Part shown: positions 1-64,000 of the stretch, one piece after another
How positions within the stretch are numbered: position 1 is the first letter of the stretch
Layout: each line of letters begins with the position of its first letter
Assembly: GCA_964573695.1 (NCBI GenBank)
Contig: CAZNKB010000006.1
Coordinates: 8,879-72,878 of the forward strand
Length of the DNA: 64,000 nucleotides
Source of the DNA: an uncultured Gammaproteobacteria bacterium
Lineage (GTDB): Bacteria; Patescibacteriota; Microgenomatia; UBA10105; UBA927
Direction of reading: 5' to 3'
Notes under the pieces: model-generated
The model's input: the letters and a program-made list of their open reading frames with translations, nothing else
Database searches by the model: none
What the model was told of the DNA's origin: nothing
Made by a program: the position numbers and the translations under genes

Positions 1-377
1 ATAAAATATGAAACGAGACCCAAGCTCATGAGCCCGACAAACACGGGTGCGATACCAATGGCAGCACGTCGGATCGGATCAGATTGGGCGATAGCCACAC
101 TTCCGGTGCGGACGCCTGCCTGCGCAGGCAGGTTTTTTTCTTCCAACCCCTCGGGGACCAATGTGAGGCCGCCGGTATGCACGCCGAGAATTTCTGCAGT
201 AAACAAATGCGCAAGCTCATGGATCACCGTGCCGGGAAAATAAAGAAACGACAGAAATGCTATGGCGACTGATCGGGATTTCGTGAGCAAAAACCATACA
301 ATATAGAGGTTTTGAGAAAGCTTTCTAGACAATAGATACAATGTGAGAATTTCTAAAGCGATAAAAATAAGTGCCAT
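1..377 (-). CDS. Membrane zinc metalloprotease, HExxH in a TM helix (S2P/M50-like). Partial: the C-terminus runs off the window start.
   Basis: Minus-frame translation gives MALIFIALEILTLYLLSRKLSQNLYIVWFLL...YFPGTVIHELAHLFTAEILGVHTGG...GIAPVFVGLMSLGLVSYF with no stop before position 1. Start is the ATG at 375-377, or an upstream GTG/TTG. The + ORFs at 28-243 and 84-272 are its antisense. Confidence 0.45.
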   Translation of the reverse strand, partial: MALIFIALEILTLYLLSRKLSQNLYIVWFLLTKSRSVAIAFLSFLYFPGTVIHELAHLFTAEILGVHTGGLTLVPEGLEEKNLPAQAGVRTGSVAIAQSDPIRRAAIGIAPVFVGLMSLGLVSYF

Positions 378-443
378 ACCCACAGTATAACAATTGACAT
401 CGTTGGGGGCGATACGGTATATACAAAGCAACCATTATCACCT

Positions 444-743
444 ATGCGTATTATCGTTTCGCCGCCACAACGGCTACACAGGGGACTTGGACTGCGCGTC
501 GCGACAGAGACGTCTCCCGGTTGGCCCCGCCGCAACAGAAGCCGTTGGGAGATCGAGTTAGCCGAGGGGAATACGGGAACCGCTGCACTTTTTGATAAGG
601 GACAACCAATGCGTGATCATATGCATATTCTGGTTATTCGTGACGGACGTCTGTTTGTCGACGGTGTGTCCGTTGTGTTGGCGCCGGATCATGAATTATC
701 AGACGGCATCCGTTTATCAAGTCCGCGGTTCGGTGGGAAATAA
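444..743 (+). CDS. hypothetical protein
   Basis: 99 aa ORF divergent from the protease gene. No recognisable motifs. Confidence 0.25.
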   Translation: MRIIVSPPQRLHRGLGLRVATETSPGWPRRNRSRWEIELAEGNTGTAALFDKGQPMRDHMHILVIRDGRLFVDGVSVVLAPDHELSDGIRLSSPRFGGK

Positions 744-773
744 ACGACCATTGATCGGGTATCAGCGTTTCAT

Positions 774-1115
774 ATGTTGAGAACAAGAAGCATCACATTT
801 ACCTTGCCTTTGTTATATCGGGGCGCCGGTTTGGAAATACGCGCGACGACACAGCGCCATGAGGGTAAACCCTGGTGGCCCAAAGACGGAAGCACCCGTG
901 GAGTAACCGTGGTCGTGCTTGACGGGAGCACACCCCGTGTCGTTGATTTTGCCATGTTTCATAATGATCACGAGATTATGGGTGGCCACGTGGTGGTTGA
1001 AAACGGTCAAGTGATGAGTCGCGGCAGGAGGATATTACCCTGGATAGGCGACCGATCACTATTTGACGTAAATATCATCCCCGCTTTTTCCCGAAAAGAA
1101 GCTGCAGTTGTCTAA
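774..1115 (+). CDS. hypothetical protein
   Basis: 113 aa ORF in the same frame as 444-743, separated by one stop codon. No motifs. Confidence 0.3.
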   Translation: MLRTRSITFTLPLLYRGAGLEIRATTQRHEGKPWWPKDGSTRGVTVVVLDGSTPRVVDFAMFHNDHEIMGGHVVVENGQVMSRGRRILPWIGDRSLFDVNIIPAFSRKEAAVV

Positions 1116-2002
1116 TGGTGTCCGCCGCCTTGCTCGCCGCCGGTAGCCAACTGGCTCACGAACATAATTGCGAGTGCTCCGTACATGACTCCCATCATGG
1201 CCTGCTCTTTAAATCCCGGCGCCGGTTCTGTCATACTACTTGCGGCAGAGCCAAAAATTTCTTCGGCTTTTTTCATGTTTTCGTCGGTTTTCGGGATACC
1301 GGCCAAATCGAGCATGACGCCGGGTGTGGGAGTGAGCCGCGTAAATCCGTCTACACCGGTCAATTCTTTCCAGGTCATGGACGCCAGATCGTCATTGGTT
1401 TGCAGGAGCTGTGCGACGGTTTCTGTCGCTTCCCGCTTTCCGGTCCGGATCTGATCGATAACTTGAGGCGGTACAGGAGCATCAGGATGCGTCTCATTAT
1501 AGCGGGTAATCAGTGGTAATGCGGAGCTTTCTTCGGGTTTGGGTTCCGGAATATTCAGGGCTTTGATTTTTTCCTGTAATTGGGTAATTTGAGCTGCCTG
1601 CTCAGGAGGGAATGTTTGTATATCGATAGCCTGTAGACTGCGGAGCGCATCAAGACGGACCTCATTCCCAAGCGGCGTATCAGCGGCCTGGGTGGCGAGC
1701 GACGTCATAAGTAAACGCATGTCCCGCAGTTCCAATAGCAGGGTATTTGCCTCGGAAAGCAGCGCGGAAACGGTTTCACGGCTCGGAGTATTTTCATGTG
1801 CTTTCGCCGCTTCTGCTACAGGAGTACCCGCGGCTATGTCTTCGAGCGTTGCCCTGGCGGAGCCCGGTTCAGCAGTGATTGGTTTTTCGGCCGTTGTCGG
1901 CTGGTCTTTGGGTTGTTCTTTTGGGGCAACGGGAGCGGATTGTTTTGTTTCGGGTGCGGGAGGAGCTTTCGGCGCTTCTGGTGTGTGCGATGGTTCCATC
2001 AT
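1112..2002 (-). CDS. hypothetical protein with a Pro/Ala/Glu-rich N-terminal region and a C-terminal TM anchor
   Basis: 296 aa. N-terminal PEAPKAPPAPETKQSAPVAPKEQPK low-complexity stretch, C-terminal hydrophobic GVMYGALAIMFVSQLATGG. Confidence 0.5.
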   Translation of the reverse strand: MMEPSHTPEAPKAPPAPETKQSAPVAPKEQPKDQPTTAEKPITAEPGSARATLEDIAAGTPVAEAAKAHENTPSRETVSALLSEANTLLLELRDMRLLMTSLATQAADTPLGNEVRLDALRSLQAIDIQTFPPEQAAQITQLQEKIKALNIPEPKPEESSALPLITRYNETHPDAPVPPQVIDQIRTGKREATETVAQLLQTNDDLASMTWKELTGVDGFTRLTPTPGVMLDLAGIPKTDENMKKAEEIFGSAASSMTEPAPGFKEQAMMGVMYGALAIMFVSQLATGGEQGGGHH

Positions 2003-2076
2003 ATATATAAGTATAGGCAGAGTCTCATGGGTTTCGTCAAGCTGCGGGCACGTTTCCTCTATATTGTGTCAAGGAC

Positions 2077-3729
2077 ATGCGATATGATCAACGTATGGAA
2101 CGCGCGAGTAGTGCTGCGGGAGTCGTTGGTGGCAAAGAACCGCTTATAAAGCGTGTGTGGTACGGTGTCGGAAAATTTGCCGAGAGTCAGGGTCCCGAGG
2201 CGTGGGAAAAGCGTCTGACGGGGATTATACGGGCGAAAATTCTCCCCAATCTTTCTCCGACTCAGCAAGAGTGGGCAGCGAAACACCAAGAGGCGATACG
2301 GGATGCGTGTGCGTATGTGGGTGCTGGGATTACCACCGCTGAAATTGTTGGCGGTGTTATCGTGCTCGAAAAACTAACGCATGTCCGGGAATTGTTTTTT
2401 GGATTACCCGCCCCAAAAACCGTACCGATTGAGCGCGTCATACATACAAAAAATAACGTGATAGATCCTGTAGGCGTACTGGTCAAAAGTGTGGATCATA
2501 TGCCCAAAGGTCTTTTGTCGTATCTGCGTCAGGTGGTGAGAGCGGGTGAACACAGCGGGCTTGATACCTTCGGCCAATTAGGGTTAGCGGCTACGCTGTT
2601 GACGATATTTACCAACAAGGCGAACCCCGAATATAGAGAGCTATTTGCAGAGCTTTTGGGGAGCGCAGGGGTAGAGGATATTGCGGAATTGGAACCAGGC
2701 ATCAAAAAATTATTTGCGCGTGCGTATGGTGACACCGCAAGACAATTCCGTTTCGATCCGAATCTATTAGAACCGGATACGCTCTACGCCCATTGGATGC
2801 AGGAAAATGCTCCAGGAGCAAGGCGTGTGTTGCAGGTTTCCGGCATCCCTGCAGGACGGGCCAAACATCTTGTGGGACTCATGCGGGAAAGCATGCATCC
2901 GCGGGCTGTTTCATCCATTGTTGAGGCGCAGGAAATATCACAAACACACGGGGAACTGCCTGGCTTTAATTTTGTCCTCAAAAAAATGCTCGATGTGCCT
3001 CCGCCTGTAGAGGTATTTCAGGAGATGCGTGATGCAGTGCGTTTGTTATCTCGGGAGGGTAATGGTGTTACCAGAACTCAGCGACGGGACATAGAACGCC
3101 GTATCGCGAGTCTATGGGCAGATCACGCTATGCCGAATTTAGCAAAACGGCCGCTGGCCCGCGCTGCGTTTTTGGCGCAACTTGAAGAGGAGGGATTTCC
3201 CGGTATGCCGCGTCCGACAGTACAAAGTCTGCAGCAATATCTCGCGCGTGAATATCTGCCGGTGTCACGCAGTCAGCGGGTAATTGATAGTTTGCGTGAT
3301 GATTTGCCACATATTGATACAGTTATAAAGCACCATACCAGGAGCCATGCTACCGAAAAACCCGTAAGGCAGGATGCTGTTCGAAAAAGCATATCTGCTC
3401 ACGAGATGACTGAGCAGGAAGAGCGCTCACGTCTACAGTCGCTTCGTCAGCGGGAATATAACGAATATATCCGGCAACTTAAATCCGCAGTGCGAAAAAT
3501 CAAGCGCGAGGAAAGAAAAGCGATTGTCGCAGATATAGACGCCCGGCTGGCTCCCGAACGGGAACGGGCGAGAAAAATAAGCCACATTCATGAGGTTACA
3601 AGGGAAACGCCCGGCAGGATAAAAGCAGTGGTGAAGCGGGTCGAGGCGCTTCGGGCCCGTATAAAGCTACGCAGGGAGCTCAAGGAGAAAGCGAAGGCGG
3701 CAAAACAAACAAAGCCCGTTGCGTCGTAA
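2077..3729 (+). CDS. hypothetical protein with a highly charged coiled-coil-like C-terminus
   Basis: 550 aa ORF with an ATG start. C-terminal ~150 aa are rich in R/E/K (EERSRLQSLRQREYNEYIRQLKSAVRKIKREERK...). Confidence 0.55.
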   Translation: MRYDQRMERASSAAGVVGGKEPLIKRVWYGVGKFAESQGPEAWEKRLTGIIRAKILPNLSPTQQEWAAKHQEAIRDACAYVGAGITTAEIVGGVIVLEKLTHVRELFFGLPAPKTVPIERVIHTKNNVIDPVGVLVKSVDHMPKGLLSYLRQVVRAGEHSGLDTFGQLGLAATLLTIFTNKANPEYRELFAELLGSAGVEDIAELEPGIKKLFARAYGDTARQFRFDPNLLEPDTLYAHWMQENAPGARRVLQVSGIPAGRAKHLVGLMRESMHPRAVSSIVEAQEISQTHGELPGFNFVLKKMLDVPPPVEVFQEMRDAVRLLSREGNGVTRTQRRDIERRIASLWADHAMPNLAKRPLARAAFLAQLEEEGFPGMPRPTVQSLQQYLAREYLPVSRSQRVIDSLRDDLPHIDTVIKHHTRSHATEKPVRQDAVRKSISAHEMTEQEERSRLQSLRQREYNEYIRQLKSAVRKIKREERKAIVADIDARLAPERERARKISHIHEVTRETPGRIKAVVKRVEALRARIKLRRELKEKAKAAKQTKPVAS

Positions 3730-3755
3730 CTTCCTCTCGTTCATACTAAACGTAT

Positions 3756-4307
3756 ATGGATTACAAACAATTGTGGGATAGGTGGGTGGCATTGACGTTG
3801 CTTTCAGAAGAAGACCGTACGGACATGGTTGAACGGCTCCACGAAGAGGTGACCAGTGGTGTAACCGCCCTTGCTACTCTTGCCAACGCTCAGGTTGCCA
3901 AAATACTCGCAGACGTCAAATACGAGAAAGCAGACGAGTACCTCAAGGCAATTGCGCCTGTTACCGCCCTTGCTGCACTCGACGGATATTTTCTGTCACT
4001 CATGGAGCATGGAGTAAATCCGCAAACGGCGGCTTTGTCCTCAGTATCAGCTACCAAAGGGCTGGGGGAGCGTTGGAACCGAGGACACAAGAAAGATCAG
4101 AATAAATCGTATATCACGGCAATCGATCCGATTCTCGTACTTATGTTGGAGCGGATTTATGACTTACGGGTCAACCAAACGCTTTCGTTTCATCCGGAAA
4201 TTGTCAACCTCGCCTACAAAATCACGGAGAAGATACATCAGTATCTGGGTTGGGCCGTCTATCAGGGGTATGTGATCGGGGTTATGGAACGGGAATTATC
4301 CGGTTGA
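3756..4307 (+). CDS. hypothetical protein
   Basis: 183 aa ORF, 26 nt downstream of the previous gene on the same strand. Confidence 0.5.
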   Translation: MDYKQLWDRWVALTLLSEEDRTDMVERLHEEVTSGVTALATLANAQVAKILADVKYEKADEYLKAIAPVTALAALDGYFLSLMEHGVNPQTAALSSVSATKGLGERWNRGHKKDQNKSYITAIDPILVLMLERIYDLRVNQTLSFHPEIVNLAYKITEKIHQYLGWAVYQGYVIGVMERELSG

Positions 4308-4347
4308 CCTATAAAGGCTTAAGGCCCTGCACCATACTTATATAACC

Positions 4348-5535
4348 ATGCCGGAACACATTATCGGGGCAAACCCCAAGGACATAGCTCATCATCACAA
4401 GACCAAAGAAGGATCGCTTACGTTTTCATATCACAAGCGTGACATTGTCGCCAATACAATAGGACATGTTCTTGCAGTTCCTACCACGCATACGCTGTTG
4501 TGGACCTGGGGGAGCGCGTTTCAGAATCCTTCCCGGGAGCTTGTGACAAAACTATACGATCGGTACAAGGATGTTCCCTGGAAAGGGGATGTATTGGTTC
4601 GCATCGGACATACGTCATTATTCGGTGATATAAAGCGTATGCTCGCCGCAAACGAAAAAGTTCGTGGCAGACCCTGGAATATCAAAGATCCGATAGGAAG
4701 AACCATAGAATACGCCGGCAAACTCGGAGCGGTCATTCTGATGTTGCCGGGTATGATCAAGAATAAATTTGTCCGGGCCGATTATTACAATCCGTTTAGT
4801 AACACTGCAAATATTTATCACCCCAAACTCGCTCCCGGTATGCATGAGTTAGGGCACGCGGAATTTTTTAACCAAATGGAAAACAAGAAACGCGCGGCAT
4901 ACTATATCGGCATCGTTAATCCGATTGTCACTATTCCGTTTTTTCGGTCGTTTTATGAGTATCAGGCAACGGCCATTGCCATGAAGCGGTTCAAAGGCGA
5001 TGCGGAGCGCCGACAGGGGCTCAAGATTCTGGAAGGCGCGTGGGCTACGTATTTAGCTTTGGATACGCTTATTGTCGGTGCAGCAGTCGCTCCTGCACTC
5101 GCTATACCGCTACTTAAGGCCGCATGGAGTATTCCGTTCACGTTACCCCTGGGACAGGACGTTGTGCTCAAAGCATTGCTAAAGATCGGTATGGCCCCGT
5201 ATGGAGCATCTGTCGGAGGACATTTGATGAACAGGTTGTATCCCAAAAAAGACCAACGGTTCGGCTATATATTTTCCGGCGAAGCCGGATCCCGCTTCGC
5301 GGGAGAGGGCAAAGAGCGCACTATTATACAAAGGGAACTGAAGACCGTGTCTAAACCTGAACCAAAGCCTCCCATACGGAGAACATTATCCGCGCATCAG
5401 GTGTTGACTGCGACCGCAAAAGCGCCTGCTTTGAAGCGGGACAATAATGATCTTCTTAATCGTCAATTTAGTTTTGTTGGGGAGCGAAATGGGAAGCGCC
5501 CGCTTCATAGCAATACGCACCGTGTTACCTTCTAG
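4348..5535 (+). CDS. hypothetical protein with a hydrophobic central segment
   Basis: 395 aa. Ends in PLHSNTHRVTF, and this tail is shared with the next ORF. Confidence 0.55.
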   Translation: MPEHIIGANPKDIAHHHKTKEGSLTFSYHKRDIVANTIGHVLAVPTTHTLLWTWGSAFQNPSRELVTKLYDRYKDVPWKGDVLVRIGHTSLFGDIKRMLAANEKVRGRPWNIKDPIGRTIEYAGKLGAVILMLPGMIKNKFVRADYYNPFSNTANIYHPKLAPGMHELGHAEFFNQMENKKRAAYYIGIVNPIVTIPFFRSFYEYQATAIAMKRFKGDAERRQGLKILEGAWATYLALDTLIVGAAVAPALAIPLLKAAWSIPFTLPLGQDVVLKALLKIGMAPYGASVGGHLMNRLYPKKDQRFGYIFSGEAGSRFAGEGKERTIIQRELKTVSKPEPKPPIRRTLSAHQVLTATAKAPALKRDNNDLLNRQFSFVGERNGKRPLHSNTHRVTF

Positions 5536-5617
5536 CCCGTTAGGACAATATTATTGGCGACCTCACTTGCAATACCCGTAAATATTTGCATACAATTATA
5601 GTTTCCTGCCAAAAATC

Positions 5618-5866
5618 ATGACAACCCAAGAAACAGGCCAGTTCGCCGCCGCACAACCAGAGCCCCTTCAGGATCCGAAGGAAACCCCTCCTGAAGCTCA
5701 CGAAGGACAAATGACCACAGATCAGGTCGGTCCCAAAGAAACGAAAATTGTCATGGAGGTTGTGGACATGCGGATTGAATTCATCCAAAAACGCAAGCAC
5801 GAACGCACTATGGAACGCACGTTACGCTGGCCTATCCATAGCAACACCCCGAGAATTACTTTTTAG
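5618..5866 (+). CDS. small acidic hypothetical protein
   Basis: 82 aa, Pro/Glu-rich. Ends in PIHSNTPRITF, matching the tail of 4348-5535. 11 nt convergent overlap with 5856-8756. Confidence 0.4.
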   Translation: MTTQETGQFAAAQPEPLQDPKETPPEAHEGQMTTDQVGPKETKIVMEVVDMRIEFIQKRKHERTMERTLRWPIHSNTPRITF

Positions 5867-8756
5867 CCCGCCATACAATTATCCCGGGGATAATCAGGGC
5901 AAGAAATCCCAGATATTCCAAAGCTTGCGGGATGAACACGATGATAATTTTTTTGTCTGTCTGGTTAATCCTCCAGCCGTTCGCCCAATTATTGACGAGC
6001 ATGTGATTTTGCAGTGGTACCAGGTCGGTGGTGAATGCCCGCCAGCCAGGATCAAAAGATTGACTGAGTGTCAGCAGACTTTCTTTGTTCTTAGGAGTCA
6101 AATCTACAAAGTAGAGGCTGCTTATCGGGTGGGATACCCGGTCGGGGAGTGTCATCGTCGGTTTGTGTAGGCCGCTAAGATCAGTCAGAGGTGCCGCATC
6201 CATAGTCTGGAGCTGGACGGATAATAGATCATTGATACTTGTGTACTGATTATACGAAACGTTGGATAGCATAATGGTGAGCTCGACCTCTGAGGGGAAT
6301 GTGGGCGGCAGGTAAAAATAATCGTATGCAACGCCCAAATGTTTAGGAACTGTTATGTCTAGACCGGCGGGCCGGCCTTTGTTGATGACAGAAAGCATAA
6401 GCGGTTCACCGGCAATATGGCGTGAGCCAACGCCAATAACGAAAGGATTGGTCGTATTGACGTTGTCCAAGATAAAGGACTGACAAAGCTTGGTGTTTGT
6501 GGCTGTAAGGCGCAAAAGGTTTTCTGAAGCACTTCTCGAGCTGTAAGAATATGTATCTCCCGGTGTGTTTTGGCAGGGCACTGCCTCTGATATGGTCGCA
6601 GCCACGGTTGCGACACGCAAAAACGAGAGGTTTTCCAACGTTTCGCCCGACAAAGGTGTGCCTCGTTTGGAAAACTCCGTGGCGTCAGGATCGGTCAGGT
6701 CAGCGGGTGCTTGGGGATCAGAAACGTACGCAGATGTACTGGCAAATAGTTGATCCAGATCGTTGTATGGTTGTCTCTTGGGGATATTTGGCGGATTCTC
6801 TATTATAGATACGTCTGGTGTATCGAAACTGTTCCGCTCAAATACCGTAATGGGTAATAATTTTTCTGCGGAAAATGTGGTGAGCTTGGTATAGTCAGAT
6901 GCGGTTTCGAGATAGGAGCCGAAATCAAGTGACGACAAAAATCCTTTTTGGCTTCTGCAATGGGTGATATTTTGATCATAGAGTACGTATCGCACACCGT
7001 ATTTATCAAATACCCGTTCGACTCGTTCGTAATCCTGTTGTCGGAGTGCCGAGCTTAGTTCCCAGAAATAATTTTCATTATTGTGGCTCCACACGTCAAA
7101 TGCCCGCGCCATGAACGGGTGGTTGACCCCGTACCAGAGGAATCCTGATCCGAAGTATCCCCATAACTGGTTGTACCAGCCTTCTGCACAATCCTGGGGG
7201 AAGTCTGCAATTCTTCCGAACGGCAACGTATTGAGATACCGGGTAAGGAGTTGATATTGCCGCGGCATCGTAACGAATAGTTTTTGATACACGAGTTTTC
7301 CCTGCCACAGAGGAAGAGCAAAAAAGATAAGCGACGCCACACACGCAGGAACTACAATCCGGGATATGGTGTCGCGTGTTATTCGCGTCAATAGGTTTAT
7401 GAGTACGTAGAGTCCTACTCCGATAAGCAGGCTATAGTGGAAGGCCAGCCCGATGCCAAATTTTGTAAATGTTGTCCTGAATGCCTGGGTGAGTTCGGGT
7501 GAGTATGATTGGATGAGTTGTAGCCCTGTCGAAAAAGGAGGAGTGGCTATGGCGATATTGCCGAAAAAATAGAGTGATGATAGGGCAAATCCCCAAGTAA
7601 GCGGTGTACGCCGTCTACCAAGGCCTAGGAATAATCCCAAGACTGCAAGTCCAAAGAACGTATATCCGATTGCGACAATGCCGGGATTTGCGTGGTGTTC
7701 TTTCCAAGGGGCAAGAATCGCCCCTCCCAGTTCGTTGCTTTCCCATAGGAAGCTTTTGAGAAGTGCCGTATCGGCGAGCGTGCCGTATTGGATGCTTTTG
7801 GCGACGAACTGCGGTGTAGTAGTTATATTGTTATATGCATTGATATAGTCTTTGGATTGGGTCAACGTGAAGTATGCCACCGGGCCTAGCCAATAGGCAT
7901 TCACGCAGATGACACACGCCCATATGATGAGAAACGTCCGGAGGATCTTTTTTTCAAACCGGTGCAGCAAAAGGTATACGCCCGTGATGATAAGGAGTGA
8001 AACGCCGTACGAAGCAAATACTGCCGGGATAAATCCCTGGATCGAGCTTATCCCGAGTGCCATGCAAAAGAAGGCGATGCGCTTGGGTGTGACGCGTTCA
8101 AGGAGTGATAAGAGTCCATAGGTGAGCCAGGGCAGCGCTGCAAAGTGGACGGTAAACGCTTCAAGCGGGAGGTAGAACATTTGTATTGTGCCAAGGTTCG
8201 TGAGGTAGTAAATGCTCGTGACCAAGCCTATATAGGTGCCGAGATTGGCATGAAATTTTCTCGATCCGCTGCTCGCGAGTTTATTTGATGCAGAAGGTAC
8301 ATGCCGATAATCCGTCTGCATACGCTGATCAACTTCGGAGCTCGGGAAGCGATCTTCGAAAATTTCATGACTTCCTCGTACATTTTTGTGTCTCTCAAAG
8401 ATATGGTGTAATAATTTTTGACTAACCAATAGCATTCCCAAGCCCCCAAGGTAATAACAGAGGAATATGAACACACTGCGTACCAGATGTTGCGGGATAG
8501 CAATCGACAACAATCCGATAATGAGTGTGTGCGGCAGGGTCGCGGCAAAGCCATGTCCGCCGACAAGACCAGCGCCATAATATTCCTGCCAGCCGGCAGT
8601 AAGACCTCGCAAAAGGTTTAAGGGGATATTGAGTTCCGGATACAGTCCGTCCCAACCCATAAGTGACTGGTCGATAGAAAAATTGGCCGCAATAATAGTG
8701 CCCACGAAGATGTGATAGAGGATAAGTACTATGGTTTTTGGCGTCAGTTTAATCAT
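5856..8756 (-). CDS. Large polytopic membrane protein, GT-C-fold glycosyltransferase-like (YfhO/AftD-like architecture), with a large extracytoplasmic C-terminal domain and a terminal TM
   Basis: 966 aa. More than 10 predicted TM helices in the N-terminal ~600 aa, a soluble ~330 aa domain, and a final TM (LGFLALIIPGIIVW). Its start overlaps the upstream GT-C gene by 8 nt (ATGATTAA). Confidence 0.55.
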   Translation of the reverse strand: MIKLTPKTIVLILYHIFVGTIIAANFSIDQSLMGWDGLYPELNIPLNLLRGLTAGWQEYYGAGLVGGHGFAATLPHTLIIGLLSIAIPQHLVRSVFIFLCYYLGGLGMLLVSQKLLHHIFERHKNVRGSHEIFEDRFPSSEVDQRMQTDYRHVPSASNKLASSGSRKFHANLGTYIGLVTSIYYLTNLGTIQMFYLPLEAFTVHFAALPWLTYGLLSLLERVTPKRIAFFCMALGISSIQGFIPAVFASYGVSLLIITGVYLLLHRFEKKILRTFLIIWACVICVNAYWLGPVAYFTLTQSKDYINAYNNITTTPQFVAKSIQYGTLADTALLKSFLWESNELGGAILAPWKEHHANPGIVAIGYTFFGLAVLGLFLGLGRRRTPLTWGFALSSLYFFGNIAIATPPFSTGLQLIQSYSPELTQAFRTTFTKFGIGLAFHYSLLIGVGLYVLINLLTRITRDTISRIVVPACVASLIFFALPLWQGKLVYQKLFVTMPRQYQLLTRYLNTLPFGRIADFPQDCAEGWYNQLWGYFGSGFLWYGVNHPFMARAFDVWSHNNENYFWELSSALRQQDYERVERVFDKYGVRYVLYDQNITHCRSQKGFLSSLDFGSYLETASDYTKLTTFSAEKLLPITVFERNSFDTPDVSIIENPPNIPKRQPYNDLDQLFASTSAYVSDPQAPADLTDPDATEFSKRGTPLSGETLENLSFLRVATVAATISEAVPCQNTPGDTYSYSSRSASENLLRLTATNTKLCQSFILDNVNTTNPFVIGVGSRHIAGEPLMLSVINKGRPAGLDITVPKHLGVAYDYFYLPPTFPSEVELTIMLSNVSYNQYTSINDLLSVQLQTMDAAPLTDLSGLHKPTMTLPDRVSHPISSLYFVDLTPKNKESLLTLSQSFDPGWRAFTTDLVPLQNHMLVNNWANGWRINQTDKKIIIVFIPQALEYLGFLALIIPGIIVWRAKK

Positions 8757-10179
8757 AGTTTACATAAAATCCGTCTGTTTCAGGGTTGAGTATCGAGGCT
8801 TTTGATGCTGTTTGGAATGGGCCGCAGGCAGCGATCACCATGTCAATATCACGGGCAAGGACATAGGCTTTTTTGCACACTCCGTTTGTCTTGTATATGG
8901 CAGTTGTCGGATGATCCAGGTCGGTGTGATTCGTGCGGTCGGTAAATATTTCCGGAGTCGGTGAATAGATTGCTGGCCACCGATCAAGGACAAATCTGGC
9001 TATGGGTGAGTGCGTGAGTGTATCGCTAAATCTTGGAAAGATATAGTGATTAAGTGACAGAATATATATTTGGGATATCAGGGTGAGAATAAGTATTCCG
9101 GTCCAAAGTGGTTTTGGCTTGGCGTAGCGCACTGCGGCGGCGATAAGAAACGGCACCATGACAATCGCATGCCGGCTCGGTCCGAATCCCGATGTACCGT
9201 AATGCCACGCCGGGTTGGTTTGAAAGGCAAGTAGGGTTGCGAACCCTATGAGCGTAAGCCAGAGCACCTTTTTGTCGTGTCGTATGGTGGCCATTATGCT
9301 CACGATTCCTGTGATAACCAACATCGGTGCATACCAAAATACGCCTATATTGAGATCAAAAAACTGTTCAAAAAGTTTTCTGATGTGTGCGTTTTGTAGC
9401 CCAAAACCGTTTATAGTAGTCCATCCGTCTTCTAGCATTGTCCAGGGGGTAAAAGATCCGAATATGATGAAGTTATAAAGATAAGGCAATCCCGCAAGGG
9501 ACAAGGTTACTGTTGTACGTATCACGACTTTTTTGTCTACTATCCTGTGTTTTTGTAGTACTCCAAAGAGGAGCATCCCCATGGTGGTGATTATCATCGG
9601 TTGGGATTGCCAGGATGCGATAGCCGTGAGTAGTGCCGCAGGAAATATTCCTCCTTCATAAAACCAAATGAGTGAGATGAGAAGCAGCGACAGGGAAAAT
9701 ACATCCGGCCCCGGCCACCAGAGGAAAAAAATGATCGGCGAGGTAAGAGTAAGCAGGACAAACGTCATTTGGCGCGAAGGCTCCTTCATAAACCGGAGCA
9801 ATATCGTGGTAACCATTCCAAAAAAAATAAGCGTGTTGAACAGAGAAAACACATGGAATTCCGGCATACGGAGCTGCTCTAGAACCAGGCGCACGGGGAC
9901 AAGGAGCAGTGAGTATGCGACGAAGTGCACCGGATATCGGTTTCCGTCGAGCCCGGGTACATAATACCCGGGATTCGAGAAATATTCGGGATGTAGCCGT
10001 TGGGATAGAAGTGTTTGGTCTTCGGGCGTGAGGACCACGGTTCCGTGTCGTAAGACCGACTCGGTGATGCCGAAGTATTCGACAATATCGCCAGCAGGTT
10101 CGGGAGGCTGGGAGGCCAAAAATGCTCCGAAGATGAGCCCTGCAAGAAGCAGGGTAAGAGCGAGCGGGAATAATTTCAT
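8749..10179 (-). CDS. GT-C family glycosyltransferase (PMT/ArnT-like, GT39/GT83-type)
   Basis: 476 aa polytopic membrane protein. Has a signal-anchor, a first-loop acidic motif GDIVEYFGITE, multiple TM helices and a C-terminal soluble domain. Operonic with the GT4 gene upstream and the GT-C gene downstream. Confidence 0.6.
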   Translation of the reverse strand: MKLFPLALTLLLAGLIFGAFLASQPPEPAGDIVEYFGITESVLRHGTVVLTPEDQTLLSQRLHPEYFSNPGYYVPGLDGNRYPVHFVAYSLLLVPVRLVLEQLRMPEFHVFSLFNTLIFFGMVTTILLRFMKEPSRQMTFVLLTLTSPIIFFLWWPGPDVFSLSLLLISLIWFYEGGIFPAALLTAIASWQSQPMIITTMGMLLFGVLQKHRIVDKKVVIRTTVTLSLAGLPYLYNFIIFGSFTPWTMLEDGWTTINGFGLQNAHIRKLFEQFFDLNIGVFWYAPMLVITGIVSIMATIRHDKKVLWLTLIGFATLLAFQTNPAWHYGTSGFGPSRHAIVMVPFLIAAAVRYAKPKPLWTGILILTLISQIYILSLNHYIFPRFSDTLTHSPIARFVLDRWPAIYSPTPEIFTDRTNHTDLDHPTTAIYKTNGVCKKAYVLARDIDMVIAACGPFQTASKASILNPETDGFYVNYD

Positions 10180-10189
10180 AGGCAGTATT

Positions 10190-11545
10190 TCAAGTATATC
10201 GTATTACAGCGCGTGTGCTTAGGGAAATGGCGGGAGAAAATATGATATCCTCGTACCCTTTGGCGACCTTGCCGTACGATCGGGAAGAGCGAAGATTGGT
10301 CGCCATGGCCGCGAGTTTGGTTTTACGGCCGTTTATAAGCACGTCGTGGGTCATATCGATAATGGACTGCGGATACAGATCAAACGTGATGTCGCTGGTT
10401 TTGAGTCCTGCGTCGTTTAGTTGCCGTACGAAATCCTCGCTGTGAAACATCTCTGCCAGAGGGCGCGATATGATAAACGGTTTTTTGTAGGAGAACACGA
10501 GAGAGAGTACTCCTGATGCCGTCATATAGTGGCGGTAAGGAAATACAACCAAATCAGCTGCCGAAAAATACGTCGCGATATCTTTTTGGGGCACGTATCC
10601 GGTAAGTGTGATGTGATTGCTGGTGCGGACAACTTGGCGCACGTCGCGGAAGAAATTCTGGTAATAATGTCGGTTTGCAAGCGTCGGGCTTTCGCCGCCG
10701 GCGATAATGATGTGTACTTTTTTACCAAGCATTTTTTGGACACGGGCAAATGTCCGCGCAAAGATATCAGCGCCCTTGAACCAATTGATGTACCCGAAAA
10801 ACATGATGACGTGGTCACGCGCAGGGATACCGAGTTTTTTGCGGGCGAGTTTCGTGTCTATCGGCTTTAGGTTGGTGTCTACGCCATGCGGCACCGAAAC
10901 CGCATTTACCCAGGGAGCGAGGCTTTCCAGCTTTTCTTTAAGCGATGCCTCCAGTACGATGACCCGTGTTGAAACAAATGCCAGAATTCGGTAAAAAGTG
11001 TGGAATAGCAAATTGTAGATGTTCCCGATAAACTGGTCTTTGGGGCCACTTCCAAGACCTACGTGACCCTTAAGTTTCATGACATCGTCAACCACGTGAT
11101 GAAGGGTCACAAACGTCCGGTACTTGAGCATCCTTAGGAGTCCCAAAAACACGAGCCCGAGAGACGAAACGAATGGGTTGCCGTACATGGCAAAATCATA
11201 CTGTGCGAGCAGTGAGGTAGTGAGCGGGAACAGACGGATAGTTCGATAGATATCGAGCCACATGTCCGCTTTGCCGTGTCTGTAACATCGTATGACCAGA
11301 ACATGGTCTTCTGTATAAGCCTCCGGTTGTGAGTCGATATCGCAAAGTACGATGACACGGCGATCAAGATTTTTGAGCACGTTTTTGGTGTATGAGGCGA
11401 CCCCTGTTTTGCCGGTCGAATACGTTTCTCCCCGTTTCGGGTAGGGAGAAACCACGACAAGCGTATCGGGGTTGTTGTACCGTTTTATGGTCGTATTTGA
11501 TATGGTAGGCATACGATTCATACCAGGTAGTGAAATTTCGACCAT
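10190..11545 (-). CDS. GT4 family (group 1) glycosyltransferase
   Basis: 451 aa. C-terminal GT-B motifs HIIIAGGESP ... TGYVPQKDIATYFSAADLVVFPY. First gene of the minus-strand GT operon. Confidence 0.75.
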   Translation of the reverse strand: MVEISLPGMNRMPTISNTTIKRYNNPDTLVVVSPYPKRGETYSTGKTGVASYTKNVLKNLDRRVIVLCDIDSQPEAYTEDHVLVIRCYRHGKADMWLDIYRTIRLFPLTTSLLAQYDFAMYGNPFVSSLGLVFLGLLRMLKYRTFVTLHHVVDDVMKLKGHVGLGSGPKDQFIGNIYNLLFHTFYRILAFVSTRVIVLEASLKEKLESLAPWVNAVSVPHGVDTNLKPIDTKLARKKLGIPARDHVIMFFGYINWFKGADIFARTFARVQKMLGKKVHIIIAGGESPTLANRHYYQNFFRDVRQVVRTSNHITLTGYVPQKDIATYFSAADLVVFPYRHYMTASGVLSLVFSYKKPFIISRPLAEMFHSEDFVRQLNDAGLKTSDITFDLYPQSIIDMTHDVLINGRKTKLAAMATNLRSSRSYGKVAKGYEDIIFSPAISLSTRAVIRYT

Positions 11546-11672
11546 TGCATTTTTTACGCTGTCGGAATTTCAGGCTCCTTTTTTAAACTGATTGTCTATA
11601 TATCAGGTCGTCTATTCGACGTGCAATGAACGAAAGCGTGTCGAAATTCTACTACCTGGCATATAGTTTTTT

Positions 11673-11712
11673 CATTACCCGGCCCTGATTGGACAGGGAG
11701 GGCCGGGTAATG
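11673..11712. repeat. Perfect 14 bp stem hairpin (CATTACCCGGCCCT / AGGGCCGGGTAATG)
   Basis: Exact inverted repeat with a 12 nt loop, in the GT operon upstream region. T-run on the 5' side and A/T-rich on the 3' side. Confidence 0.5.
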
Positions 11713-11864
11713 AAATATATTATTTGCGTTGTCCTGAACAGAGAAGTGTTTCTCTTTTCGGGACAACGGCATACAGGGATTGTAAAACTACAAAAAAGAT
11801 CGAAGCATAAAAGCTTCAAAATTTAATGCAGTCTACAATTGTAGCCATTTGTCCGACCAATCCT

Positions 11865-11889
11865 GGCCGAGGGTTTGTAGCCCTCGGCC
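11865..11889 (-). terminator. Hairpin GGCCGAGGG-TTTGTAG-CCCTCGGCC downstream of the 11913-13121 gene
   Basis: Perfect 9 bp GC-rich stem, 24 nt after the stop of the minus-strand gene. The U-tract is weak. Confidence 0.35.
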
Positions 11890-11912
11890 AGTTTGTTAGT
11901 TGGTCAGCCAGG

Positions 11913-13121
11913 TTATGGCTTGCAGGTGAATGAGGCTTCCTCAAAGTTCAACTGCTCCAGCAAATAAGCGTCATCGGCAAAGACCGAAACGGCGCCATTG
12001 GCGGCGGTCCACACATCAAACCATCCCGGGCCTCCGGGGTGGGTCAGGTGGTGAAAACCATTGCCTTTGCTGTTGAAGACCCATGCTCCGCCGTCCCAAT
12101 CAGGCTCAGTCCAGAACGAAGGTTCATCACCTCCGAGAATGGCTGTAGCCATGACGGTGCTGGTGGGGCAAGTGGCATCGAGTTCGGGCTGAACCCAGAG
12201 ACCGCGGAGGTTCAGGTTTTTGCCCGGCACGGTGCCATAGCGGGGGTCCTGGCGGAACCCGTAGTTGAATTCGCGCGCCATGAGCGTGACGGCATCGTGA
12301 ACCCATTGTTGGTCTGCGCTGGTGTAGGTTTCCAACTGTCGAATCGTCGCGCCGTACACCCACATGCCCTTATGCGGACCATAGTTCACCGAGACCTTGC
12401 CGTTGGCTTGGGTCACCGTGTACTCGAAGTTATCGAGGAACGGCTGGTAGTACAGACCGATACCAACAGCCTGCACGACCCATTCGCCGCACCCTTCCCA
12501 GGGTACTGCCAAACCATTCTTCAACGGCTTGACGCCGTCATCGGACCAGCCATGGGCGGCGGTCAGTTGGGCGTTGGTGAGGCACGCGGTGGTTGTCGTA
12601 TAGTTCAGGTCCACATTCTGCGCTTCCGCGGGCGCTTCGGTGAAGCTTGCGGGTGCGGGCAGAACTTTGCCGGTACACGGGATGACAACCGGACCAACCT
12701 GAACGTAGGGCGCGCCGCTGGCACAAGACGACACAACCGTGTTGTAGACCGTCTGCTCATCAGAAGGCGCTACCACGGTGGCAGTCGGGTTGCCGAACAA
12801 CAAATACGCCGTAGGCGTGCTGGTCGGAAGTGCGGGCAACGTGGCGGTTGACGTGAACGTCGGGATGCCGGTTTCCGCCGCGTAGGTCGCCGCGATATTC
12901 GTCTGCACGATTTGACCGCTGGCAAGGGTATTGGTCGGTCCAGGACCCTGCGTCGCCGTGCCGTTGACGTTAACATACGCCTGCGTCAATGCGGACTTCA
13001 TCGTCGCGGTGGCGTACGAGTCGTCAATGACTTCCTGAGGAGTCGTCCCCAGGCAAGCCAGTGTGACCGCCAAAATCATGAAGGCGGCTGCAATGATGTT
13101 GAACGTGCGATTTTTGAACAT
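11913..13121 (-). CDS. secreted hypothetical protein (signal peptide)
   Basis: 402 aa. N-terminal MFKNRTFNIIAAAFMILAVTLACLG signal. Thr-rich segments. Confidence 0.55.
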   Translation of the reverse strand: MFKNRTFNIIAAAFMILAVTLACLGTTPQEVIDDSYATATMKSALTQAYVNVNGTATQGPGPTNTLASGQIVQTNIAATYAAETGIPTFTSTATLPALPTSTPTAYLLFGNPTATVVAPSDEQTVYNTVVSSCASGAPYVQVGPVVIPCTGKVLPAPASFTEAPAEAQNVDLNYTTTTACLTNAQLTAAHGWSDDGVKPLKNGLAVPWEGCGEWVVQAVGIGLYYQPFLDNFEYTVTQANGKVSVNYGPHKGMWVYGATIRQLETYTSADQQWVHDAVTLMAREFNYGFRQDPRYGTVPGKNLNLRGLWVQPELDATCPTSTVMATAILGGDEPSFWTEPDWDGGAWVFNSKGNGFHHLTHPGGPGWFDVWTAANGAVSVFADDAYLLEQLNFEEASFTCKP

Positions 13122-13356
13122 GGCTAAGTTTTCTCCTTTTAGCCTCCGAGTAGTTATTAGCTCTCGGACAAGTTGAGATTGGATATCACAGAAAGCGAAA
13201 AGGTTTTTGAGTCCCTAATTACCTCCTGAGTGAATTTTTCCGAGTACCCGAAAGTACTCGAAGAAAAAATATGAACCGGCTACCGCCATAAAAGCAATGA
13301 CAAGCAGTAACCAGATGGTTCCGAGCGTTTTGCGCAACCTCTTCATACCTTACTCG

Positions 13357-14271
13357 CTATTCCCGGCACGTGGTCGTGATGAGATCCAGATAGACGTTGG
13401 TGCCGTTGACGATGACTTCGAAGTGACCGCCAGTGACGTCCATCTCCACCAGTTGGAGCGAGGTTCCTGCTGGAACCGTTCCCAGCTGGGTGTTGGTCGC
13501 ATCAAAGTACGGGACATCTGCGTCGCCATCGTGCATAACGAACCAGGTGTACCAGTTGCCGTCGCGTGTATAGCCCTCTGAGCATTGCCCATGGCTGTAG
13601 TCGTTGAGCGCGATGTAGACTCTGGCCGTGCTGGTGACGTAGGTCACGCCGTCGTAAGTGACATGACTCTGATCAACGTAGGTTACGTCAGTGCCGTTTT
13701 CGACCCACATGACAGGTTGATAGGTCTCCGTCAGAAGCAGTGTCCCCATGCCATTAGCATTGACCAACTTGTAGTCTTTGCCGGCTTTGGGAGCCAGTGC
13801 CGCTGTGTGGGTTTTGTTCCAGACGCCGATTTCCAGCCGCGGGTCATAGTCGCCAATCAACTGATCGCAGGCAACTTTCACGCCGCCGATGTACATGGAT
13901 TCGGGGCGATAGCCGACAACGAGTGACTGGCACAGGTCGTGGGCTTTCAACTCCGCCATGATTACGGCGTTAGGAATCATGCGCACGTCGCCAAGGGACA
14001 AATTCGGCGGGTCGCAGGTTATTGAGTCCGCGTTGCTTGACGCCGACGCCACGGTGATTTCGTACTTGCCGAAGTCCGGGGCATCCGTCGATTCGCCGTA
14101 GTCGCAGACGATTTGCTGGGTCGTCTTGGTCGGTTCAGGCGTGGCAGTCTGGGTCGGTGCTTCGGTTGCCATCGTTTCCACGGGTTGCGCAGGCGCAATC
14201 GGTGTAACGTTTCGGCACGCGAGCAAGAGCGCAATCGCAAGCATCAGGCCTGCAAATTTGTTCTGCTTCAT
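13357..14271 (-). CDS. putative lipoprotein with a Thr/Pro-rich linker
   Basis: 304 aa. Signal MKQNKFAGLMLAIALLLAC (lipobox-like LLAC), then PAQPVETMATEAPTQTATPEPTKTTQQ. Confidence 0.55.
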   Translation of the reverse strand: MKQNKFAGLMLAIALLLACRNVTPIAPAQPVETMATEAPTQTATPEPTKTTQQIVCDYGESTDAPDFGKYEITVASASSNADSITCDPPNLSLGDVRMIPNAVIMAELKAHDLCQSLVVGYRPESMYIGGVKVACDQLIGDYDPRLEIGVWNKTHTAALAPKAGKDYKLVNANGMGTLLLTETYQPVMWVENGTDVTYVDQSHVTYDGVTYVTSTARVYIALNDYSHGQCSEGYTRDGNWYTWFVMHDGDADVPYFDATNTQLGTVPAGTSLQLVEMDVTGGHFEVIVNGTNVYLDLITTTCRE

Positions 14272-14291
14272 GTTTGCTCTCCGTTAAACCA

Positions 14292-15317
14292 TTACTGTTG
14301 CGGGCTCGGAAACGCGCCGCTCATATTGACGAGAACCGTTAGGTCATCATCAACAGTGAAATACGATGAGCCGTTCTCTGTCCGCAGATAGGTGCCGTGG
14401 ACGCAGTATTCCATCGGATCGTCAAAACCGTAGAAACCGACCTCGCCATCCGCGCAGACGTAATAGTTCCAGCCGGGATGCATCTCTTCGATGGAAACCC
14501 ATGCATAGCCGCCAGGAACATACCTCACATCCAGCGTGTAGGCGGTGTCATCATACAGCACGCGATACTTGTCCTTGTTGAGCGTGGTCGTCGGAATGCA
14601 CTTCTGAGTTTGATTGTTAATCAGAAGTCTTTCGCCATGCTGGCTCCAATCGCCTTCAATGAGAGACAGGTCAATGGCGCTCGGAAAGAGCCAGATATCG
14701 GCTTGCGGGATATTCACGCATTGCAGATACTGATTGCCGTTTTCCTGGTTTTCCCATGTAATGAGCGGCGCCTGCGGGAGGGGCGCGACATTCGCAGTCT
14801 GGCTTTTGACGGTGACGCTTGTGGTGCCGATGACGCTCCATGTGTCGCTCGTACAGAGTATCGAATACTCGTCTTCCACTGTCTGCGGGTAGACCGTCCA
14901 CTCGCTTCCAGCTTCCGAATATCTGCCTTCGCTGATGATTTGTTTGCAGGTCGTGCTTTCCAACTTGTCGTTTGCCTCATTGATGAGGTCCACATCCGCG
15001 GTCAGGGCGACGGGGTCGTTTTCATAGATCCACGTTCCTGCTTCGAGTCGAACATAGCCGCGCACGAACTGGTTGTTGATGTACGCCGAGAACGTATCGT
15101 TCGACGTGCATTTGAAATCGCGAACCGTAGATGCATTCACGACTTTATAGTCCGTGTTGCCGCAGTCGTTGAGAACAAACGGATCAGCGGTCATCTCGGT
15201 AGCGACAGGCGTTTCAGTAGCCTTAGGGGCTCCGCCGCCGCACGCCGCGAAAACGAACGAGCAGATAACTAACAGAACGAGCAGACCGTACTTCAACTTG
15301 CTATTTTTTGTTGCCAT
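14292..15317 (-). CDS. putative lipoprotein
   Basis: Start reassigned to the ATG at 15317 (MATKNSKLKYGLLVLLVICSFVFAACGGG), which has GGAGAAATTAATCATG SD spacing. The track ORF extends to 15479 with an unlikely N-terminus. Confidence 0.55.
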   Translation of the reverse strand: MATKNSKLKYGLLVLLVICSFVFAACGGGAPKATETPVATEMTADPFVLNDCGNTDYKVVNASTVRDFKCTSNDTFSAYINNQFVRGYVRLEAGTWIYENDPVALTADVDLINEANDKLESTTCKQIISEGRYSEAGSEWTVYPQTVEDEYSILCTSDTWSVIGTTSVTVKSQTANVAPLPQAPLITWENQENGNQYLQCVNIPQADIWLFPSAIDLSLIEGDWSQHGERLLINNQTQKCIPTTTLNKDKYRVLYDDTAYTLDVRYVPGGYAWVSIEEMHPGWNYYVCADGEVGFYGFDDPMEYCVHGTYLRTENGSSYFTVDDDLTVLVNMSGAFPSPQQ

Positions 15318-15567
15318 GATTAATTTCTCCTTGTTGACTAGGGTTGCCGTCAGCCACAAGTGTGACCGATCGGTATGACTGATTTCCCTTGCGGGACGAA
15401 CGGGGTGAACGATTGAATTCTTTGTTTGGGTTGGTTTTCCTTTCCTTAGGTTGGATTGAAATTCCGTCAGATGATACATATCGGTGTGATAATGTATGTT
15501 TCCCCACTAGACGGATAGCTTGATAGAGCTAGATGTAAGAGATCCTTACTCCTCTTGATTAAATTGT

Positions 15568-15623
15568 GTATATTCCCCAGTTATGTACAGACCTGCCGTT
15601 CTGTACATAGTGGGGGAATATAC
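15568..15623. promoter_or_regulatory. Imperfect 23 bp inverted repeat (20/23 matches) with a 10 nt spacer, upstream of the lipoprotein gene
   Basis: GTATATTCCCCAGTTATGTACAG ... CTGTACATAGTGGGGGAATATAC. Candidate operator or RNA hairpin. Confidence 0.35.
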
Positions 15624-16182
15624 TCACTCTTTTTCGTTCACTCGTTTTTCTAGTCGGAGAATCGCAACATCAGTGTTGTTGTCCGCTTTATTTCCGCTAT
15701 ATATTAAAAAAGAAATAATCATACATCTTTATCGTTTCACTCGATATAGCTTTACACCTCCGAGGTGGAGGAAGAAACTACAGCGAGTGGTAAAAAAGAG
15801 ATGATTTCTACCTCCGCCGATGAGGCAGAAGTAGTTTCCCTGTATGCCTTGTTAAAGTGCGTTTGCACCGTAATCCGCCGATGAGGCAGGTTAAAGTGCT
15901 ATGCTTCATCTTTACTCCAGACACACGCAATTGTGTGTCCTTTGTAAGGACTACGCATATTTCTGAGGTGTTATCCCCAGAAAAGAATCCCGCCCGCCTT
16001 CCTGCCGTAAGGCAAGACGGGACTCATTTCCGAGGGTAAGATTCCATATTTAATTGTTAAGATTTGTTTTCCTCAATGCACAACATACGGTTCTGCATTC
16101 AGGAAAAGGCACGAGTAAATGGTCCCGGTAAAGGGTATTTGGCTACGTGCCATGGTGAGAGAGTTGATTGCAGCGTGAGCTG

Positions 16183-16217
16183 CGAGAGAAAAGGGAGGCT
16201 GACAACTGGTGTCAGCC
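16183..16217 (-). terminator. Intrinsic terminator of the 16228-16704 gene
   Basis: Perfect 8 bp stem GGCTGACA/TGTCAGCC at 16197-16217, followed on the minus strand by UCCCUUUUCUCU, 10 nt after the stop. Confidence 0.5.
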
Positions 16218-16227
16218 TCACTATTGG

Positions 16228-16704
16228 TTACAGGTTGTTGCCTGGCGCTGGAGTAATCAGAAGACCATTCATGATGATCAGATTCCCATTACCTTTGCAG
16301 ATAACGCCAACCGTTTCAGGTTGTCCTTTTACGGCTTCCGTACCGGACACGGTGATAGCGCCAGCACTATTCCAATCGCCAAGGCATTCATAGCCTTGAG
16401 GAGCGGACCAGCTGACGAATGCGCCGTCGTATTCGATAAAGAACGAGGCGGACGATCCGTCGTAAAAGGTGGCGGTTGCTTCCTGCAGGTCGCTTGTGTT
16501 GCAAGTGAAACTCGTCACTTCTCGCTCTTCGCTCATGACCTGGTATTCGCTTGCCTGCGATTGGGAAATCGGGCAGTACCAGTCCACAGCATAGACATGC
16601 GCGAAAGTTATCGAGCCATTGGTGAGTGGACACAGCATCACGCAAATAAGGCAAAATAGCAGGACGCCGCCAAGTACGATCCAAAGCTTTTTGTTTCGTT
16701 TCAT
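16228..16704 (-). CDS. small secreted hypothetical protein
   Basis: 158 aa. Signal MKRNKKLWIVLGGVLLFCLICVMLC. Confidence 0.5.
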   Translation of the reverse strand: MKRNKKLWIVLGGVLLFCLICVMLCPLTNGSITFAHVYAVDWYCPISQSQASEYQVMSEEREVTSFTCNTSDLQEATATFYDGSSASFFIEYDGAFVSWSAPQGYECLGDWNSAGAITVSGTEAVKGQPETVGVICKGNGNLIIMNGLLITPAPGNNL

Positions 16705-16770
16705 CAGATGTTCTCCTCAAAATATGATCTGAGACCGGTACGATGTAGCTGCATCGGTCCCAGTTGATGT

Positions 16771-17883
16771 TTACGTCCCCGGCGTTAGTGACGCTGACGG
16801 CGTATTCGACGGGGTAAGCGTCGGACGCGGAGTCTTGGTAGACGTAGGTAGTGCCGTCGGCGTTTGGGTCGGCGCGATTTTGTGGGTCGCGTCAAATGAA
16901 TCAAACGGCAACGCGTCGCCCAAGATGTCATCCCCGAACCAGTAGTACTCCACGCTAAGCCAGCCTCCCGAAAATTCGTCCATGCGGCTAAGCATGTATT
17001 TGAGTAGCCGGGCGTTTTCCTTGTTCGTGCCTTCGCGCGGCTTGCCGTCTTGGATGAAATAAACATTCTGCATTTCTGCATCTACTTCATCGCACGTCGC
17101 GGTGTATTCTTTCCACAGAACGACGACGGTTTTGACCACATCGCCCTCGCAAGTAAACGAACGGATTGCACCGCCGTCAAACGTGATCTTCTCGCCGGTT
17201 TTTAACTCTTCGAAGGAGCGTGCGGGAAAATGGATGCCTGCAGGAACTTCGACGTTGTGGTCATGGTCAATGGTCACCTCAATGACTTCGCTTGCCGCAG
17301 TCCCTTCGCCTCCGAATCCCTGTCGGCTGAAGATTATCGTATAACCGTTGGGCATGATGCTCTTAAGTTCGTCCTCGTTGGTATCGAGAACATACATGAG
17401 CTCATGCACAGAATCCGAGATGTTCACGTCAACCGTGCTGTTGTAGGTGTAGGCAATGTATGTGCAACCTGGCGCCAGCGTGTAAGACAAGTATGTCTCG
17501 CCGAACCAGAACGTAAATTTCCCGTTGCACTTTGCAATCAGGAACACGTTGTAGCCCTCGGTGAACTTGGTCGTATTCTTCGCGTCATGGTCGTTTTCAT
17601 CGAACCAGCGTCCGAGAAACTCTACCGGTCCGCCGTCAAATATTTCCGCGTTAATCGTGCGAAGCATCAACAAACCCGGATCGGGAATGGGGCTCGCAGT
17701 GACGGTTATAGTGGCGGTGGGCGGTTCGGTTGCTGTATTTGTGGCGCTGGGTTCCGATGTGTTCGTACCGGTTGGAAATGCGGTCGCAGTTGCGGTCGGC
17801 GCATTTGTCAGCGTTTGGCATGCAAGCATTGTAATGAGCAATGCCGCAATGAATGCCGGAAAGCGATAGGCCTTCGTTTTCAT
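16771..17883 (-). CDS. putative lipoprotein with Thr/Pro-rich N- and C-terminal linkers
   Basis: 370 aa. Signal ...ALLITMLAC. N-terminal TNAPTATATAFPTGTNTSEPSATNTATEPPTATITVTASPIPDP. C-terminal APTQTPTALPTSTKTPRPTLTPSNTPSASLTPGT. Confidence 0.55.
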   Translation of the reverse strand: MKTKAYRFPAFIAALLITMLACQTLTNAPTATATAFPTGTNTSEPSATNTATEPPTATITVTASPIPDPGLLMLRTINAEIFDGGPVEFLGRWFDENDHDAKNTTKFTEGYNVFLIAKCNGKFTFWFGETYLSYTLAPGCTYIAYTYNSTVDVNISDSVHELMYVLDTNEDELKSIMPNGYTIIFSRQGFGGEGTAASEVIEVTIDHDHNVEVPAGIHFPARSFEELKTGEKITFDGGAIRSFTCEGDVVKTVVVLWKEYTATCDEVDAEMQNVYFIQDGKPREGTNKENARLLKYMLSRMDEFSGGWLSVEYYWFGDDILGDALPFDSFDATHKIAPTQTPTALPTSTKTPRPTLTPSNTPSASLTPGT

Positions 17884-18575
17884 GGTTTATCTCCCGTGTT
17901 GCATCGAGTAAACGTGCAACAGTAAAAAATGGTCTGATAGACTTCCTCATTATCCCGAGAGGGAAATGAGCTTGATAGTCGCCCGCAAAGCGAACGCTTC
18001 GTGGGTCGTTATCGGCCAAGTTGATTGATTGTAGATATTTGTTCTGTTTTCTCCTGTATGTGTGGAAAAAGGTCGGATAAATCATCCCCTGTAGTGTTTT
18101 GTATACCCCCGGTTCCGCGCAGAATAGCATTCTGCAGAGAACGGGGGATACACGCGCCTCAAGGGACACCTACAATCATGGGAGTAACCATAAACCGTAA
18201 CGGCTTATTACTTATATGTACTCAGCCCCGATCAAATCGGGGTCAACTCTCTCTGTTAATGTGCCCTTTGGTACCGCAGGTTTCATCGCGATGATGAGCT
18301 GCAGAGGCCAAAAGAACCACGAGCGCTCAACTTTTGAGCACGCGTGTTCCTGGTTCATCACCAGAAACGAGGCGGAATAAAGATCCCGTCTCGTTTCCGG
18401 AGACGATGCGTTATCAGTCGTATGTCAAAAGTGCTAATGATATTGTTTCTCCTTGTTTGCACGCCTTAAGTATCAGTTCCTTACCGTCCAACATGGTTTC
18501 GTTATTTGCCAAGCGCTTCGCGCGAACCCATTTTGTTTTGTAACCTCGCGGATCAGAATCCGCTCGTTAACAAAC

Positions 18576-18610
18576 ACAAAAAACCGGCTATCTCTGCCGG
18601 TTATTTTACT
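18576..18610. terminator. Bidirectional intrinsic terminator
   Basis: CCGGC-TATCTCT-GCCGG hairpin at 18584-18600, flanked by AAAAAA on the 5' side and TTATTTTACT on the 3' side. On the minus strand it reads as a hairpin plus UUUUUUGUG, 70 nt after the stop of 18679-19347. Confidence 0.55.
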
Positions 18611-18678
18611 GTTTACTATTAACTGTTAGCTGTTTACTGGTTTTGTGCTCCGGCAGAAGCGTATTTTTTGCCTGCCTT

Positions 18679-19347
18679 TTAGGGTTTAATTGCTCCTTTC
18701 GCGAGAATCCCAAACCCAATGACAGCCAAAGCTAAAAATGGAAGCATATATGCGTAATCTTCGAATCCCGCAACAGGAAGGGTGGTTACACCCATAACTT
18801 TTGTCTGCACGCACATGCTGGCCGTATCCTGGTCGGATTGCCCGCCAGGGCCGGTGGCAGTTACCGTGTTGACGATGTCGCATGTGAGATCATTTTTGAA
18901 TGCAGAGGCGTCTTTGATTTTGACTAATACCCGATTATGGACGGTCGCTCCGGCTTTAAGATCCGAGATTTCGTACGTCAGTTTGTTTGCGTCAGCTTCG
19001 TATCTGCCAGGACCTGAGACAAACGTCACATACTCCGGAAACACATCGATTACCGTAACCGTGGCAAAGTTCACGTTGCTCGTGTTGGTCACCGCTATGT
19101 CGTATTCGACCTCGCTATTCACGGAATACGCGGCATCTGAACTCGTGATGTTTTCAACGAACGTATATGCGTTTTGGGCTTGTCTCACTTTTTTGTTGAC
19201 GACAATTCTGTTTGGGGGACACTCTACGGTATTGCCGTATTGGTTTGTACACGTCGGTGTTTCGTTGTAGTCGGCAAGTACGGTTGGTGTAACCGCAAAC
19301 AATGCGGTTGCCGTTAAGAACAAAGAAATAGCTTTGATTGATTTCAT
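18679..19347 (-). CDS. Cell-surface protein with a DUF11-like repeat domain and a C-terminal sortase sorting signal (LPVAG + TM + basic tail)
   Basis: 222 aa. N-terminal signal MKSIKAISLFLTATALFAV. C-terminal ...TLPVAGFEDYAYMLPFLALAVIGFGILAKGAIKP. Confidence 0.65.
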   Translation of the reverse strand: MKSIKAISLFLTATALFAVTPTVLADYNETPTCTNQYGNTVECPPNRIVVNKKVRQAQNAYTFVENITSSDAAYSVNSEVEYDIAVTNTSNVNFATVTVIDVFPEYVTFVSGPGRYEADANKLTYEISDLKAGATVHNRVLVKIKDASAFKNDLTCDIVNTVTATGPGGQSDQDTASMCVQTKVMGVTTLPVAGFEDYAYMLPFLALAVIGFGILAKGAIKP

Positions 19348-19426
19348 ACTATATAGTTTGCTCTAGTAATTTGAGCGTTTGTGGAGTATATCACACTTAT
19401 ACACCAGAGTCAAGTGTTATAGGCTA

Positions 19427-20305
19427 TTAAATTTTTTGATCCTGGCTTTCTATGAGATCTGCGAATATAAGCAAACGCTGTGTCGTGCTTCCGGGAGGCC
19501 AGCAGGTTTGTAAAATGAGCCTACGAGCACCCCCTTGGGGCGCCAGGTAGGCGACAGCCGTGGGGTCGACGATCTGCTTACCGGTTATTTTGTAGGTGTA
19601 GCTCGCTCCCTTGTAAAACAAAACAACCATGTCGTTCTCTTCCAGATTTTTGAGGAGGTAAAATACGGCATTTAGATCACCCACGAACCAATCGTAATTG
19701 GTGGAGTGGGAAAAGAGGAATACGGTGCCGTCCTCGTTTGGGAAGTAGGAGAGCGAAGAGTGAGCTATACCCTTTTGGAGCGCTGCCAAGTACTCTCCCG
19801 GTTTGGTCGGATTGACAGCCGGAATTACCGCTGCATTGACCCCGATTTTCGGGATAACGAGCGAAAACTCTTTGTTTACCGGATCAATTGAGGCTCCGTC
19901 GGGGGTTTTAAGCGGGTCAAAAACCGCTGGAACTGCCTGTTGAGATGAGGCGACATCTGAAGCATGTTGAGCCTGTTTTGTGCCTGTCAGTCGGGATAGC
20001 TGTGTATTAGCCTCTGCAATGCCAGCTATAACATCGGCTTTGAATCCCGGCCAGGCGTGCTGAGCCTGAATAAGGGCATATTTCGTTTCGAGTCGTATGC
20101 GGGGTGTCAGAGGCCCTGTGAGTCCTCCAAGTGCCAGTGCTATAAGTCCCAATCCCACCAAATGTAGCCCCGATGATTTGTTGCGGTTATGTGAGATTGT
20201 AGATTGGTGTTTTCGTTCGCGTAGGACCGTAAGCGACGAAAGATCGCCGAGAGCGATTTGAGGCTGACTTTGGGTCCATTCAAAGATAATTCCGGTGGGT
20301 TTCAT
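19427..20305 (-). CDS. sortase (transpeptidase) family protein
   Basis: 292 aa. N-terminal TM anchor. Motifs: His in LFSHSTNYDW, catalytic Cys in RLILQTCWPPGS (TLxTC-like), downstream Arg in QRLLIFA. Immediately upstream of the LPVAG substrate gene. Confidence 0.7.
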   Translation of the reverse strand: MKPTGIIFEWTQSQPQIALGDLSSLTVLRERKHQSTISHNRNKSSGLHLVGLGLIALALGGLTGPLTPRIRLETKYALIQAQHAWPGFKADVIAGIAEANTQLSRLTGTKQAQHASDVASSQQAVPAVFDPLKTPDGASIDPVNKEFSLVIPKIGVNAAVIPAVNPTKPGEYLAALQKGIAHSSLSYFPNEDGTVFLFSHSTNYDWFVGDLNAVFYLLKNLEENDMVVLFYKGASYTYKITGKQIVDPTAVAYLAPQGGARRLILQTCWPPGSTTQRLLIFADLIESQDQKI

Positions 20306-20396
20306 GTAATGGGGGAGTATACACTATAAGATATTCTGAAGCAAGCGTATAACGGTTATAAAACGCAAAAGGCGAGAAGATTGTCTTTGGATACTG

Positions 20397-20792
20397 CTAT
20401 ATTTCTATGGGAGCGACGTATTTACCCGCGCGGTAATATCGTCCGTCAGGGCCCTGGGAGTATATACGTCGGTTGCGCGCGATAACTCTAAGTTCCAAAA
20501 TATCGGTGCGCTTCGAAGGAGATCCAAATACTGCAGTCTTGATTCTCCGTTGTCTGCCTGATAATTCCACGACAGTACGCCAGGTGTATGTGCCATGTTG
20601 TTTGGCATCTCTGGCTCCTCTCATACCGTCCCGTAGGCAGGTAAATGACCGGCAATGCCACGCTTTCTCGTCTTCGTATGGTGACACAGGAAGAAGACGA
20701 AGTCCGTCGTCAGTGAGTATTTGGGGAACTAATTCCGTGTGGCACTCGAGTCGTATCGGGCAGCCCTGGCATATGGCGTACTCTTGTTTCAT
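20397..20792 (-). CDS. small Cys-rich hypothetical protein (CxxC-x5-C ... C-x5-C)
   Basis: 131 aa. AICQGCPIRLECH...WHCRSFTCLRDG. Possible metal-binding protein. Overlaps the GNAT gene by 4 nt. Confidence 0.4.
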   Translation of the reverse strand: MKQEYAICQGCPIRLECHTELVPQILTDDGLRLLPVSPYEDEKAWHCRSFTCLRDGMRGARDAKQHGTYTWRTVVELSGRQRRIKTAVFGSPSKRTDILELRVIARNRRIYSQGPDGRYYRAGKYVAPIEI

Positions 20793-21304
20793 ACCAGCTT
20801 CTTTTCAAATTTCAGGAGGCGGGTGTCATTGATTGTCACGTAGTCCGTGAGGGAAAATCCTGCCCCGGTAAATAATTTGATGCTTTTTTCATTGTCCGGT
20901 TTTATAAGCGCCCGCACCGAATGAAGTTGTGCGATATTTTTGGCATAGATAAGGATGTCAGATATTGCCTGTGTCCCGATACCTCGGCTTTGGTACTGCT
21001 TGTCTCCTATGACGATGCCGATTTCTCCCGTCGTTGTGGGGAGTTGATCTTGCCGAAGGCTTACAAACCCGACAGTTTTGTTGTCCGATACGATGTCGAA
21101 GTAATGGCGCAAAGGATCCGTCGTAGCGTTTGTCACCCAACGGTATACTTCTTCAGGATGTTCGGGCAGCACGCCACACATCCATTGTCGTATCTGTGGA
21201 TCCGTGATCCACCGCAGCCAATTGGCTCGTGTTTCTTTGGTCTGTTGGGTCGGCTTTAGGTGGACGTATGCGTGCGTTTCGCGCACTTCCTGTGTTGCAG
21301 TCAT
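20789..21304 (-). CDS. GNAT family N-acetyltransferase
   Basis: 171 aa. Acetyl-CoA motif GIVIGDKQYQSRGIGTQAISDIL (Q/R-x-x-G-x-G/A). Confidence 0.7.
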   Translation of the reverse strand: MTATQEVRETHAYVHLKPTQQTKETRANWLRWITDPQIRQWMCGVLPEHPEEVYRWVTNATTDPLRHYFDIVSDNKTVGFVSLRQDQLPTTTGEIGIVIGDKQYQSRGIGTQAISDILIYAKNIAQLHSVRALIKPDNEKSIKLFTGAGFSLTDYVTINDTRLLKFEKKLV

Positions 21305-21674
21305 GATAAGCGACGGAGTATAACAGAAAAAGTTATAGGATACAAATATAGAGAAAGGATGTATAATGTGTTGTATGTCAGGATATCTTTTTCGTGAACG
21401 AGGGGCCTACATTGTGGGCGTTACGTTTGAGTCGATGAAGCGAGGAAAAGATGCTCGCGACCGATTGCGTGCGCGAGTGTCCTTGCTCACAGAACATTCT
21501 TTCGAAATTGCAGATGCAGCAGATTTGGGAACCGTATGGTTTGGAACGGAAGGGTGGTCTCCCGAACAATTATTACAGGCCGCTCGTAAACGATTTCGTG
21601 CAGCCAGCGGAAAAAGGTGATAACCTCGAGGTCGATGCGTGATAGGAAGTAAGTGGTGATGTGACCCACTCGTT

Positions 21675-24600
21675 TTACACGGCTTTCTTTTTGGCAAACG
21701 ACACTTGAAGTTTGTCCCCCGCAACGTCAATGCGATTTGCTTTCCACGATGGGTTGATCTTGCCGTTTAAGTGCGTGAGTACCAGATCATTGAAATGATC
21801 GAGGCTTTCATGAATTGATTTTTGCCATGGTCTGGCAAGGAGCGGCAAATGGAGGCTCAATGTGTCTTTCTTAACTATGAGGCCATGTGTGGGGTCGGTA
21901 ATGAGTGTCCCCGCAAACTGCGCTTCGCCGACGATTGTTTTGGCCTTCATGTCGGTAAGTTTTACCGTGTTGCCTTCGATTGTAATTTTTCCTCCGGTGA
22001 TCCGGGCCCCCGGTAGTTCGACCGAGGATCGGACGTAATCCATAAGTTCACCGGTGGTAAGTTGTACTGCTGCTTGGGTTTCGCGTGCCTTGTTCAATAC
22101 GTATGTAATACGATCTTCGACTCCTTCAGGGAGGCGCTCGGGAGCGCGAGGTGTCTCCGTTTGTATCGCGGGTGGTTCTGTCGGCTGTGCGTTTGTTACG
22201 TCGGGAGATGCGATGCTTGAGGCGACAGTTTCTGTCGGTGTTTCCGCTTCAGTTGGTTTTTCCGGTTGGTCGCCTGCTAATGTTTCGAGATGTTCGCGGG
22301 GCGATTCGGGTGCGTTCGGGACTGCGGCAACTACCTCTTGCGCTGCGGTTTTTGCAAAGCTCTCAATGTCCGGTGTGGCTGCCATATTGGCGCTGAGGTT
22401 GGTCATATCCGTTATGGTAATCGCACCGTCTTTGAGTTCGTAGGTGAGTCCGAGCGTATCCATGGTGCGTCCAAAATACGCATCAAATCGTGCGGGGTTG
22501 GAAGATTTGAGCGTCGGGTACATGTTGGCATACATATTGTTGATATGGGCCTCCATAGTTTCTTTGGTGAATTGTTCGTTGGCTTTTTTGGCCATGTCTT
22601 CCCAATGCATGTCTTTGTATACTTCGTTGTTTGCAAGCGGCACCGAGGGCTCTGCAAGTCCGAGTTGTTGGAGTTGCATATAAACGGTTTCCTTTGGATC
22701 CATGGTTGCCGCTAACGAAGGGAGAGAAACCGCGACATCCGGAGTTTTTCTGGCGTCCGTTAACATCCAGGCGACCTCCCGTTCTTCCATGAGTGGGGAA
22801 TTGGGGTTATATCCGCCGATAGCAGCTAAAGAACCAGACCGTACAGCAGTGTTTCCCTGAAATGCAGCGGGTACGCTTTGCGTTTCTCCGTGACGGACGA
22901 GGGCATCAAAGATTTCAAACGCACGGTGATGTGCGAATAACATCGGGTAGTTGGCATACGCGTCTTTCGGAAGTTGATATATGCCGCTGACGATATCAAG
23001 AGAAGGATTGGCATCAAATGTATCGATGATGCTGGATAGATACGTGGCTTCGACCGGGTTTCCTGTGCTGTTTTCGGCAATAAGCGAAACTTCCGGCGCG
23101 TCCGGAGGGCGACTTGCGACCAGTGACAATGCGTAGTTACTCAGGTCCCGTTTTATGCGTCCGGAGGTCGGAGGTTCTGCATAGGTATTGGTGATAAATT
23201 GCACCTGCATATCCGGATGATCCGCACGGAAGCGGTCAATTTCTGCTTTGGTGTCTCCTGGTAGTGTGGAGGTGACTGATTCTGCCGGCGGGGTCACGTT
23301 GGCTTCGTAGACGACAAATGCCACGCGCTTCGGATCAAGCGCGGATCCGTCGGCATTTGTTTGTTGCGCGTATGTACTGAGCCGCTGATATATCGTATTG
23401 CCGTTTTGTACCAGGGGAATCGAAACGATTGCTCGTGTGTCAGGCGAGAGGACCGGATTATCTTGAGCTTTGAGCGCTTCAAGTGTTTGTTGTTCTTCCG
23501 GTGTGAGGAGCGAAAGGTACCAATCAATTTCTTCCCGTTCATTGAGTTTTGCTTGCGGATTTTCGGTGAGCCTTGGTGACATACGGTTTGCCCGTGCTTC
23601 ACGGTTTAAGAATGTTTCTTCATAGCCAAACGGACTGATCATGGTTTCACCCGGGATCATCTGACCCATGAGCCCCTCTATGGGAGCGGCTTCGAGGACC
23701 TCTCTATACGGCAAGAAAATCGGTATCCATGGAAGTTCTCGCGCCGCTGCTCCCGGAGTGACAACCGTTTCTACATGGTACGGAATTTCCAGAGGGGCGG
23801 ATGCGAAAATTTTACCCGGCTCATCACTCTTGAATACCTCCGTAAGGGTAAACTGATGTATGGCATCGGTTTTTACCTCAGTTATGGGTGTGGGCACTAT
23901 CGGAGTCCCGACAAATGGCGACTCAGGGCTTTCGGGTAATCCAAGTTTTTCCATGAGAGGAGCTAATTCTGCCTGACTGGGTAAATCGGCATCCCGTCCG
24001 AAATAGCTCATCCGAAGGAGAAGGGCGTCGATTTTGTCCTGATCGGAGCCTTTTTCCAGGAGGTGTAACGCGTCCATAGGACTCTGGCCCGAAGCGACGA
24101 TGTCTTGATAATGTTTGATCGCCAGATCATTCATTTCTGAAAAGCGATGTACGGCTTCCGGACTAAACAGCTCCTTCGGCACATTGATATGCGCATCATT
24201 AGCGATATGGGCGATATCAAATTCTTTGACCGGCGTATCCCCGAATGTGGCATCGCGGAGGCGGGCAACGTGGTCATAGGGGTTGCTTCCGTTATCGCCG
24301 AAACTTACGTTCTGCGGGATTCCGTCGGCCGTATGCGGTACGTAATGCTGTTCATACAGACGGAAAAGATTCTTGATACCATTGGCACTCGCTACCCGAT
24401 GTTCACCACTGGATTTGTCGAGGAAATAATCCCAAAGTCCACCTTCCTGCAGATCACTACCTTTGATGTCGATCATGTCACCTGCATTAGCACTTTCCGG
24501 TGTGCCGGAAACAAATACACTTGTTGCAGGGAACGATTCGATCTTTGCAGGAATGATTTCCTGAGATTTCCACTCAAATCCATTGGCTTTTAGATCTGCC

Positions 24601-27600
24601 GTCAGCTTCGCAAGCTCGGCCGGTGTGCCTTGTAGTTCTCCTGTTTGGGTAAAATCAACGGTACTTACGATTTGCTTATCTGCGTTGAGTATTTGCCAGT
24701 GATGACTACTGTCAAGATATTTGAGTGTATAATCTTCCGGCAATTTCGCGGTAAGTGGCTCTCCGCCTGGTGTTGTCAGGTGGGGAATGGTGACAACGTC
24801 ATGTATGCTGGAGACTGCCTCTCCGGCTTTGTGGGGTTCAGTTATCGATAATCCGGCTTTTACCAGCGCATCTTTGAATTGCTGTTCGGATAAATGCGTT
24901 CCGAGTACCACGTCTTCCTGTCCTTTAAGATTCTCGATAAGGCTGATATCCAATTTTGCGTCATAGAAAACTTTGCCGTTTTCGGTATATGGATTGACAA
25001 TCATTTCTTTGGGTAATTGATATACGTTATGCCCAATGGAAATGATGTGTTCGCCGGTCGGAGGAGATAGTTCGACATGCGACGAACCTGTAGCGTTTGC
25101 TGCGTCAGAAAGTTCGGCTGCCCCCCGGGTAACCGTATCGCTCGTCCCTATATGTGCAAGTCCCTGGAATGCGGCTCCTACCGCGGCTCCGACGACTCCT
25201 GCTTTGACGCCGTATTTGACGGCTTCGATCTTCGCTTCGGATTTGAATTCTTCGAGTATGGCGTCGAGTCCGAGCGCCTTCTCGTCGCCGCTTAGGTTTT
25301 TGGAAGCGAATGGCCACCGGCGCCTCATGATTTCTGCTTCCGGTGCATACGAAGAAACGAGGTTGAGCGTCAATTTCAGCGGATCGTCGAGGGCGTCAAG
25401 CGATTGGGCTCCTTGCCGTAGTACCTGCGTTTGGGTGACCGTTAGTTTTTCCATGAATTCCGCAAATGTATTGCCGCCAAGCACAAGGTCGGCCTGTTCG
25501 GTATGTCCGGCCAGATATGATTCGATATCAGCAAGTGCTTTGTTGGCGGTAAGATCGAGCGCGCTTCGCTCGCTTTCAATGGATTCGCGGTTTGTGTACT
25601 GTATCAAACCGATTCTTTTGGGTCCTGTTTCGCTGACTGCCTTGCGTGCGTGAAGATCGGCAATGGTAGCAAATGACGCCCGTAGTTCATCGTCGGACAG
25701 GTTTGCTTTGAGAGTATCGCCTTCGTAAAGGGAAGATTGCAGTGTCGCGATCATTTCGTCTGCCCTGCGTTGCTTGACTGCAAATTTTTCAAACCAGTTC
25801 CTGCGTTTCTGGGTTTCGGTAAACTGAGCGCCGCTTTCGCGTTCCCGTAGGTGTGTCATGTAATCTTTCTGCAATTGTCCGTATTCACGCCAGCCGGCGA
25901 ACAATCCTCCTGCAAGCGCTCCTCCCGTGAGACTTCCCAGCGGCCCTGTGATAGAGGCGACTGCTTTAAATGGCGCGGTCTTGAGGAAGTTGACTGCCGA
26001 GAGCGCGATTGCAACTCCCGAGCCGATTGTCGCTTCGTTAAAGACCATAGGAACTAAGACATGCTGCTTATTGAGCCAGTCGGCGATTTCCCGGATCTGT
26101 CCGACGCCTTTTTCCACCGCAGTCGGCTCCAAGCTGGTAACTTCTCCCATGGCGCCCAGTCCTAGTCGTATTTGCATGGAGTTTATCGCTTCATCGATAT
26201 TTGCGAGTCCTCCCTCATGGCTCATTTTGGTGCGTAGCGTTTCTGCTACCTCATACAGACTCGAACTATATAATTCTGCCTCAGCAAAAATATCCGGGCG
26301 TGTATTGTTTAGCGTCGCTTTGAAGAATTCTTTTGTTCGGGCATCAAATTCTGCTTTGTCCGCTATTTCGCCACTGGCGTATTGTTTGAGTAAGCTTTGT
26401 ATCCCTTCTACCAACGGTTTGTGTTCTTCGCGTGCAGGGTCGAGAATCTCGAGTTTTTCTCCCAGTTGCTTACGGACGAACTGATCCGCCTGGTCAAAAT
26501 CTCCTCCGAAGCGTGCGCGAACCGCTTTGGCTTCGCGCTCAAATGTCTCGAGACCTTTGATTTCTCCCGTAAGTCTCATGGTTCCGATTTCTTCCAGAGC
26601 GATATTTTGGATTGTGGTGCGCATGCCAACCTTATCTTTGAACCAGTCAACTGCCTTGGTCCCTATTCGGAGTATGAAATTGGAATCTGCCAATTTCGCA
26701 TTGTATTTGTCCGTGGCTCTTCGTTCGGCTAATCTGATCGCGTCTTCCGCAAAGGGTGTTTCTGCTGCCTTGAGCATGTCGATGTAGTATTGGCGGGCTT
26801 TTTCATGGAAATAAATGCCGCCGATGCTTTGCTTCCATGTAGTGACCGCGAAATTTTCTATGTTCGCTACCGCGTCTTTGGTTTTTTCCCAGAGATTGCG
26901 TGTCGCCTGGGTCCGCTCCGCGGATTGCGGATGCGTAAGCTTCTGCATACTACGGTCGGCCAAATCCAGCGCCCGGGTTTCATAGGCTTTGAGCCCCACA
27001 ATGGTAATGACATTGGGGTCTTCGGTCAGGGTTTCCAATATCTCGCGGGCGCCTTTGGCGGGAGTGGGTTCCTGCTGCACTGCCTCCGGCGTTGGAGCCT
27101 CCGGAGCATGTTGCTCTGGAGTCGCGGGAGCGGGAGTTTCGGGAGACAGGGCGGGTGATTCTGTCGGTTTGTCTTGACTTGTCGGGGTTTCCCCAGAGGC
27201 TGCCGGTTCCTGTGGTATTTGAGCCGGTGTTTCCTGTTTGATAGCCGGTGCGGCGGGAGCTTGCGGCTCCAGCGTGAGCATATCTTTCGTGATCATGTGA
27301 GTGGCGTTTTGTTCGTCTGACCATTGCAATCCCGAAATTTTATCCCAGGGTACTTCATCAAAGGCATTGAGATTTGTGAGCGGTTTATCGACGAGCTTGC
27401 CTTCCTCTCCTTTTTTGCGGCTGAGTTCTTTGACGAGAGGAACGATGCTTCCCACTCCGTCGTTGGAGCGTTTCTCTGCCGGTAATATGGTGATATAGGA
27501 AATATCCTTGCCTCCGATAAGCTGCGGCTGTGAAAGATAGATCGGCGTTTCTCCTACGATAATCGATTGCTGTTTGCCGATTTCAGGATTGTTTTGTGGT

Positions 27601-27617
27601 GGGATTGGTTCTGTCAT
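21675..27617 (-). CDS. giant hypothetical protein (1980 aa) with a low-complexity Pro/Glu/Ala/Thr segment and internal glycine-zipper hydrophobic helices
   Basis: Single uninterrupted ORF. Residues ~100-190 are PAAPAIKQETPAQIPQEPAASGETPTSQDKPTESPALSPETPAPATPEQHAPEAPTPEAV. Mid-protein hydrophobic segments VAIALSAVNFLKTAPFKAVASITGPLGSLTGGALAGGLFAGW and VKYGVKAGVVGAAVGAAFQGLAHIG. No enzymatic motif recognised. Confidence 0.6.
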   Translation of the reverse strand: MTEPIPPQNNPEIGKQQSIIVGETPIYLSQPQLIGGKDISYITILPAEKRSNDGVGSIVPLVKELSRKKGEEGKLVDKPLTNLNAFDEVPWDKISGLQWSDEQNATHMITKDMLTLEPQAPAAPAIKQETPAQIPQEPAASGETPTSQDKPTESPALSPETPAPATPEQHAPEAPTPEAVQQEPTPAKGAREILETLTEDPNVITIVGLKAYETRALDLADRSMQKLTHPQSAERTQATRNLWEKTKDAVANIENFAVTTWKQSIGGIYFHEKARQYYIDMLKAAETPFAEDAIRLAERRATDKYNAKLADSNFILRIGTKAVDWFKDKVGMRTTIQNIALEEIGTMRLTGEIKGLETFEREAKAVRARFGGDFDQADQFVRKQLGEKLEILDPAREEHKPLVEGIQSLLKQYASGEIADKAEFDARTKEFFKATLNNTRPDIFAEAELYSSSLYEVAETLRTKMSHEGGLANIDEAINSMQIRLGLGAMGEVTSLEPTAVEKGVGQIREIADWLNKQHVLVPMVFNEATIGSGVAIALSAVNFLKTAPFKAVASITGPLGSLTGGALAGGLFAGWREYGQLQKDYMTHLRERESGAQFTETQKRRNWFEKFAVKQRRADEMIATLQSSLYEGDTLKANLSDDELRASFATIADLHARKAVSETGPKRIGLIQYTNRESIESERSALDLTANKALADIESYLAGHTEQADLVLGGNTFAEFMEKLTVTQTQVLRQGAQSLDALDDPLKLTLNLVSSYAPEAEIMRRRWPFASKNLSGDEKALGLDAILEEFKSEAKIEAVKYGVKAGVVGAAVGAAFQGLAHIGTSDTVTRGAAELSDAANATGSSHVELSPPTGEHIISIGHNVYQLPKEMIVNPYTENGKVFYDAKLDISLIENLKGQEDVVLGTHLSEQQFKDALVKAGLSITEPHKAGEAVSSIHDVVTIPHLTTPGGEPLTAKLPEDYTLKYLDSSHHWQILNADKQIVSTVDFTQTGELQGTPAELAKLTADLKANGFEWKSQEIIPAKIESFPATSVFVSGTPESANAGDMIDIKGSDLQEGGLWDYFLDKSSGEHRVASANGIKNLFRLYEQHYVPHTADGIPQNVSFGDNGSNPYDHVARLRDATFGDTPVKEFDIAHIANDAHINVPKELFSPEAVHRFSEMNDLAIKHYQDIVASGQSPMDALHLLEKGSDQDKIDALLLRMSYFGRDADLPSQAELAPLMEKLGLPESPESPFVGTPIVPTPITEVKTDAIHQFTLTEVFKSDEPGKIFASAPLEIPYHVETVVTPGAAARELPWIPIFLPYREVLEAAPIEGLMGQMIPGETMISPFGYEETFLNREARANRMSPRLTENPQAKLNEREEIDWYLSLLTPEEQQTLEALKAQDNPVLSPDTRAIVSIPLVQNGNTIYQRLSTYAQQTNADGSALDPKRVAFVVYEANVTPPAESVTSTLPGDTKAEIDRFRADHPDMQVQFITNTYAEPPTSGRIKRDLSNYALSLVASRPPDAPEVSLIAENSTGNPVEATYLSSIIDTFDANPSLDIVSGIYQLPKDAYANYPMLFAHHRAFEIFDALVRHGETQSVPAAFQGNTAVRSGSLAAIGGYNPNSPLMEEREVAWMLTDARKTPDVAVSLPSLAATMDPKETVYMQLQQLGLAEPSVPLANNEVYKDMHWEDMAKKANEQFTKETMEAHINNMYANMYPTLKSSNPARFDAYFGRTMDTLGLTYELKDGAITITDMTNLSANMAATPDIESFAKTAAQEVVAAVPNAPESPREHLETLAGDQPEKPTEAETPTETVASSIASPDVTNAQPTEPPAIQTETPRAPERLPEGVEDRITYVLNKARETQAAVQLTTGELMDYVRSSVELPGARITGGKITIEGNTVKLTDMKAKTIVGEAQFAGTLITDPTHGLIVKKDTLSLHLPLLARPWQKSIHESLDHFNDLVLTHLNGKINPSWKANRIDVAGDKLQVSFAKKKAV

Positions 27618-27622
27618 GGTGA

Positions 27623-27961
27623 TTAGTGTGTTTTTTGTTCGGTGACGCCGATATAGAGCCTATGGAAATCACTAAAAATCTGCGCGACCAAGATTTCCGG
27701 TTCTTTTACATAATTACTGATGAATTTTTGCACTTCCTCCGGTGCTGGATTGGTTTTTATGAGTTCGGCAAGCGCGGAGACCGCATCCGGATTGGTGGAG
27801 CTGACCATTTCTATAGTGCGGAGCGTGAGATACTGATTGAGTCTTTCGGTGAGTTCACGCTTGATGTCACTTCTGGTTGCATCGTCAAGGGGACTAGATG
27901 CAAATTTTTCGGCTATGAGCGAGTCGATAAAAGCATCGATAGCAGGAAGCGTAATGTCCAT
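27623..27961 (-). CDS. small acidic helical hypothetical protein
   Basis: 112 aa, 5 nt upstream of the giant gene. Operonic. Confidence 0.45.
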   Translation of the reverse strand: MDITLPAIDAFIDSLIAEKFASSPLDDATRSDIKRELTERLNQYLTLRTIEMVSSTNPDAVSALAELIKTNPAPEEVQKFISNYVKEPEILVAQIFSDFHRLYIGVTEQKTH

Positions 27962-28112
27962 AGATCTACATTATGGTAGTAGTGGGGGGCTGTCAAGGAC
28001 TGTACAACTATATAGAAATGATATGTTTTAAATCAAATAGACTTCATTTGGATTTCGCTTCGCAATGGGACGTGTTGCGAAGCTGATTTTTAGAGAGAAT
28101 GATATAGTTTTT

Positions 28113-28487
28113 TTACTTGGTCTTCGAGCTTCCGGTCCACACCAGTTTCACATCTTGTTTTATCACCTTGTCCGCAAGTTCCTGAGCTTCCTTGTACTGA
28201 CCTGCTTTGATAAGCTGTCGGACCGTCTCGATAGCCGGTTTGGCGACGCCGTCTTCGTAGTCCCGTAAATAAGGAACAATCACATGGGATATCTCCGAAA
28301 AGTTGTCATCTAAGTGTGGCAGTGTTTTGTATAATTCCTCGAGACTCATGCCGGGCTTGAGTCGTTCGAGAATCATCTGCGCCAATGTTTGCGCACGCTC
28401 CTCACTCATCTCCTCTGCTTCGACTTTTTGTTTGATAAGGTCGACAATATCGGCCTCTATTTGCTCTCTGATGTCATCGGGGGACAT
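28113..28487 (-). CDS. small acidic helical hypothetical protein
   Basis: 124 aa. Composition similar to 27623-27961. Same operon. Confidence 0.45.
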   Translation of the reverse strand: MSPDDIREQIEADIVDLIKQKVEAEEMSEERAQTLAQMILERLKPGMSLEELYKTLPHLDDNFSEISHVIVPYLRDYEDGVAKPAIETVRQLIKAGQYKEAQELADKVIKQDVKLVWTGSSKTK

Positions 28488-28543
28488 ATCTCTAGTATCA
28501 CGTATAAGTAGACAGGGATCAAGAGGGGAGGAGTGGGAAATGG

Positions 28544-29434
28544 TCAGGCTGCAAGGAATTTATCGTCGTTTTGGGAAGGATAAGGGAATATCATGCCTTT
28601 TGTTTTGGAAAGCGCATTGATTTGCGTGCTATTGTCTATTTGTTTTACAAGCGCCTCCAGAGCTTCGGGCACTGCTCCGTAGACAAAACGGCGTAAGGTG
28701 GTAAGGTCCAGATGATCCCAGGTGGGAATTTCAAAAAGCAGCTGCGGTTGTAAATTCGGATCTTTTTGGATATAGCATCGAAGCGGCTCCGTTTTGTCGT
28801 AGAGTTCGGTGCCTCCGTTTTGGATCGAAACTCCTCCTGCCGCCATGGTGATGTCTCGTTCTCCATGCGTTTTGATGACGTTCATGATATCCGACATGTC
28901 ATAGGGTCTCATTTTTCCCGCGACGCGCACGAGTACTGTCGCAGGGTGTGCCGACGGATCGGTAATGTCGATTCCGGTGAGAGCGGTACATATTTCAAAG
29001 TTTTTTCCTGATTGTGACAGTGCCCCATTTTCCTGATCCGAAAGCCAATGATCTAAACTAATGGGTTTTTCCAGGACTTTCGGGATATCGTCCGGGGCAT
29101 CGGCGTTATAACTTACCTGTACCGTGTCGGAATACAATCGTATGGTGCGACCTGGTCTCGTACTCACGTCTCCCAATAGACCCTCGCATGCTGTGTTGTT
29201 GACCGCTCCCTGGACAAGAAGTCCGGTTACGTCCTGCAAGGCTTTTTCCTTTGCGACTTCAAAGGGCCACTCGGACGGTGAGCTGTTGACCGGCTTGTGA
29301 ATGACAGTTTCCGTAAATCCGGGTGTCACTTGATGTACGCGATCAGGCGTGAGGAGGGATCGAAACGCCATTATGCGTTCTTTTGAAGATGTCACAACAT
29401 CAAGATAAATTGGTCGCTCGTTTTTGAGTGCCAT
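28544..29434 (-). CDS. hypothetical protein
   Basis: 296 aa. First gene of the minus-strand operon that ends with the giant protein. Confidence 0.5.
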   Translation of the reverse strand: MALKNERPIYLDVVTSSKERIMAFRSLLTPDRVHQVTPGFTETVIHKPVNSSPSEWPFEVAKEKALQDVTGLLVQGAVNNTACEGLLGDVSTRPGRTIRLYSDTVQVSYNADAPDDIPKVLEKPISLDHWLSDQENGALSQSGKNFEICTALTGIDITDPSAHPATVLVRVAGKMRPYDMSDIMNVIKTHGERDITMAAGGVSIQNGGTELYDKTEPLRCYIQKDPNLQPQLLFEIPTWDHLDLTTLRRFVYGAVPEALEALVKQIDNSTQINALSKTKGMIFPYPSQNDDKFLAA

Positions 29435-30080
29435 GTGTATAAATATAATGAACGGAAACGAGCAGGGTAAACAAAAAACTCACGATAAATGATTTTTGTT
29501 GATCGTGAATTTACCCTTTCTTTATACATGAGAGCATCGGTTGCCGGTCAACTGAGGAAAAATGAGAGAATCTATATCAAAGTACGGCAATATTTTGTAT
29601 AATGGCGATTCTTATGACGATTATAGAGTTGACACTCAGTACACCAGAACCGGTTGGCAGGACTATCACCTCTGGTCGGTTGAGGACGCTTGCAGAAACG
29701 GCATGGGCACGAGAATTGGCGCCGGGCACGCGGCGGGAAAATGTCACCGATGACCGGTGGAATCATCAAAGCCATAGCTGGTGGCTTACAGTCCGACGTG
29801 ACGGTATCGGCGTTTTGGAAATCAAACCGGAATGGCAACACGCCGAAATTCATGTGGTACATCATCGTCGGCCTCAACGATTGCGCGGGGTTATTTACAC
29901 GCTGGATAAGCCGCAAGTCCAGCTACTCGCTGGATCTCAGATTATGGATGAAGAGGGTCGTAAAGAAACGATGCTGTTTAAATTGATCTGTTGCACCGAC
30001 GGCAAAACACTTCCGTTTTGAAGCAGAGTCGCATAAATTCCCAATGGAAATATTCATACTAATCCGGTAGGATACATACC

Positions 30081-31358
30081 ATGCTTCCCTATACCAAAAC
30101 AGTCTTACCAAATGGGCTTCGTTTGATCCTTGTTCCCATGGAAGGAGTCAACAGTGTGGCTACCTCCGTTATGGTCGGCGTAGGGAGTCGTTATGAAACA
30201 GCACACATCAATGGTATTTCTCATTTTTTGGAGCACATGGTGTTTAAGGGGACGGATAAATATCCGACGACAGACGACGTCAACACGATCGAACGTGCAG
30301 GGGGTCTTCAGAATGCCTATACCGATATAGACATTACCAATTACCATAACAAAGTCCTGAGTGAGGATTGGTTGCTTGCTTTGGATATCAATAAGGAGTT
30401 GGCGATACATCCCAAGCTGCCGGAGGAGTGGGTGGATCGCGAGCGCGATGTCATTTTGGAAGAAATGAAGCGCTATGAGGATGAGCCGGCAAACAAAGTA
30501 GAAGAAGTCTATCACGGTTTGCTTTATCCCAACACAAAGCTTGGTATGCGCATCATCGGAGAGGAAGCGAGCTTGCGTTCGGTGGGAGCCAAAGAGCTGC
30601 GAGGATATCATGATTCCTGGTATGCGCCAGAGCGCATGGTCATTATGCTTGCAGGTAGATTGGCAGAGCATAGTAGTAAGATAGCGGAACAGGTAGAGGC
30701 GTGGTTTGCTCCCCTCCAGAAGAAAAAAACCGGAGATATCGATGTGGTTACTCCTATGCAAAAGGAGCCGCAGCTTGCCGTGGTCACGAAGCGGGAGGCG
30801 GCACAGGCGCATATGATTATCGGGCTTCGGGCATTTGAGCGCAGTAGCGAGGACCGGTTTGCCTGGAATTTATTTAACCTTATCATGGGGGTGTCGTTTA
30901 CCAGCAGGCTGTTCAAAGAAATCCGGGAGAAACGCGGACTTTGTTACCACGTGCGTAGCGGAAGTTCTTCGTATCACGATGTCGGAAGCTGGGATATCTA
31001 TGCGGGCGTGGCAACAGACAAGGTGGAAGAAGCAACCAAAGCAATTATGGAAGAGCTTGCCAAAGCAAAAGCCAAAGGTATCACGGAAGATGAGCTTGCT
31101 GTGGCCCGTAAGCGTCTCAAAACTATGCTTGCGTTTAGAAGTGAAGACCCTGAATTCTGGACCGAATGGTACGGGCGAGCTGAACTTTTTGGTATGCCGC
31201 TCATGACACTTGAAGACTATATCAAAAAGATAGATATTGTAACAAAAGAAGACATTAATGCCTTGATTATCAAGTACTTTAGAACCGAGCGCCTGAATAT
31301 GTCGCTTGTGTGGAGTAAGCCTCGTGACGAGAATCTTCTGAATTTGCTTCACCTATAA
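30081..31358 (+). CDS. M16 family zinc peptidase (pitrilysin/insulinase-like)
   Basis: 425 aa. Inverted zinc motif HFLEHMVFKGT (HxxEH), a downstream Glu, and a typical M16 N-terminal domain. Confidence 0.8.
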   Translation: MLPYTKTVLPNGLRLILVPMEGVNSVATSVMVGVGSRYETAHINGISHFLEHMVFKGTDKYPTTDDVNTIERAGGLQNAYTDIDITNYHNKVLSEDWLLALDINKELAIHPKLPEEWVDRERDVILEEMKRYEDEPANKVEEVYHGLLYPNTKLGMRIIGEEASLRSVGAKELRGYHDSWYAPERMVIMLAGRLAEHSSKIAEQVEAWFAPLQKKKTGDIDVVTPMQKEPQLAVVTKREAAQAHMIIGLRAFERSSEDRFAWNLFNLIMGVSFTSRLFKEIREKRGLCYHVRSGSSSYHDVGSWDIYAGVATDKVEEATKAIMEELAKAKAKGITEDELAVARKRLKTMLAFRSEDPEFWTEWYGRAELFGMPLMTLEDYIKKIDIVTKEDINALIIKYFRTERLNMSLVWSKPRDENLLNLLHL

Positions 31359-31370
31359 TTGATTTCTTGA

Positions 31371-31658
31371 TTATTTCTGCTCGCGGTGGAGGCGGGAGGC
31401 GGTCTCTGCGAGCATGGTGTGCCACTTGGCGATAGCATGAAAAATCAGTCCCTCTACGTGTAGCTCTGCTTGTTCGACGAAATCTAGTTCCCGACCTGCC
31501 TGAGCCGCAAAGGCATCATTTAACGACGCGATTGAACGTGCTTGGCGAGCAAGCCGGTATTGTGCTGCTATCGGATCAACATTGGTTTCGTCTGCGGGGC
31601 GTCTCCTGGTGTGCATCATGAGAACGGTATTATAGTGCATGCGAGTAATATGTTGCAA
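31371..31658 (-). CDS. hypothetical protein
   Basis: 95 aa ORF, convergent with the peptidase. Confidence 0.3.
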   Translation of the reverse strand: MQHITRMHYNTVLMMHTRRRPADETNVDPIAAQYRLARQARSIASLNDAFAAQAGRELDFVEQAELHVEGLIFHAIAKWHTMLAETASRLHREQK

Positions 31659-31667
31659 TAATAAGAA

Positions 31668-31681
31668 CTATAGGTTATAAT
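31668..31681 (+). promoter_or_regulatory. Promoter motif CTATAGGTTATAAT (extended -10), 22 nt before the start codon
   Basis: An identical 14-mer is repeated at 33677-33690 upstream of the paralogous gene. Confidence 0.4.
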
Positions 31682-31703
31682 TTGTCCTTCGTTATGCCCG
31701 TAT

Positions 31704-32333
31704 ATGCAACCTACTATAATCGGATTACTCGGTAAACCGTTGGCGGGGAAAGACACTGTTGCCCGTGCACTTGCAGACTCGCTTCCGAATCTCGCTACAA
31801 TTTCCATGGGAGAGGTAGTGCGGGAGGTGAAAGCAGTGGGACCTGCTCACCGTTTTTGGAATGAATTACATGATTCTATAGGTATAGCCGATGCTGGCGG
31901 TATCGCTCCGGACGGACCTATTTTCGAATGTCTGACCAAGCTTATCACCGAGCAGTTTGACAAGGGCGCGGAAACAGTTGTTTGGGTTGCCGGCCCGAGA
32001 AGTGAGCAGCAGCTAGACTGGTTGGATTCGTGGACAAAAGATTGCGGATATCAAGAACAATTCGTGTATATCGATGTCCCGGATGAAATGGTGTATGAGC
32101 GGGTTAGTGAGCGCGCTGCACACATGAGAGAAGATGACAAGGTGGTTCCCTATAGACTTGCCGAGTTTGAACGGATTACCAAGCCAGTTATAGATCGGCT
32201 TCGGGAGCAGGGGAGAATCCGCGAGATAAGTGGCTTGGGTGGGAGAGAAGCCGTGGGTTCGCGTGCTGTGGAGATATTTATGCCCGTACAAAAAGAACAC
32301 GAGCCTACATTACCCACGATGGCGCGACGATAA
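31704..32333 (+). CDS. adenylate kinase-like nucleoside monophosphate kinase (divergent, P-loop)
   Basis: 209 aa. Walker A GKPLAGKDT. NMP-binding-like ISMGEVVREV. Ends in LPTMARR. Paralog of 33699-34343. Confidence 0.55.
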   Translation: MQPTIIGLLGKPLAGKDTVARALADSLPNLATISMGEVVREVKAVGPAHRFWNELHDSIGIADAGGIAPDGPIFECLTKLITEQFDKGAETVVWVAGPRSEQQLDWLDSWTKDCGYQEQFVYIDVPDEMVYERVSERAAHMREDDKVVPYRLAEFERITKPVIDRLREQGRIREISGLGGREAVGSRAVEIFMPVQKEHEPTLPTMARR

Positions 32334-32349
32334 TCGGCACGTTTGTATA

Positions 32350-33174
32350 TTAGCGTGAGGAGGATTTCTGTTTGGACGCAGACCGCGCTAAGCGCTTAAG
32401 GCGAATTTTGATGTCATCGACTTCGTTAGTTATGAGTTCCAGTTCTTTGGATAGTGTTGACTTCTGTATATGCCGCGCTTCTTCCATTTCTTCACGCACT
32501 TCCTCAAAGCCACTGATGACGACCCCGATAAACAAATTTAGGATAATCATGGTTCCCACAACGATAAAACTGACGTAGTAAAGCGTCGAGATAAGTGAAT
32601 ATGACTGCAGGGAGTAGATTTCTACCCAGCCCTCTAATGTGACGATCTCAAAAAGGGTGATAAGCGAGCGCCCCAAGTCGCCGAAGTGCGCAGGATCAGA
32701 ATCACCGAATTCTACGTTTCCTATGACAGCATAGATATAGAATTGTATAAAAAGGAGAAGTCCCACATACCCGATAGACGGAATGCTTTTGATGAGTGCA
32801 CCTACGAGGAGTTGAAGGCGGGGAAGCGCGGAAAATACTCGAAAGATCCGCAATATGCGCACGAGTCGCAAGACCGAGGCGTACGCGCCTCCGAATGGCA
32901 GATAAAAAAGACTGGTGACGGCAAAGTCAAATGTATTCCATTTCGAGCGGAAAAATCTCCAGGGTTTATTGCCCAGAGCCAATATCCGCAGCGTAATTTC
33001 CACGGTGAAGATGATTTGGATGATTGTGTCCAGGGTGGCAAACAGTGGATGGAATCGATTGGAAAGATTAGGATACGTTTCTAGTCCTACAGCAAGCGAA
33101 GCGACAAGGATAACTCCCATGATGAAGGGGGCAAACAGACGATGTTGCGTGATCGTGCGTCCTATTGCATTCAT
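32350..33174 (-). CDS. Voltage-gated ion channel, single 6TM domain, NaChBac/BacNaV-like
   Basis: 274 aa. S4 helix with Arg at every third position (VLRLVRILRIFRVFSALPRL). Pore/selectivity filter FEIVTLEGWVEI (TLESW-like). C-terminal coiled-coil. TATAAT immediately before the ATG, so possibly leaderless. Confidence 0.75.
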   Translation of the reverse strand: MNAIGRTITQHRLFAPFIMGVILVASLAVGLETYPNLSNRFHPLFATLDTIIQIIFTVEITLRILALGNKPWRFFRSKWNTFDFAVTSLFYLPFGGAYASVLRLVRILRIFRVFSALPRLQLLVGALIKSIPSIGYVGLLLFIQFYIYAVIGNVEFGDSDPAHFGDLGRSLITLFEIVTLEGWVEIYSLQSYSLISTLYYVSFIVVGTMIILNLFIGVVISGFEEVREEMEEARHIQKSTLSKELELITNEVDDIKIRLKRLARSASKQKSSSR

Positions 33175-33225
33175 GAATATGGATTATAGAAGAATATTTT
33201 TTGGTGGGCAACGATTACTACGCTT

Positions 33226-33465
33226 TTATCTGGTCCGCCTGGGTTTTTGGGCTTCGAGCAGCGTGTGGCGTTCGGTATGAGTTGCCGCATTGCCGAACTG
33301 GGTACGGGATCTCCGTTCATATTGCTCCGCTTCTTCGTGCCGGCCCATTTTAGCAAATATCTCCGCTAACCGGTGATAGACGGCAGACAGATCCCACGCG
33401 AGCTGCGTCATTTTTTCCTCTGTTTGTTGGTGATCTAATATGACCTCAATGGGTTTTGTTGCCAT
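33226..33465 (-). CDS. small hypothetical protein
   Basis: 79 aa ORF. No SD. Confidence 0.3.
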   Translation of the reverse strand: MATKPIEVILDHQQTEEKMTQLAWDLSAVYHRLAEIFAKMGRHEEAEQYERRSRTQFGNAATHTERHTLLEAQKPRRTR

Positions 33466-33676
33466 ACACGTATTGTATCGTATGTGTCACGCAGTGTATT
33501 GTTTTTTCTCTGAGGCCAAAGGAATTGGCCGCACGGAAAAAACGGGGAGACGAGTGAAAAGCGCTTGCAATTGTAGACACTGCATATTATGTGTGTGATC
33601 GAGAAGCAGAAGTCAGGTATTTGAACCTGAATGGGTATTATAACAAAGAGGAAAATACTTGTTGCAAAGAATTATA

Positions 33677-33690
33677 CTATAGGTTATAAT
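33677..33690 (+). promoter_or_regulatory. Promoter motif CTATAGGTTATAAT (duplicate of 31668-31681)
   Basis: Exact 14/14 match, 8 nt before the GTG start of the paralog. Confidence 0.4.
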
Positions 33691-33698
33691 TAAATTTA

Positions 33699-34343
33699 GT
33701 GAAGCCGATCCTCCTTGCAATCATAGGCAAACCCCTTGCCGGCAAAGATACCCAGGCAGATTTACTTGTCGCAGCTCACCCCGAGGCGGTCAAAATATCT
33801 ACAGGGCACATTATGCGTGCGGTGCGTGAGGAAGGCGAAACCCATAGATTTTGGCCTCTTATCGGGCCGTATATCCCCATGATGGAGCAGGGGCTTAAGC
33901 TACCGGATGAACCTACAATTGCGATGCTAGGAGAAGTGATACAAGAGCAGCTTACTGAGGGGAAGCGACTGCTGGTTGTTGCCGGTTCTCCCAGGGGTAC
34001 GGAACAGCTCGAAGGGTTTGAGCGTATCGCAAGCACAACCGGCGCCAAGCTGGTGCTCGTTCATATGGATGCGACCGATGAAGAAACCTACAAAAGAAGT
34101 GCTGCCCGCAACGAGGGAAGGGTAGACGACACACCCCAGGTTCATAAGGTACGGCTTACGGAGTACGAAGAGTATGTCGGGCCTATGGTGGATAAACTCG
34201 CCCGCGAAAACAGGCTTATTTGGGTCAACGGTATGCAGCCGGTTGAGGGGGTATTTCGGCAGTTAGAGCAACAGTTACGTCAGCACATGCTCGACCCTGA
34301 AATCGCCCCGGAAATTACCTTGCCCGCCATGGCCCGCCGTTAA
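33699..34343 (+). CDS. adenylate kinase-like nucleoside monophosphate kinase (paralog)
   Basis: 214 aa, GTG start. GKPLAGKDT. ISTGHIMRAVRE (adenylate-kinase NMP-binding motif). Ends in LPAMARR. Confidence 0.6.
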   Translation: MKPILLAIIGKPLAGKDTQADLLVAAHPEAVKISTGHIMRAVREEGETHRFWPLIGPYIPMMEQGLKLPDEPTIAMLGEVIQEQLTEGKRLLVVAGSPRGTEQLEGFERIASTTGAKLVLVHMDATDEETYKRSAARNEGRVDDTPQVHKVRLTEYEEYVGPMVDKLARENRLIWVNGMQPVEGVFRQLEQQLRQHMLDPEIAPEITLPAMARR

Positions 34344-34386
34344 TATACAGGGCTTCTAGTCCTACATTGAATGGATAATCGTCACT

Positions 34387-34644
34387 TCACCGTACCCTTT
34401 GGAGTCGGGGGAGTAGTCGATGAGGAATGGTTTTGTGTTCTTTGCGCGTAGGGAATCCACTTCTTTCCGCTTCTTCTACTGTTGCCATACGGAGGCCATG
34501 TTTTTCGAAATAAGCCGCGAGCGCGGGTCTCACGCTCTCTCGGTCAACGACATGGGTCATGATATTGCTGATGTCTGCAATGTGCACGTGTCCATTGGGC
34601 TCAACGACGATAATTTGATTACCTAAGACAACTTCATGGGTCAC
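34387..34644 (-). CDS. hypothetical protein
   Basis: 85 aa ORF. Confidence 0.35.
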   Translation of the reverse strand: MTHEVVLGNQIIVVEPNGHVHIADISNIMTHVVDRESVRPALAAYFEKHGLRMATVEEAERSGFPTRKEHKTIPHRLLPRLQRVR

Positions 34645-34670
34645 AAAGCAATGATACCACTAGAGAAGTT

Positions 34671-35021
34671 TCACCTGTGTTTTGAGAATTGCTCGTATTT
34701 ATTATGGTGCGGTCGTCGTTTTGGCAGAGTCGTCGGTTGATTGAGTGAAGATAGGAGTTCTCGTATGCTACCCACTCGGGCGCCACGGCTTACCGACATA
34801 AGGGCCGCGAAGTCTTTGGCTGCTGCCCGCGTGCCATGCTCTACAGTCCAGCCGATGCCCTCGTGGCCGAACATGCGGGAAAGGTCGATAGCAATATTGC
34901 GCTCATATGTGCCTTCCGACTCAAGAACCCCGCGTTTCCGGACGTCTACCGATCGTTTTTTCCACCCACCACGCCCGTCTGCTACCATGATTTCCCGTTT
35001 TGGCATTGTGATTGAGTTCAC
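34671..35021 (-). CDS. hypothetical protein
   Basis: 116 aa basic ORF. Confidence 0.35.
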   Translation of the reverse strand: MNSITMPKREIMVADGRGGWKKRSVDVRKRGVLESEGTYERNIAIDLSRMFGHEGIGWTVEHGTRAAAKDFAALMSVSRGARVGSIRELLSSLNQPTTLPKRRPHHNKYEQFSKHR

Positions 35022-35083
35022 GATACCTCTGTGTAAATACTTTTTTCAAGATATTTTTTTTGAATTCCATATCTGATATACTC

Positions 35084-35509
35084 ATGAGTCCTATGATCGA
35101 AAAAACCGTTGTTCTCATTAAGCCGGACGGCATGGAAAAACACGTCGTCGGTGAAATCATTACCCGTTTTGAGAAGGCTGGATTGAGACTGGCAGCGCTT
35201 AAGTTAGTTCAGCTCACTCAGCCTATCCTCGATACGTGGTACGCACACCACAAAGACAAGCCGTTTTTTCCTGAATTGTCGAAACAAATGATGTCTACTC
35301 CCGTTGTTGCGATAGTGCTGGAAGGCGACGGGGTGATCCAGAAGGTATTTGATATTTGCGGTCCGACTGACCCGGCGGAAGCTGCTCCAGGCACGATTCG
35401 ACGGGATTTCGGAGTGGATAAGCCGCACAATGTGGTTCACCGGTCTGATTCCGCCGAGGCCGCAGCCAAAGAAATCAGCCTGTTGTTTGGGTCCAGTGAC
35501 ATATATTAG
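35084..35509 (+). CDS. ndk: nucleoside diphosphate kinase
   Basis: Start moved to the internal ATG (MSPMIEKTVVLIKPDGMEKHVVGEIITRFEKAGLRLAALK). Active-site His in NVVHRSDSAEAAAKEISLLF (NxxHGSDS pattern). Confidence 0.85.
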   Translation: MSPMIEKTVVLIKPDGMEKHVVGEIITRFEKAGLRLAALKLVQLTQPILDTWYAHHKDKPFFPELSKQMMSTPVVAIVLEGDGVIQKVFDICGPTDPAEAAPGTIRRDFGVDKPHNVVHRSDSAEAAAKEISLLFGSSDIY

Positions 35510-35535
35510 GGTGCATATTTGAAAGTCATGCACCT

Positions 35536-35787
35536 GTGCGATACAATACAGTTTCTATGGCAGGTATAGGTATTCTTAAAGAAGCGGGGCTTAGATTGCT
35601 TGGGGTCAGACCAACCCAACAGGAAGATCTCATGCATTACGTCCCACAAGCCCTAATGCAAAACGGTGGCGTGCCGCCTCTAAAACCGGAAGAGAAGCCG
35701 CGTCGGAAATCAGCAAGAGCTATCCGCCGGGAACTCGAAGCAGCGGCAAAAGCCTCATTTACCTCAGGTCGTACTACCAGGCGTTGA
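35536..35787 (+). CDS. hypothetical protein
   Basis: 83 aa ORF. Confidence 0.3.
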   Translation: MRYNTVSMAGIGILKEAGLRLLGVRPTQQEDLMHYVPQALMQNGGVPPLKPEEKPRRKSARAIRRELEAAAKASFTSGRTTRR

Positions 35788-35871
35788 GTGGATTATCGTT
35801 CCCCATGCATCGATCGGTGAAACGTCACTTTTTGGCCTTTTGACGGCGTATTTAGTATAATTCCCTTTTCT

Positions 35872-36201
35872 TTGGGAGAATATATGACGCTAAAGGAAGC
35901 TGAGGGATTTCTATTACATCCAAGGTCACGGCATAGCAGACCGATTTCCGTGATGTTTACGCGGGAAAACGGTCTTGCTGATCTGACTATTACCGCTGAC
36001 GGAGAACAGCTATTTTCCGGGCGGGTATTAGGGGCGTTTGCCGGAATTCTAAAAACGGTGGCGGAAATGGAAGAAGCCGCACGTGTGGCAAAAGGTGACA
36101 ATGACATGATGAAGTACTTCGGCTGCATGTTTATCGCCCGTACCGGACGAACTCAGATAGCGAGCCGCCTAAACATTCCTGAGTTGGCTGAGTACGATTA
36201 G
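35872..36201 (+). CDS. hypothetical protein
   Basis: 109 aa ORF. Confidence 0.35.
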   Translation: MGEYMTLKEAEGFLLHPRSRHSRPISVMFTRENGLADLTITADGEQLFSGRVLGAFAGILKTVAEMEEAARVAKGDNDMMKYFGCMFIARTGRTQIASRLNIPELAEYD

Positions 36202-36210
36202 CAATTTTCC

Positions 36211-36492
36211 ATGTATACCCCTGAACACAAAAAACGCGTTGGCGGTCGTATGTATTATTCCCAAGTGGGGCTGGCTCAGGAGCAGGACGGGTATGTGTCG
36301 GTTTCCCTTATCGCGCTTATCCATGAGCCGAAGATCGTGACCCGTTCCATGCGGCTACGCATTCCCATGCATCGGTATATTCATTTTTTGGAGGCACTTC
36401 AGGCGCAAACGCATGCGCGGTTTTCTTTAGGAAGGAGCGAATATTTCCGAAAAACCAGATATCTGCGTACAGTGATGCACTGGGGAGTATAG
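36211..36492 (+). CDS. hypothetical protein
   Basis: 93 aa ORF, 10 nt after the previous gene. Confidence 0.3.
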   Translation: MYTPEHKKRVGGRMYYSQVGLAQEQDGYVSVSLIALIHEPKIVTRSMRLRIPMHRYIHFLEALQAQTHARFSLGRSEYFRKTRYLRTVMHWGV

Positions 36493-36515
36493 GCAGGCGA
36501 TTATGTACGGGTTAT

Positions 36516-37400
36516 TTAGCCGAGCGCGTGTAAAACGATTCGGAATGTTTCGAAGAGACCATAGACGCCGAGTCCGATAAAAGCAAGAGCCCCCAAAAAC
36601 GAAACCACTTCGTTCTTCACGACGATAATTGTTTTTTTGGGAGAGAGGAAGAGCGCGATATTGAGTAACGTGTGTGAAGCGATGACACCTATGGCGAATC
36701 CATATACGTTGACGACCGTAAACAATGGTACATAGCCAGCAAAATCATCCAGTCCCAAGATAAAGGGTACACTTGCAGAAAATATGAGGAGCTGCGGCCA
36801 GGGCAAGCTGGATTTTCCTTTCATGGCACTTCCTAAGTCTGGCATGACTCTGCGGAGGAGCGGATCGATGATTTTTTTGACCCGATCAAGGAGTCCATGC
36901 ATAAGGTAAAACAGAATGCGCTTCATCCCTCCCTGGCCCTGCCAGTTCGCAAAATGCTCCAGCGATCCGTGCGCAAGCTCAAAGAGAACCAAAGAGGCGA
37001 TAAATACCATAAGTGCGAGCAGAAGGTCGACGTGTTTGAGTGTGACCCATAGGCCGATAATGGCAATAGTGCCGATTGTATTGCCGGCAGCGGTGCCGAT
37101 TTCAAGAGCGATGCGATTGCGCCAGCCTGGATTGGCCGCCATCATTCTGCCGATAAATATGGCGAAGTCGATACTGGTTTTAAGATATATGGTCGAGCCG
37201 ACGAGGATGTCTACCCAGCGGATTTCGAGGTGGATTTTTTCCGATGAAGGGATGAGGTTAAATATAACGATTGCCCCGTGCAGTAGCCCTAGGAATCCCG
37301 CCATAACTACTCCGGTCAAGGCAATAGGGATAAACTGGGAAAGAGCGGATGAGCGGTCGATTTTTTCCAAAAGTCTGTTCATGAAGATATATTGTAACAA
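36516..37400 (-). CDS. integral membrane protein (possibly TerC/DUF475-like)
   Basis: 294 aa with ~8 TM helices. ILGLDDFAGYVP motif. Family assignment is uncertain. Confidence 0.5.
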   Translation of the reverse strand: MLQYIFMNRLLEKIDRSSALSQFIPIALTGVVMAGFLGLLHGAIVIFNLIPSSEKIHLEIRWVDILVGSTIYLKTSIDFAIFIGRMMAANPGWRNRIALEIGTAAGNTIGTIAIIGLWVTLKHVDLLLALMVFIASLVLFELAHGSLEHFANWQGQGGMKRILFYLMHGLLDRVKKIIDPLLRRVMPDLGSAMKGKSSLPWPQLLIFSASVPFILGLDDFAGYVPLFTVVNVYGFAIGVIASHTLLNIALFLSPKKTIIVVKNEVVSFLGALAFIGLGVYGLFETFRIVLHALG

Positions 37401-37423
37401 ATAAGACGTGCGAATACTTACGA

Positions 37424-38452
37424 CTATGTGACAAAAGTACTGAGAAATTCCATGCTCGGATACCCATAGCTAGTCACTGGAGTTCCGGAAGCGCGATACA
37501 ACGTCCATGGGCCGTTATGACGTTGTATGCGATCGAAAAAAGGAGAGAATGCTTGTGTGTTTGGGATCCGTATTCGTATGTCTCTTCCGGCATCGTGGGC
37601 AACCGCGGTCGCAACTTGTATAGCACCTCGCAAGACTTGCGCATCGTGATTTGAAATCCTGTCTGAGTTATGCGTTGCACGAAGCCATAATTGCCACCCA
37701 TTCCCTTCGTTCGGAAGTTCAATGGTGTGCTCTTGTGTCGTTTGCAGGGTAAATTTCGTGTGATTATACCGTTTGACCCCATGAGTCCGGGAGAACTCCC
37801 GTCTGCCGGTGAGCAGCGTCCAGAGAGGGGACTTAAGGAGGTTTTCTGCTTTGAGCGTGGGGTTCTGTACGAGGTGTTCGATGATATCCAGTCTTCCTGT
37901 GAGAGACCATTCTGTCGTATCAGGTCGTATCAGATCAAATCCCAAGGTGGGAGCGCGTTTACTGCCAGCAAGTGACGTTCGGCCGGTGATAAATCCTATC
38001 GGAGTATCAGGATGATAACAGTTAAATGCTTCTATCCAGCCGGCCAGTTGCGCTGCCGAATTGGGGAGATCCTGAGGAAGCTGCCGTACGGCTTCTGGCG
38101 GCCGGGGAGGGATATGAAGATCCAGCATCCTCGTATAAGGATGCGCTTTGCGTTTCCTCGCATACGCCCGTAATGTATCGCGCTCAAGTATTTGTGGAGT
38201 GGGATCTTTGCCTGCAGCTCTCAAATGGGCAATTGTGTCTTCATAGCCTGTCTCTACGCATTCGATATTTGACGTGATACGTCTCGGATCCGTGAGACGA
38301 AATAGTCCGACATCGAACCAAGGACTTACATGAGTGTTGTTCCACCAATGTGGGCGAAGTTCCGAAGCGACACCTTCCAAACGTGAACACGTTTCTGCAA
38401 ACGATTCAGTCGGCGCATGTACGCGGCGGAAGTGTTCGATAATCTGAGACAT
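37424..38452 (-). CDS. hypothetical protein
   Basis: 342 aa ORF. Confidence 0.5.
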   Translation of the reverse strand: MSQIIEHFRRVHAPTESFAETCSRLEGVASELRPHWWNNTHVSPWFDVGLFRLTDPRRITSNIECVETGYEDTIAHLRAAGKDPTPQILERDTLRAYARKRKAHPYTRMLDLHIPPRPPEAVRQLPQDLPNSAAQLAGWIEAFNCYHPDTPIGFITGRTSLAGSKRAPTLGFDLIRPDTTEWSLTGRLDIIEHLVQNPTLKAENLLKSPLWTLLTGRREFSRTHGVKRYNHTKFTLQTTQEHTIELPNEGNGWQLWLRATHNSDRISNHDAQVLRGAIQVATAVAHDAGRDIRIRIPNTQAFSPFFDRIQRHNGPWTLYRASGTPVTSYGYPSMEFLSTFVT

Positions 38453-38530
38453 ATTGATATAGTAAGATGCATATTATACAACAAAGCACTCCTCAACGAG
38501 TGCTTTGTAAGGGCAAGAATCGTATATTCA

Positions 38531-38737
38531 TTATCGGTGAGGCCGACGTGCGACGTCTCTTCGAGCTTCTCTTCCCGCTGCGTGTTTTGATAATCCTTCC
38601 AGAGTACGTATAACTGATTGATCTTCGGATCCACTGGTTGCTTTCGTGCCTTTTCCAAGAAAGCTTTGCGGTTCGGCAGGTTTCACTGGTTCGATAATTG
38701 TTGCAGATTTGACTTCTTTGCGAAATAACCCTGACAT
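38531..38737 (-). CDS. small hypothetical protein with a strong Shine-Dalgarno
   Basis: 68 aa. AAGGGAGGTGA lies 6 nt upstream of the ATG. Confidence 0.4.
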   Translation of the reverse strand: MSGLFRKEVKSATIIEPVKPAEPQSFLGKGTKATSGSEDQSVIRTLEGLSKHAAGREARRDVARRPHR

Positions 38738-38902
38738 GACTTATCACCTCCCTTTTTGAAACGAGAATTCAAAGTATAGAAAGAACATATGATGCCGTCA
38801 ATATGCATTTATGATGTATGGTAGGTTACAAAAATCTGCAAAAAATCTTGGCGTATTGCTTCGCTATGGATACAGAAAAGGGAGTGGGGTGGGAAGAGTT
38901 AT

Positions 38903-39568
38903 TTACTGCGTGACCGGCGCGTCGATGATTTTGGTAGACCGAAGGATCGGGAGTAATATTTCGAACGGCAGGCCGATGACGTTGGTATACGAGCCGTCGA
39001 TTTTGGTCACTAAATCCCATGGCGTTTCGTTGAGGGCATAGCCTGCTGCGAATCTCGTGAAGTCATATCGGTTGACATAGTTTTCGAGTTCGGTGCCGGT
39101 AAGTTTGCGAAGCGTGACTTTGGTGGTCACCGTTTTGGTCCAGGTTTTTTTTACCTTGCCTTTGTCCATATGGACGATGTGGGCAACTGTCGTAAATACA
39201 TGCGTTTTCCCCATGAGTTCTTTGAGTATTTTGGTCGCATCCTCGCGGTCGAGTGCTTTGCCATACATTTTTTTGCCGACGATAGCCATGCTGTCTGCCG
39301 CGATGACGATGACCTCACGGTCTTCCGGGATCATATAAACGCGGGGGTTATTGACGACTTCATTGGCTTTGGCAATTGCACGTTTCTGGATTGTCTTGAG
39401 AGGATTCGCGTCGGTAATTTTGTCTTCATCGAGTCGCGTGACAGCCACACGAAAACGTAGCCCTAGTTTTTCGAGTAATGTCCGGCGTCCTATGGATTGT
39501 GAGGCAAGGACGACGTCCGGAGCAAGGATAATATCTTCCTGATTTTTCGAGGAGAACGATAATTTCAT
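38903..39568 (-). CDS. maf: Maf-like nucleoside triphosphate pyrophosphatase
   Basis: 221 aa. VVLASQSIGRRTLLEKLGL, IVIAADSMAIVGKKMYGKALDREDATKILKEL, YTNVIGLPFE. Confidence 0.8.
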   Translation of the reverse strand: MKLSFSSKNQEDIILAPDVVLASQSIGRRTLLEKLGLRFRVAVTRLDEDKITDANPLKTIQKRAIAKANEVVNNPRVYMIPEDREVIVIAADSMAIVGKKMYGKALDREDATKILKELMGKTHVFTTVAHIVHMDKGKVKKTWTKTVTTKVTLRKLTGTELENYVNRYDFTRFAAGYALNETPWDLVTKIDGSYTNVIGLPFEILLPILRSTKIIDAPVTQ

Positions 39569-39840
39569 TAGTTCGTATTATATCCTGAATGCGGTGATAT
39601 TGAAAGAAGGAGATTACGCGGTAACGGAGGCACGCCTGCGAGAGCGGGGTCGGCGGGACAGTACGTCTTGGCCCCAGTTCCGGATGCCGCGCTGTGCCGC
39701 CTTTCGAAATACTGCATCAGGATCATGAGCATCTGAGGCCTCAGTTGCTGCCTGATTAAAAATTTGTTGCATGCGCCGGTAGTAAGTGCGATATCCGATT
39801 TCTTTTTTCCGGCTCCCTTGACTGACAACGATTTTAGGGA

Positions 39841-40236
39841 GTGATGCTGTCATATATGTATTATATCGTACTGAATCAAGTTTTGGCGCAGCATATAGTT
39901 GGTATATGGAGTATACTTCCTCATATGGGCGCAGAAGACGGATTTGACAGGGCAATCGACAAATTAAAACAAGCAGTCAACATCCTGCTGCCTGATCCGA
40001 TCAAGCACACTTCTGGGAAGGCACAAGGAACCGGCGAAATATCACCTATAAAGCCACTTAGGTTTAAGCACGATCGGCGACCTCTCGCTACGCTAAACAT
40101 AGATCAAATTATCGTTGCAGCAAAAAAACGGGGTCACACTATTTCTTCTGCCCAGGCATTGATGGTGCAAAAAGAGGCAAGGGGAAGAATCGTGGACAAC
40201 ATCGACGACGTGTTGTCCGGTATGGGAGCTTCGTAG
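39841..40236 (+). CDS. hypothetical protein
   Basis: 131 aa ORF. Confidence 0.3.
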   Translation: MMLSYMYYIVLNQVLAQHIVGIWSILPHMGAEDGFDRAIDKLKQAVNILLPDPIKHTSGKAQGTGEISPIKPLRFKHDRRPLATLNIDQIIVAAKKRGHTISSAQALMVQKEARGRIVDNIDDVLSGMGAS

Positions 40237-40274
40237 CATCGCCTGACGCGACGTGTTACCCGCGATGATTTTTG

Positions 40275-40347
40275 TCGGAGTGGAGAGATTCGAACTCTCG
40301 ATCTCACGGTCCCGAACCGTGCGCATTACCAACTGTGCTACACCCCG
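40275..40347 (-). tRNA. tRNA-Pro (anticodon CGG)
   Basis: Manual fold: acceptor CGGGGTG/CACTCCG, perfect anticodon stem CACGG/CCGTG, loop TTCGGGA, T-arm GAGAG-TTCGAAT-CTCTC, discriminator A. No encoded CCA. Confidence 0.8.
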
Positions 40348-40425
40348 TAGTCATGGTATTGTAGCATAAATTTGCGGTAGAATAGGGGAGCTGTCCCCCG
40401 TAGCCCTGCTCGCCAGTGCCACAGG

Positions 40426-40497
40426 GCCCTTGTAGCTCAATGGATAGAGCAGACCCGTCCTAAGGGTAAGATGGGGGTTCGATTCCCTCCAGGGGCA
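40426..40497 (+). tRNA. tRNA-Arg (anticodon CCU)
   Basis: Acceptor GCCCTTG/CAGGGGC, D-arm GCTC-AATGGATA-GAGC, anticodon loop GTCCTAA, T-arm GGGGG-TTCGATT-CCCTC, discriminator A. Confidence 0.75.
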
Positions 40498-40502
40498 CAG
40501 GC

Positions 40503-40612
40503 GTTGGCAGGCGGGTCAATGGACAGTCGCCTCATCGGCGACCCGCCGGAGAGGCGGGAGCAGTGAGGCCCGTCCTAATGGCAAGATGAGGGTTCGATTC
40601 CTTCTGGGGGCA
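40503..40612 (+). pseudogene. Degenerate tRNA-Arg(CCU)-like 3' half (anticodon loop, T-arm, acceptor 3' strand) preceded by two perfect GC hairpins. No matching 5' acceptor strand.
   Basis: 40567-40612 is ~83% identical to the 3' 46 nt of the tRNA-Arg gene. T-stem changes are compensatory (GGGGG/CCCTC becomes GAGGG/CCTTC). An AATGGACA D-loop-like motif sits at 40518. Hairpins GTCGCC-TCAT-CGGCGAC and CCCGCC-GGAGA-GGCGGG. Confidence 0.35.
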
Positions 40613-40622
40613 CTCGTTACGT

Positions 40623-40874
40623 ATGGAAACAGAAACAACACATCAACACGGAGGCCAACGGGCATATTACCGGCGTCTTATTAAGCTTGCGCCTATGATT
40701 ACACGCCGGGCCGTACGGAGTGAAAATCTTGCCTTTCATACAATTCGCGCATTGGATAAGACAGAGCAATTCTTTATAGATTATTACGAAACGCCGGTTA
40801 TTCGTATTGCGGAGCATCTGGAGGATTGGTGGAACGGACCCCGGAATATTTTTTGGTATATCCGCCTTCCGTAA
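40623..40874 (+). CDS. hypothetical protein
   Basis: 83 aa ORF immediately after the tRNA cluster. Confidence 0.3.
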   Translation: METETTHQHGGQRAYYRRLIKLAPMITRRAVRSENLAFHTIRALDKTEQFFIDYYETPVIRIAEHLEDWWNGPRNIFWYIRLP

Positions 40875-40933
40875 CGTGTAGCCGCGTATACGGCTTGTTT
40901 GGAATATGTAAATAACCTATAATTCTTCGTCTT

Positions 40934-41248
40934 ATGACAAAGCCCCCCGAGTTTCCCGAAGTCACTTACGGCAATACGGCACAAACAACCCGAGTCATCA
41001 AGGGTTGGATTTCACTACGGAATCCTCGTCAATTTGAACGTGCCCGTACGATTTGCGAAATGTTTTGTCCGCATATGAAAGCGGGAGGGGATATAGAATG
41101 TTCCGGGATCGGATCGGCGGGAAATGCGCATATCCAGGTGAGGAGAAGCGAGCGAAGACAAAAATGGCTTCGGTTTCGCGTGGCTCGAGCCTTTGACGCG
41201 CCATGCAAAGTCACCTATGACGACATAGCGAAGAAACGAAGGAAGTGA
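40934..41248 (+). CDS. hypothetical protein
   Basis: 104 aa. Stop and start are adjacent (TGATATG) with the next ORF. Confidence 0.35.
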   Translation: MTKPPEFPEVTYGNTAQTTRVIKGWISLRNPRQFERARTICEMFCPHMKAGGDIECSGIGSAGNAHIQVRRSERRQKWLRFRVARAFDAPCKVTYDDIAKKRRK

Positions 41249-41249
41249 T

Positions 41250-41561
41250 ATGACGACAGAAATACTGACGATGAAATCATGGTGGGTACTGAAATTCATC
41301 AAGCAGCGCGTCGTACAGGACGGGGAGGTATTGACCTTTGGTACGCGAATGCGGCATCCATTGGTCGGCAGGCGAATTATTGAAATGAAATTTACCGTGG
41401 GAAGCTCACGGCATATGACCGTCGTAGAAGTTGATCCACGGCCGATCCTTCCGGTGCAACACATCATCCTTACTGATAGCGAGCCTAAATTTGTTTTACC
41501 GGGTGCGTTGTCTATATCGCATGTGCCTTACCGAACACTGAATAAATCTGCGCGCGGGTAA
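41250..41561 (+). CDS. hypothetical protein
   Basis: 103 aa. Tightly coupled to the upstream ORF. Confidence 0.35.
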   Translation: MTTEILTMKSWWVLKFIKQRVVQDGEVLTFGTRMRHPLVGRRIIEMKFTVGSSRHMTVVEVDPRPILPVQHIILTDSEPKFVLPGALSISHVPYRTLNKSARG

Positions 41562-41573
41562 CAGTGTAAGAGG

Positions 41574-41861
41574 TTACATCGAGACTTTTCGGAGGATACT
41601 TCCCAAGAATTCGCGCGAGACGTTGATCGGTTCTTCTGAGGTTACATTGCGACCTACGTAGATTACGAATTCTTCATAATTAGCACCAATTCCTAGAGCT
41701 GAACGATGATCCTGTTCGCGCCGGATTGGCGAATAATCACCCATAAATCCACGAACACAGATATCGACGACCCGCTCAATCTGGTCGGCAGTTGCCTGAG
41801 GGAAATATGTCGCCATATGTCGTGCGGCTAACCGTTTGCGTTCACGTTCACGTATTGGCAT
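41574..41861 (-). CDS. hypothetical protein
   Basis: 95 aa ORF. Confidence 0.3.
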   Translation of the reverse strand: MPIRERERKRLAARHMATYFPQATADQIERVVDICVRGFMGDYSPIRREQDHRSALGIGANYEEFVIYVGRNVTSEEPINVSREFLGSILRKVSM

Positions 41862-41872
41862 AAGAAATGGTA

Positions 41873-42241
41873 CTAGAGTGAGAGCAATGTGTCTGCTTTT
41901 TGTTTATGAATGATCGTTTGTGCTATCGCAATTGCGTACCAAAGCAGCCTCGCCTTTTTATACTCCTGGTCTACTTCTTCATGAAATGCCCGCGGTACAC
42001 CAAGCCTGTCATTGTGGGTTTTTTGGTGCCAGACGATTTTGATTGCTACATGTCCTGCCGGTACGATCGGATGATGTTCGAATCCGAGTGCCGTAGGGCG
42101 TTGCCCTGCGCGAGCTAAACAGCGGACACTGAGCGCTTCCCAGCGTCGCTTGCGTGCAGTGTGTTCTATAGCTAGTGCTCTGGCGACAGGTACGTGGACA
42201 ATGCCCGTCTCTCCACAGATGAGTGCGCGTTCAACTGCCAT
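41873..42241 (-). CDS. hypothetical protein
   Basis: 122 aa ORF. Confidence 0.3.
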   Translation of the reverse strand: MAVERALICGETGIVHVPVARALAIEHTARKRRWEALSVRCLARAGQRPTALGFEHHPIVPAGHVAIKIVWHQKTHNDRLGVPRAFHEEVDQEYKKARLLWYAIAIAQTIIHKQKADTLLSL

Positions 42242-42305
42242 ATTGTCGGGTTATACCATGTTTTGAGCGTACGGACAAGATATTTGATACTTGTGGTCGC
42301 GTGTA

Positions 42306-43610
42306 TTACCGGAGATTCACGAGGTAGAGATTGTTGACTGCCGATGCCGCACTATTGAGGTTTGTGAGTATGACCAATTTGCCGCCGGAAGCCCACGGAA
42401 CGGCAAACGCATCCCAAAAAGGTCCTGCATACGCCGTACGCTTGTTCATACCGTCATAATCCATGATTTCTACCTTGTCTTTCGTCACTACGACAAGATG
42501 CCGCGAGGTAGGAAGCCAATGCAGCACGCTTGTCACGTCAAAATTGACTGCAGGAGTATTTTTGCCTATAGGAGTAGGTGGGAGGGGGGCAAGTGTGCCC
42601 GATTTGAAGATGAGATAGTTTTTATCCTCTTTGATGTCATAGACGTAGATTGTGCCGGGCTCCAGTGTGCGGGATTCTTCCGTGGGATTGGCTCCGATTA
42701 ATTGGGGAGTAATAATTTGCGGAAGTATGGCAGATCCGGTAGCTTCATAGAGGATTTTGGTTTCGTCGGGCGAAAGGGACAGGAGTTTGGCGGATGTGCT
42801 GGCCATATCGGTAAACGCTTTCGGAACAGTGACGAGTTGTTCTTTTATTCTTTGGTCTTTGATCTTTTGCCACTCACTTTGTATGAGTTTGATATTGCTC
42901 ACTGCTTGCGGTGATTCCGTTATCTGGTCTGCCGGCAGGACGTAGTTTGCCGTCGGGGAGATCGTTGCGAGAATTTCCTTGCTGTCTGCTGACCAGGTGA
43001 GGGTTGCCTTGGAAAAATTGATGCCACCTGTCTGAGCAGGCAGGGATCTGGCTATTTGACGGGCGTCACGGTTTAGCCCAAGCGGCTTATCGACGATATC
43101 AAGGATCCATACTCCCGGCTTTGTAGTTGTGAGGGCTGCAGATGCTGTTGCGGGTGTAGTGTTGGGTACGATAAATGCGAGTTTTGCCCCGTCTGGCGAG
43201 AGGGACGGGTTGACGACCCCGCTTGCGGTCAATGCGGTGAGGCTCGGATTAATAGGAAGCAACAGTGCGTCTGCTTTGGCGACGACTTCTCCTTGGACTT
43301 TCATGCGCTTGTGCCATGACTGGAATCCGTCTTTTGAGATCGTAACGTTATACCAACCCGGTGGCAGAGTAAGAGTCGCCTGTGTGGCGGTTTTTACCTT
43401 GTCATCGATGATAATTTGTGCGCCCGAGGGATCGGATTGGAGCACGATGAGCCCTGTTGGCTTCACTGATCCGTCTGTGTGTAACCGATATCCACGGCCA
43501 TACGCAATAATCGCCGCTGCGACACCAAGAATGATGCTAAAGGTAACAAAAGGTATCAGGAATGATCGGATTTTTGCTGTCATATGCGTTTGAGGGTGGA
43601 GCCGCCTCAT
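42306..43610 (-). CDS. membrane-anchored protein with a PEGA domain and a C-terminal beta-rich (propeller-like) region
   Basis: Start trimmed to an internal Met (M59 at 43610, or M68 at 43583) to avoid a 140 nt antisense overlap with mreB. TM FLIPFVTFSIILGVAAAIIAYG. PEGA-like DPSGAQIIIDDKVKTATQATLTLPPGWYNVTISKDGFQSWHKRMKVQGEVV. Confidence 0.5.
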   Translation of the reverse strand: MRRLHPQTHMTAKIRSFLIPFVTFSIILGVAAAIIAYGRGYRLHTDGSVKPTGLIVLQSDPSGAQIIIDDKVKTATQATLTLPPGWYNVTISKDGFQSWHKRMKVQGEVVAKADALLLPINPSLTALTASGVVNPSLSPDGAKLAFIVPNTTPATASAALTTTKPGVWILDIVDKPLGLNRDARQIARSLPAQTGGINFSKATLTWSADSKEILATISPTANYVLPADQITESPQAVSNIKLIQSEWQKIKDQRIKEQLVTVPKAFTDMASTSAKLLSLSPDETKILYEATGSAILPQIITPQLIGANPTEESRTLEPGTIYVYDIKEDKNYLIFKSGTLAPLPPTPIGKNTPAVNFDVTSVLHWLPTSRHLVVVTKDKVEIMDYDGMNKRTAYAGPFWDAFAVPWASGGKLVILTNLNSAASAVNNLYLVNLR

Positions 43611-43641
43611 AGTATACAGCACATTATGATAGAATGCCATT

Positions 43642-44736
43642 ATGTTCAGTTTCACGAAGCGTCTCGGCATTGATCTCGGTACGGCAAATTCCGTAGTTTG
43701 GCTGGCTGGCGTGGGAGTGGTACTTAACGAGCCGACGGTAGTAGCTGTAACCACCGATGACGGTAGAGTGGTGGCAGTAGGCAATGAAGCGAAAGAAATG
43801 TTGGGAAGAACCCCGGGGAATATTATGGCGAGCCGGCCGATGCGGGACGGTGTGATCGCTGATTATCGGATAACGGAAGCCATGCTTTCCCATTTTATCG
43901 ATCGGGCGGTCGGTCGAAACCGTATTTTCAAACCGGAGGTAATGATCTGTGTGCCGACAGGTGCGAGCCAGGTGGAGCGCCGCGCGGTGATAGACGCCAC
44001 GCTTGCCGCAGGAGCCAGGGTCGCGTATCTTATCGAGGAGCCGTTGGCGGCCGCTATAGGAGCCAAAGTTCCCATTGCACAGGCCAGTGGCCATATGATT
44101 GTGGATATGGGGGGAGGGAGTACGGAGGCCGCAGTAATTTCCTTGGGCGGCGTTGTGGTACACAAAAGCGCTCGGGTGGCAGGGAACAAAATAGACGAAG
44201 CGATCGCAAACTACGTCAAAAAAAACTTCAACCTCATTATCGGTGAACGTATGGCCGAAACAATCAAAATAACCATTGGGGATGCGATTGCCGGTACGGC
44301 CATTCCAGCAAAGGCGGGAATCAGTTCTGGTAGCGATACCAAAAACCAAGATCGGTCTCCGGCGAAACCAGGGGTAACAAAAGAGGGAGAAGCTATGGAG
44401 GTTCGTGGCCGCGATGCGATCACTGGTTTGCCCCGCATTATCAATCTCACCCGCGCGGAGGTGACACAGGCGATAACACCTGTGCTTCATTTGGTCATCA
44501 CCGCGATAAAAAGCGTATTGGAGGAAACGCCGCCGGAGCTTGCTGCAGATATAATCGATAAAGGTATTGTCATGGCAGGCGGGACGAGTTTGCTTAGGAA
44601 CTTCGATAAGTTGGTGACCAAAATGACTGGCGTACCTGCTCATATTGCCGATGAACCGCTTCTGTGTGTCGTGCGGGGAACAGGTGTGGCTATAGAGAAT
44701 ATTGAATTATACAAGCGAAGCATCAGCAAAAAGTAA
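43642..44736 (+). CDS. mreB: rod shape-determining actin homolog MreB (with a ~30 aa low-complexity insertion)
   Basis: 364 aa. GIDLGTANS, actin-fold phosphate-1/2 motifs, DMGGGSTE, MAGGTSLLRNFDKL. Insertion AGTAIPAKAGISSGSDTKNQDRSPAKPGVTKEGEAM. Confidence 0.85.
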   Translation: MFSFTKRLGIDLGTANSVVWLAGVGVVLNEPTVVAVTTDDGRVVAVGNEAKEMLGRTPGNIMASRPMRDGVIADYRITEAMLSHFIDRAVGRNRIFKPEVMICVPTGASQVERRAVIDATLAAGARVAYLIEEPLAAAIGAKVPIAQASGHMIVDMGGGSTEAAVISLGGVVVHKSARVAGNKIDEAIANYVKKNFNLIIGERMAETIKITIGDAIAGTAIPAKAGISSGSDTKNQDRSPAKPGVTKEGEAMEVRGRDAITGLPRIINLTRAEVTQAITPVLHLVITAIKSVLEETPPELAADIIDKGIVMAGGTSLLRNFDKLVTKMTGVPAHIADEPLLCVVRGTGVAIENIELYKRSISKK

Positions 44737-45032
44737 GTCGTCTCACGGTAGCAAGCCGGAGAGTGGAAAACGCCTCTAGCTGTCTCGGCAGCCACCGCCG
44801 AAGAGGCAGGTTATTTATAAATGCCTTATAGTAAATACAGATAGATAGAAATAATTGGAAAATCGGTGAATATGCGGAAAATACGTATTTTTATAAATGT
44901 AGCTTATAATAATTTATCTGCTATCGAGAATTTCGCACGGGCTTCAAGAGAGAATCAGCTATATTTTATTGTGTTCAATGTTGGTGATTTGTGAAAAGTT
45001 TAAAAAGAAATAAACACATTTAAAAATATATT

Positions 45033-45866
45033 ATGAGTCTTAGTAGTCAAAAAATACTTCAAGTTAAGATAACCACAGCTTCAAAAAAATTAATCCTAGA
45101 GGAAATAAAAAAGTACCTCATTCAATCCGTTCGCGTCTCATCATCCGGTACTTCCCGTAAGGTCCGACCATTTATTATTACGACGCCGAATCCGGAACAA
45201 ATCGTTTTTGCTCAGTCGCATAGTGATTTTCGAAATATACTTAATCGGGCCGATGTGGCGCTCCCTGACGGAATCGGATTGCTTCTTGCCAGCAGGATTT
45301 TATCCGGCAAAGTACTGGGAGCTCCGGGTGTGCAAATTTCCCAGCGGGTGGCCGGTGTTGATTTTATGAATGAACTCGTCACCTTGGCAGAGCTTCAGCG
45401 CGTCAGTATAGGACTTATAGGCGGTTACAACGGTTTAGCAGTCAAAGCGTTAGATTGCTTACAGGCATCACACCCGAAGCTATCGGGGTGGGCCATGGAC
45501 GGGCCGGAGTTAGTCGGAGAAGATTTTGACTCCATACAATGGCCGGGTGATCAATACTGGGTAAATCTGGCAAAAAAAATTCGGGAAACCCATACGCATA
45601 TCGTCTTTGTGGGGCTTGGCGCCCCAAAGCAGGAATATGTGACTATGCGATTGAGTGATAAAATGAATTTTCCGGTCATATATATGAGTGTCGGAGGATC
45701 GTTTGATGTGATAGCTGGTAGACTTCGTCGTGCACCGATTTGGATTAGATCGATAGGGTTTGAGTGGTTTTGGCGATTACTTCAGGAGCCATGGCGTTGG
45801 CGCCGACAGCGAGCCTTGCTGCAATTTATGGTATTGATGTTAAAAAACATCGCCCTGTCGCGTTAA
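45033..45866 (+). CDS. WecB/TagA/CpsF family glycosyltransferase (GT26)
   Basis: 277 aa. LPDGIGLLLAS, VGLGAPKQEYV, GGSFDVIAGRLRRAPIWIRSIGFEWFWRLLQEPWRWRRQ. Confidence 0.8.
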   Translation: MSLSSQKILQVKITTASKKLILEEIKKYLIQSVRVSSSGTSRKVRPFIITTPNPEQIVFAQSHSDFRNILNRADVALPDGIGLLLASRILSGKVLGAPGVQISQRVAGVDFMNELVTLAELQRVSIGLIGGYNGLAVKALDCLQASHPKLSGWAMDGPELVGEDFDSIQWPGDQYWVNLAKKIRETHTHIVFVGLGAPKQEYVTMRLSDKMNFPVIYMSVGGSFDVIAGRLRRAPIWIRSIGFEWFWRLLQEPWRWRRQRALLQFMVLMLKNIALSR

Positions 45867-45905
45867 ATAGATTCAAAGCCAGGCTTTGATGTAGAGGGGA
45901 GGGGT

Positions 45906-46142
45906 ATGGCTCAAGATATAGAAATTGAAGTACAAATGAGAATAAAGAGGAGGATACGCGTTCCCTTGATTGCGGGATTTGCACTGGTGCAACAAGCCGG
46001 ACGCATGAGTCGTATATTTGATATCGGAAAAGCAAGAGCGATAGATATGTATGAAGCAGGAGTAGCGCTCTTGGGGCGTAATCAGGAAGTGCTTGTAGAA
46101 GATGCCAAGGGACGAAAGGTGTTTCGACGACGCAATCGTTAG
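45906..46142 (+). CDS. hypothetical small protein
   Basis: 78 aa ORF. Confidence 0.25.
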   Translation: MAQDIEIEVQMRIKRRIRVPLIAGFALVQQAGRMSRIFDIGKARAIDMYEAGVALLGRNQEVLVEDAKGRKVFRRRNR

Positions 46143-46233
46143 CGTTAAGCACAAATTATGATATGTATTTCAGATAGCTGATATTGTTTGTTATATAAAC
46201 GTCTTTAGATTTTTTTAGTATTACGATGCTTCT

Positions 46234-46506
46234 ATGAGGAGAGGGAAGTGTCTGCCCCAAGGTTTGGACGAGGGCGCCTGCGGTGCCGGAACCCCTGTTA
46301 TAGAACGACCTGCCCGGGTTGTGTTGTCTTGGGGCAGAACATATGAAACGCAGAATTATCGGGTTGACGTGCTGCAAGCATGGTTGGATCGAGGCGATTT
46401 CGCTGATCACGAGCGTGTTTTCGTATGGAAGCATGTCGGGATACTTTGGTGGCGACGAAAAATCGCCCACAGTGTGAAGCCAAGAGATATCCTCGGTATA
46501 AAATGA
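46234..46506 (+). CDS. hypothetical small protein
   Basis: 90 aa ORF. Confidence 0.25.
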   Translation: MRRGKCLPQGLDEGACGAGTPVIERPARVVLSWGRTYETQNYRVDVLQAWLDRGDFADHERVFVWKHVGILWWRRKIAHSVKPRDILGIK

Positions 46507-46640
46507 GATTTTAAGTTATCTATTGATATAGATAATAGTATTTTGCACTAAGAAGATGCCAAAAAATATTTTTACCATATCTTTCTATAATATAAAGATA
46601 TCTTTCGGCCGGGCTCTCGCATAGCTTAGATGTTATCTTC

Positions 46641-46982
46641 GTGATATACTCCCTCCCTAATGGAGTTTGTATGAAAAAGACGTGTGAAAACGCGGGCTGC
46701 ATATTAAATCAGCTTGGAAACTGTTTTGGGGCGAGATTTCTAGGCGAGCAACCGAGCGTGTTGCAAAGTGAGGAGTATTGGCGGGCCAAAGCAGAAGAAG
46801 AAAATAGTCGCAGACGGCAGGCAAATATGGCTCCCGCACAGCCTGATTTTCTTCGGCGTGAGCACATCAAAGATACCCGATATACCTGGCAGGTCGCCAA
46901 GCGCGAACATTGCCGCAGAAGCGATCGTGCATTGGGCAGCGCATTGAGGGCCTACGATGTGATAGCTGCCCCATTTTTATGA
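46641..46982 (+). CDS. hypothetical protein
   Basis: 113 aa ORF. Confidence 0.3.
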   Translation: MIYSLPNGVCMKKTCENAGCILNQLGNCFGARFLGEQPSVLQSEEYWRAKAEEENSRRRQANMAPAQPDFLRREHIKDTRYTWQVAKREHCRRSDRALGSALRAYDVIAAPFL

Positions 46983-46992
46983 CAATTATCCT

Positions 46993-47304
46993 ATGACTAC
47001 AAGAGTCGCCTGTCACCAGGGGAAGGAACGGAGTGTCGCCGTAGCAGGATTATACAGGTCTAAAGGATATGACTATGTATCGTTTTACGGTGGGATAGAG
47101 CGGATGATTACGTTAAGCGTAAGAGAGCTCAGGAGAGAAGTGACGCGAGACGATGACGTCATATTAATCTGTGAACCGTGGAGAGAGTGGGATCCGCAAC
47201 TGAAAGCCGTGGAACAGGCAGAAGAACTTCTCAAGCGCGCCGGCAGACGATATAGTCGATCAACGACAACAGAATTGATGAAGGCTTTGATAGGAAGACG
47301 ATAA
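46993..47304 (+). CDS. hypothetical protein
   Basis: 103 aa ORF, 10 nt after the previous one. Confidence 0.3.
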   Translation: MTTRVACHQGKERSVAVAGLYRSKGYDYVSFYGGIERMITLSVRELRREVTRDDDVILICEPWREWDPQLKAVEQAEELLKRAGRRYSRSTTTELMKALIGRR

Positions 47305-47404
47305 TTTTGTTATAGATGCGTTGATATCATCGAAGCCGTTAGTCACCGCTCAATCCTGTCGAATGGTACTGCGTATCTGAGCGAACGTGAAGTGGTTCGT
47401 GACG

Positions 47405-47650
47405 TTATTTACGAAGTGGTCGTCTTCGGGAGCCTGTGGGCGGACCGAATGCTTCATGTGTTGATTTCGTATACTCGCGCGTTCCATGATCCACCGCAGC
47501 TCCCACGACGCTTTCCATGAGTTTTCGTAATCGGGATCCTGCCCAATTTGTCAGCGCTCGGAATTTTTCCCGAGTAAGAAATCGTTTAGGTTGAGTTGTT
47601 TCGGCTGTCATATAGTCGCGTATGGTATGTTTTTTCCGTGTCAAATGCAA
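47405..47650 (-). CDS. hypothetical protein
   Basis: 81 aa ORF. Confidence 0.3.
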   Translation of the reverse strand: MHLTRKKHTIRDYMTAETTQPKRFLTREKFRALTNWAGSRLRKLMESVVGAAVDHGTREYTKSTHEAFGPPTGSRRRPLRK

Positions 47651-47736
47651 TATGTCTGTAAATCATGCTCCGCAATTGATCTTCGATTCATGGTATAATA
47701 CCAGTCATATCGAGGCAAACGTAAGAAACGTCCGTC

Positions 47737-48948
47737 ATGAGAATTCTATATCTTCAAACGTTTCCGTTTTGGGGAAGCGGCTCAGGCACATACGCACGAC
47801 ATTTGGCGAGCGAAGTGGGTCGTCGTCATAAAGTCGCCATTCTTGCTCCCGACACACGTCCCATTGAGCGAGCTAAGTTGTATTCTGTGGCACTTCCATT
47901 CCCGGTAGCCTTTACCGGGCATCCTGAGTGGCCCGATTGCAAGCTTTATACACAACTTAATAATGACGAAATATACCGGGTTTACAAGGTGCTGCTTGAG
48001 TCTGCGATAGCAGCAGTAGTCGATTTCCGGCCCGATATCATTCATGTTCACCACGCCTTCCCGTTTTCTTGGGCTGCGGCGTTTATCAAGGATTTTTATA
48101 ACATTCCGTACGTAGTGACGATTCATGGATCCGAACTGCCGTCCATGGAAAAAGAGAAACGGTTTATTAGGGCTACATATTATGCGATGTATCGTGCTAA
48201 ACAGATATTTCCGAATTCCGGATATACGAGAGACTGGTTTTTGAGAATTTTCAAGGGAGATTTTCATGAAAAAAGCCGAGTAATCCCCGGGGGTGTGAAC
48301 GTCGACAAATTCATCTATAGCGAGTCGGGCGCGAAATCCGTCGATAAGGAACTCAAGCTACATGGTAAGCCGGTCGTGGTATTTGCCGGAAAACTCACAA
48401 AATACAAAGGAGTAGAGTTCCTCGTCGGGGCGGCAAAAAATATCCATGGGGAAGTCGTCATATTGGGGGACGGTCCGGAAAAACAGCGCTTACAGGAAAA
48501 AGCGAGACAACTGAATTTAACAAATATTCATTGGGTGGGTCATTTGGGTGCAGGGATCAAAAAGCTCGTACCGTATTATTCCCGGGCGGACGTATTTGTA
48601 GCTCCCAGCGTGTGGGACGAGCCGTTGGGGCTCGTCATATTGGAAGCTATGGCATGTCAGACACCAGTTGTGGTTACCAGAAAAGGCGGAATTCCGCTTG
48701 CCGTCAAAGAAGGATATAACGGGCTGTTTGTCCGTGCGCGAAATAGTGCTGAGATCGTCGAGAAGGTCAATAAACTATTAGATAACGCGTCTTTTCGGTA
48801 TAAAATGGGCCAGAACGCACGTAAATCGGTAGAAGAAAAATTCTCCTGGGAAACGATTGCGCATAAATTCGAACTTTCGTATGCCAAATATGCCAAAAAA
48901 TCCAACGGATCGGCGTTTTCCGTGCAAGCACCGGCGGCAAAGAGCTGA
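47737..48948 (+). CDS. GT4 family glycosyltransferase
   Basis: 403 aa. MRILYLQTFPFWGSGSGTYARHL. C-terminal GHLGAGIKKLVPYYSRADVFVAPSVWDEPLGLVILEAMACQTPVVVTRKGG (E-x7-E). Confidence 0.8.
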   Translation: MRILYLQTFPFWGSGSGTYARHLASEVGRRHKVAILAPDTRPIERAKLYSVALPFPVAFTGHPEWPDCKLYTQLNNDEIYRVYKVLLESAIAAVVDFRPDIIHVHHAFPFSWAAAFIKDFYNIPYVVTIHGSELPSMEKEKRFIRATYYAMYRAKQIFPNSGYTRDWFLRIFKGDFHEKSRVIPGGVNVDKFIYSESGAKSVDKELKLHGKPVVVFAGKLTKYKGVEFLVGAAKNIHGEVVILGDGPEKQRLQEKARQLNLTNIHWVGHLGAGIKKLVPYYSRADVFVAPSVWDEPLGLVILEAMACQTPVVVTRKGGIPLAVKEGYNGLFVRARNSAEIVEKVNKLLDNASFRYKMGQNARKSVEEKFSWETIAHKFELSYAKYAKKSNGSAFSVQAPAAKS

Positions 48949-49013
48949 CGTAATATATCGTACATCCAAATACCACACAGACCGTTACAATAAGATTTCT
49001 CTATTATATTACT

Positions 49014-49247
49014 ATGCGTAAAACAACAACCGAAGTTACCGGGTATACCATGTATTATTCTGAGCCAGGTGAACTCGACAAGATTATGGCCCAGGGTCAC
49101 GAGTATGATATTTGTAAAATTGGCTGGACCGGTCCCAACACCGGGGCAAGGCGTGTCGCATTTACATCCGATGAATCAGGAAATCGGAGATTCGAGCGTA
49201 AAATGCGCGCACTCAAATTTGAAATTCAGGACGTATCCGCAGTCTGA
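49014..49247 (+). CDS. hypothetical small protein
   Basis: 77 aa ORF between GT4 genes. Confidence 0.3.
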   Translation: MRKTTTEVTGYTMYYSEPGELDKIMAQGHEYDICKIGWTGPNTGARRVAFTSDESGNRRFERKMRALKFEIQDVSAV

Positions 49248-49294
49248 TTTGTCTTTCAGGTGACTTCTTTTTCCGTTTGACATACACTGGTTGT

Positions 49295-50365
49295 ATGAGA
49301 ATCCTCATATTAGGTTCCGTTGCATTGCCTGTTCCTCCTCCCATGCAGGGAGGTACTGAGCGTATAGCCTATTGGCAGGCTTTGGGGCTTGCCAAGCGCG
49401 GACACCAAGTGACGCTTATCGCAGCGAAGGGATCGAAAAAGGATCCGTCCTACACGCTGGTTGAAATTGGCGGCGGCGATACGGTAACAGGGTCTTCGAC
49501 TCAGTCCACAGTTAACTTTACAGAAGGCTCGCGAGCCATGCGCAAGGAATTGGTGTACATGGCAAACGTTTCCCAGTGGATGTTGGATCACGGGAAAGAA
49601 TTTGATGTAATCCTCAATAACATGCGCGGCGGCGAATCCATGCTGCTTCCTATCGCCAAAAAATTAGGCGTGCAGTTTGCAACCGTGATGCATTTGCCGA
49701 TATTTGCGGAATTAGCCGATGAATTCCGTATATATAACACGCCCGTTATCACTATTAGCAATGCTCAGAAAGAAGGTTTTGACGGACTCAATTACATTGG
49801 CACTGTTTATAACGCTACCGATGTAGAAGAGTTACCATTCCAGGAAAAAGCCGGAGAGTATCTCCTCATGATGGGCAGTATCGCGCCGCATAAAAATCAA
49901 AAAGACGGAATTCTTGCTGCAAAAGCGGTGGGTCAAAAAATTATTCTGGCCGGTAAAATCGGGAATCAAACCTATTGGGAGAGTGAGGTGGCTCCGCTTG
50001 TGGACGGAACAACGGTGATACACAAAGGCGAAATGGGGATAGCGGAAAAGGCAGCTTTACTGGGTAACGCCCAAGCCTTGTTATTCCCGATTGTCTGGCC
50101 GGAACCGTTCGGACTCGTCATGATAGAGGCATTGGCGACGGGCACACCTGTGGTCGCGTACGGTAACGGCGCTGTTTCGGAGGTTGTTACGGACGGAAAA
50201 ACGGGCTTTATCGTCGATCAGTCACAAGGTGTTGGGGGGCTGGCCGTCGCTACCAAACGAGTTGGAGAAATCAATCGGGCCGATTGTCGTGCCGATGTGG
50301 AGAAGAGATTCACGATAGAAAAAATGATAGAAAGCCTCGAAGTAGCACTCCGGACCGTTGCGTAG
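49295..50365 (+). CDS. GT4 family glycosyltransferase (paralog 1 of 3)
   Basis: Start set to ATG 49295 (MRILILGSVALPVPPPMQGGTERI), which matches the paralog N-termini. The track start at 49277 is a TTG. C-terminal FPIVWPEPFGLVMIEALATGTPVVAYGNGAVSEVV. Confidence 0.8.
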   Translation: MRILILGSVALPVPPPMQGGTERIAYWQALGLAKRGHQVTLIAAKGSKKDPSYTLVEIGGGDTVTGSSTQSTVNFTEGSRAMRKELVYMANVSQWMLDHGKEFDVILNNMRGGESMLLPIAKKLGVQFATVMHLPIFAELADEFRIYNTPVITISNAQKEGFDGLNYIGTVYNATDVEELPFQEKAGEYLLMMGSIAPHKNQKDGILAAKAVGQKIILAGKIGNQTYWESEVAPLVDGTTVIHKGEMGIAEKAALLGNAQALLFPIVWPEPFGLVMIEALATGTPVVAYGNGAVSEVVTDGKTGFIVDQSQGVGGLAVATKRVGEINRADCRADVEKRFTIEKMIESLEVALRTVA

Positions 50366-50441
50366 GTGATTTTTGGTTTTCCTTGTTTGTCCCCTTTGTG
50401 GTACGATCGGGGCTCCGTTTAGAAGTGGGTATACGTAAGCT

Positions 50442-50660
50442 ATGCACGAACGAAAGCGTCTTCATTTGCTGACTGGCCTCATGCGCAGAGTGGAAGAGTT
50501 TGAGGAAGAAGCTGTGGACATTGAGGTATTTCTTGGTGGAGAGTGGAAAGCCCGGGTTATGGTGCTGCCGCGTTGGCAGATAGAGATTATGCAGCGACGC
50601 GGCGTATATCACATGACTGATGATGATAAAGAAGAAATTCAGGTCCGGTTAGCCTCGTAG
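50442..50660 (+). CDS. hypothetical small protein
   Basis: 72 aa ORF. Confidence 0.3.
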   Translation: MHERKRLHLLTGLMRRVEEFEEEAVDIEVFLGGEWKARVMVLPRWQIEIMQRRGVYHMTDDDKEEIQVRLAS

Positions 50661-50711
50661 TTAAGGTAAGCGCATTCATCAGTATCCAAATCTACATGGT
50701 ATGATGAATAT

Positions 50712-51752
50712 ATGAAGATTGCAGTTCTTGCCCCTCCGTATTTACCAGTGCCTCCGCCACTTTACGGCGGAACAGAAAAAATAGTCTCGCTTTTGACGGA
50801 AGGATTAGTCGACCAGGGCCATGATGTGACGTTGTTTGCAAGCGGAGATAGTGTCACCCACGCGAAGCTATCGAGTATGTTTCCCACCGCATTAGGTAAC
50901 AGCGGGCTTACCAAAGGAAATACGGATAAGCCATTGGCGCATTACCACGCGTGTTATGCTAGAGCTGACGAATTCGATGTCATTCACAGCCACGGCCAGT
51001 ATCTGAGTTTGCCGGAAGCTTCAACGATCAAAACACCTGTTGTATTTACTTGGCATGGATCATTTTATCCGGGAGAAACAACGGAGGAAAAGCGGGAGAT
51101 ACTCAAAAAATACAAACATCTTAATTATATTTCCATTTCCAACAATCAACGTGCTGGTTTAGCTGATCTTCATTATGTAGCGACGGTATATAACGCACTG
51201 GATATAGCGGAGTATCCGTTTATTCCTGCCCCGGGCGATTATCTCCTCTGGATCGGTAGGGTGAATCCCAAAAAAGGTGCTCTGGATGCCATACAGGCCG
51301 CGAAACGGCTGGGTATACGGCTGGAAATGGCCGCTGCTATCGATCCCATTGATCACCAGTATTTTGAAGAAACGATTAAACCACATATTGACGGCGAACG
51401 TGTCGTATTCCACGGAGAGATAGGACATAGTGCTCTCGTCGAATTATATGGAGGAGCGCTTGCCACGCTATATCCTATTTCCTGGCATGAACCGTTTGGA
51501 CTCGTTATGGCCGAGAGCATGTCGTGCGGGACTCCTGTGATTGCCTATAACGTGGGGTCGGTACCGGAAATAGTACGAGATAGATTGACAGGATTTGTTA
51601 TAGATCCGTCTTTGGGAGTTGAGGGACTTGTAGATGCGGTCAAAAAGCTAGATACCATAGATCGATCTCGCTGCAGGAAACACACCGAGGCATATTTTCA
51701 TAAAGACAGAATGGTCAGAGATTATGAAGCGGTCTATGAGGCGCTGCTATGA
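50712..51752 (+). CDS. GT4 family glycosyltransferase (paralog 2)
   Basis: 346 aa. MKIAVLAPPYLPVPPPLYGGTEKI. YPISWHEPFGLVMAESMSCGTPVIAYNVGSVPEIV. Confidence 0.8.
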   Translation: MKIAVLAPPYLPVPPPLYGGTEKIVSLLTEGLVDQGHDVTLFASGDSVTHAKLSSMFPTALGNSGLTKGNTDKPLAHYHACYARADEFDVIHSHGQYLSLPEASTIKTPVVFTWHGSFYPGETTEEKREILKKYKHLNYISISNNQRAGLADLHYVATVYNALDIAEYPFIPAPGDYLLWIGRVNPKKGALDAIQAAKRLGIRLEMAAAIDPIDHQYFEETIKPHIDGERVVFHGEIGHSALVELYGGALATLYPISWHEPFGLVMAESMSCGTPVIAYNVGSVPEIVRDRLTGFVIDPSLGVEGLVDAVKKLDTIDRSRCRKHTEAYFHKDRMVRDYEAVYEALL

Positions 51753-52867
51753 GAATCGGACTGTATATTTCACCTTCGCACCGAGTTCCTCCTGACGAAA
51801 AAAGCATCCTGGCTCCTTGGGTGTTGGTCCAACAACTGGCAGACGGCTTGGTCGCAAAGCATCACGATGTGACACTTTTTGCTGCCAAGGGAAGTAACAC
51901 ATCCGCCAAACTTATACACGGAGGGATAGACGCAACGATAAATCGGATTTCGGAGTATGGAGATCATGATGACTACCGGGCGTATGTCATTGCCCAGGAG
52001 CTTGCACTTATGCGCGAGGTCATCGTTTGGGCAAAAGAAGGAAAGCTTGATGTGGTGCATATACACCAACCGGTCGAGCGACTGTATCCTGCTCTTCTGG
52101 CTATGCCGGCTAAGGTGCCTGTTGTCATAACGTTTCATGATCCCATTAATCCCGAGAGGTTTGCAGCCCTCGAAAAGCTTATGGAATTGGGGAATATTCA
52201 TCTGGTTTCACTCTCCAAAGCCCAACAGCATCAGGTGCCATTCCCATTTGCCGGCGTTGTGCCAAACGGCGTAGATACGTCTCGATTTGTGCCCGACGGA
52301 CAGTTGCCGCTTCGTAAGCGCCCGCTACTTATCACCGGACGCATCGTGCCTCAAAAAGGATTCACGGATGCGATAGAAGCTGCTCGCGCCGTTCACATGC
52401 GCCTGATGATTGTCGGGCAGGAATACGAGCAACAGAAAGTGTCCCGCGAATATTTTGAGGGAGAGGTGAAGCCGGCAATAGACGGCAAAAACGTACTTTG
52501 GGAATCCGTCGTAAAACAGGAGCATCTTGTGGGGCATTATCAGACAGCAGCAGCGCTTCTTTTCCCCATACGCTGGGAGGAGCCATTCGGACTGGTTATG
52601 ATAGAGGCTATGGCAACCGGTACGCCCGTGATTGCCTATAATCGGGGATCCGTGCCGGAGATTATCATTGACGGCAAAACCGGGTTTATCGTTGACCCGA
52701 AAGAAGGAGTAAAGGGATTGGTCCAAGCCATTAAACGGATCGATGAGATTGATCGAATGGCCTGCCGTCGTCATGTCGAGCGTTATTTTTCTCTTGCCAC
52801 GATGATCGCGGGTTACGAAGCCGTGTACAAAAAAGTCAGTCGTACGGCAAAACTTCCTGTCAAGTAG
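51749..52867 (+). CDS. GT4 family glycosyltransferase (paralog 3)
   Basis: 372 aa. ATGA overlap with the upstream gene. FPIRWEEPFGLVMIEAMATGTPVIAYNRGSVPEII. Confidence 0.8.
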   Translation: MRIGLYISPSHRVPPDEKSILAPWVLVQQLADGLVAKHHDVTLFAAKGSNTSAKLIHGGIDATINRISEYGDHDDYRAYVIAQELALMREVIVWAKEGKLDVVHIHQPVERLYPALLAMPAKVPVVITFHDPINPERFAALEKLMELGNIHLVSLSKAQQHQVPFPFAGVVPNGVDTSRFVPDGQLPLRKRPLLITGRIVPQKGFTDAIEAARAVHMRLMIVGQEYEQQKVSREYFEGEVKPAIDGKNVLWESVVKQEHLVGHYQTAAALLFPIRWEEPFGLVMIEAMATGTPVIAYNRGSVPEIIIDGKTGFIVDPKEGVKGLVQAIKRIDEIDRMACRRHVERYFSLATMIAGYEAVYKKVSRTAKLPVK

Positions 52868-52907
52868 AGTACATACACGCTTCTATTCTCCGTGCTAAGA
52901 TAAATTC

Positions 52908-54338
52908 ATGCGGGTTTTATTTGTCACCAGTGAGATAGCCACGCTTTATAAGCGGGGGGGGTTGGCTGATGTAAGTTACGCATTGCCGGTATCTCTTTCC
53001 CAATTAGGGGTAAATGTCTCTGTTGCCATGCCATATTATGCCAGCGTAACGACGAAAGGTGTGACCTGTGTCGGGCAATTGGCGATTGATTATGATAGGC
53101 GGCGCGAATTGGTATTTGTGTTTCGGACGCTGCTACCACATTCTCATGTGCGTGCATATCTGTTCCGGCATCCGCTGCTTAATGACTATGATGATGCGCA
53201 CATTGCCGATCGGTTTGCCTTTTTTTCCAAGGCAGTAGCCCAGCTCTCGTTGTATTCGGAAGGTGTACTTGGGGGCCCGTATGACATTATTCACTGCAAC
53301 GACTGGCATACGGCATTGATCCCGATGCTTATCGGAGAGCAGAGTAAGGTAGGATATCGGGAACGGGAAACGATACAATCCCGAAGAGTCAAAACGATCC
53401 TCACCGTGCACAATCTGCTGTATCAGGGGGAGACGGGATTTTCGATTACGCTCAAGCTCGGGTTTCCTAAAACGATATTTCATCCCTTTATGACGCCGCT
53501 TGGTCGGGCAGTGCGACTACTCACCGAAGGATTTGAGTATGCCGATAAAGTGACAACCGTTTCCCCGACGTATGCCAAAGAAATAGCCCGCGGGGTCCAC
53601 GGCAAGCGCGTCGTCGAGGTGTTTAAACGCAGAAAAGACCGAATGATAGGGATACTCAATGGTCTTGATACCAAATTGTGGGATCCAAAAACGGATCCGT
53701 CGCTCCCTGTGCATTATGAAACAAGCTCAGTGGTGCAAGCCAAGCGCGCGATAAAAGAGCAACTACAGAAAGCCCTCCGTCTTCCTGTTTCCCCCGTGCC
53801 TTTGTTCGGATTTGTCGGCCGGTTAGAAAAACGTCAAAAAGGACTTGATCTTATTGCCCGAGTCATTGCAAAGCTTAAGGGAGAAGACTACCAGTTGGTG
53901 CTTTTGGGCACCGGGCAAAAAAAGCTTGTGACTCTGTTTGAAAAGCTTGCCAGTGAGAATGAACATATAGCTTTTGTCCATACGTTTGATGAACGGCTCG
54001 CGCGGCGGATCTATGCCGGAAGCGATGTTATGCTGGTTCCCTCGAAGTTTGAGCCGTGTGGCCTGACACAAATGATTGCCATGCGCTATGGAACATTGCC
54101 CTTGGTGCGTAACACCGGTGGGCTAGCTGATACGGTCAGCGACGGGGAGACCGGTTTCGTATTCGGACCATATACCAGCACCGCACTTGCTGCCAAGATG
54201 AAAGAAGCTATCTTACTTTATCGGGATAATCCGACCAAATTCACTCGAATGATGAAGCACGTTATGCGGGTGGATTTTTCCTGGGCCCACCAGGTTAAGG
54301 AATATATGCGGCTTTATCAGAAGCTTATTTCTTCCTAG
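52908..54338 (+). CDS. glgA: glycogen/starch synthase (GT5)
   Basis: 476 aa. MRVLFVTSEIATLYKRGGLADVSYALP (KxGGL), CNDWHTALIP, GILNGLDTKLWDP, LVPSKFEPCGLTQMIAMRYGTLPLVRNTGGLADTV. Confidence 0.85.
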   Translation: MRVLFVTSEIATLYKRGGLADVSYALPVSLSQLGVNVSVAMPYYASVTTKGVTCVGQLAIDYDRRRELVFVFRTLLPHSHVRAYLFRHPLLNDYDDAHIADRFAFFSKAVAQLSLYSEGVLGGPYDIIHCNDWHTALIPMLIGEQSKVGYRERETIQSRRVKTILTVHNLLYQGETGFSITLKLGFPKTIFHPFMTPLGRAVRLLTEGFEYADKVTTVSPTYAKEIARGVHGKRVVEVFKRRKDRMIGILNGLDTKLWDPKTDPSLPVHYETSSVVQAKRAIKEQLQKALRLPVSPVPLFGFVGRLEKRQKGLDLIARVIAKLKGEDYQLVLLGTGQKKLVTLFEKLASENEHIAFVHTFDERLARRIYAGSDVMLVPSKFEPCGLTQMIAMRYGTLPLVRNTGGLADTVSDGETGFVFGPYTSTALAAKMKEAILLYRDNPTKFTRMMKHVMRVDFSWAHQVKEYMRLYQKLISS

Positions 54339-54457
54339 CCGCTCGGCCTTGTGTAGGACAAAGAGATACTTTGTGGATTTTTACCAATATCTCCCAAAGT
54401 TTTTACAAGTATTTACAAGTAGTTACCAGTTTTATATAGGGCGTACTGACGCGACGT

Positions 54458-55456
54458 TTATGCTAATGTGTAATACACGCTCCGCCCCCTGCCGCTCGAG
54501 AGAAGGAATCCGAAGGAAACGAGTTTCGTAAGGTCGCGACTTGCGGTAATTTGTGAGATTCGGAATCGTTTTTGGACCTCGCGATTCGTGACTTTTGCTG
54601 ACGGTACATCAAGCAGCATAAGGATATGTTTTTGGCGCTCATTGAGTGACGCAAACGACTGTGTGTGCGTCGCTGTGCGGCCGGCTCGTTCCCGTATATC
54701 CTGAAGCAGGGTCATATATGCCTCGTGTGTTGCCCGGACAAAATATTCTAGCCAAACGGTCATCTGGCCAAGTGAACCAATACTTGTAAGCGCATGGGTA
54801 TAGGCATTGGGATCCCGGGTAAGGGCATATTCCAGATTGAGCATCCCTCGGCAGTCATACCCGTATTTGGCCATGATAAGGCTGCTTGTGAGGAGCGCCA
54901 TGCGCCGGTGCGACTGTTTCTGAATATCAGTATGTGCCGTCGCTGCGTGTGCTACGCCTGCGATAAGAAGCGGATGATCACCGGATTGCGTCTCTATATA
55001 TGCCACGAGTCGCTTAAGGTCGATAGCACTTTCGCGAATTGAGCGGGATATGCGGGAAAACGGAAGCGAAAGCGCGACGCTCATGAGTATTTCCAGGCTA
55101 GCAAGGGTGACAGGTTTGGAGCTCCCGGTCCATTCGTTGCGGATATACGTTAAAGCCTGGCGGTAAAGAAGGGCTTCCTGTTCCATGGGGTGGGGTCTTT
55201 TGGGCGTATTGGATAGCAATCTGTTGAGCTCGACGATCGTCATGGGGATATCGGCTAGCCGAAGGGCAGTCAGGATTCTTCCGGTCGTTGCCAGGTAGCG
55301 AAGTTCAATTTCTCTCCGGGGGGATAAAGGCCAAGAAAGGAGATGGCTGCGATACAGGTCTATATCTTTCGTTTGATTTTGAAGAAACGGCGAAAACGTG
55401 TATGCAATTGGTATTCCCATACAGCTCAAGGAGTAGTTACATTTGGATCGTATCAC
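54458..55456 (-). CDS. Fic-domain-like protein with a degenerate active-site motif and a C-terminal winged HTH
   Basis: 332 aa. GDHPLLIAGVAHAATAH...HRRMALLTSSLIMAKYGY sits where HPFx[DE]GNGR...RLL...GY is expected. C-terminal REVQKRFRISQITASRDLTKLVSFGFL. Assignment is tentative. Confidence 0.4.
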   Translation of the reverse strand: MIRSKCNYSLSCMGIPIAYTFSPFLQNQTKDIDLYRSHLLSWPLSPRREIELRYLATTGRILTALRLADIPMTIVELNRLLSNTPKRPHPMEQEALLYRQALTYIRNEWTGSSKPVTLASLEILMSVALSLPFSRISRSIRESAIDLKRLVAYIETQSGDHPLLIAGVAHAATAHTDIQKQSHRRMALLTSSLIMAKYGYDCRGMLNLEYALTRDPNAYTHALTSIGSLGQMTVWLEYFVRATHEAYMTLLQDIRERAGRTATHTQSFASLNERQKHILMLLDVPSAKVTNREVQKRFRISQITASRDLTKLVSFGFLLSSGRGRSVYYTLA

Positions 55457-55704
55457 GAGGTCTAGAAAAAATCAAAGTATATCTAAGCTTGTTAGTACGG
55501 GAAATATGCGTTTATGTGATAAGAGAACGATAAGATTATGATCTGGTTAGTCCGGTGCTTGACAAGGTGTGAAAAGCAGGCGTACAGTAGATATATAACT
55601 TACACATATTAGTAATAACTGTGAAAGTTATTGGTAAGCACTTGTAAAAACTTGGTTTAATTTCGCATTGGTACGGGCTAAAGGGTTTGGGAGCCTGCCT
55701 GGAC

Positions 55705-57636
55705 ATGCCCAAAACATATACTGTCAAAGAAGTCGCTGATATACTCGGGTTTAGCACGAATAGCATCTACACGTTCCTAAAAGAGAAGCGGATAAAAGGC
55801 GTGCGCGTCGGCAAAGGCCGGTTCCGTATCCCCGAAGAGGAATTAGCACGCATACTCCATATCAGTAAGAAGTCAGCCGCTACAACACCCGCCCCCGTGG
55901 AAGCCCCAGAAGGTGTATCTGCCCCAGTACTCAAGCCCGAAGGCGATGCTGCATTTATTACGTCTCAGAGCTCCTATGAGTCGGGGAAGGCAAATGATGT
56001 CCTTGTACCCAATATTTTTGATTGGTTTGTCGGCTTGGCGTCTCTGATTGCCGGAGTGGGATTATTTTTGTTTAATTCCTCGACCAATTCGCTTGAGGTT
56101 ACACGAACTACTTTGGTTTTTCCTGTTATTCGCGTGGTACTGATCGCCTGCGGATTTGGCGTCATACTAAGCAGTATTTTTGCACAAGGAAGGAATTGGC
56201 ATAGGGTTTTCCTCTATGCGCTTTCCATGCTGGGGTTTGTAAATGCATTCGGACTTGCCCGAAACGGGGATATGGAGGGAGCGTTTTTGTATGGCGGGTT
56301 AGCACTTATCATCGGCGTGACGAATGTCGTTCCCTTTGGGGGAATTGTCTCGATCGGATTGTATGTGACGCTTGTGGCGTTGTTGTATCCGGTGACTATA
56401 GTGTTTTTTCCTAGTGACACACACGTTCAGTTACTCTCTGGGGCACTTCACTTGTCGGCCCCGCTTATGGTCGTGGGGTCATTGATTGTCGGCATTGTGT
56501 TGCCGATTCTTTTTTGGGTGGGATATGCGAGCAATCGCAGGCTTTTCATCGCGACGACTGCTTTGTTGGGACTTGCGGATATGGTTGTCGCTGTTTGGTA
56601 TGCGCACCTGCAACTATGGAGCAGATCGTTTTTTATCATCGTACTCGGATACTTCACAGTGTTCTTACCGCATTGGTGGCCTTTGCAGCAAAAAATTGCA
56701 AGGCGCTACAAGCTTGTGCTGCACGGGTTGTTTTTGGTGATCGGAAGCATATTGGTCATAGCCGTGCTTGTTGTGTATTTGTTGCAGCAAAACCTTTGGA
56801 ACTCGCGGGAAAGTGAATTCGCGAATAAAATAAAAGTAGCGCAGTTGTCGCTAAACAGGGCGGTTGAGTCCGTGCAGGGTTCGCTCACTGTTGCGGCACA
56901 AAATCGTGAATTTACCGATACGTTGGTGAAGAAGGATCTGGAAAAACTGACCGTGTTTGCCAAAATTGTGTATGAGAGTAACCCCAATATCCGCCGGCTC
57001 GTATTTTTGGACAAAGAGGGTGATGGCGTCGCGCTTTATCCATACGGAACATTTGACCAGCCGAATTTATCTTACCGCGATTATTTTACCCAGGCCAAAT
57101 CAACAGGTCGCCCGTATGTCTCAAACGTATTTCAGTCCCAGGCAGATCATGCCGGTCGGTATGTGGTGGTTGTGGCAGTGCCGTTTCAGGATGCCAAGGG
57201 AGATTTTGCCGGAGTCATAACCGGCTCGATTGATTTGCGTCGCGTGGGACTCCAGCTCGCACAGATAGCCGCTGATACTCGCGGAGAGTATTTTGTCGTG
57301 ACCGATGCGAAAGGGGTTATTCTCATTCACCCGGATGAAAAACTTATCGGGACGGACGTCTCTTCCGGTGATCCGATGCTGCGGGGGTTATCGGGGGCTC
57401 CCGGGGTAAACCACGGAATTACTATTGACGCTTCTTACGGTATGGTCGCCTATGCTGATGTGCCGATACTTCGGTGGGTTATAAGCCTGCGGGTGCCGGC
57501 GGAAAACGTATTTGAACTCACCTATGTGAGCATCTGGTATGTCTATGGAACGGTGGTCGTTCTTCTGCTTATTGGTATCTATATTTTTTCCTACGCCAGA
57601 CTAAGAATGGGACAATCGAAAGAAGGCGGGACCTGA
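55705..57636 (+). CDS. Membrane one-component regulator: N-terminal excisionase/MerR-type HTH, polytopic membrane domain, periplasmic Cache-like sensor domain, C-terminal TM
   Basis: ATG at 55705 is preceded by a GGGAG SD; the track start at 55687 is a [53 protein letters not shown]. ~8 TM helices. A ~260 aa extracytoplasmic domain with Cache-like features ([20 protein letters not shown]...VVVVAVPF). Terminal TM. Its stop overlaps the next start (TGATGA). Confidence 0.65.
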
Positions 57637-58403
57637 TGAACAAAACTTCCATAAGACCAGAGAAACAACAGAAATCCGCAGTCAGCGGATTTCTCGCTGT
57701 AAAGGGTTTTGGGCCATTCGGCCGATTGTCATTAATCGGCGGCTTTTCGCCGATCATGCCGTTTCTTTTTGCTGTCGTTATCGGAGGATTGGGATTTGTG
57801 TTATTTGAAGCGTTTCGTTTGAGTAGTACGGGTTTGGTAAAAAAGAGTCAGGATCAGATAGCATCACCAATCATTAACCGCTTGACGGAGAAGGTGATTT
57901 CGGAAAGCACATGGATACGTCCGTTTATCGTATTGGTCCAGCGAGCCGATGGATCGTTTGCGTATGCCTATGTAGAAAACGCCGTAGTAAAAAATGATGC
58001 GTTTGTCGGAGATGTGACCATTCGCTATACCAATGGTGAGCGCGGGATCGTGCATGACGAGAACGGATACTTCCGGTTTTTCCTGACAAAGCAGGGTAGC
58101 CAGGAATCGGTGAGAATTCTGGTGCCGATCATTACGGGTATCAGATTGCCCGACGATACAATCATCCTGGCGCAATTTTCTGACGGTACAATTATAGACG
58201 AACAGTTTGTGGGGCCGTTTTCGGCCCTCACTGTGCTTGAGAAATTGCAAATTACGGGAACCCGCTCGGCTCAGGGCGGATACATCACCATAACAGTTAA
58301 CCCGACGCTCAAGTCTGTTGATACAGGTGTGGCGCTCATAGAGCGTGAGATTTTGAAAATGGCCCTTTCTGCAATGGGTCACACAGACAGCGTGTTGGGG
58401 GTA
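57636..58403 (+). CDS. membrane-anchored hypothetical protein (N-terminal TM, ~200 aa extracytoplasmic domain)
   Basis: 255 aa ORF, verified codon by codon in frame 0 ([60 protein letters not shown]...). Not in the supplied track. Ends at TAA 58401-58403, in the same frame as the collagen-like ORF. Confidence 0.5.
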
Positions 58404-58472
58404 ACGACAGATACGCCGGGGATCGATAAACCTCTTAACTTGCCGATATTATCATCGAGCATTGGTACGAAT

Positions 58473-61400
58473 ATGCTGATCCAACGGTTTGAAGGAGAAG
58501 GAGTGGTTCGTATTGTTCCACAAAGTAACAATATAGATCAATCTATAACAAACATACAAAATCTGAATCCTTCGTTTGATACCACGACAATCAACCAGTC
58601 ATCACAGCTTGCGTCCAATCAGGGATTTTATCCTTCTTTATATAGTGGGGGCGCAGGAACAACCGGTGTGACCGGAGCGACAGGCGCTACTGGCATACAG
58701 GGAGCAAAAGGGGATTCCGGAGCAAAAGGAGCACAAGGATCCAATGGAGTCGACGGACCAACGGGAGCGACGGGAACTGGTGAGTTGGGGCCGATTGGTC
58801 CGACAGGAGCAACAGGGTCAGGCGGTGGAGGTGGTGGCGGAGGTGGCGCAGACGGACCAACGGGAGCAACAGGGGCGACCGGAGGAATTGGTGCAAGCGG
58901 ACCAACAGGGTCTACAGGAGCAACTGGTGCCAATGGCCCCACAGGATCGACCGGAGTCACCGGAACACAAGGTGCTTCCGGCCCGACCGGTTCAACTGGT
59001 GCCACAGGTGGAGTCGGGGCCTCCGGTCCAACGGGTTCGACAGGAGCGACTGGCAGTGTAGGAACAACTGGTCCTACTGGTTCGACAGGAGCGACGGGAT
59101 CACAGGGTGCATCAGGTCCCACTGGTTCCACAGGTTCCACAGGTGGAGTTGGTGCATCAGGTCCAACGGGAAGTACGGGATCCACTGGCTTGCTTGGCGC
59201 ATCAGGCCCGACTGGTTCTACTGGAGTACAAGGCTCTTCCGGTCCCACTGGATCAACCGGTGCGACCGGTTCGCAAGGTGCTTCCGGTCCGACAGGGTCT
59301 ACAGGAGCAACGGGTGGAGTTGGTGCAAGCGGCCCGACGGGAAGTACTGGGGCAACAGGAGGCGTTGGATCGAGTGGTCCGACTGGTGCTACCGGATCAA
59401 CGGGAGCAACTGGTTTACAGGGATCTTCAGGTCCCACCGGATCTACAGGTACAACAGGTCAAGGTGGTCCGACTGGTGCCACAGGTCCTACCGGCTCTCA
59501 AGGGGGAGCCGAAGGCGCACCAGGTCCTACTGGCTCAACCGGAGCAACTGGGAGTGTAGGTGCATCAGGCCCGACGGGTAGCACCGGTGCCACTGGAGGA
59601 ATTGGAGCCAGCGGCCCGACAGGATCTACAGGTGCAACCGGAACGCTGGGAGCAAGTGGACCAACGGGAAGTACGGGATCCACTGGCTCACAAGGAGCAA
59701 GTGGTCCTACCGGCCCAACAGGAAGCACAGGATCTACGGGAGGCGATGGTGCCTCGGGCCCAACCGGTACAACCGGATCTACCGGTACTCAAGGAACAAG
59801 CGGTCCGACGGGTTCAACAGGTGCAACAGGTTCTCAAGGTGCATCAGGTCCTACCGGAGCAACTGGCGCCACGGGTACCAATGGCCCAACAGGATCAACA
59901 GGCGCTACTGGTGGAGTTGGCGCAAGTGGACCTACAGGCGCAACAGGAGCAACTGGAACACAAGGAAATCCAGGAATTGACGGAGCAAATGGTCCTACAG
60001 GTTCTACAGGAGCAACTGGTGCAAATGGAGCAAATGGTCCTACAGGTTCTACAGGAGCAACTGGTGCAAATGGAGCAAGCGGACCGACAGGTTCAACAGG
60101 TGCGACTGGAACTCAAGGGGCAAGCGGTCCAACGGGTTCAACTGGCACCACTGGAACCAATGGTCCAACGGGTTCGACAGGAGCAACAGGAGGCGTTGGT
60201 GCATCAGGCCCGACGGGAAGTACTGGGGCAACAGGAGTGCAAGGAGCTTCGGGTCCGACAGGAAGTACCGGAGCTACAGGTGGAGTCGGAGCCAGTGGCC
60301 CGACAGGATCTACCGGCGCAACTGGTTCACAGGGGTCTTCCGGCCCAACCGGAAGTACCGGAGCTACAGGTGGAGTCGGAGCCAGTGGCCCGACAGGATC
60401 AACGGGAGCTACAGGTTCAGTAGGGCAACAAGGTGCTTCAGGTCCGACTGGTTCTACTGGATCCACAGGAACAAATGGAGCATCCGGTCCGACCGGATCA
60501 ACGGGAGCAACCGGCGTAAATGGAGCGAGCGGACCCACTGGTTCAACGGGAGCTACTGGGTCTCAAGGATCTTCTGGTCCAACAGGATCAACAGGAGCTA
60601 CTGGTGGAGTTGGAGCCAGTGGCCCGACCGGATCAACCGGATCAACAGGTACTCAAGGGGGTGTTGGCGCATCAGGTCCAACGGGAAGTACAGGGGTAAC
60701 GGGAAGTAACGGTCCAACTGGTTCTACGGGAGCGACCGGAAATGCAGGAGAAAATGGTCCGACAGGTAGTACGGGAGCAACTGGTGGCATCGGTGCATCA
60801 GGCCCAACTGGCTCAACCGGCGCGACTGGAATACAAGGAGCTAGTGGCCCAACTGGAAGTACGGGTGCTACAGGATTTCAAGGAGCGAGTGGGCCTACCG
60901 GATCTACTGGCGCTACAGGTGAAGTTGGTACGTCAGGCCCGACTGGTTCAACTGGCTCTACCGGCGCAAATGGACCTACTGGTTCTACTGGGGCAACAGG
61001 TTCCCAGGGAGTAAGTGGGCCTACGGGCTCCACTGGTTCTACCGGAGGAGTTGGTGCTTCTGGTCCGACTGGTTCTACTGGTGCTACGGGAACGCAAGGT
61101 GCCTCCGGACCCACAGGAAGCACCGGGGCTACCGGAAATGCAGGAGAAAATGGTCCGACCGGGAGTACGGGAGGAACTGGAGCGGTTGGCGCCAGTGGTC
61201 CCACAGGCTCTACCGGGGCTACTGGTTCTGTTGGAGCGAGTGGTCCAACAGGAAGTACCGGATCCACTGGGGTTCAGGGAGCATCCGGTCCTACCGGTTC
61301 CACTGGGGCAACGGGAATTCAGGGAGCGAGTGGTCCGACCGGGAGTACGGGAGCAACAGGAGTTAATGGTGCATCAGGACCAACCGGATCCACAGGAGCA

Positions 61401-64000
61401 ACTGGTGGAGTAGGAGTTACAGGTCCGACGGGAGCAACAGGCTCTACTGGTACGAATGGTCCAAGTGGATCAACAGGGGCTACGGGTGAAGTTGGAGCCA
61501 GTGGTCCAACCGGATCTACTGGCGCTACTGGTATTCAAGGTGCATCAGGACCAACCGGATCTACAGGAGCTACCGGAACACAAGGCGCTTCAGGTCCTAC
61601 GGGAAGTACGGGAGCAACAGGTGGCAATGGTGCATCAGGACCAACCGGATCTACAGGAGCAACGGGTGGCAATGGTGCCTCCGGTCCTACGGGATCAACT
61701 GGGTCAACAGGATCTGCGGGAGTTCAGGGAGCATCTGGTCCCACAGGAAGTACGGGTGCCACCGGTACTGCTGGAGCGACTGGCCCTACCGGTTCCACTG
61801 GGGCAACGGGAGTTCAGGGAGCGAGTGGTCCTACTGGATCTACTGGTGCGACTGGAACACAGGGAGCAAGTGGACCAACCGGAAGTACCGGAGCAACTGG
61901 TGGAATTGGAGCGTCTGGTCCGACCGGATCTACGGGAGCTACCGGAAATGTAGGAGAAAGTGGTCCTACCGGTTCAACAGGTACCACGGGAATCAATGGT
62001 CCGACGGGTTCGACAGGATCTACAGGAAGTGTTGGCTCATCCGGTCCGACTGGATCTACTGGTGCGACAGGAACACAAGGAGCGAGTGGTCCCACCGGAT
62101 CAACAGGAGCTACCGGAACACAAGGTGCTTCAGGTCCTACGGGAAGTACGGGTGCAACTGGCGGTGCTGGAGAGAATGGTCCCACCGGATCAACAGGAGC
62201 TACCGGAACACAAGGTGCCTCCGGTCCCACAGGATCAACCGGGTCAACAGGTGCTCAAGGAAGCGTTGGTGCTTCAGGGCCAACTGGTTCAACAGGAGCC
62301 ACGGGAGTCCAAGGCGCCTCTGGGCCTACTGGCTCAACTGGATCTACCGGTGGTGTTGGTGCATCTGGTCCTACAGGATCTACCGGTGCAACTGGAGTTC
62401 AGGGAGCCTCCGGTCCCACCGGATCGACCGGAGCGACCGGAACGCAAGGAGCAAGTGGTCCAACTGGTGCAACAGGTGCGACTGGCACTCAAGGTGCCTC
62501 CGGTCCAACCGGATCCACAGGTGCTACCGGAGCGAATGGTCCCACCGGATCGACCGGAGCGACCGGAACGCAAGGTGCGTCTGGACCGACTGGTTCTACC
62601 GGTGCCACAGGAATGCAAGGAGCCTCCGGTCCCACAGGAAGTACGGGGGCGACTGGTATTCAAGGAGCGAGTGGTCCCACCGGATCTACTGGCGCTACTG
62701 GTATTCAAGGTGCATCAGGACCAACCGGTTCAACAGGTGCAACTGGTAGCAATGGTGCATCGGGTCCCACCGGATCTACTGGCGCTACTGGTATTCAAGG
62801 TGCATCAGGACCAACCGGGAGTACAGGAGCTACCGGAACACAAGGTGCTTCAGGTCCTACGGGATCGACTGGCGCAACTGGAACACAGGGAGCCTCTGGA
62901 CCTACGGGATCCACAGGAGCTACAGGAATTGCTGGAGTTACAGGTCCGACCGGGGCAACCGGAGCCACGGGAACGGCTGGAGCCAGTGGTCCGACCGGGG
63001 CAACCGGAACAACAGGCGTGCAAGGTCCAACGGGACCTGCAGGTCCAGGCGGAGAAACATTTATTTTGGACGGCGGGGCATACCTTTATCCGAATAATAC
63101 ATACGCGACTGACTTTAATTTTGATGACTTGGTCTTAGGGCTAGACGGAGAGGCAGGAGCGACCATAACTACCAATGATACGAACGAAACGCTTGATATC
63201 AATACCAATGGTACGGGAGCTATCACCATAGGCAGCGGTGCGAGTGCAAAATCGGTAACAATCGGCAACTCGACGACGACATCGAGCGTCGTATTGACAA
63301 AGGGAGCTTCAGGAAATATCACATTTACCGGGTTTGATTGCTCCGGCCTTACCAATGGTGGTGCGCTTACGGCTGACGCCAGCGGAAATATTTCCTGTAG
63401 CAATGACGATGGTGGTGGTGGCTCGACGACGCTGAAAGCTGCGTATGATGCGGATGTCGACGGATCCGACGCGGTGATCCTTATGACATCTACCGACGGA
63501 AGTATTATTTTCCAAACTGTTGCGGGGACGAATTTCCAGGTCGTTGCAACGGCGGCACCCACCGTAGATTTGCAGACAATCACCAATGCCGGTCAGGGAG
63601 TCACCAGTACCTCTGGAGTTGATGGACTATCGATCACCTATGTCCAGTCAACCGACGCCGGAACTATTACAGGGTCTGGGCTTGATATTACGGTGACGCC
63701 GTCTGGCGATGCGGCAGATACTATCCGTGCAATTACCATTAATAATGTGAGCGCAGGATCATCAACGGAAACAGGGCTTTACCTTGGCACCGGGTATGAT
63801 AAAGATATTCAATTTGCCGATCAAACACCGGTCATTCAAGTACCGGACGCGACGACCACGTTCGCTTCTCTCAATTTTCAGAATGCATCCGGCACGGTTC
63901 TGGCTTCGCTCAAGGAGTATTTTGCCGGGGAGAATTATGGTGCGATTGAGTCTGGAGGATTTATCAATATCGACGGAAGTTTCTATATGGATAACTTCAG
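58473..64000 (+). CDS. Giant collagen-like repeat protein (partial, continues beyond the window): short N-terminal region, ~1470 aa of uninterrupted Gly-X-Y triplets ([10 protein letters not shown] type), and a Thr/Asn/Gly-rich fiber-like C-terminal domain
   Basis: Frame 0 is open from 58404 to 64000, checked at multiple points. First ATG at 58473 ([23 protein letters not shown]...), with TTG 58440 as an alternative. GXY from ~58650 to 63053 with a ~15 aa (45 nt) period [15 protein letters not shown]. C-terminal [81 protein letters not shown]... Absent from the track because it has no in-window stop. Frame 1 and the minus frames are also open over the repeat but lack Gly periodicity. Confidence 0.7.
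58650..63053 (+). repeat. Coding tandem repeat array, ~45 nt periodicity (collagen-like G-X-Y)
   Basis: Reiterated variants of GGT CC(N) AC(N) GG(N) TC(N) AC(N) GG(N) GC(N) AC(N) GG(N) ... spanning ~4.4 kb. Confidence 0.8.

Follow-up and report, generated by a model that had tools for sequence, protein, structure and literature searches.

A TLEGWVE-filter voltage-gated channel gene of the AnclNav/CavMr type in a Patescibacteria/CPR lineage

A coding sequence for a putative voltage-gated channel is located on the minus strand at positions 32350-33174 of the 64-kb stretch of DNA analysed here (the window; all coordinates given below are positions within it). The initial annotation described the product as a NaChBac-type channel with glycine in place of the serine of the TLESW selectivity filter, and regarded the glycine as an uncommon residue that could alter selectivity. 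The locus raises the question of which branch of the bacterial channels the protein belongs to, and which ion it may be expected to pass. We find that it is an intact and conserved channel gene of the AnclNav/CavMr type, i.e., a further sequence of a family already described rather than an aberrant sodium channel.

The coding sequence is complete (274 amino acids plus stop codon), running from ATG to stop at full length, with the start codon at the same position as in homologues, and public data contain an identical protein (P0001). Pfam finds one Ion_trans six-transmembrane (6-TM) domain (PF00520, residues 11-229, E = 2.5e-49) in a protein whose size falls within the approximately 230-300 amino acids of the BacNaV superfamily. 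Among prokaryotic channels in the PDB, the best sequence matches were NaChBac (6vwx, E = 1e-51) and NavCt/NavAe (4bgn, 1e-48), followed by NavMs (1e-39) and NavRh (4dxw, 6e-36). Closer kinship to eukaryotic Cav3 or Nav channels than to NaChBac was considered and rejected, because the high total scores of the eukaryotic proteins are sums over four domains: the channel scores 179 bits against NaChBac and 40-65 bits against single Cav3 domains. An AF2 model built with a 50-sequence homologue alignment as input has a pLDDT of 86.4, and its top Foldseek match in the PDB is again NaChBac (6vwx, E = 5.9e-12, target-normalised TM 0.77), with NavMs, CavAb, and NavAb next. The open reading frame, the S4 segment and the pore motif of the initial annotation are thus real, with Pfam and NaChBac E values far beyond chance, and Pfam, the PDB matches, alignment, AF2 and Foldseek all place the protein among the single-domain voltage-gated channels of bacteria, the BacNaV superfamily.

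The voltage-sensor domain (S1-S4, residues 14-116; 32827-33135, minus strand) was delimited from the AF2 helices (S1 14-32, S2 42-66, S3 78-91, S4 99-116, S4-S5 linker 118-129) and by alignment with NaChBac, NavAb, and CavMr; all of S1-S4 is accounted for by the model, the Pfam match and the alignment. The S4 stretch reads SVLRLVRILRIFRVFSALPRLQ in translation, and its gating charges R103, R106, R109, and R112 (RLVRILRIFR; 32839-32868, minus strand) occupy the register of R1-R4 in NaChBac. The original count of four to five charges with arginine at every third residue holds for these four, but R119 is out of register and belongs to the S4-S5 linker. In the reference alignment, which consists of the channel and the sequence set published with the CavMr paper (PMC7041947 supplement), the sensor counter-charges and charge-transfer residues are E32, D49, F56, E59, R63, N80, and D83, so that the channel combines the R1-R4 arginines with the acidic and aromatic S1-S3 counter-residues characteristic of BacNaVs.

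The pore domain (32503-32784, minus strand; AF2 and alignment) is composed of S5 (131-156), P1 (167-178), the selectivity filter, P2 (183-188), a short P2-S6 link and S6 from residue 194, which in the model is continuous with the C-terminal helix to residue 273; S6 carries G207 and N213. The pore stretch in translation is FEIVTLEGWVEI. The filter heptad T179-L-E-G-W-V-E185 (32620-32640, minus strand) is encoded by the codons ACA TTA GAG GGC TGG GTA GAA, and its T-L-(E/D)-x-W core, residues 179-183, sits between P1 and P2. When the channel is aligned to NaChBac, NavAb, and NavMs, as the initial annotation had proposed, both S4 and the filter fall in register: TLEGW shares its exact columns with TLESW of NaChBac, NavAb, NavMs, and NavAe and with TLEGWVD of CavMr, which places the pore motif at the selectivity filter itself. 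The cytoplasmic C-terminal domain (residues 225-274; 32353-32502, minus strand) is made up of a neck and a predicted coiled-coil helix continuous with S6, and in the alignment corresponds to the coiled-coil regions of NaChBac, NavMs, and CavMr. In the 50-homologue alignment, F56, E59, N80, D83, R103, R106, R109, T179, L180, W183, G207, and N213 are invariant, and D49, R112, E181, and G182 are conserved in at least 90%; conservation is highest across P1-filter-P2.

The label "NaChBac-type" gives way when the channel is placed among its relatives. BLASTP against the reference set returned AnclNavs first (Chlorobi OLB5, 45% identity; Pirellula, 38%; NavPp, 42%; Moorea, 37%), with Coraliomargarita (41%), Leptospira (42%), and CavMr (39%, E = 2e-58) as further members of the same clade; NaChBac (39%) ties with CavMr at the same BLASTP score, and identity drops to 30-32% for NavAb and NavMs. 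In a neighbour-joining tree, a simple distance method (BLOSUM62 distances, 266 trimmed columns, 100 bootstraps), the channel falls inside the AnclNav clade together with CavMr and NavPp in 99 of 100 bootstraps (80% when Teredinibacter is counted), apart from both the Bacillus group and the NavAb-like group. The channel and its nearest database relatives form a subclade with 98% bootstrap support, and branching within the AnclNavs is poorly supported (7-41%). The filter agrees with this placement: in AnclNav filters position 4 is Gly or Asp and position 7 is polar or acidic (PMC7041947), and TLEGWVE has Gly4 and Glu7. CavMr, NavPp, and several other AnclNavs bear an extracellular loop between P2 and S6, about 20 residues long and containing two cysteines, which is absent from the channel and its subclade. 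Such a loop is not a stated defining feature of the CavMr type, and loop-less AnclNavs exist beyond this subclade. No structure from the AnclNav clade, CavMr included, was found in the PDB copy searched.

Among these relatives Gly4 is common, contrary to the original impression that it is uncommon. TLEGW is the filter of 81 of the best 120 of 1,925 database homologues, in which TLEGWVE is the commonest heptad (35 sequences) and TLEGWVD the second (23). A metagenome search with alignment A1, from which 80 loci were kept out of at least 526 relatives, gave a similar picture, with TLEGW in 44 of the 73 readable filters and with 40 loop-less and 33 loop-bearing loci; a metagenome scan with the single channel protein as query found nothing. 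The exact heptad TLEGWVE also occurs in the published dataset, in two Thaumarchaeota.

Upstream of the gene, a consensus scan detected a sigma-70-like promoter, TTGCCC-17 nt-TATAAT (33183-33211, minus strand), as a pattern match at 10 of 12 positions. The TATAAT (33183-33188) does not directly abut the start codon, as had been stated, since 8 nt separate it from the ATG (A at 33174). With this spacing, transcription would be expected to begin no more than about 2 nt from the ATG, and no Shine-Dalgarno sequence is found upstream of it, so that the suggested leaderless or near-leaderless transcript remains plausible; the geometry is, however, genome-wide and not specific to the channel gene. A -10-like hexamer ending 6-13 nt before the start precedes 12 of 39 window genes, compared with 2.3 ± 1.5 in shuffled sequences (maximum 9 in 2,000 shuffles), and an SD-like core is present at only 5 of the 39. 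Leaderless-type initiation thus appears, from these sequence patterns, to be a genome-wide habit. Downstream, a terminator-like hairpin followed by a T-run (32298-32318, minus strand) lies 32 nt beyond the stop codon of the channel gene, where it overlaps the 3' end of a convergent adenylate-kinase-like gene; the consensus scan gave six such sites in the region where 2.2 were expected, which makes them weak evidence of termination.

The channel gene is flanked by two adenylate-kinase-like paralogues (31704-32333 and 33699-34343, both plus strand), which have weak Pfam ADK matches (E = 5e-11 and 2e-14), both end in TLP(T/A)MARR and both have TTGCAA-17-TATAAT promoters. Directly upstream of the channel and on the same strand is an ORF of 79 amino acids without Pfam match (33226-33465, minus strand), which is preceded by a separate TACAAT, 6 nt from its ATG, and is a called gene on an identical public contig (L001). 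Elsewhere in the window, a minus-strand cell-surface cluster (18679-27617) encodes a DUF11 protein (18679-19347), a sortase (19427-20305), a GNAT acetyltransferase (20789-21304), and a 1,980-aa protein without Pfam match (21675-27617), and a plus-strand glycosyltransferase run (45033-54338) contains WecG/TagA, four GT4 genes and a glycogen/starch-synthase-like gene. A protein with HTH_17 and dCache domains (55687-57636) is encoded just upstream of a giant open frame (57603-64000, plus strand, frame 2) of at least 2,132 amino acids, which continues past the window end and consists of collagen-like Gly-X-Y repeats with periods of 45 and 90 nt. Between 58 and 64 kb the raised GC content (0.55-0.59) and the purine skew are explained by this repeat frame, and the shorter ORFs on both strands of this region are repeat artefacts. 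The sole RNA genes found in the window are a divergent tRNA pair at 40274-40498, in which tRNA-Pro(CGG) is encoded by the minus strand and tRNA-Arg(CCT) by the plus strand. No Ca2+ pump, exchanger, EF-hand or Ca2+-binding protein was found among the approximately 40 ORFs of the window.

The gene content of the window fits the Patescibacteria/CPR: many ORFs lack a Pfam match, and sortase, DUF11, PEGA, MreB, and Maf are encoded, in addition to the 1,980-aa protein, several GT4 glycosyltransferases and the two adenylate-kinase-like genes. The named relatives of the window MreB are Candidatus Gottesmanbacteria and the "Patescibacteria group" (72-85% identity). Both observations make a small genome plausible, and the streamlined host supposed in the initial annotation agrees with this lineage, which has small genomes. 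A literature search found no paper linking CPR/Patescibacteria with voltage-gated or BacNav channels.

The channel gene seems at home in this lineage. Its GC3 is 0.52 (genome mean 0.53 ± 0.06), and a metagenome contig (L003) carries a syntenic orthologue with 65% identity by tblastn (63% by global alignment), whose neighbours are orthologous to the M16 peptidase, both adenylate-kinase-like proteins (71% for ADK-like-2 and 38% for ADK-like-1) and the ORF at 36516-37400 (74%) of the window. The adenylate-kinase-like pair is also linked to the channel gene in L003 (3277-4588), in a different gene order. The conserved synteny indicates that the channel gene has been vertically inherited in the lineage, and recent horizontal acquisition was rejected on the basis of the native GC3 and the syntenic orthologue. 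S4, the S4-S5 linker, S5, and P1-filter-P2 are 83-93% identical between the channel and the L003 orthologue, whereas the N-terminus, S2, and the C-terminal domain are 36-48% identical, a sequence profile of the kind expected of a working channel. When GTDB species genomes were scanned with the channel protein, a single relative was found, L002, which is 54% identical and bears the label of an uncultured gammaproteobacterium. The 80 metagenome loci obtained with alignment A1 have no neighbouring genes in common with the window and so add nothing to the case for synteny. Other representatives of the wider clade occur in clearly non-CPR contexts; the 1.14-Mb contig encoding P0082 was considered as a complete CPR genome and rejected, since its neighbouring genes (LysR regulators, DoxX, P-type ATPases) are not CPR-like.

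What the filter may select can be judged from experiments on two other AnclNavs. CavMr of Meiothermus ruber, with the filter 183-TLEGWVD-189, was the first native prokaryotic voltage-gated Ca2+ channel to be described (Shimomura et al. 2020, eLife 9:e52828; PMC7041947). Its PCa/PNa is 218 in the wild type, 144 in D7M (TLEGWVM), 40 in V6T, 11.9 in G4S (in which K+ and Cs+ become permeant), and 7.7 in G4D; in NavPp (TLEDWTD) the ratio is 0.31, rising to 1.7 in T6V, to 41 in D4G and to 215 when the CavMr filter is introduced (PMC7041947 Table 1). The mutant values identify Gly4 as the key determinant and Val6 as supportive, with position 7 dispensable. The glycine is therefore not a curiosity with an effect still to be guessed at but, in CavMr, an established determinant of Ca2+ selectivity (218 against 11.9 in G4S; PMC7041947). 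All mammalian Cavs likewise conserve Gly4 in two of their domains, I and III (PMC7041947), and a 2021 review states that within the AnclNavs selectivity correlates with filter sequence. The channel has both CavMr-type residues, Gly4 (G182) and Val6 (V184), and departs from CavMr at position 7 by a conservative exchange of Asp for Glu; Ca2+ selectivity is thus the best prediction. We consider it most likely that the channel is Ca2+-selective, a prediction from a filter whose experimental record comes solely from loop-bearing scaffolds 39-42% identical to it. Two further observations count against this reading: the window yielded no Ca2+ pump, exchanger or Ca2+-binding protein, and of the four AnclNavs that were cloned in 2020, two showed no current that could be detected (PMC7041947).

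Two other views of the pore have to be weighed against Ca2+ selectivity. The channel could be a Na+-selective, NaChBac-type protein in which the exchange of Ser for Gly is neutral or minor: NaChBac is both its top single-domain PDB match (E = 1e-51) and its top structural match, the channel is as identical to NaChBac as it is to CavMr (39%), and its relatives are named "voltage-gated sodium channel" in databases. Those names are automatic annotations, however, and the neighbour-joining tree places the channel among the AnclNavs, outside the Bacillus group; moreover, TLEGWV filters gave PCa/PNa above 200 in both AnclNav backgrounds tested, and with Ser in place of Gly the ratio was only 11.9 and monovalent cations were no longer discriminated (PMC7041947). 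We regard Na+ selectivity as quite improbable. The absence of the P2-S6 loop from the channel's subclade bears on another alternative, in which the loop-less pore scaffold leaves the voltage-gated channel weakly selective, passing Ca2+ plus Na+ or K+. Single filter changes shift selectivity strongly (V6T 40, D4G 41; PMC7041947), which implies sensitivity to context, and TLEGW is also found in NavAb-like sequences. Yet the channel has both required residues, the filter was transferable between two channels differing in sequence (PMC7041947), and P1-filter-P2 is the part of the protein that varies least, so that weak selectivity appears rather unlikely.

Another conceivable reading is that the gene, in a shrinking genome, is decaying or has already lost its function. 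An orthologue about 65% identical to the channel (P0078; locus L006, 7762-8567 on contig CAZKLT010000010.1 of GCA_964553825.1) is split into ORFs of 85 and 188 amino acids by a one-base homopolymer indel near residue 74, which points to a pseudogene or else to a fault of assembly. Set against this relative, whose indel may have arisen in assembly, the gene described here is full length with every gating and pore residue intact, shares its start position with homologues, has its own promoter-like site, and has a syntenic orthologue conserved most in the functional segments; decay is very improbable indeed. We therefore favour, as the reading that best fits the sequence analysis, a subunit of a homotetrameric, depolarisation-activated AnclNav channel that probably serves voltage-gated Ca2+ entry in a Patescibacteria/CPR cell.

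In the mechanism that we propose, four subunits would assemble into a homotetrameric cation channel activated by depolarisation and held together by the C-terminal coiled coil. In each subunit, the four-arginine S4 sensor would be coupled through the S4-S5 linker to the S5-P1-filter-P2-S6 pore. Gly4 and Val6 of TLEGWVE, which behaved as necessary and transferable determinants in the CavMr and NavPp experiments, are predicted to confer high selectivity for Ca2+ over Na+, with Glu at position 7, where CavMr has Asp and where the residue is dispensable in CavMr. The presumed outcome would be entry of Ca2+ into the Patescibacteria/CPR cell on depolarisation.

For channel biophysics the sequence offers nothing new in principle, as the role of Gly4 in CavMr has been known since 2020 and TLEGW is the commonest filter in the clade. 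Its interest lies in a predicted voltage-gated Ca2+ channel being kept in conserved synteny in the CPR, where genome reduction makes retained membrane proteins informative. The channel would also probe whether the Gly4/Val6 rule holds beyond the loop-bearing scaffold, and a short, loop-less variant could be an easier target than CavMr for structural and electrophysiological work. A broader proposal, that a compact, loop-less AnclNav subclade of about 270 amino acids with TLEGWV(E/D) filters has been vertically retained in the CPR and is genuinely Ca2+-selective and voltage-gated, is speculative and, in our judgement, unlikely as a whole. If true, it would provide ultra-small host-dependent cells with a route from depolarisation to Ca2+ signalling, e.g., at host contact, and would yield a minimal native CaV for structure determination.

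Among known channels, CavMr (ZP_04038264) is one of the closest counterparts: it belongs to the same AnclNav clade and is likewise a single 6-TM subunit of about 280 amino acids with a four-arginine S4 and a C-terminal coiled coil (predicted in the channel), and filter positions 1-6, including Gly4 and Val6, are identical, with an acidic residue at position 7 in both. The two differ in overall sequence (39% identity), in the residue at position 7 (Asp in CavMr, Glu in the channel), in the two-cysteine P2-S6 loop that CavMr alone of the two bears, and in host, a Deinococcus-Thermus thermophile for CavMr and a CPR bacterium for the channel, which is known from its sequence alone. NavPp of Plesiocystis pacifica (ZP_01909854; 42% identity) is an AnclNav Na+ channel blocked by Ca2+ that becomes Ca2+-selective once given the CavMr filter; unlike the channel, it has Asp4 and Thr6 in its native TLEDWTD filter and a long Cys-containing loop. 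The channels of Candidatus Nitrosocosmicus exaquare and Candidatus Nitrosotenuis aquarius are AnclNavs with the exact TLEGWVE heptad and a short P2-S6 link, but they come from archaeal hosts, are 34% identical to the channel, fall on another AnclNav sub-branch and are known from sequence.

The canonical BacNaVs, i.e., NaChBac (6vwx), NavAb (3rvy), NavMs (5hvx), and NavAe/NavCt (4bgn), share with the channel the superfamily, the fold and the short P2-S6 link, and their S4, filter, S6, and coiled coil align with it in register. They belong to other clades and are Na+-selective, with TLESW(A/S)(S/M) filters that have Ser4 and a neutral residue at position 7. In domain I of human Cav3.3 (PDB 7wli), the filter heptad is identical to that of the channel and the pore stretches are nearly identical (FEIVTLEGWVEI in the channel and FQVITLEGWVEI in Cav3.3), whereas Cav3.1-3.3 are T-type Ca2+ channels formed by a single 24-TM chain with four non-identical filters.

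Follow-up and report, generated by a model that had tools for sequence, protein, structure and literature searches.

A conserved glycosyltransferase gene module of a Microgenomates bacterium, possibly for synthesis of a cytoplasmic alpha-glucoside or alpha-glucan

In a bacterium of the Microgenomates (Patescibacteria), five consecutive glycosyltransferase genes, encoding the GT4 enzymes G1, A, B and C and the GT5 enzyme GlgA, make up an operon-like module that has been inherited vertically. We tentatively read this module as one for the synthesis of a cytoplasmic alpha-glucoside or alpha-glucan, an interpretation that we consider plausible, if short of probable. Most likely the enzymes do not decorate surface proteins but build a glucan or an oligomer of glucose in the cytoplasm. 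The features discussed below lie in the window, which is the whole 64-kb stretch of DNA that was analyzed; loci from related genomes are numbered with an L.

45033-45866, plus strand: WecG/TagA glycosyltransferase, GT26 (Pfam PF03808, 150 bits)
45867-47736, no strand: variable WecG-G1 spacer of 1.87 kb, with only small non-conserved open reading frames
47737-48948, plus strand: G1, GT4 (Pfam GT4 domains)
49295-50365, plus strand: paralog A, GT4 (Pfam/NCBIfam), TeGSS family
50712-51752, plus strand: paralog B, GT4 (Pfam/NCBIfam), TeGSS family
51749-52867, plus strand: paralog C, GT4 (Pfam/NCBIfam), TeGSS family
52908-54338, plus strand: GlgA, GT5 (TIGR02095, 458 bits against a cut-off of 328; PF08323, 172 bits)
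54458-55456, minus strand: conserved protein with a weak MarR-like winged-helix C-terminus
55687-57636, plus strand: HTH_17 and dCache membrane sensor (Pfam)
57636-64000, plus strand: giant collagen-like protein of >2100 aa that runs off the window (frame translation, start mapping)

Pfam and NCBIfam bear out the coordinates and families of the six plus-strand glycosyltransferase genes that a sequence-only reading of this DNA had placed within 45033-54338. Paralog A starts at ATG 49295 and not at TTG 49277 of the automatic open reading frame list; an identical 356-aa NCBI protein (P0241) backs this start, and orthologs of A begin M[KR][IV]LILGS, in agreement with it. The 4-nt ATGA overlap of B and C (ctgctATGAgaatc; ATG at 51749, TGA ending at 51752) is real and compatible with the translational coupling proposed earlier, and 4-nt overlaps are also found at C/GlgA in L085 and L089, at A/B in L090, and at B/G1/A/B in L024. 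The G1-A and A-B gaps are both 346 nt and share no sequence similarity. No hydrophobic segments were found in the cluster enzymes (maximum KD19 ≤1.52); G1, A, B, C and GlgA are soluble cytoplasmic glycosyltransferases. The word "island" finds no support in its horizontal-transfer sense, as the GC content of the cluster is 0.465-0.498 against 0.47-0.52 in the flanks and gene order is kept across the lineage.

Pairwise alignment yielded identities of 35% for A/B (E 3e-63), 37% for B/C (1e-65) and 35% for A/C (7e-57), and of just 23-27% between these proteins and G1 (E 1e-9 to 1e-20). With similarity so far beyond chance, the three tandem genes are paralogs, as had been proposed. Their duplication had also been called recent. 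At 35-37% identity it does not appear so, and A, B and C each find their best matches in positional orthologs from other genomes (A-A 49-75%, B-B 56-71% and C-C 40-69% identity). A neighbour-joining tree resolves separate A, B and C clades, each with 100% bootstrap, and clade A also takes in Saccharibacteria and Parcubacteria genes (L003_3, L024_3). Because each paralog has its own orthologs in other Microgenomates (40-75% identity) and clade A reaches into these two groups, the duplication is ancient. Of the two motifs cited as marks of kinship, the shared PVPPP..GGTE N-terminus is present in A (LPVPPPMQGGTE) and B (LPVPPPLYGGTE) but not in C (HRVPPDEKSILAP), where the GG-T-E loop is absent. 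The second, EPFGLVMIEAxATGTPVIAY, is the general GT4 EX7E region; because G1 carries it too (EPLGLVILEAMACQTPVV), it is no evidence of close paralogy.

The best solved-structure match for all three paralogs is TeGSS, the product of tll1591, whose assignment as an alpha-1,2-glucosyltransferase is itself based on TLC/HPLC data from one laboratory; PDB entry 8x3q is titled TeGSS "with alpha-glucan 4sugar". B is its closest relative among them (7fg9/8x3q; 321 bits over full length, 48% identity), with A at 158 bits and 34% identity and C at about 158 bits and 34-35%. The next characterised matches are the tetrahydrobiopterin glucosyltransferase BGluT and AviGT4. Small soluble acceptors are used by TeGSS (sucrose) and BGluT (tetrahydrobiopterin), and AviGT4 takes part in building avilamycin, an oligosaccharide antibiotic.

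B keeps the catalytic Tyr18, Arg179 and Lys184 and the EX7E motif. Acceptor-rim residues are identical to those of TeGSS at 5 of 11 positions in B, 3 in A, 4 in C and 10 in the Nostoc ortholog; because only 5 of the 11 match, sucrose appears unlikely as the acceptor of B. C retains Arg179 and Lys184 and has VPPDEKSILAPW in place of the Tyr-Gly-Gly loop. In A, Gln replaces Tyr18 and Ser replaces Arg179 (motif GSIAPHKN), as in most of its top 120 homologs (Q18 in 113, S or T at 179 in 115). A thus lacks two residues that, when mutated in TeGSS, leave the enzyme almost inactive, which counts against an alpha-glucoside or alpha-glucan module. The clade of A has so far been seen only in Patescibacteria. 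The bacterium studied here, itself one of the Patescibacteria, has a tiny genome.

The best NCBIfam matches of G1 are glgA_Coryne (GlgM; 143 bits against a cut-off of 302) and BshA (134 against 274); MshA (99 against 462) and SPS (57 against 576) are also below cut-off. Model scores rule out SPS, OtsA and TreT as identities of G1, a result unfavourable to our reading. Foldseek searches with its AlphaFold model (pLDDT 85) gave GlgM 6tvp, MshA 3c4q, BshA 6d9t and TeSPS 6kih as top matches, and the modelled structure resembles a GT4 of the small-soluble-acceptor type (GlgM/MshA/BshA/TeSPS-like). That all of these nearest structures use small soluble acceptors favours a cytoplasmic product. In Saccharibacteria (L003) and Parcubacteria (L024), TeGSS-like gene sets include a G1 ortholog with 49-50% identity. 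GlgA, which carries KRGGL and EPCGL motifs and has E. coli glycogen synthase as its best solved structure (232 bits), is predicted to be a GT5 glycogen/starch synthase of the ADP-glucose type. It lies 3' of TeGSS-like genes in L083, L085, L087, L089, L090, L091 and L092; neither glgC nor glgB was found within the 64-kb window.

In the pathway that we infer, with its acceptor, linkage per paralog, step order and physiological role, the five enzymes would use nucleotide-glucose to build a glucan or an oligosaccharide based on glucose. G1, the proposed primer synthase, would glycosylate a small soluble acceptor to give a primer glucoside, the part that elsewhere falls to a neighbour of the TeGSS-family genes, namely the Tll1590-type synthase of cyanobacteria or, in some further genomes, OtsA or TreT. 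B, with its intact TeGSS-like catalytic set, would then add alpha-linked glucose, probably alpha-1,2, and A and C, with re-modelled donor and acceptor loops, might add further residues, work on other intermediates, or be non-canonical partners. GlgA would finally make alpha-1,4 chains, either on the primer or as ordinary glycogen, and the product would act as a carbon store, an osmoprotectant, or both.

A survey of 86 loci with TeGSS-family genes associates the family with disaccharide synthases and GH176-type hydrolases. A Tll1590-type synthase is present in 7 of the 86, OtsA, trehalase and a kinase lie near the family gene in Roizmanbacteria L009, and TreT does so in Chloroflexota L005. A GH176-type hydrolase occurs within 10 kb in 26 of the loci, across >8 phyla, and is directly adjacent in about 20 of these (the L019 hydrolase scores 339 bits against the GH176 enzyme TgAMY, 7vma). 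A recent addition to the GH176 family is an Arthrobacter humicola A8F5 enzyme that acts strictly as an alpha-1,2-glucosidase, with kojioligosaccharides and selaginose as its substrates (bioRxiv 10.64898/2026.07.01.735942, a report that does not mention GT4-GH176 pairing). The recurrence of GH176 within 10 kb suggests, from gene neighbourhoods, that TeGSS-family GT4s and GH176 enzymes form a make-and-break pair for alpha-1,2-glucosides. In Parcubacteria L024, a B-G1-A-B-C set is flanked by an MscS channel, a kinase and GH176. No GH176, OtsA, TreT, MscS or kinase genes were found in our own window, which counts against the alpha-glucoside reading here.

In 7 Microgenomates loci G1, A, B, C and GlgA have stayed neighbours although a variety of genes has been inserted (C is absent in L090), which speaks for a common module. 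Slow gene-order change could leave such genes as neighbours even if GlgA were an ordinary glycogen synthase, WecG served wall synthesis and the GT4s had unrelated jobs. The unrelated MreB and PEGA protein genes are indeed conserved in the same block, GlgA differs far more from one sub-lineage to another (35-39% identity) than its neighbours do (49-59%), and unrelated insertions between members are tolerated (a sortase, small open reading frames, a 23S_rRNA_IVP gene). We nevertheless think it unlikely that the genes share no pathway: the adjacency of TeGSS-like genes and GlgA persists in the 7 loci although the genes past GlgA are wholly different, the 4-nt overlaps in L085 and L089 join C to GlgA, and G1, A and B occur together in three Patescibacteria classes, with start/stop overlaps.

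The upstream WecG/TagA gene scores 114 bits against a TIGR00696 cut-off of 69, and its best solved structure is TagA 7mpk (115 bits); as a TarA equivalog it was rejected (111 bits against a cut-off of 350). It lies upstream of G1 in L083, L085, L087, L089, L090 and L092, and the gene block PEGA-MreB-WecG-G1-A-B-(C)-GlgA persists in relatives with as little as ~55% protein identity. This arrangement would fit an envelope glycopolymer, for which WecG/TagA would make a ManNAc-GlcNAc-PP-undecaprenyl linkage unit and G1, A, B, C and the GlgA-like enzyme would extend it on the cytoplasmic face into a secondary wall polymer rich in glucose, to be exported and then joined to peptidoglycan. Because WecG acts on lipid-linked acceptors, its tight linkage to G1 beside MreB and the PEGA protein in L089 and L090 (gaps of ~30-60 nt; ~30 nt in L089, with a DUF218 gene between the two in L090) favours an envelope role over a cytoplasmic product. 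So do the phenotype of the Nostoc homolog alr1000, which permits nitrogen fixation only anaerobically and is typical of envelope defects, and the weak full-length similarity of B to Agl16 of lipid-linked glycan synthesis (63 bits against a cut-off of 575).

We still regard an envelope polymer as rather unlikely. In this genome the 1.87-kb spacer intervenes between WecG and G1; Pfam returned no matches for its open reading frames 46641-46982 and 46993-47304, and its sole match to related loci (tblastx, blastn) is 37 nt just upstream of G1. The spacer ends in an extended -10 box (TGGTATAAT, 47691-47699), 37 nt before the G1 ATG, that is conserved in L083 and L085, and the corresponding interval of relatives holds differing inserts, with opposite-strand genes in L083 and L085. 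The variable spacer and G1's own conserved -10 box favour the cytoplasmic reading, and WecG is probably a separate unit from the cluster in this genome. Further, TagO, a flippase or ABC exporter and an LCP ligase are absent from the 64-kb window and the 20-kb loci examined, Saccharibacteria and Parcubacteria have a B-G1-A-B core that lacks WecG and lies beside MscS, a kinase and GH176, and lipid-linked acceptors are not used by any characterised enzyme closely related to A, B or C.

The sequence-only reading had instead proposed a dedicated protein O-glycosylation or surface glycan pathway, given the density of glycosyltransferases next to secreted Thr/Pro-rich proteins and a collagen-like protein. 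Nothing points specifically to such a pathway, the nearest characterised relatives being TeGSS, BGluT and AviGT4. Orthology solely to glycogen or trehalose GT4s, which would speak against it, is approached but not strictly found, the WecG-linked envelope role being a rival. The N-terminal part of the collagen-like protein includes a hydrophobic segment, Gly-X-Thr/Ser triplets make up ~1500 aa of the protein, and its gene starts 3.3 kb past GlgA, at the same place as in L083, L085, L086 and L087. Gly-X-Thr repeats of the Bacillus BclA type are O-glycosylated, and A, without canonical catalytic residues, is reminiscent of non-catalytic GT-B partners such as GtfB. That the GT4s modify Thr/Ser of this or other secreted Thr/Pro-rich proteins is nonetheless very improbable. 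The HTH-dCache gene opens the collagen-like operon, outside the glycosyltransferase cluster, and its stop overlaps the collagen-like ATG. The minus-strand 54458-55456 gene separates this operon from the cluster; its product, with no Pfam or NCBIfam match, resembles AdcR 3tgn at residues 263-324 (E 0.0012) and has orthologs in the corresponding position of L083, L085 and L087. Downstream G-X-Y runs are confined to L083, L085, L086 and L087, all close relatives, and L089, L090 and L088 have none; L089, L090 and L092 keep the cluster but show no collagen-like gene within 10 kb, and none is near it in L003 and L024. The collagen-like gene thus has its own operon, and more distant genomes have the cluster without it, so there is no support for protein O-glycosylation. 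The SdgA O-glycosyltransferase model gives 21-26 bits against a cut-off of 800, close characterised relatives of A, B and C all use small molecules or oligosaccharides, and the family-wide neighbours are sugar-metabolism genes.

Among known systems, the 45033-45866 gene clearly belongs to the TagA/WecG family (first committed step of the wall teichoic acid or ECA linkage unit) and adjoins MreB, as expected of wall-related functions; it differs in missing equivalog cut-offs, in having no TagO, TagB/F, TagGH or LCP nearby, and in a linkage to the GT4 set restricted to Microgenomates. GT4 and GH176 pairs include TeGSS-family genes of Patescibacteria (L024, L059), whereas GH176 is absent from this window and from the Microgenomates loci examined. 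GlgA matches bacterial GlgA (E. coli 2qzs, Agrobacterium 1rzu) over its full length above the TIGR02095 cut-off, with KxGGL and EPCGL present, but misses every species-level equivalog cut-off and is set in a GT4 array, not a glgBXCAP-type operon. The closest relatives of G1, both in structure (Foldseek E 1e-19 to 3e-21) and in sequence, are GlgM, MshA, BshA and TeSPS, which share its GT-B fold, EX7E and Lys-x4-Lys/Arg-x4-Lys phosphate-binding motif, although identity is 18-25% and every curated family cut-off is missed. The TeGSS system has one such gene, whereas here there are three, with a divergent acceptor rim, Gln18 and Ser179 in A, no YGG loop in C, and the TeGSS dimer-interface residues not conserved; GlgA is linked here, and G1 is only 29-33% identical to the Tll1590-type neighbour enzyme. 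B nonetheless has in common with TeGSS the N-terminal VPP..YGG loop, Arg179/Lys184 and EX7E and, like TeGSS, adjoins a second GT4 of MshA/SPS-like type.

The plus strand carries six glycosyltransferase genes at 45033-54338, as a sequence-only reading had described, and Pfam and NCBIfam models confirm their families. We call the first GT4 gene G1 and the three that follow it paralogs A, B and C. The cluster and its surroundings are arranged as follows:

Upstream side, minus strand: PEGA-domain protein
43642-44736, upstream of WecG: MreB
45033-45866, plus strand: WecG/TagA, GT26 (PF03808 150 bits vs 27; TIGR00696 114 vs 69; TagA 7mpk 115 bits)
47737-48948, plus strand: G1, GT4
49295-50365, plus strand: paralog A, GT4
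50712-51752, plus strand: paralog B, GT4
51749-52867, plus strand: paralog C, GT4
52908-54338, plus strand: GlgA, GT5 glycogen synthase (TIGR02095 458 bits vs cut-off 328; PF08323 172 bits)
54458-55456, minus strand, downstream of GlgA: conserved gene with a weak MarR-like C-terminus
55687-57636, downstream: HTH_17-dCache sensor
57636 (ATG) to the window end at 64000, plus strand: giant collagen-like gene, its start overlapping the dCache stop codon

None of the six glycosyltransferases contains a hydrophobic segment. The window stems from a Gottesmanbacteria-like genome of the Microgenomates (Patescibacteria). Where homologs of the cluster proteins have names, these are Gottesmanbacteria, Levybacteria, Curtissbacteria or "Patescibacteria group". 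A literature search for such a cluster in Patescibacteria found nothing relevant. Rfam and tRNA scans left the cluster empty, with tRNA-Pro and tRNA-Arg at ~40.3 kb as their sole matches; no GH176, OtsA, TreT, MscS or APH-like kinase gene was found in the window. Close Microgenomates relatives were located through exact-protein matches, as the genome scan for B-like genes listed 41-48% relatives instead. Five of these other genomes share the order PEGA (minus strand), MreB, WecG, variable spacer, G1, A, B, C and GlgA; their B proteins are 56-71% identical to that of the window, and C is missing from one (L090). Two further loci (L091, L092) carry variants of this order. The cluster had been called an island, but its base composition is not distinct and its gene order is conserved in relatives, which together rule out a horizontally acquired island.

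Pairwise alignment bears out that A, B and C are true paralogs (35-37% identity, E 7e-57 to 1e-65), and they are far closer to one another than to G1. The motifs that had been cited for this kinship fare less well: the PVPPP..GGTE N-terminus is common to A and B only, C reading RVPPDEKSILAP, and the C-terminal motif is the GT4 EX7E region, which G1 has as well and which is thus no mark of close paralogy. Nor was the duplication recent, as had been proposed. The best match of each protein in related genomes is its positional counterpart (A-A 49-75%, B-B 56-71%, C-C 40-69%, G1-G1 55-78%), and a neighbour-joining tree with 100 bootstraps resolves separate A, B and C clades, each with 100% support; these identities and the tree exclude a recent event. 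Because the clades are separate and clade A also takes in one gene from a Saccharibacteria contig and one from a Parcubacteria contig, sequence comparison places the A/B/C duplications before the split of these Patescibacteria classes. Elsewhere in the window, two adenylate-kinase-like paralogs (31704-32333 and 33699-34343, plus strand) lie 1.4 kb apart, near a nucleoside-diphosphate kinase gene at 35012-35509.

The reported B/C overlap, an ATGA, is real, and related loci have further stop/start overlaps at C/GlgA (L085, L089) and A/B (L090). Ahead of G1, an extended -10 box, TGGTATAAT (47691-47699), is conserved in a manual alignment with relatives; promoter and terminator scans returned sites no more often than in shuffled sequence. 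The WecG-G1 spacer, 1.87 kb in the window, is not conserved. In L083 and L085 genes on the opposite strand occupy it, and WecG and G1 are near each other in L089 and L090. That the six cluster genes are co-located without a common pathway is unlikely. Within the window's spacer, adjacent plus-strand ORFs in different frames (46641-47304; 113 and 103 aa) had no Pfam match and could be a single frameshifted gene; the 103-aa ORF begins MTTRVACHQGKERS, which can be read as the C-x5-R motif of low-molecular-weight phosphatases. Both gaps, G1-A and A-B, are 346 nt long and are occupied by small plus-strand ORFs (49014-49247, 77 aa; 50442-50660, 72 aa), neither with a counterpart in related loci, where other small genes or a sortase occupy the A-B position. 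The two gap sequences are unrelated, their alignment being no better than random, so they are not duplicated units.

For all three paralogs, the best solved structure is TeGSS (tll1591), the Thermosynechococcus glucosylsucrose synthase, whose defining activity is UDP-glucose-dependent alpha-1,2 glucosylation of sucrose. B matches it with 321 bits and 48% identity over its full length, A with 158 bits and 34%, and C with 158 bits and 35%; A, B and C all show full-length similarity to tll1591 and its Nostoc homolog alr1000. After TeGSS, the best matches are BGluT, a glucosyltransferase for tetrahydrobiopterin, and AviGT4, which takes part in the assembly of avilamycin, an oligosaccharide antibiotic. 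G1, B and C pass the Pfam GT4 models for both domains, A passes only the C-domain model (70.7 bits; N-domain 23.9, under 28.5), and all four GT4s contain EX7E.

TeGSS requires Tyr18 and Arg179 for normal activity, and mutants at these positions are nearly inactive (PMC9909042). Mapping TeGSS residues onto the paralog alignment and onto 360 database homologs revealed three fixed states. B retains Tyr18, Arg179, Lys184 and the glutamates, with Tyr in place of Trp10. A has Gln18 (113/120 homologs) and Ser179 (Ser or Thr in 115/120; Ser, Thr or Ala across homologs), within a motif G[STA]xxxHKN in place of GRxxxxKG. The Tyr-Gly-Gly loop is gone from C, which retains the Arg and Lys. The sucrose-binding rim of TeGSS (Trp10 plus the 11 acceptor-rim residues) is not preserved in A, B or C: identity over the 11 positions is 3/11 in A, 5/11 in B and 4/11 in C, compared with 10/11 in the Nostoc ortholog. 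Because this rim is poorly conserved, B is a TeGSS-family member that, judged by its residues, is probably not sucrose-specific. A and C are uncharacterised sub-families, and in clade A a GT4 has been kept very long without the canonical phosphate-binding Arg.

G1 is 65-94% identical across Microgenomates, and orthologs at 49-50% occur inside the TeGSS-like gene sets of Saccharibacteria and Parcubacteria. It misses the cut-off of every curated family model, including those for sucrose-phosphate synthase (TIGR02472, 57 bits vs 576), GlgM (TIGR02149, 143 bits vs 302), TreT and OtsA; the GT4 genes that neighbour TeGSS homologs in cyanobacteria (Tll1590-type, seen in 7 loci) themselves reach just 115-152 on the sucrose-phosphate synthase model. 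In an AlphaFold model (pLDDT 85), the closest folds are GlgM, MshA, BshA and TeSPS, which the fold search does not separate; GlgM ranks first among them, with 25% identity. Because these are GT4s with small soluble acceptors, we propose from the model that G1 may be a primer synthase. In L083, an endonuclease/exonuclease/phosphatase-family gene (6644-7348), absent from the window, lies directly 3' of G1 and could encode a sugar-phosphate phosphatase acting on a G1 product.

GlgA, a glycogen/starch synthase of the ADP-glucose type, contains KxGGL and EPCGL motifs, and all equivalog-level models fall under their cut-offs. It is 35-39% identical to its counterparts at L089:12195-13625 and L090:11053-12432. 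Between the same clades the flanking G1, A and B proteins reach 49-59%, and the two GlgA counterparts share 54% with one another. By sequence, this divergence indicates either fast evolution or replacement in situ by another GlgA lineage. GalT-like genes (PF01087/DUF4931), found directly 3' of GlgA at L090:12436-13335 and just upstream of the B ortholog at L088:8567-9448, may supply nucleotide-glucose where no glgC is seen.

Our preferred reading, held tentatively, is an ancient, vertically inherited cytoplasmic alpha-glucoside or alpha-glucan module, in which G1 would supply a primer, TeGSS-like enzymes with different pockets would extend it, and GlgA would add alpha-1,4 chains. A WecG-initiated envelope polymer, for which the confident WecG/TagA assignment could speak, is rather unlikely. 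Neither the 64-kb window nor the flanking sequence of related loci was found to carry TagO/WecA, a TagGH/Wzx exporter or an LCP ligase. A dedicated protein O-glycosylation or surface glycan pathway had been suggested earlier from the glycosyltransferase density beside secreted Thr/Pro-rich proteins and a collagen-like protein; O-glycosylation of the collagen-like protein is very improbable. The glycosyltransferases score 21-26 bits on the SdgA model, against 800, and co-occurrence is not conserved, the collagen-like gene being absent near the cluster in L089, L090, L092, L003 and L024; in the window it is coupled to the dCache sensor gene and not to the glycosyltransferases, and downstream G-X-Y coding runs are confined to the closest relatives.

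The collagen-like protein itself (57636-64000, plus strand, running off the end) exceeds 2100 aa. Gly-X-Thr/Ser triplets make up ~1500 aa of it, and it has a hydrophobic segment at the N-terminus. ORF calling in this region yields off-frame shadow ORFs only; in L083, a 3186-aa gene was called at the same place. A second glycosylation locus on the minus strand (5856-11545) encodes a protein of 966 aa that weakly matches GT-C (AftD-like; E 7e-4), a 476-aa protein without a Pfam match and another GT4 (10190-11545). The activity of a GT-C enzyme would be expected on the outer side of the membrane, so glycosylation of the surface or of proteins is better sought here than in the cluster at 45033-54338. 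The minus-strand region 18679-27617 probably encodes a sortase-anchored surface protein system: it holds genes for a DUF11 protein, a sortase and a GNAT acetyltransferase, and for a protein of 1980 aa without a Pfam match.

A scan of one genome per species placed B-like genes (41-48% identity) in at least 80 loci from cyanobacteria, Actinomycetes, Chloroflexota, Nitrospira, Methylomirabilota, Planctomycetes, Acidobacteria, Proteobacteria and other Patescibacteria. In 26 of the 86 loci examined, spanning more than 8 phyla, a GH176-type hydrolase lies within 10 kb of a TeGSS-family GT4, directly adjacent in ~20 (including L017, L019, L023, L030, L045, L055, L064, L065, L067, L069, L072 and L082 among the hydrolase-bearing loci; L019:10001-13270 is an example of the pair). 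These hydrolases are mostly ~720-780 aa, shorter in two Patescibacteria loci, and match the GH176 structure TgAMY (7vma) with 339 bits (L019) and 207 bits (L024). GH176 was recently shown to include a strict alpha-1,2-glucosidase, and TgAMY is reported to keep every kojibiose-binding residue; the same preprint does not mention glycosyltransferase neighbours and states that a polymer mainly of alpha-1,2 linkage has not been found in nature (bioRxiv 10.64898/2026.07.01.735942).

Parcubacteria L024 has the order MscS, B, G1, A, B, kinase, C-like gene and hydrolase, with 4-nt overlaps throughout the B-G1-A-B stretch and further overlaps of the kinase and C-like gene with their neighbours. Roizmanbacteria L009:6214-15899 combines a hexokinase-like gene, a trehalase (minus strand), a TeGSS-like GT4, a GT20 OtsA-like gene, an APH-like kinase and two further TeGSS-like GT4s, and its candidate function is the metabolism of glucosyl-trehalose (selaginose-type); TreT occurs in Chloroflexota L005. 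Together, the neighbouring genes and the GH176 identity point to a role for the TeGSS family in making alpha-1,2-glucosides on non-reducing disaccharides or alpha-glucans, coupled to their hydrolysis. The pairing also suggests, and makes testable, a natural substrate for a newly characterised hydrolase family, and is the most useful by-product of this analysis.

A bolder, improbable extension is an undescribed, lineage-wide Patescibacteria pathway in which a G1-type primer synthase and three anciently diverged TeGSS-like enzymes would make a kojio-type (alpha-1,2) glucoside or a mixed alpha-1,2/alpha-1,4 glucan unseen in nature, with the GT4 and GH176 pairs of many phyla forming a widespread, unrecognised alpha-1,2-glucoside cycle. 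Clade A, here found only in Patescibacteria (Gln18, Ser/Thr/Ala179, "HKN"), might then use a different donor or serve as a non-catalytic partner, since its canonical GT4 Arg and catalytic Tyr are replaced. Patescibacteria have ~1 Mb genomes with few biosynthetic genes, and many retain a group of four to six such glycosyltransferase genes; because the set is kept despite such economy, its product is probably important for storage, stress tolerance or the envelope. Among known systems, the nearest characterised enzyme is TeGSS, which makes alpha-1,2-linked glucose oligomers and, like BGluT, acts on small, soluble acceptors.

Follow-up and report, generated by a model that had tools for sequence, protein, structure and literature searches.

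A candidate membrane-tethered regulator with an excisionase-type head, next to a giant collagen-like fiber gene of Microgenomates-group bacteria

CPR bacteria (Patescibacteria) have tiny genomes with few recognizable regulators, and the control of host attachment in these organisms is largely obscure. In the 64-kb stretch of DNA analyzed here (the window), a gene that we call HC (55705..57636, + strand) lies directly before the gene for a giant collagen-like fiber. Its 643-residue product joins an HTH_17 domain, nine transmembrane (TM) helices, a dCache_1 domain, and a tenth TM helix. Can such a protein read a signal outside the cell and act on DNA from the membrane and, if so, at which sites and on which genes?

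Domain architecture of HC

The HC gene is delimited by its open reading frame, Pfam domains, homologues, and an AlphaFold2 (AF2) model (pLDDT 86.5, pTM 0.76). An alternative in-frame start codon, TTG, occurs upstream at 55687; the ATG at 55705 is taken as the start because the homologues all begin with the same N-terminal residues. From the N to the C terminus, the order is winged HTH, disordered linker, nine TM helices, dCache_1, and TM10.

The cytoplasmic winged HTH (residues 4–53; 55714..55863, +) is of the excisionase/BldC type; the first-pass annotation had proposed an excisionase/MerR-type HTH. Residues 5–51 match Pfam HTH_17 (PF12728; E 9e-10, 39.1 bits for a cut-off of 27), and the domain matches NCBIfam TIGR01764 "excise" with 34.9 bits (cut-off 28.8). 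In the AF2 model, the succession of strands and helices (E4–6, H7–14, H18–26, E33–36, E39–43, H44–53) forms the β-α-α-β-β-α fold of a compact, Xis-related winged helix. The closest solved relative is the Xis of Pukovnik (PDB 4J2N), matched by a profile of the HC-family HTHs with E 1e-5; sequence similarity between HTHs of the HC type and BldC is undetectable by HMMER. The recognition helix contains S17-T18-N19-S20-I21-Y22 (STNSIY) and is followed by a basic wing (R34..R41). STNSIY is identical in 47 of the 48 loci, the remaining one (L027) being read out of frame and uninformative. The HTH is the best-conserved region of HC (score 0.86), and the Pro/Ala-rich variable linker that follows (residues 56–100; 55870..56004, +) has the lowest conservation of all (0.21). 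On pLDDT and conservation, the linker is predicted to be disordered, with AF2 values below 50 at residues 56–72.

Hydropathy and the AF2 model place nine TM helices ahead of the Cache domain and one behind it. The nine-helix domain (residues 101–362; 56005..56790, +) is specific to the family: a search of 1.84 billion representative proteins gave it in no other architecture. The last of the nine helices runs on into the stalk of the Cache domain in the AF2 model. By manual count, the loops and the tail have about 11 K/R on the HTH side vs. 3 on the opposite side and, therefore, the HTH should be cytoplasmic and the Cache domain outside. The polytopic membrane domain, the extracytoplasmic Cache-like domain, and the orientation given in the first-pass annotation are thus borne out by the topology prediction and the domain searches.

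The extracytoplasmic dCache (residues 363–600; 56791..57504, +), recognized with Pfam and Foldseek, consists of a stalk helix and two α/β modules. Residues 393–593 match dCache_1 (PF02743; E 3e-18, 66.5 bits for a cut-off of 45) and, in Foldseek searches against the PDB, the top 50 matches are all dCache ligand-binding domains (Mlp37, PctA, and KinD among them), with target-normalized TM-scores up to about 0.8. The profile, the double PAS-like fold, the long stalk helix, and the flanking TM9 and TM10 are all those of a dCache_1 sensor. In a sequence alignment to PctC and KinD, R458 of HC is aligned with R131 of KinD. With respect to PctC, that Arg is kept, the Trp becomes Y460, the Tyr F461, and the Asp of "AGD" S508. 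We take the Arg, Trp, Tyr, and Asp of the PctA type to be the residues that bind the carboxyl and amino groups of the ligand; on this alignment, HC does not retain the PctA-type amino-acid-binding motif.

The protein ends with TM10 and a basic cytoplasmic tail of 12 residues (57505..57633, +), and hydropathy, AF2, and Pfam give no C-terminal output domain. Beyond HTH_17 and the Cache-type domain, the Pfam scan contained neither HisKA, HATPase_c, nor Response_reg. HC has, consequently, input and output in one polypeptide without phosphotransfer domains, which makes it a one-component protein. With a DNA-binding domain and at least one TM region in a single chain, it also belongs to the transmembrane transcription regulators, or TTRs, as defined in PMC10269533.

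Genes next to HC

The same architecture is found in 185 homologues (about 190 proteins) of the Microgenomates group, in three candidate phyla (Gottesman-, Roizman-, and Collierbacteria). All the host organisms are uncultivated. In all 48 full-length non-redundant loci, at identities down to 25%, the giant fiber gene directly follows HC, so that the co-occurrence check confirmed the linkage in every full locus. The N-terminal domain of the fiber was located 3′ of HC by tblastn in 45 of the 48 and, in the L047 lineage, by eye. Such a strict pairing suits a partnership at the protein level equally well.

The fiber gene (57636..64000, +), identified by translation and Pfam Collagen (E 9e-174), exceeds 2121 codons and leaves the window. 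It had been described as a pair of genes, a membrane anchor and a collagen-like protein; it is, instead, one continuous reading frame with an N-terminal TM anchor, a domain of about 280 residues, about 1500 residues of Gly-X-Y, and a non-collagen C terminus. A complete homologue (in locus L001) has an additional H-type lectin domain. The N-terminal domain is homologous across related loci and without match in Pfam or PDB-profile searches.

The stop codon of HC (TGA, 57634–57636) shares its A with the ATG of the fiber gene (57636–57638; ctgATGa, 1 nt), as first noted. This overlap is to be trusted for the window and close relatives only, since in distant loci the frame is open upstream of the true fiber start. 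A GC-rich hairpin, AGAAATCCGC-AGTCA-GCGGATTTCT (57670..57694), occurs 33 nt past the HC stop, within codons 12–20 of the fiber frame. Hairpins of this kind were counted in 33 of 48 loci, whereas the frequency was about 3% in shuffles and 2% in coding controls; the sequence of the stems varies with the lineage, as do the loop lengths, and the pairing is always kept. A conserved, terminator-like hairpin thus stands between the HC gene and the body of the fiber gene. Of the translational coupling proposed in the first-pass annotation, the stop/start overlap is real and the hairpin qualifies the simple form of the idea.

On the other side of HC, the divergent gene U315 (54458..55420, −; start set from homologues) encodes 320 residues with a degenerate Fic domain and a C-terminal winged HTH. 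Its profile matches, in the PDB, FICD (E 3e-12) and a SoFic-type "Fic-domain transcriptional regulator," and HTH_DeoR is present in 18 of 21 members. At the catalytic HPFxDGNGR positions, U315 reads s-e-i-e-e-e-d-a-g; both the His and the GNG are gone, and the catalytic motif HxFx(D/E)GNGRxxR is thus replaced. A direct repeat, GATAAGA-N4-GATAAGA (55518..55535, +), occurs once in the window, just 5′ of the −35 hexamer of HC. It is found in 34/34 loci with the Fic-like gene vs. 0/11 without it. From these co-occurrences, U315 is likely another regulator, with the GATAAGA repeats as its site.

Promoter and 10-bp repeat arrays

The candidate promoter of HC is of the σ70 type (TTGACA, 18 nt, TACAGT; 55559..55588, +), with 10 of 12 matches to the consensus; the TTGACA is kept at that position in essentially all loci. 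It is followed by a leader array of about six 10-bp direct repeats with the consensus ACTTGTAAAA (55598..55659, +), a candidate HTH operator that contains an exact ACTTGTAAAAAC at 55640–55651. A second array of four units, in the opposite orientation (54377..54430, −), lies between the 3′ ends of the GT5 and Fic-like genes, with the same position and orientation in the closest relatives; across the loci as a whole, the position of the second array varies. The window holds only these two clusters vs. 0.17 expected from shuffles. The 8-mer ACTTGTAA is found in 36 of 49 upstream regions, and a position weight matrix calls + strand clusters 5′ of HC in 38 of 48 loci. Neighboring repeats are 10 nt apart in 99 cases and the rest mostly 12, 22, 32, or 42 nt, values close to one helical turn or to several. 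The search for operator repeats recommended in the first-pass annotation has, thus, yielded strongly conserved direct repeats with the spacing expected for this class of HTH. Such 10-bp tandem arrays downstream of a TTGACA promoter, present in nearly all loci, are new here.

Further (ACTTGTAAAA)n arrays are present at other intergenic points of the HC cluster, and all the called clusters are intergenic relative to the genes mapped by tblastn. Since the GATAAGA motif tracks the Fic-like gene exactly, the arrays are left to the HTH_17 protein. The co-occurrence of arrays and regulator was assessed in loci that all carry HC and are phylogenetically related. Covariation between HTH and operator gives no signal because both are invariant.

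Two further families of membrane-tethered HTH_17 proteins, one of ~160 residues with 2 TM helices and one of ~1000 residues, have only the HTH in common with HC. The genes of both are preceded by the TTGACA promoter and, at 15–90 nt, by the array seen before HC. Further HTH_17 families with this module were also exposed by an unbiased but noisy metagenome scan with a two-unit array: among the matches listed, only 12 of 120 are in HTH_17 systems, and most of the others are AT-rich and probably due to chance.

Are the arrays the target of HC? The HTH of HC could bind elsewhere and the arrays belong to another HTH_17 paralogue, soluble or tethered, to a nucleoid protein recognizing A-tracts, or to an action of the leader at the RNA level. 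Several HTH_17 paralogues do have the same recognition helix and, because of this, a one-to-one assignment of array to HC is uncertain; further, phased A-tracts bend DNA intrinsically. However, a specific core, CTTGTAA, is conserved alongside the A-tract, and the arrays follow the HTH_17 domain through three unrelated C-terminal architectures. As for RNA, the leader arrays are transcribed, and reversed arrays would be complementary to them in a read-through transcript. Against such a role, the fold of the HC leader is not significant (z = −0.86), an Rfam scan of 54300–55800 at E ≤ 1 gave no match, and arrays run either with or against transcription. Altogether, we hold this explanation to be quite unlikely. 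The excisionase fold, with a phage Xis as the closest solved relative, and the inverted arrays that bracket the HC gene or the promoter region could also suggest a recombination directionality factor acting at opposed recombination or inversion sites, with the fiber controlled by a phase-variable switch or by what remains of a mobile element. This would be extremely improbable. The HTH forms one chain with a membrane sensor, all 48 loci are in one orientation with no flipped variant seen, lineages as distant as phyla keep the chromosomal order mreB-wecG-GT4-GT5, and Pfam found no integrase, recombinase, or invertase in five neighborhoods of ~22 kb each (HC with 10 kb per side). For the inverted arrays, an inverton was rejected because these neighborhoods have no recombinase and the 48 loci no flipped variant, and HC as the excisionase of a mobile element was rejected on the conserved synteny and the lack of an adjoining integrase in the same five neighborhoods.

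The strict neighborhood of HC and fiber suggests another function. HC could be mainly a membrane platform, an assembly and anchoring partner of the fiber instead of a signal-responsive switch, with the Cache and nine-helix domains in contact with the N-terminal domain and TM anchor of the fiber. The HTH would then do no more than hold the locus at the membrane, so that a protein of more than 2000 residues is transcribed, translated, and inserted in a coupled process (transertion). The adjacency in every full locus, tighter than with any other neighbor, the conserved fiber N-terminal domain without known homologue, the restriction of the nine-helix domain to the HC family, and arrays that flank genes and are not confined to a promoter all agree with such a platform. 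On the other hand, the leader array is at a classical operator position, the HTH-plus-array module also accompanies membrane proteins without a fiber gene, and the Cache fold is, to our knowledge, a small-molecule sensor in all characterized cases. We regard the platform as improbable, to about the same degree as arrays recognized by another factor.

We favor, with some confidence, HC as a transmembrane one-component transcription regulator of Microgenomates-group (CPR) bacteria that would adjust the fiber locus through the arrays. The conserved arrays are candidate docking sites of HC on the DNA, and HC probably tunes fiber production to outside signals. By analogy with Xis and BldC, the heads probably polymerise on the repeats: several would bind (ACTTGTAAAA)n head-to-tail, one per helical turn, on repeats that begin right after the promoter of HC's own operon and recur, usually inverted, before or beside the fiber gene and the neighboring glycosyltransferase genes. 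An anionic compound, a carboxylate, or the fiber base is the probable ligand of the Cache domain; its binding would alter the packing or the clustering of the membrane domains and, with it, the number of heads able to occupy an array. Repeats downstream of the promoter suggest autorepression and not activation in the manner of ToxR; with the leader array at about +1 to +60, we expect by default autorepression, or a roadblock, that the signal would relieve or strengthen. The conserved hairpin after HC would also limit read-through into the 6–10 kb fiber gene. With an HTH of this type tethered to the membrane, the occupancy of the operator would become a function of receptor clustering, and we know of no such description for regulators of the ToxR type.

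A broader form of the regulator reading would see in HC one member of a Microgenomates class of membrane-embedded, filament-forming winged-helix regulators, all with one operator type, (ACTTGTAAAA)n. The fiber base or a host-derived anion, sensed by the Cache domain, would set the polymerisation of the heads on arrays bracketing the operon, draw the fiber locus to the membrane, and gate transcription as well as read-through of the attenuator hairpin. This extension is rather unlikely; if true, it would link the sensing of host or environment directly to the deployment of a glycosylated collagen-like adhesin. With HC as a regulator of the fiber locus, the locus offers a complete and testable regulatory hypothesis: a sensor-regulator conserved in three candidate phyla or more, a defined candidate for its operator, another putative regulator with its own site, and, as a clear target, a giant lectin-tipped collagen-like fiber with glycosylation genes.

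Comparison with known systems

HC is ToxR-like in logic and outside the ToxR family. TTRs of the ToxR/CadC/TcpP type (PMC10269533) have in common with HC an N-terminal cytoplasmic DNA-binding domain, a flexible linker, a membrane span, an extracytoplasmic sensor, the absence of phosphorelay, and action from the membrane. Their DNA-binding domain is, however, an OmpR-type winged helix, their TM helix is single, and their sites are those of upstream activators, whereas HC has HTH_17 (with no Pfam hit to Trans_reg_C, the OmpR/PhoB-type winged HTH), ten TM helices with the sensor followed by TM10, and candidate operators made of 10-bp tandem repeats downstream of the promoter. The ToxR-like topology put forward in the first-pass annotation applies, therefore, to the tethered one-component logic and not to the type of HTH or the number of TM helices. 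The fusion of a DNA-binding domain to an extracellular sensor had also been called unusual; TTRs are in fact widespread, and 936 of the 50,302 catalogued carry dCache_1 (PMC10269533 supplement). In the AraC-type dCache_1-HTH_18 regulators, like BH0483 (PMC10269533), an extracellular dCache is likewise combined with a DNA-binding domain, in the order Cache, TM, and C-terminal AraC HTH, and with 1–2 TM helices. In HC, the HTH is N-terminal and of another family, and a nine-helix domain is inserted between HTH and Cache.

The dCache domains of PctA/B/C, Mlp24/37, and KinD have the same fold and the same position between two TM helices, with the equivalent of KinD R131 conserved as R458 in HC; unlike these proteins, HC carries its output, a DNA-binding domain, at the other end of the chain. 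BcrR of Enterococcus is a membrane-bound one-component regulator with an N-terminal HTH and several TM helices. In ArnR and ArnR1 of Sulfolobus (PMC6396743), which control surface-appendage genes, an N-terminal HTH is likewise part of a membrane-bound one-component regulator. All three belong to different phyla, with DNA-binding and sensor domains unrelated to those of HC, and have neither a Cache domain nor repeat arrays.

BldC, the Xis proteins of Pukovnik and lambda, RdfS, and Apl form head-to-tail filaments on direct repeats that are spaced by one helix turn (PMC5859096, PMC11963761, PMC7498355). They have the same small winged-HTH fold as the head of HC. At their sites, the wing lies in an AT-rich minor groove, and the arrays of HC, as candidate sites, match the form of theirs (tandem direct repeats with a 10-bp period). 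These are free proteins of 55–90 residues, whereas the head of HC is a fixed part of a polytopic membrane sensor. HC widens, in this way, the known range of TTRs to an excisionase-type HTH, a domain that normally works by polymerising on DNA.

Architecture and family of the regulator

The regulator is encoded by a 643-codon open reading frame at 55705–57636 (+). An alternative in-frame start, TTG at 55687, is possible; because all homologues share the N-terminal opening residues (or a close variant), ATG 55705 is taken as the start. The HTH and Cache domains proposed in the first-pass annotation are both found by Pfam and score above their curated cut-offs, HTH_17 at residues 5–51 (E 9e-10) and dCache_1 at residues 393–593 (E 3e-18), together with an additional, weaker match to dCache_3. 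The same search of the protein finds neither a kinase nor a receiver domain, nor any other domain for output. The sole NCBIfam match above cut-off is the "excise" domain.

In the AlphaFold2 model (81 homologues as input; pLDDT 86.5, pTM 0.76), a winged HTH (residues 4–53) is followed by a disordered stretch (about 56 to 100) and nine transmembrane helices (104 to about 362), the ninth of which runs unbroken into the stalk helix of the Cache domain. The two alpha/beta modules of that domain (401–509 and 529–598) precede a tenth transmembrane helix (607–640) and a C-terminal basic tail of 12 residues. Kyte–Doolittle peaks are consistent with the modeled helices. When the sequence is read against the modeled helix boundaries, the loops on the HTH side and the tail carry ~11 Lys/Arg (163/167, 278/279, 330–336, 633–640), against three in the short Cache-side loops. 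By the positive-inside rule, this bias places the HTH in the cytoplasm and the Cache domain outside in the model, the topology that had been proposed.

With Foldseek against the PDB, the top 50 matches are exclusively dCache ligand-binding domains (Mlp37, Mlp24, PctA/B/C, KinD, mmHK1S), with target-normalized TM-scores up to ~0.8. In sequence alignments, R458 aligns with R131 of KinD and the equivalent Arg of PctC, but the rest of the amino-acid-binding motif is not kept: Y460 stands in place of Trp, F461 in place of Tyr, and S508 in place of the Asp of "AGD". These residues do not point to a canonical amino-acid ligand, but the ligand may plausibly be an anion.

Among 5.8 billion proteins searched, 185 homologues were found, from Patescibacteria and Candidatus Gottesmanbacteria. 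Among the matches listed (120 of the 185), most are 600–700 amino acids long, all contain HTH_17 and dCache_1, and the only names are "excisionase family DNA binding protein" and "helix-turn-helix domain-containing protein." Scanning one genome per species yielded 49 regulator loci in Gottesman-, Roizman-, and Collierbacteria and other MAGs of the Microgenomates group. Conservation, as mean frequency of the top residue, is highest in the HTH (0.86), followed by the Cache domain (0.53), the transmembrane domain (0.46), and the linker (0.21). The recognition helix S-T-N-S-I-Y is invariant even at 25% overall identity. One MAG, JAHFKK01, has two regulator–fiber pairs on separate contigs (L018, L019). 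Many MAG records with this Microgenomates-type locus are titled "uncultured Gammaproteobacteria" or "uncultured Pseudomonadales" (L013–L015, L020, L021, L027, and others); titles of both kinds look like erroneous or placeholder taxonomy, and the records titled Gammaproteobacteria are probably mislabeled.

The fiber gene and its junction with the regulator gene

Five long contigs share the order mreB, wecG, three or four GT4, GT5 (glycogen-synthase-like), a divergent gene (product ~315 amino acids), regulator, and giant ORF (1500–3200 amino acids). In more distant lineages, the divergent gene and GT5 are both lost, and the core unit is thus the regulator–fiber pair. By tblastn, 45 of the 48 non-redundant, full-length loci have a homologue of the fiber N-terminal domain immediately 3′ of the regulator. 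At L047, a locus missed by tblastn, a 1773-amino-acid protein with a recognizably similar N terminus on inspection begins 3 nt past the regulator stop. On these two grounds, the pairing, which the first-pass annotation had advised checking for co-occurrence, holds in every full locus.

What had been read as a pair of downstream genes is a single ORF of more than 2121 codons, open up to the window end. From an N-terminal transmembrane anchor, it passes through a domain of ~280 amino acids and a Gly-X-Y stretch of ~1500 residues (Pfam Collagen, E 9e-174) to a C-terminal part that is not collagen. The anchor and the ~280-residue domain (57636–58640 (+)) are kept in every related locus; the N-terminal domain has no relative in Pfam or the PDB. 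In Collierbacteria, that domain is kept with the collagen repeats exchanged for other repeats. In a complete homologue (L001: 11944–18864), the last domain is an H-type lectin, and an intramolecular-chaperone autoproteolysis domain is weakly matched, a set compatible with a trimeric, lectin-tipped adhesin. The Gly-X-Y repeats (58640–63100 (+)) are Thr/Ser-rich and lie near five glycosyltransferase genes (47737–54338), an arrangement reminiscent of the glycosylated, collagen-like BclA. The window holds a second very large ORF, of 1980 amino acids, at 21675–27617 (–).

As first noted for the window, the regulator stop and the fiber start overlap, and they do so in its closest relatives too; in the window, TGA (57634–57636) and ATG (57636–57638) share one A. 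A perfect GC-rich hairpin occurs 25–38 nt past the regulator stop in about 33 of the 48 loci, against 2–3% in shuffled sequence or coding controls. The stems vary with lineage but always pair (GAAATCCGC/GCGGATTTC, ATCCCGC/GCGGGAT, ATCCGCC/GGCGGAT, CCCCGCC/GGCGGGG, and others), and many loci have a T-rich tail on the 3′ side of the hairpin. In the window, the hairpin (57670–57694) falls within codons 12–20 of the fiber ORF and is scored terminator-like by the scan tool on the minus strand only. In more distant loci, 60–170 nt separate the two genes, in the order hairpin, reversed array of motif A (the 10-bp tandem repeats treated below), fiber start. The hairpin suggests an attenuator or terminator at the start of the fiber ORF; with the reversed array, it indicates that fiber expression is probably attenuated or separately controlled at the junction. 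Translational coupling, as originally proposed, can be at most a partial explanation.

Repeat arrays and the proteins that may bind them

Strongly conserved blocks appear when the ~250-nt upstream regions are aligned, the regulator proteins of these relatives being only 48%–59% identical. The first block is TTGACA, 18 nt, and TACAGT or CATAGT, a candidate promoter at 55559–55588 (+) in the window with 10 of 12 consensus matches. Straight after it come tandem ACTTGTAAAAAC-like units (motif A); of 49 upstream regions, 36 contain the 8-mer ACTTGTAA. When units are located with a weight matrix, those adjacent on the same strand are spaced by 10 nt (n = 99), 12 nt (n = 14), 22 nt (n = 26), 32 nt (n = 9), or 42 nt (n = 6), every spacing being in phase with the DNA helix. 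The leader array of the window (55598 to 55659 (+)) can be read as six units, including an exact one at 55640–55651; a second cluster of four units (54377–54430 (–)) lies at the junction of GT5 and the Fic-like divergent gene. These are the only clusters in the 64 kb (0.17 expected from shuffles).

Over 48 non-redundant loci, clusters occur upstream of the regulator in 38 (all +), between regulator and fiber gene in 27 (all –), at the junction where the 3′ ends of GT5 and the divergent gene converge in 13 (either strand), and upstream of GT5 in five (all +). L010, where the divergent gene is missing, has one equivalent cluster beyond those 13. Relative to the tblastn-mapped genes, all clusters are intergenic, with the caveat that in some lineages the fiber ORF is open upstream through the reversed array, where the repeats may be coding. 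Besides the window, junction arrays are seen in L005, L016, L020, L029, and others, and arrays in front of GT5 in L013, L014, L017, and L021. These extra arrays might serve in looping, as a roadblock, or as an antisense promoter. A CTGCC pentamer, which is not a Shine–Dalgarno sequence, is found 0–8 nt 5′ of the regulator ATG in 20 of 48 loci (window 55695–55707), and likewise at one further gene of the window, which starts at 10179 on the minus strand.

Just 5′ of the –35 hexamer lies motif B, GATAAGA-N4-GATAAGA (55518–55535), unique in the window; most loci have a second, inverted copy ~82 nt farther upstream. Motif B is present in 34/34 loci with the divergent gene and 0/11 without it (Fisher p = 1e-10, for loci that are not phylogenetically independent). 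The divergent gene (54458–55420 (–)) has its true start at 55420; its product has a Fic fold, with the catalytic motif replaced, and a C-terminal winged HTH, an architecture shared with the SoFic-type "Fic-domain transcriptional regulators." Because motif B vanishes with the divergent gene and motif A persists, we infer that motif B is a candidate site of the divergent gene product and motif A one of the HTH_17 protein.

Two other HTH_17 families lend independent support to the latter assignment. Members of one (L054, L056, L103, L160; genes at L054: 5842–6513 and L056: 5947–6462) have ~160 amino acids, with an HTH, a linker, and two transmembrane helices. Those of the other (L069, from ~7062 down to 4050 on the minus strand, L087, L089, L147, L155) have ~1000, with an HTH, a transmembrane helix, a large extracellular region, and a multi-helix membrane region. 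In both, the recognition helix is STN(S/T)(I/V/L)Y and, in every case, a TTGACA promoter is followed by a motif A array 15–90 nt 5′ of the start codon. Both families share only the HTH with the regulator; the module of promoter, array, and HTH is thus conserved and all after the HTH differs. Their operons encode small membrane proteins and Tat-signal proteins, and CTGCC also precedes the ATG in L069, L089, and L103.

The closest solved relative of the regulator HTH is the excisionase of phage Pukovnik (E 1e-5). On 9-bp direct repeats, BldC assembles head-to-tail into filaments that have one protomer per turn of DNA, and its wing lies in an AT-rich minor groove (PMC5859096; PMC11963761). The motif A unit, which combines a specific core with an A-tract and recurs every 10 bp, matches the form of such sites, and the known behavior of the BldC/excisionase fold would fit motif A as target.

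Proposed mechanism and comparison with known systems

The best-supported reading, which we hold with some reserve, is a transmembrane one-component regulator. The dCache domain would sense something extracellular, the nine-helix domain and the tenth helix would transmit or integrate the signal, and the flexibly tethered HTH heads would polymerize along the repeat arrays. Autorepression or a roadblock is predicted for the leader array because it lies just downstream of the promoter.

That the protein is mainly a structural partner of the fiber, with DNA tethering serving co-translational insertion, seems rather unlikely. Equally doubtful is that the motif A arrays belong to another factor or function in RNA; against the RNA role, the leader has no Rfam match and its structure is not significant. 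A recombination or phase-switch role is very improbable, as neither a recombinase, in five neighborhoods of ~22 kb, nor a flipped locus, among the 48, was found.

By definition, the protein is both a one-component system and a transmembrane transcription regulator. The label "ToxR-like" does not hold for family membership, since the wHTH type and the single transmembrane helix of the ToxR family are both missing. Nor is the fusion of DNA-binding and extracellular Cache domains, initially called unusual, new as such: by the domain counts of a survey of 50,302 transmembrane regulators, dCache_1 occurs in 936 and HTH_17 in 151, and dCache_1 examples among its supplement entries have the order dCache_1–HTH_18 (PMC10269533). 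In literature text searches, we did not find described the order N-terminal HTH_17, nine transmembrane helices, dCache, transmembrane helix, its restriction to Microgenomates, the obligate pairing with a giant collagen-like fiber gene, or the shared repeat-array operator module. The locus offers a concrete, testable model for the way in which ultrasmall, host-dependent bacteria might control a major adhesin on their surface, and the coupling principle it suggests is operator occupancy through polymerization of membrane-tethered heads. In ToxR and CadC, the activator sites are upstream, whereas the leader array of the regulator is downstream of the promoter.

Follow-up and report, generated by a model that had tools for sequence, protein, structure and literature searches.

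A collagen-stalked gene of a Gottesmanbacteria-like bacterium as a candidate membrane-anchored surface fibre

The window, which is the whole 64,000-nt stretch of DNA that was analysed, ends within a gene that is best read, with moderate confidence, as one chain of a very long surface fibre. This fibre would be a membrane-anchored, likely homotrimeric adhesin on a collagen stalk, in a Gottesmanbacteria-like bacterium. The visible protein comprises, in order, a cytoplasmic tail, a transmembrane (TM) helix, an N-domain of about 280 aa, a Thr-rich collagen stalk of 1,471 aa, and a non-collagen head (Table 1). Most likely, it is a long fibre for attachment to other cells, with a head resembling a phage tail fibre; the kind of bacterial protein is known, while its architecture and lineage are new.

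Table 1. Positions in the window of the collagen-like gene, its parts, and its neighbours
Feature	Position	Strand	Basis or remark
Context genes: GT26 (TagA/TarA-like), four GT4, GlgA glycogen synthase	45033..54338	+	Pfam, NCBIfam, gene order
GT26, TagA/TarA-like	45033-45866		Pfam
Four GT4 genes	47737-52867		Pfam
Genuine GlgA glycogen synthase	52908-54338		458 bits vs cutoff 328
Divergently transcribed 332-aa protein, C-terminal winged HTH	54458..55456	-	NCBIfam and tblastn gene order
Sigma-70-like promoter candidate TTGACA-18-TACAGT	55559..55588	+	10/12 consensus positions; upstream of two-gene operon
HTH_17/dCache membrane protein, 643 aa, operon partner	55705..57636	+	Pfam, NCBIfam, hydropathy
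Collagen-like fibre gene	57636..64000	+	5' end complete; 3' end cut by window edge; 2,121 codons visible
Cytoplasmic N-terminal tail, basic (aa 1-38)	57636..57749	+	Aligned with P0005, P0006
Single TM helix / signal anchor (aa 39-57)	57750..57806	+	Kyte-Doolittle hydropathy
Conserved non-collagen N-domain (aa 58-337)	57807..58646	+	Family-specific; mostly beta by prediction
Collagen triple-helix-type region (aa 338-1808), 489 G-X-Y triplets, 15-aa unit	58647..63059	+	Pfam, TRF, triplet count
Start of non-collagen distal head (aa 1809-2121+)	63060..64000	+	Junction, two-Cys motif, first half of shared module

The collagen-like frame is a real gene under protein-level selection, as indicated by the open frame, the pattern of variation among its repeats, and intact orthologues of 2,410 and 2,867 aa. 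From the ATG at 57636 to the window end no stop occurs in 6.4 kb. This ATG and the TGA that ends the upstream gene have the A in common (an ATGA overlap of one base), and the gene calls in Logan and NCBI records begin at the same ATG. The original prediction, made from the letters alone, had the frame open from 58404 to 64000. No stop is found there, but the opening point is wrong, since codon 58401-58403 is GTA (Val) and the frame continues back to the ATG. Its start Met at 58473 is internal, so the visible product has 2,121 aa instead of 1,842; the earlier start excluded the TM anchor together with the greater part of the N-domain. A full length of about 2,800-2,850 aa is predicted from the closest relatives. 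Across 64 repeat units, the entropies of the three codon positions are 0.39, 0.38, and 1.76 bits, and the units share 66% of their nucleotides versus 84% of their amino acids. Changes come close to saturation at codon position 3, whereas the peptide stays conserved, and Ser is encoded by both AGY and TCN codons. The pattern greatly exceeds what chance would give. The G-X-Y runs are confined to one of the six frames and occur nowhere else in the window.

The stalk matches Pfam Collagen PF01391 (E=1.6e-175), in agreement with the giant Thr/Ser-rich collagen-like protein first proposed. A 45-nt periodicity over about 4.4 kb is likewise recovered, with TRF periods of 45 and 90 nt and triplets that span 4,413 nt. 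The number of triplets, given earlier as about 490 and continuous, is correct, but the continuity is not: three breaks of 1-2 residues separate runs of 15, 7, 73, and 394. GPTG[ST]TG anchors are spaced by 15 aa in 64 of 82 intervals. Thr occupies 60% and Ser 15% of the Y positions, Pro occupies 21% of the X positions, and charged residues make up 1.1% of the stalk. If it forms a triple helix, its length is about 420 nm (1,471 residues at 0.286 nm per residue).

The visible chain is predicted to be anchored in the membrane by one N-terminal TM helix that is conserved in relatives. This helix has a 19-residue Kyte-Doolittle mean of 2.29 and is the sole such segment in the visible protein; it also occurs in the relatives L008p and L011p. 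The surface location suggested earlier is supported by the helix and by the post-collagen region, which is common to giant Patescibacterial proteins with signal peptides. The LPXTG motif is absent from the full-length relatives. The N-domain is 50-64% identical to P0005-P0007 and to 10 related loci, and it has no match in Pfam or PHROG and no relative in IMG/VR. Its AF2 model is poor and uninformative (pLDDT 34.5).

A non-collagenous domain follows the repeats, as anticipated, and 313 aa of it are visible. Its description as Asn/Thr/Gly-rich is accurate for these three residues and incomplete, as Ala, Ser, and Asp are enriched too. The region consists of the post-collagen junction, a two-Cys motif, and half of a module common to giant Patescibacterial surface proteins. 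In the overlap it is 68% identical to L009 and 63% identical to P0008; L009, the closest C-terminal relative, runs at least 630 aa past the point where the window ends. After the stalk, the full-length relatives have variable head cassettes, a GAD(L/I/V)AE-Y domain, and an H-type lectin domain, to which some add SH3b, and a comparison of family members shows their heads to be mosaic. H_lectin is above the Pfam threshold in L008p and L011p, and SH3_3 in L008p. An M23 peptidase terminates some more distant giant relatives, which have the head module and no collagen stalk. The GADxAE domain matches Pfam Peptidase_G2 IMC in 6 of 17 members (best E 2.5e-4), a sub-threshold match of 21 bits against a cutoff of 25. 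It also matches the phi29 gp12 autochaperone (3gqh, E=0.0018; 6qz9, E=0.0032), with its Asp aligned to the residue at which the solved chain 3gqh_A begins, and the tail fibre family PHROG 19602 (1.3e-4). The assignment of a gp12-like autochaperone in the relatives is weak. Self-cleavage of the gp12 type, if present, would release the lectin and SH3 domains, which is a poor fit to a tip adhesin. An H-type lectin at the end of full-length relatives fits an attachment fibre. For the window gene, an autochaperone-like domain and an H-type lectin are inferred from relatives, both beyond the window. The shared module of secreted Patescibacterial proteins of 1,300-2,900 aa, the mosaic heads, and the GADxAE, H_lectin, and M23 domains together suggest an adhesin or tail-fibre-like head.

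At its N-terminus the operon partner carries a cytoplasmic HTH_17/excisionase-type domain for DNA binding, followed by about 8-9 TM helices (aa 99-360), a dCache domain that is extracytoplasmic (aa ~378-599), and a last TM helix (aa 610-628). The Pfam scores are 9.5e-10 for HTH_17 and 3.5e-18 for dCache_1, and NCBIfam also reports an excisionase domain. An identical partner protein is called on Logan contig L001, and wherever upstream sequence is available for a related locus, the partner immediately precedes the collagen gene. On sequence grounds, the collagen gene is translationally coupled to this membrane protein and not to a glycosyltransferase (GT). The promoter candidate is weak, as shuffled versions of the region contain more such sites than the region itself and the promoters of CPR bacteria are uncharacterised.

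The 10 related loci all come from Patescibacteria or Gottesmanbacteria genomes or metagenomes and keep the same operon; the full-length relatives are on contigs of 191 kb and 113 kb. The neighbouring genes are chromosomal, namely MreB, Maf, M16 peptidase, and GlgA. Judging from the source names, these neighbours, and the lack of an IMG/VR relative of the N-domain, the source lineage is cellular and not viral.

Among known systems, BclA and BclA3 of the Bacillus anthracis group and Clostridioides difficile resemble the fibre in their GXT-dominated collagen-like region (GPT, GST, GAT), in an expected homotrimeric filament whose N-terminus is proximal and whose non-collagen C-terminal part is distal, and in a stalk length that varies among strains or relatives. 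Thr O-glycosylation is documented for this collagen class, for BclA3 with SgtA (PMC7157674). In contrast to BclA, the stalk has 489 triplets and not tens (5-25 times longer), the anchor is an N-terminal TM helix and not the exosporium basal layer, an exosporium-targeting motif is absent, no Pfam or PDB sequence is detectably similar to the C-terminal region, and the organism is not a spore former. The gene also lacks an adjacent GT gene, whereas sgtA is directly upstream of bclA3. Pasteuria Pcl7 likewise represents collagen-like surface fibres in an obligately host-dependent bacterium, proposed to be polymorphic host-attachment adhesins (PMC10987987). The Pasteuria proteins, however, are on the spore surface, are much shorter, and have different head domains; the likeness noted is in the G-X-Y repeats.

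The relatives resemble phage tailspikes and tail fibres that bear C-terminal intramolecular chaperones, such as the phi29 gp12 pre-neck appendage, in having a head followed by a domain aligned to the gp12 autochaperone from its first residue, with the Peptidase_G2 match and an H-type lectin downstream. The streptococcal phage HylP hyaluronidase, of the C-terminal-chaperone class, contains a collagen segment too. These similarities are all weak or sub-threshold. Unlike phage fibres, the protein has a membrane anchor and a chromosomal gene and is 3-8 times longer, and the aligned Asp is preceded by Ala where gp12 has Ser. Unnamed giant Patescibacterial proteins (P0009-P0016 and others, 1,300-2,900 aa) share a module of about 600 aa that starts in the last 313 aa of the visible protein, and the relatives' GADxAE domain, lectin-like domain, and Pro/Thr-rich tail. 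In place of the TM anchor, family-specific N-domain, and collagen stalk, they carry a signal peptide that looks cleavable, an N-domain with 'INFQGKVVN', and repeats rich in beta structure; G-X-Y runs occur in just a handful of the hits. Collagens XIII and XVII, MARCO, and SR-A are eukaryotic type II transmembrane collagens or collagenous receptors, which rely on hydroxyproline and fold from N to C from a membrane-proximal coiled coil. By analogy, they share the N-terminal cytoplasmic tail, single TM helix, extracellular collagen rod, and distal ligand-binding end, but there is no homology, and the folding nucleus proposed here would be C-terminal.

An assembly artefact or decaying pseudogene, with repeats collapsed or expanded or the frame not intact, is highly improbable. 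Short-read assemblies do break or frameshift here: L001, L004, and L005 terminate within the repeats, L009 carries a frameshift, and L010 and L013 carry N gaps. The repeats, however, are diverged, with a longest exact DNA repeat of 56 nt and just 2 of 4,357 distinct 55-mers recurring, the 2,121 codons lack a stop, and two relatives are intact end to end. The exact triplet count could be slightly off. There is also very little chance that the gene belongs to a prophage or a phage tail fibre, even though phage fibres typically contain collagen-like segments, an autochaperone-like domain at the C-terminus, and H-type lectin domains. The N-terminal TM anchor, the chromosomal flanks with no phage genes among annotated neighbours, a chromosomal position that is constant across the related loci with flanking sequence, and the N-domain's lack of IMG/VR and PHROG matches all count against it. 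It is unlikely that the stalk itself lacks a triple helix and serves between anchor and head as an entropic spacer or flexible tether, rich in Ser/Thr and possibly mucin-like. Without modification the stalk might fail to form a stable triple helix, because charge is sparse, Pro is limited in X, and no hydroxyproline system was identified; no trimerisation domain is demonstrated inside the window. As cited in PMC11923368, (Gly-Pro-Thr)10 folds only when glycosylated and is a random coil alone. A disordered linker, however, would need no such constraint as Gly at each third residue over 1,471 residues, with three small register breaks and a saturated codon position 3. Relatives keep the same strict pattern at 404-546 triplets, with N-domains 50-57% identical, and bear a C-terminal domain resembling the autochaperones of trimeric fibres.

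The collagen fibre could instead be a structural envelope component (a hair-like nap, spacer layer, or cell-cell or biofilm matrix fibre), as in the BclA exosporium nap, and not a host-targeting adhesin. BclA has its N-terminus proximal and its C-terminal globular part distal, the same orientation as here, and a similar composition; it also shows length polymorphism similar to that of the relatives' stalks. This alternative has a low probability, as the lectin and SH3b of full-length relatives, the M23 peptidase of distant giants, and the cassette-like, mosaic heads point to ligand recognition. Coupling to a sensor/regulator-type protein suggests low, regulated expression and not a bulk coat, and a rod of 0.4 µm exceeds the typical cell diameter of these bacteria.

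The original prediction took the GT genes as the sign of a glycosylated fibre. The GT26 and four GT4 genes are indeed present; the fifth GT, beside these GT4 genes, is a genuine GlgA. Specific O-glycosylation of the fibre by this array, with an upstream GT-C, as one dedicated glycosylated-filament cluster, is nevertheless doubtful. GT4 enzymes can O-glycosylate Ser/Thr-rich repeat adhesins, as GtfA/B do for streptococcal serine-rich repeat proteins, and this precedent favours it. The order GT26, GT4 x4, GlgA, regulator, HTH/dCache, collagen gene is also kept in all related loci. All these loci come from one lineage, however, and the shared order is not independent evidence. The stalk composition is one in which glycosylation stabilises or decorates collagen (PMC7157674, PMC11923368), and this makes stalk glycosylation plausible. 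The collagen gene, on the other hand, lies in a separate transcription unit and is coupled to the HTH/dCache gene, and GlgA and the divergent winged-HTH gene (NCBIfam MarR/ArsR-type HTH, sub-threshold at 2e-5 to 4e-5, kept in gene order) intervene before the GT4s. GT26 of the TagA/TarA type points to lipid-linked wall-polymer chemistry. In the tblastn gene-order comparison, GlgA and GT4a are 67-90% conserved against 50-60% for the fibre N-domain, as expected for housekeeping envelope or storage genes. The supposed GT-C operon amounts to a single sub-threshold match at a distance of about 50 kb (18 bits versus a cutoff of 26), and in L008 and L011 no GT is adjacent to or downstream of the fibre gene. 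The link of the fibre to the GT array is weak.

CPR bacteria are generally regarded as episymbionts, and Gottesmanbacteria may be so too. The adhesin reading places the fibre on an ultra-small, uncultivated, single-membrane Patescibacteria/CPR bacterium, in which Sec would export three chains, N-in/C-out. The C-terminal autochaperone-like domain, the last to emerge, would nucleate trimerisation, and the tail-fibre-like head and then the collagen helix would zip from C to N toward the membrane; the rationale for this direction comes from PMC11923368. The Thr-rich stalk probably needs O-glycosylation for stability, and the HTH/dCache partner is probably a regulator of fibre production or a sensor that acts through the fibre. 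The product would be a rod of about 0.35-0.47 µm, exceeding the cell length, which would hold a glycan-binding head off the cell for the capture of a host cell or surface.

The collagen-like gene is longer at its 5' end than the original prediction had it. Translation of frame 0 gives 1,865 stop-free codons between 58404 and 64000, and the product consists mainly of [10 protein letters not shown]-type triplets, as predicted. The frame does not open at 58404, since codon 58401-58403 is GTA and not a stop; it is open back to an ATG at 57636, and the Met at 58473, taken earlier as the start, is internal to this longer frame. The A of the ATG at 57636 is the final base of the TGA of the upstream gene, and independent gene calls place the start of the orthologous gene at the equivalent ATG in a Logan contig and in two NCBI genomes. 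The visible product, from this ATG to the window end, has 2,121 aa.

Features of the fibre gene and its surroundings (nucleotide positions refer to the window, residue positions to the fibre protein)
Feature	Position	Strand	Remarks
966-aa protein (sub-threshold AftD-like GT-C), then 476-aa uncharacterised protein, then GT4	5856-11545	-	
Second giant gene of the window	21675-27617	-	1,980-aa ORF; Pro/Thr/Glu/Ala-rich linkers
GlgA gene	52908-54338	+	end of GT4 array
Winged-HTH gene	54458-55456	-	332 aa; C-terminal winged HTH (sub-threshold MarR/ArsR-type matches), uncharacterised N-terminal part
Promoter-like site	55559-55588		weak
HTH_17/dCache membrane protein gene	55705-57636	+	643 aa
Fibre gene	57636-64000	+	3' end beyond the window
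Basic tail	aa 1-38		N-terminus
TM helix	aa 39-57		[19 protein letters not shown]; sole strongly hydrophobic segment (hydropathy)
N-domain	aa 58-337		50-64% identity to relatives
Collagen region	aa 338-1808		
Thr/Gly/Ala/Ser/Asp/Asn-rich region	aa 1809-2121		two Cys; interrupted by window end
Spurious ORF inside N-domain coding region	57864-58382	-	172 aa; Arg/Cys-rich
Spurious ORF over collagen repeats	58628-59437	-	
Spurious ORF over collagen repeats	59560-60423	+	
Spurious ORF over collagen repeats	61960-63138	+	

The product scores 569.5 bits with the Pfam Collagen model (PF01391; cutoff 27.2, E=1.6e-175) and belongs to this superfamily. A regular-expression census finds 489 G-X-Y triplets at nt 58647-63059. 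The number agrees with the approximately 490 triplets first described, but these are not continuous: they fall into four runs (15, 7, 73, and 394) with breaks of 1-2 residues. Tandem Repeats Finder recovers the described periodicity of about 45 nt as periods of 45 and 90 nt across 58.9-63.0 kb, the copies matching one another only 65-90%. Apart from these, no frame of the window has a G-X-Y run of 8 or more triplets. On the translation, the Pfam score, the repeat periods, and the triplet census, the core observation holds.

The stalk triplets are dominated by GST (99/489), GPT (97/489), and GAT (83/489). Thr fills 60% and Ser 15% of the Y positions, Pro is almost confined to X, where it fills 21% of the positions, and charged residues number 16 in 1,471. 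The stalk is thus Thr-based, nearly charge-free, and Pro-poor. A homotrimeric triple helix is inferred, and at the canonical rise of 0.286 nm per residue its 1,471 residues would measure about 420 nm, approximately 1.45 times the helix length of vertebrate fibrillar collagen. The N-domain has no match in Pfam or PHROG or in a PDB sequence search, and its AF2 monomer model (4 sequences) is unusable, with a pLDDT of 34.5.

A repeat of this kind could be read in another frame, or could be a product of assembly. The other frames and the opposite strand of the collagen repeats (window 58628-63586) do contain long spurious ORFs, which gene callers could mis-annotate. However, the repeats carry the mark of the frame-0 peptide: codon positions 1, 2, and 3 have mean entropies of 0.39, 0.38, and 1.76 bits over 64 in-register units of 45 nt, identity between units is 66% in DNA versus 84% in protein, and Ser positions conserved among units are encoded by both AGY and TCN codons. 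The repeats are therefore old and diverged, and held by selection on that peptide. The antisense ORF inside the N-domain coding region, first taken as a neighbouring gene, was rejected as spurious; it is without matches and absent from records.

The longest exact direct repeat in the stalk DNA is 56 nt, and gross collapse or expansion of the repeats in assembly is thus unlikely. The short-read assemblies of relatives break, frameshift, or show gaps within the collagen region. In the related contig L009 the orthologous gene changes frame inside the repeats at about nt 12245, and L010 and L013 have 100-N gaps there. These are probably assembly problems, and frameshift-based phase variation may be an alternative. 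The locus of the retrieved protein P0002 (L003) is uninformative, being a row of short same-strand ORFs on what is probably a frameshifted long-read contig. The genome and metagenome contig collections searched contain no exact match to a 50-mer taken at the window end. The sole public contig with an identical upstream gene, Logan SRR14932511 (L001), ends about 94 aa into the repeats.

The N-domain is the family-specific part of the protein. A search of 5.8 billion clusters returned three proteins, and the two with a named source are both from a "Patescibacteria group bacterium". Among genomes scanned at one per GTDB species, eight loci were found, mostly titled Candidatus Gottesmanbacteria or Patescibacteria. 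Two of the eight, L013 (CAYUKU010000007.1) and L014 (CAZKLT010000007.1), are labelled "uncultured Gammaproteobacteria"; both hold the complete Patescibacteria-type locus of GT4 genes, GlgA, winged HTH, HTH/dCache, and fibre N-domain, and their titles are likely a binning or labelling error. JGI metagenomes contain two further N-domain loci, and no N-domain relatives were found in IMG/VR. On these searches the fibre family is rare and cellular. Some contig titles point to groundwater as a habitat, with Hainich H41 and nzgw among the sites. The gene is complete in L008 (2,410 aa, 404 triplets) and L011 (2,867 aa, 546 triplets). Both proteins have the same TM anchor and share the stalk chemistry, Thr filling 54-58% of Y positions and charged residues making up about 1%. 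The second giant gene of the window was considered as another fibre and rejected, as it has neither a signal or TM start nor similarity to the retrieved proteins; it has no Pfam or NCBIfam match.

A non-collagenous C-terminal domain resembling fibre tips had been described beyond the stalk. A non-collagenous region is present there, with 313 aa visible and the expected Thr- and Asn-rich composition, but Pfam, PHROG, and PDB sequence searches with it are empty. A word-based search found only four relatives of these 313 aa, and an exhaustive profile search found 157, 28 of them at E<1e-30; the giant surface protein P0009 scored 3e-147 with the joint profile. The 313 aa are the first half of a module of about 600 aa in giant Patescibacterial surface proteins. 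Most of the module relatives measure 1,300-2,900 aa and have a signal peptide at the N-terminus, and G-X-Y runs occur in only a few of them, for example P0012. The relatives continue past the window end with a head domain of about 280 aa, for which Pfam and PDB searches were empty. This head domain of the relatives looks like a jelly roll (alignment A5), and a ConA/LamG-like or C1q-like fold was considered for it but dropped as unsupported by those searches. Next comes an invariant G-A-D-(L/I/V/M)-(A/S)-E motif opening a domain of about 150 aa, followed by a coil-like linker, a beta domain, and a Pro/Thr/Ser-rich tail.

The GADxAE and lectin tests concern the relatives, as these parts of the window gene would fall past 64000. 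Six of 17 GADxAE domains match the autoproteolytic Pfam Peptidase_G2 (IMC) below threshold (best 21 bits, cutoff 25). Against PDB, the GADxAE profile weakly matches the phi29 pre-neck appendage gp12 (3gqh, E=0.0018; 6qz9, E=0.0032), and the Asp of the motif aligns with residue 1 of the solved gp12 autochaperone chain 3gqh_A. A tailspike chaperone domain matches at E=0.33, and a PHROG tail-fibre family weakly at 1.3e-4. The Peptidase_G2, gp12, and PHROG matches are individually weak and mutually consistent, and suggest an autochaperone-like domain in the relatives. The full-length proteins of L008 (33.1 bits) and L011 (27.6 bits) have an H-type lectin domain (PF09458, cutoff 24) as their terminal beta domain. 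L009 and the protein P0008 have a divergent lectin-domain copy with an insertion, and that of P0008 is without a Pfam match. The L008 protein terminates in a bacterial SH3 domain (32.8 bits). Some giant module relatives end in an M23 peptidase, namely P0010 (Pfam 81.6 bits, 4.7e-23) and, judged from the same GHDG...GPHLHFG motifs, P0015 and P0022. These M23 ends hint that such surface proteins could act on the wall of another cell.

The head in the window is closest to that of L009, with 68% identity over all 313 aa. It is 74% identical to L011 over the first 137 aa only and barely matches L008, while the GADxAE and lectin regions are common to L008, L009, and L011. The heads of family members are thus mosaic. 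Since the L009 protein extends at least 630 aa further than the residue equivalent to position 64000, a full length of about 2.8 kaa is predicted for the gene in the window. P0001 (L002 1-3376, ENA k141_299172) is 64% identical to the C-terminal region of the window; in L002, which is a short contig, an in-frame stop lies just 5' of the part that matches the window, and P0001 is directly followed by a large serine recombinase (Resolvase, Recombinase, Zn_ribbon_recom). P0001 could represent a head cassette, either silent or mobile, or be simply a fragment.

The upstream protein comprises an HTH_17/excisionase-type domain, about 8-9 TM helices, an extracytoplasmic dCache domain, and a last TM helix. 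Its gene lies directly before the fibre gene in all related loci with upstream sequence, the stop of the one overlapping or adjoining the start of the other. The winged-HTH gene, divergent from the fibre operon, is also kept in the gene order and may encode a second regulator. In P0020 (2,827 aa), a giant surface protein with the head module, two MerR/HTH_17 domains and a TM helix make up the N-terminal part. It is a natural fusion of HTH and giant surface protein, whereas in the window the HTH and fibre genes are separate and translationally coupled; the fusion supports a functional link between HTH domain and fibre. That fibre and partner might form a host-contact sensor, in which tip binding or tension on a 0.4-µm transmembrane collagen with a phage-type autochaperone nucleus would be relayed at the membrane to a DNA-binding protein and switch the ultra-small cell between free and attached states, is a speculative and rather improbable reading.

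The original prediction drew glycosylation of the fibre from its glycosyltransferase neighbours. Going upstream from the operon, the divergent winged-HTH gene is followed by GlgA, then by four GT4 genes and last by a TagA/TarA-like GT26. This arrangement as a whole is kept together with the collagen-like gene, but within a single lineage only. GlgA scores 458 bits against TIGR02095 (cutoff 328), and is therefore a true glycogen synthase of the ADP-glucose type; its presence beside the GT4 genes indicates that the latter may be devoted to storage or envelope glycans instead of to the glycosylation of proteins. GlgA is 67-86% identical across related loci, and the GT and GlgA genes together are 67-90% conserved versus 50-60% for the fibre N-domain, as would be the case for housekeeping genes. 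The genes 3' of the fibre gene in related loci are neither conserved nor related, and no dedicated GT adjoining the fibre gene was found. The proposed upstream "GT-C operon" comes down to one sub-threshold match of 18 bits, 50 kb away. Thr O-glycosylation of the stalk remains plausible from its composition.

The GXT-dominated collagen region (Thr at 60% of Y) is a trait shared with BclA. In contrast to BclA, which has an exosporium motif in a spore-forming Firmicute, the fibre has a basic tail and TM helix and belongs to Patescibacteria. BclA also has a C-terminal C1q/TNF-like globular trimerisation domain. Pfam and PDB sequence searches found no match for the C-terminal region of the window, which is cut, or for its relatives. 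Streptococcal Scl has a C-terminal LPXTG anchor and a distal variable N-domain, whereas the anchor of the fibre is N-terminal; the ends of the full-length L008 and L011 proteins show no LPXTG motif or hydrophobic tail (the 3' end of the window gene is missing). By analogy, the fibre may work like BclA-type and Pasteuria collagen-like fibres and phage tail fibres. Surveys already record bacterial collagen-like proteins of great length, with chains of up to about 6,000 aa, as well as Thr-rich triplets (PMC11923368), and length and composition alone are therefore not new. A literature search on collagen-like proteins in Patescibacteria/CPR and on giant CPR adhesins found nothing relevant. The lineage appears new for collagen-like proteins. 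Also apparently new are the anchoring by a TM helix in type II orientation, a collagen stalk fused to the head/autochaperone-like/lectin module of giant Patescibacterial surface proteins, and the conserved coupling to an HTH/dCache membrane protein.

A mechanism can be proposed whose observed base is the domain order, the TM anchor, the operon coupling, and the conserved stalk chemistry, together with the lectin, SH3, and M23 ends in relatives. The chain would lie N-in/C-out, and the C-terminal autochaperone-like domain, last out of the translocon, would nucleate trimerisation; folding would then run from C to N like a zipper, as is established for collagens (PMC11923368). Thr O-glycosylation would stabilise the stalk, because (Gly-Pro-Thr)10 folds only if glycosylated (cited in PMC11923368) and SgtA glycosylates the GPT collagen-like regions of BclA3 (PMC7157674). 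The resulting rod of 0.35-0.47 µm would offer a cassette-variable, glycan-binding head to partner cells, and the HTH/dCache partner would supply regulation or sensing.

The source organism is uncultivated, which qualifies the significance of the locus. The apparent pairing of a Thr-based stalk with a phage-fibre-type C-terminal folding nucleus could aid the engineering of long recombinant collagens. To our knowledge, the means by which ultra-small CPR/Patescibacteria find and hold their partners are largely obscure outside a few cultivated Saccharibacteria. The locus is a testable candidate for partner attachment, with a membrane-anchored rod that would exceed the cell length, a swappable lectin-bearing head, and a dedicated membrane sensor or regulator as partner.
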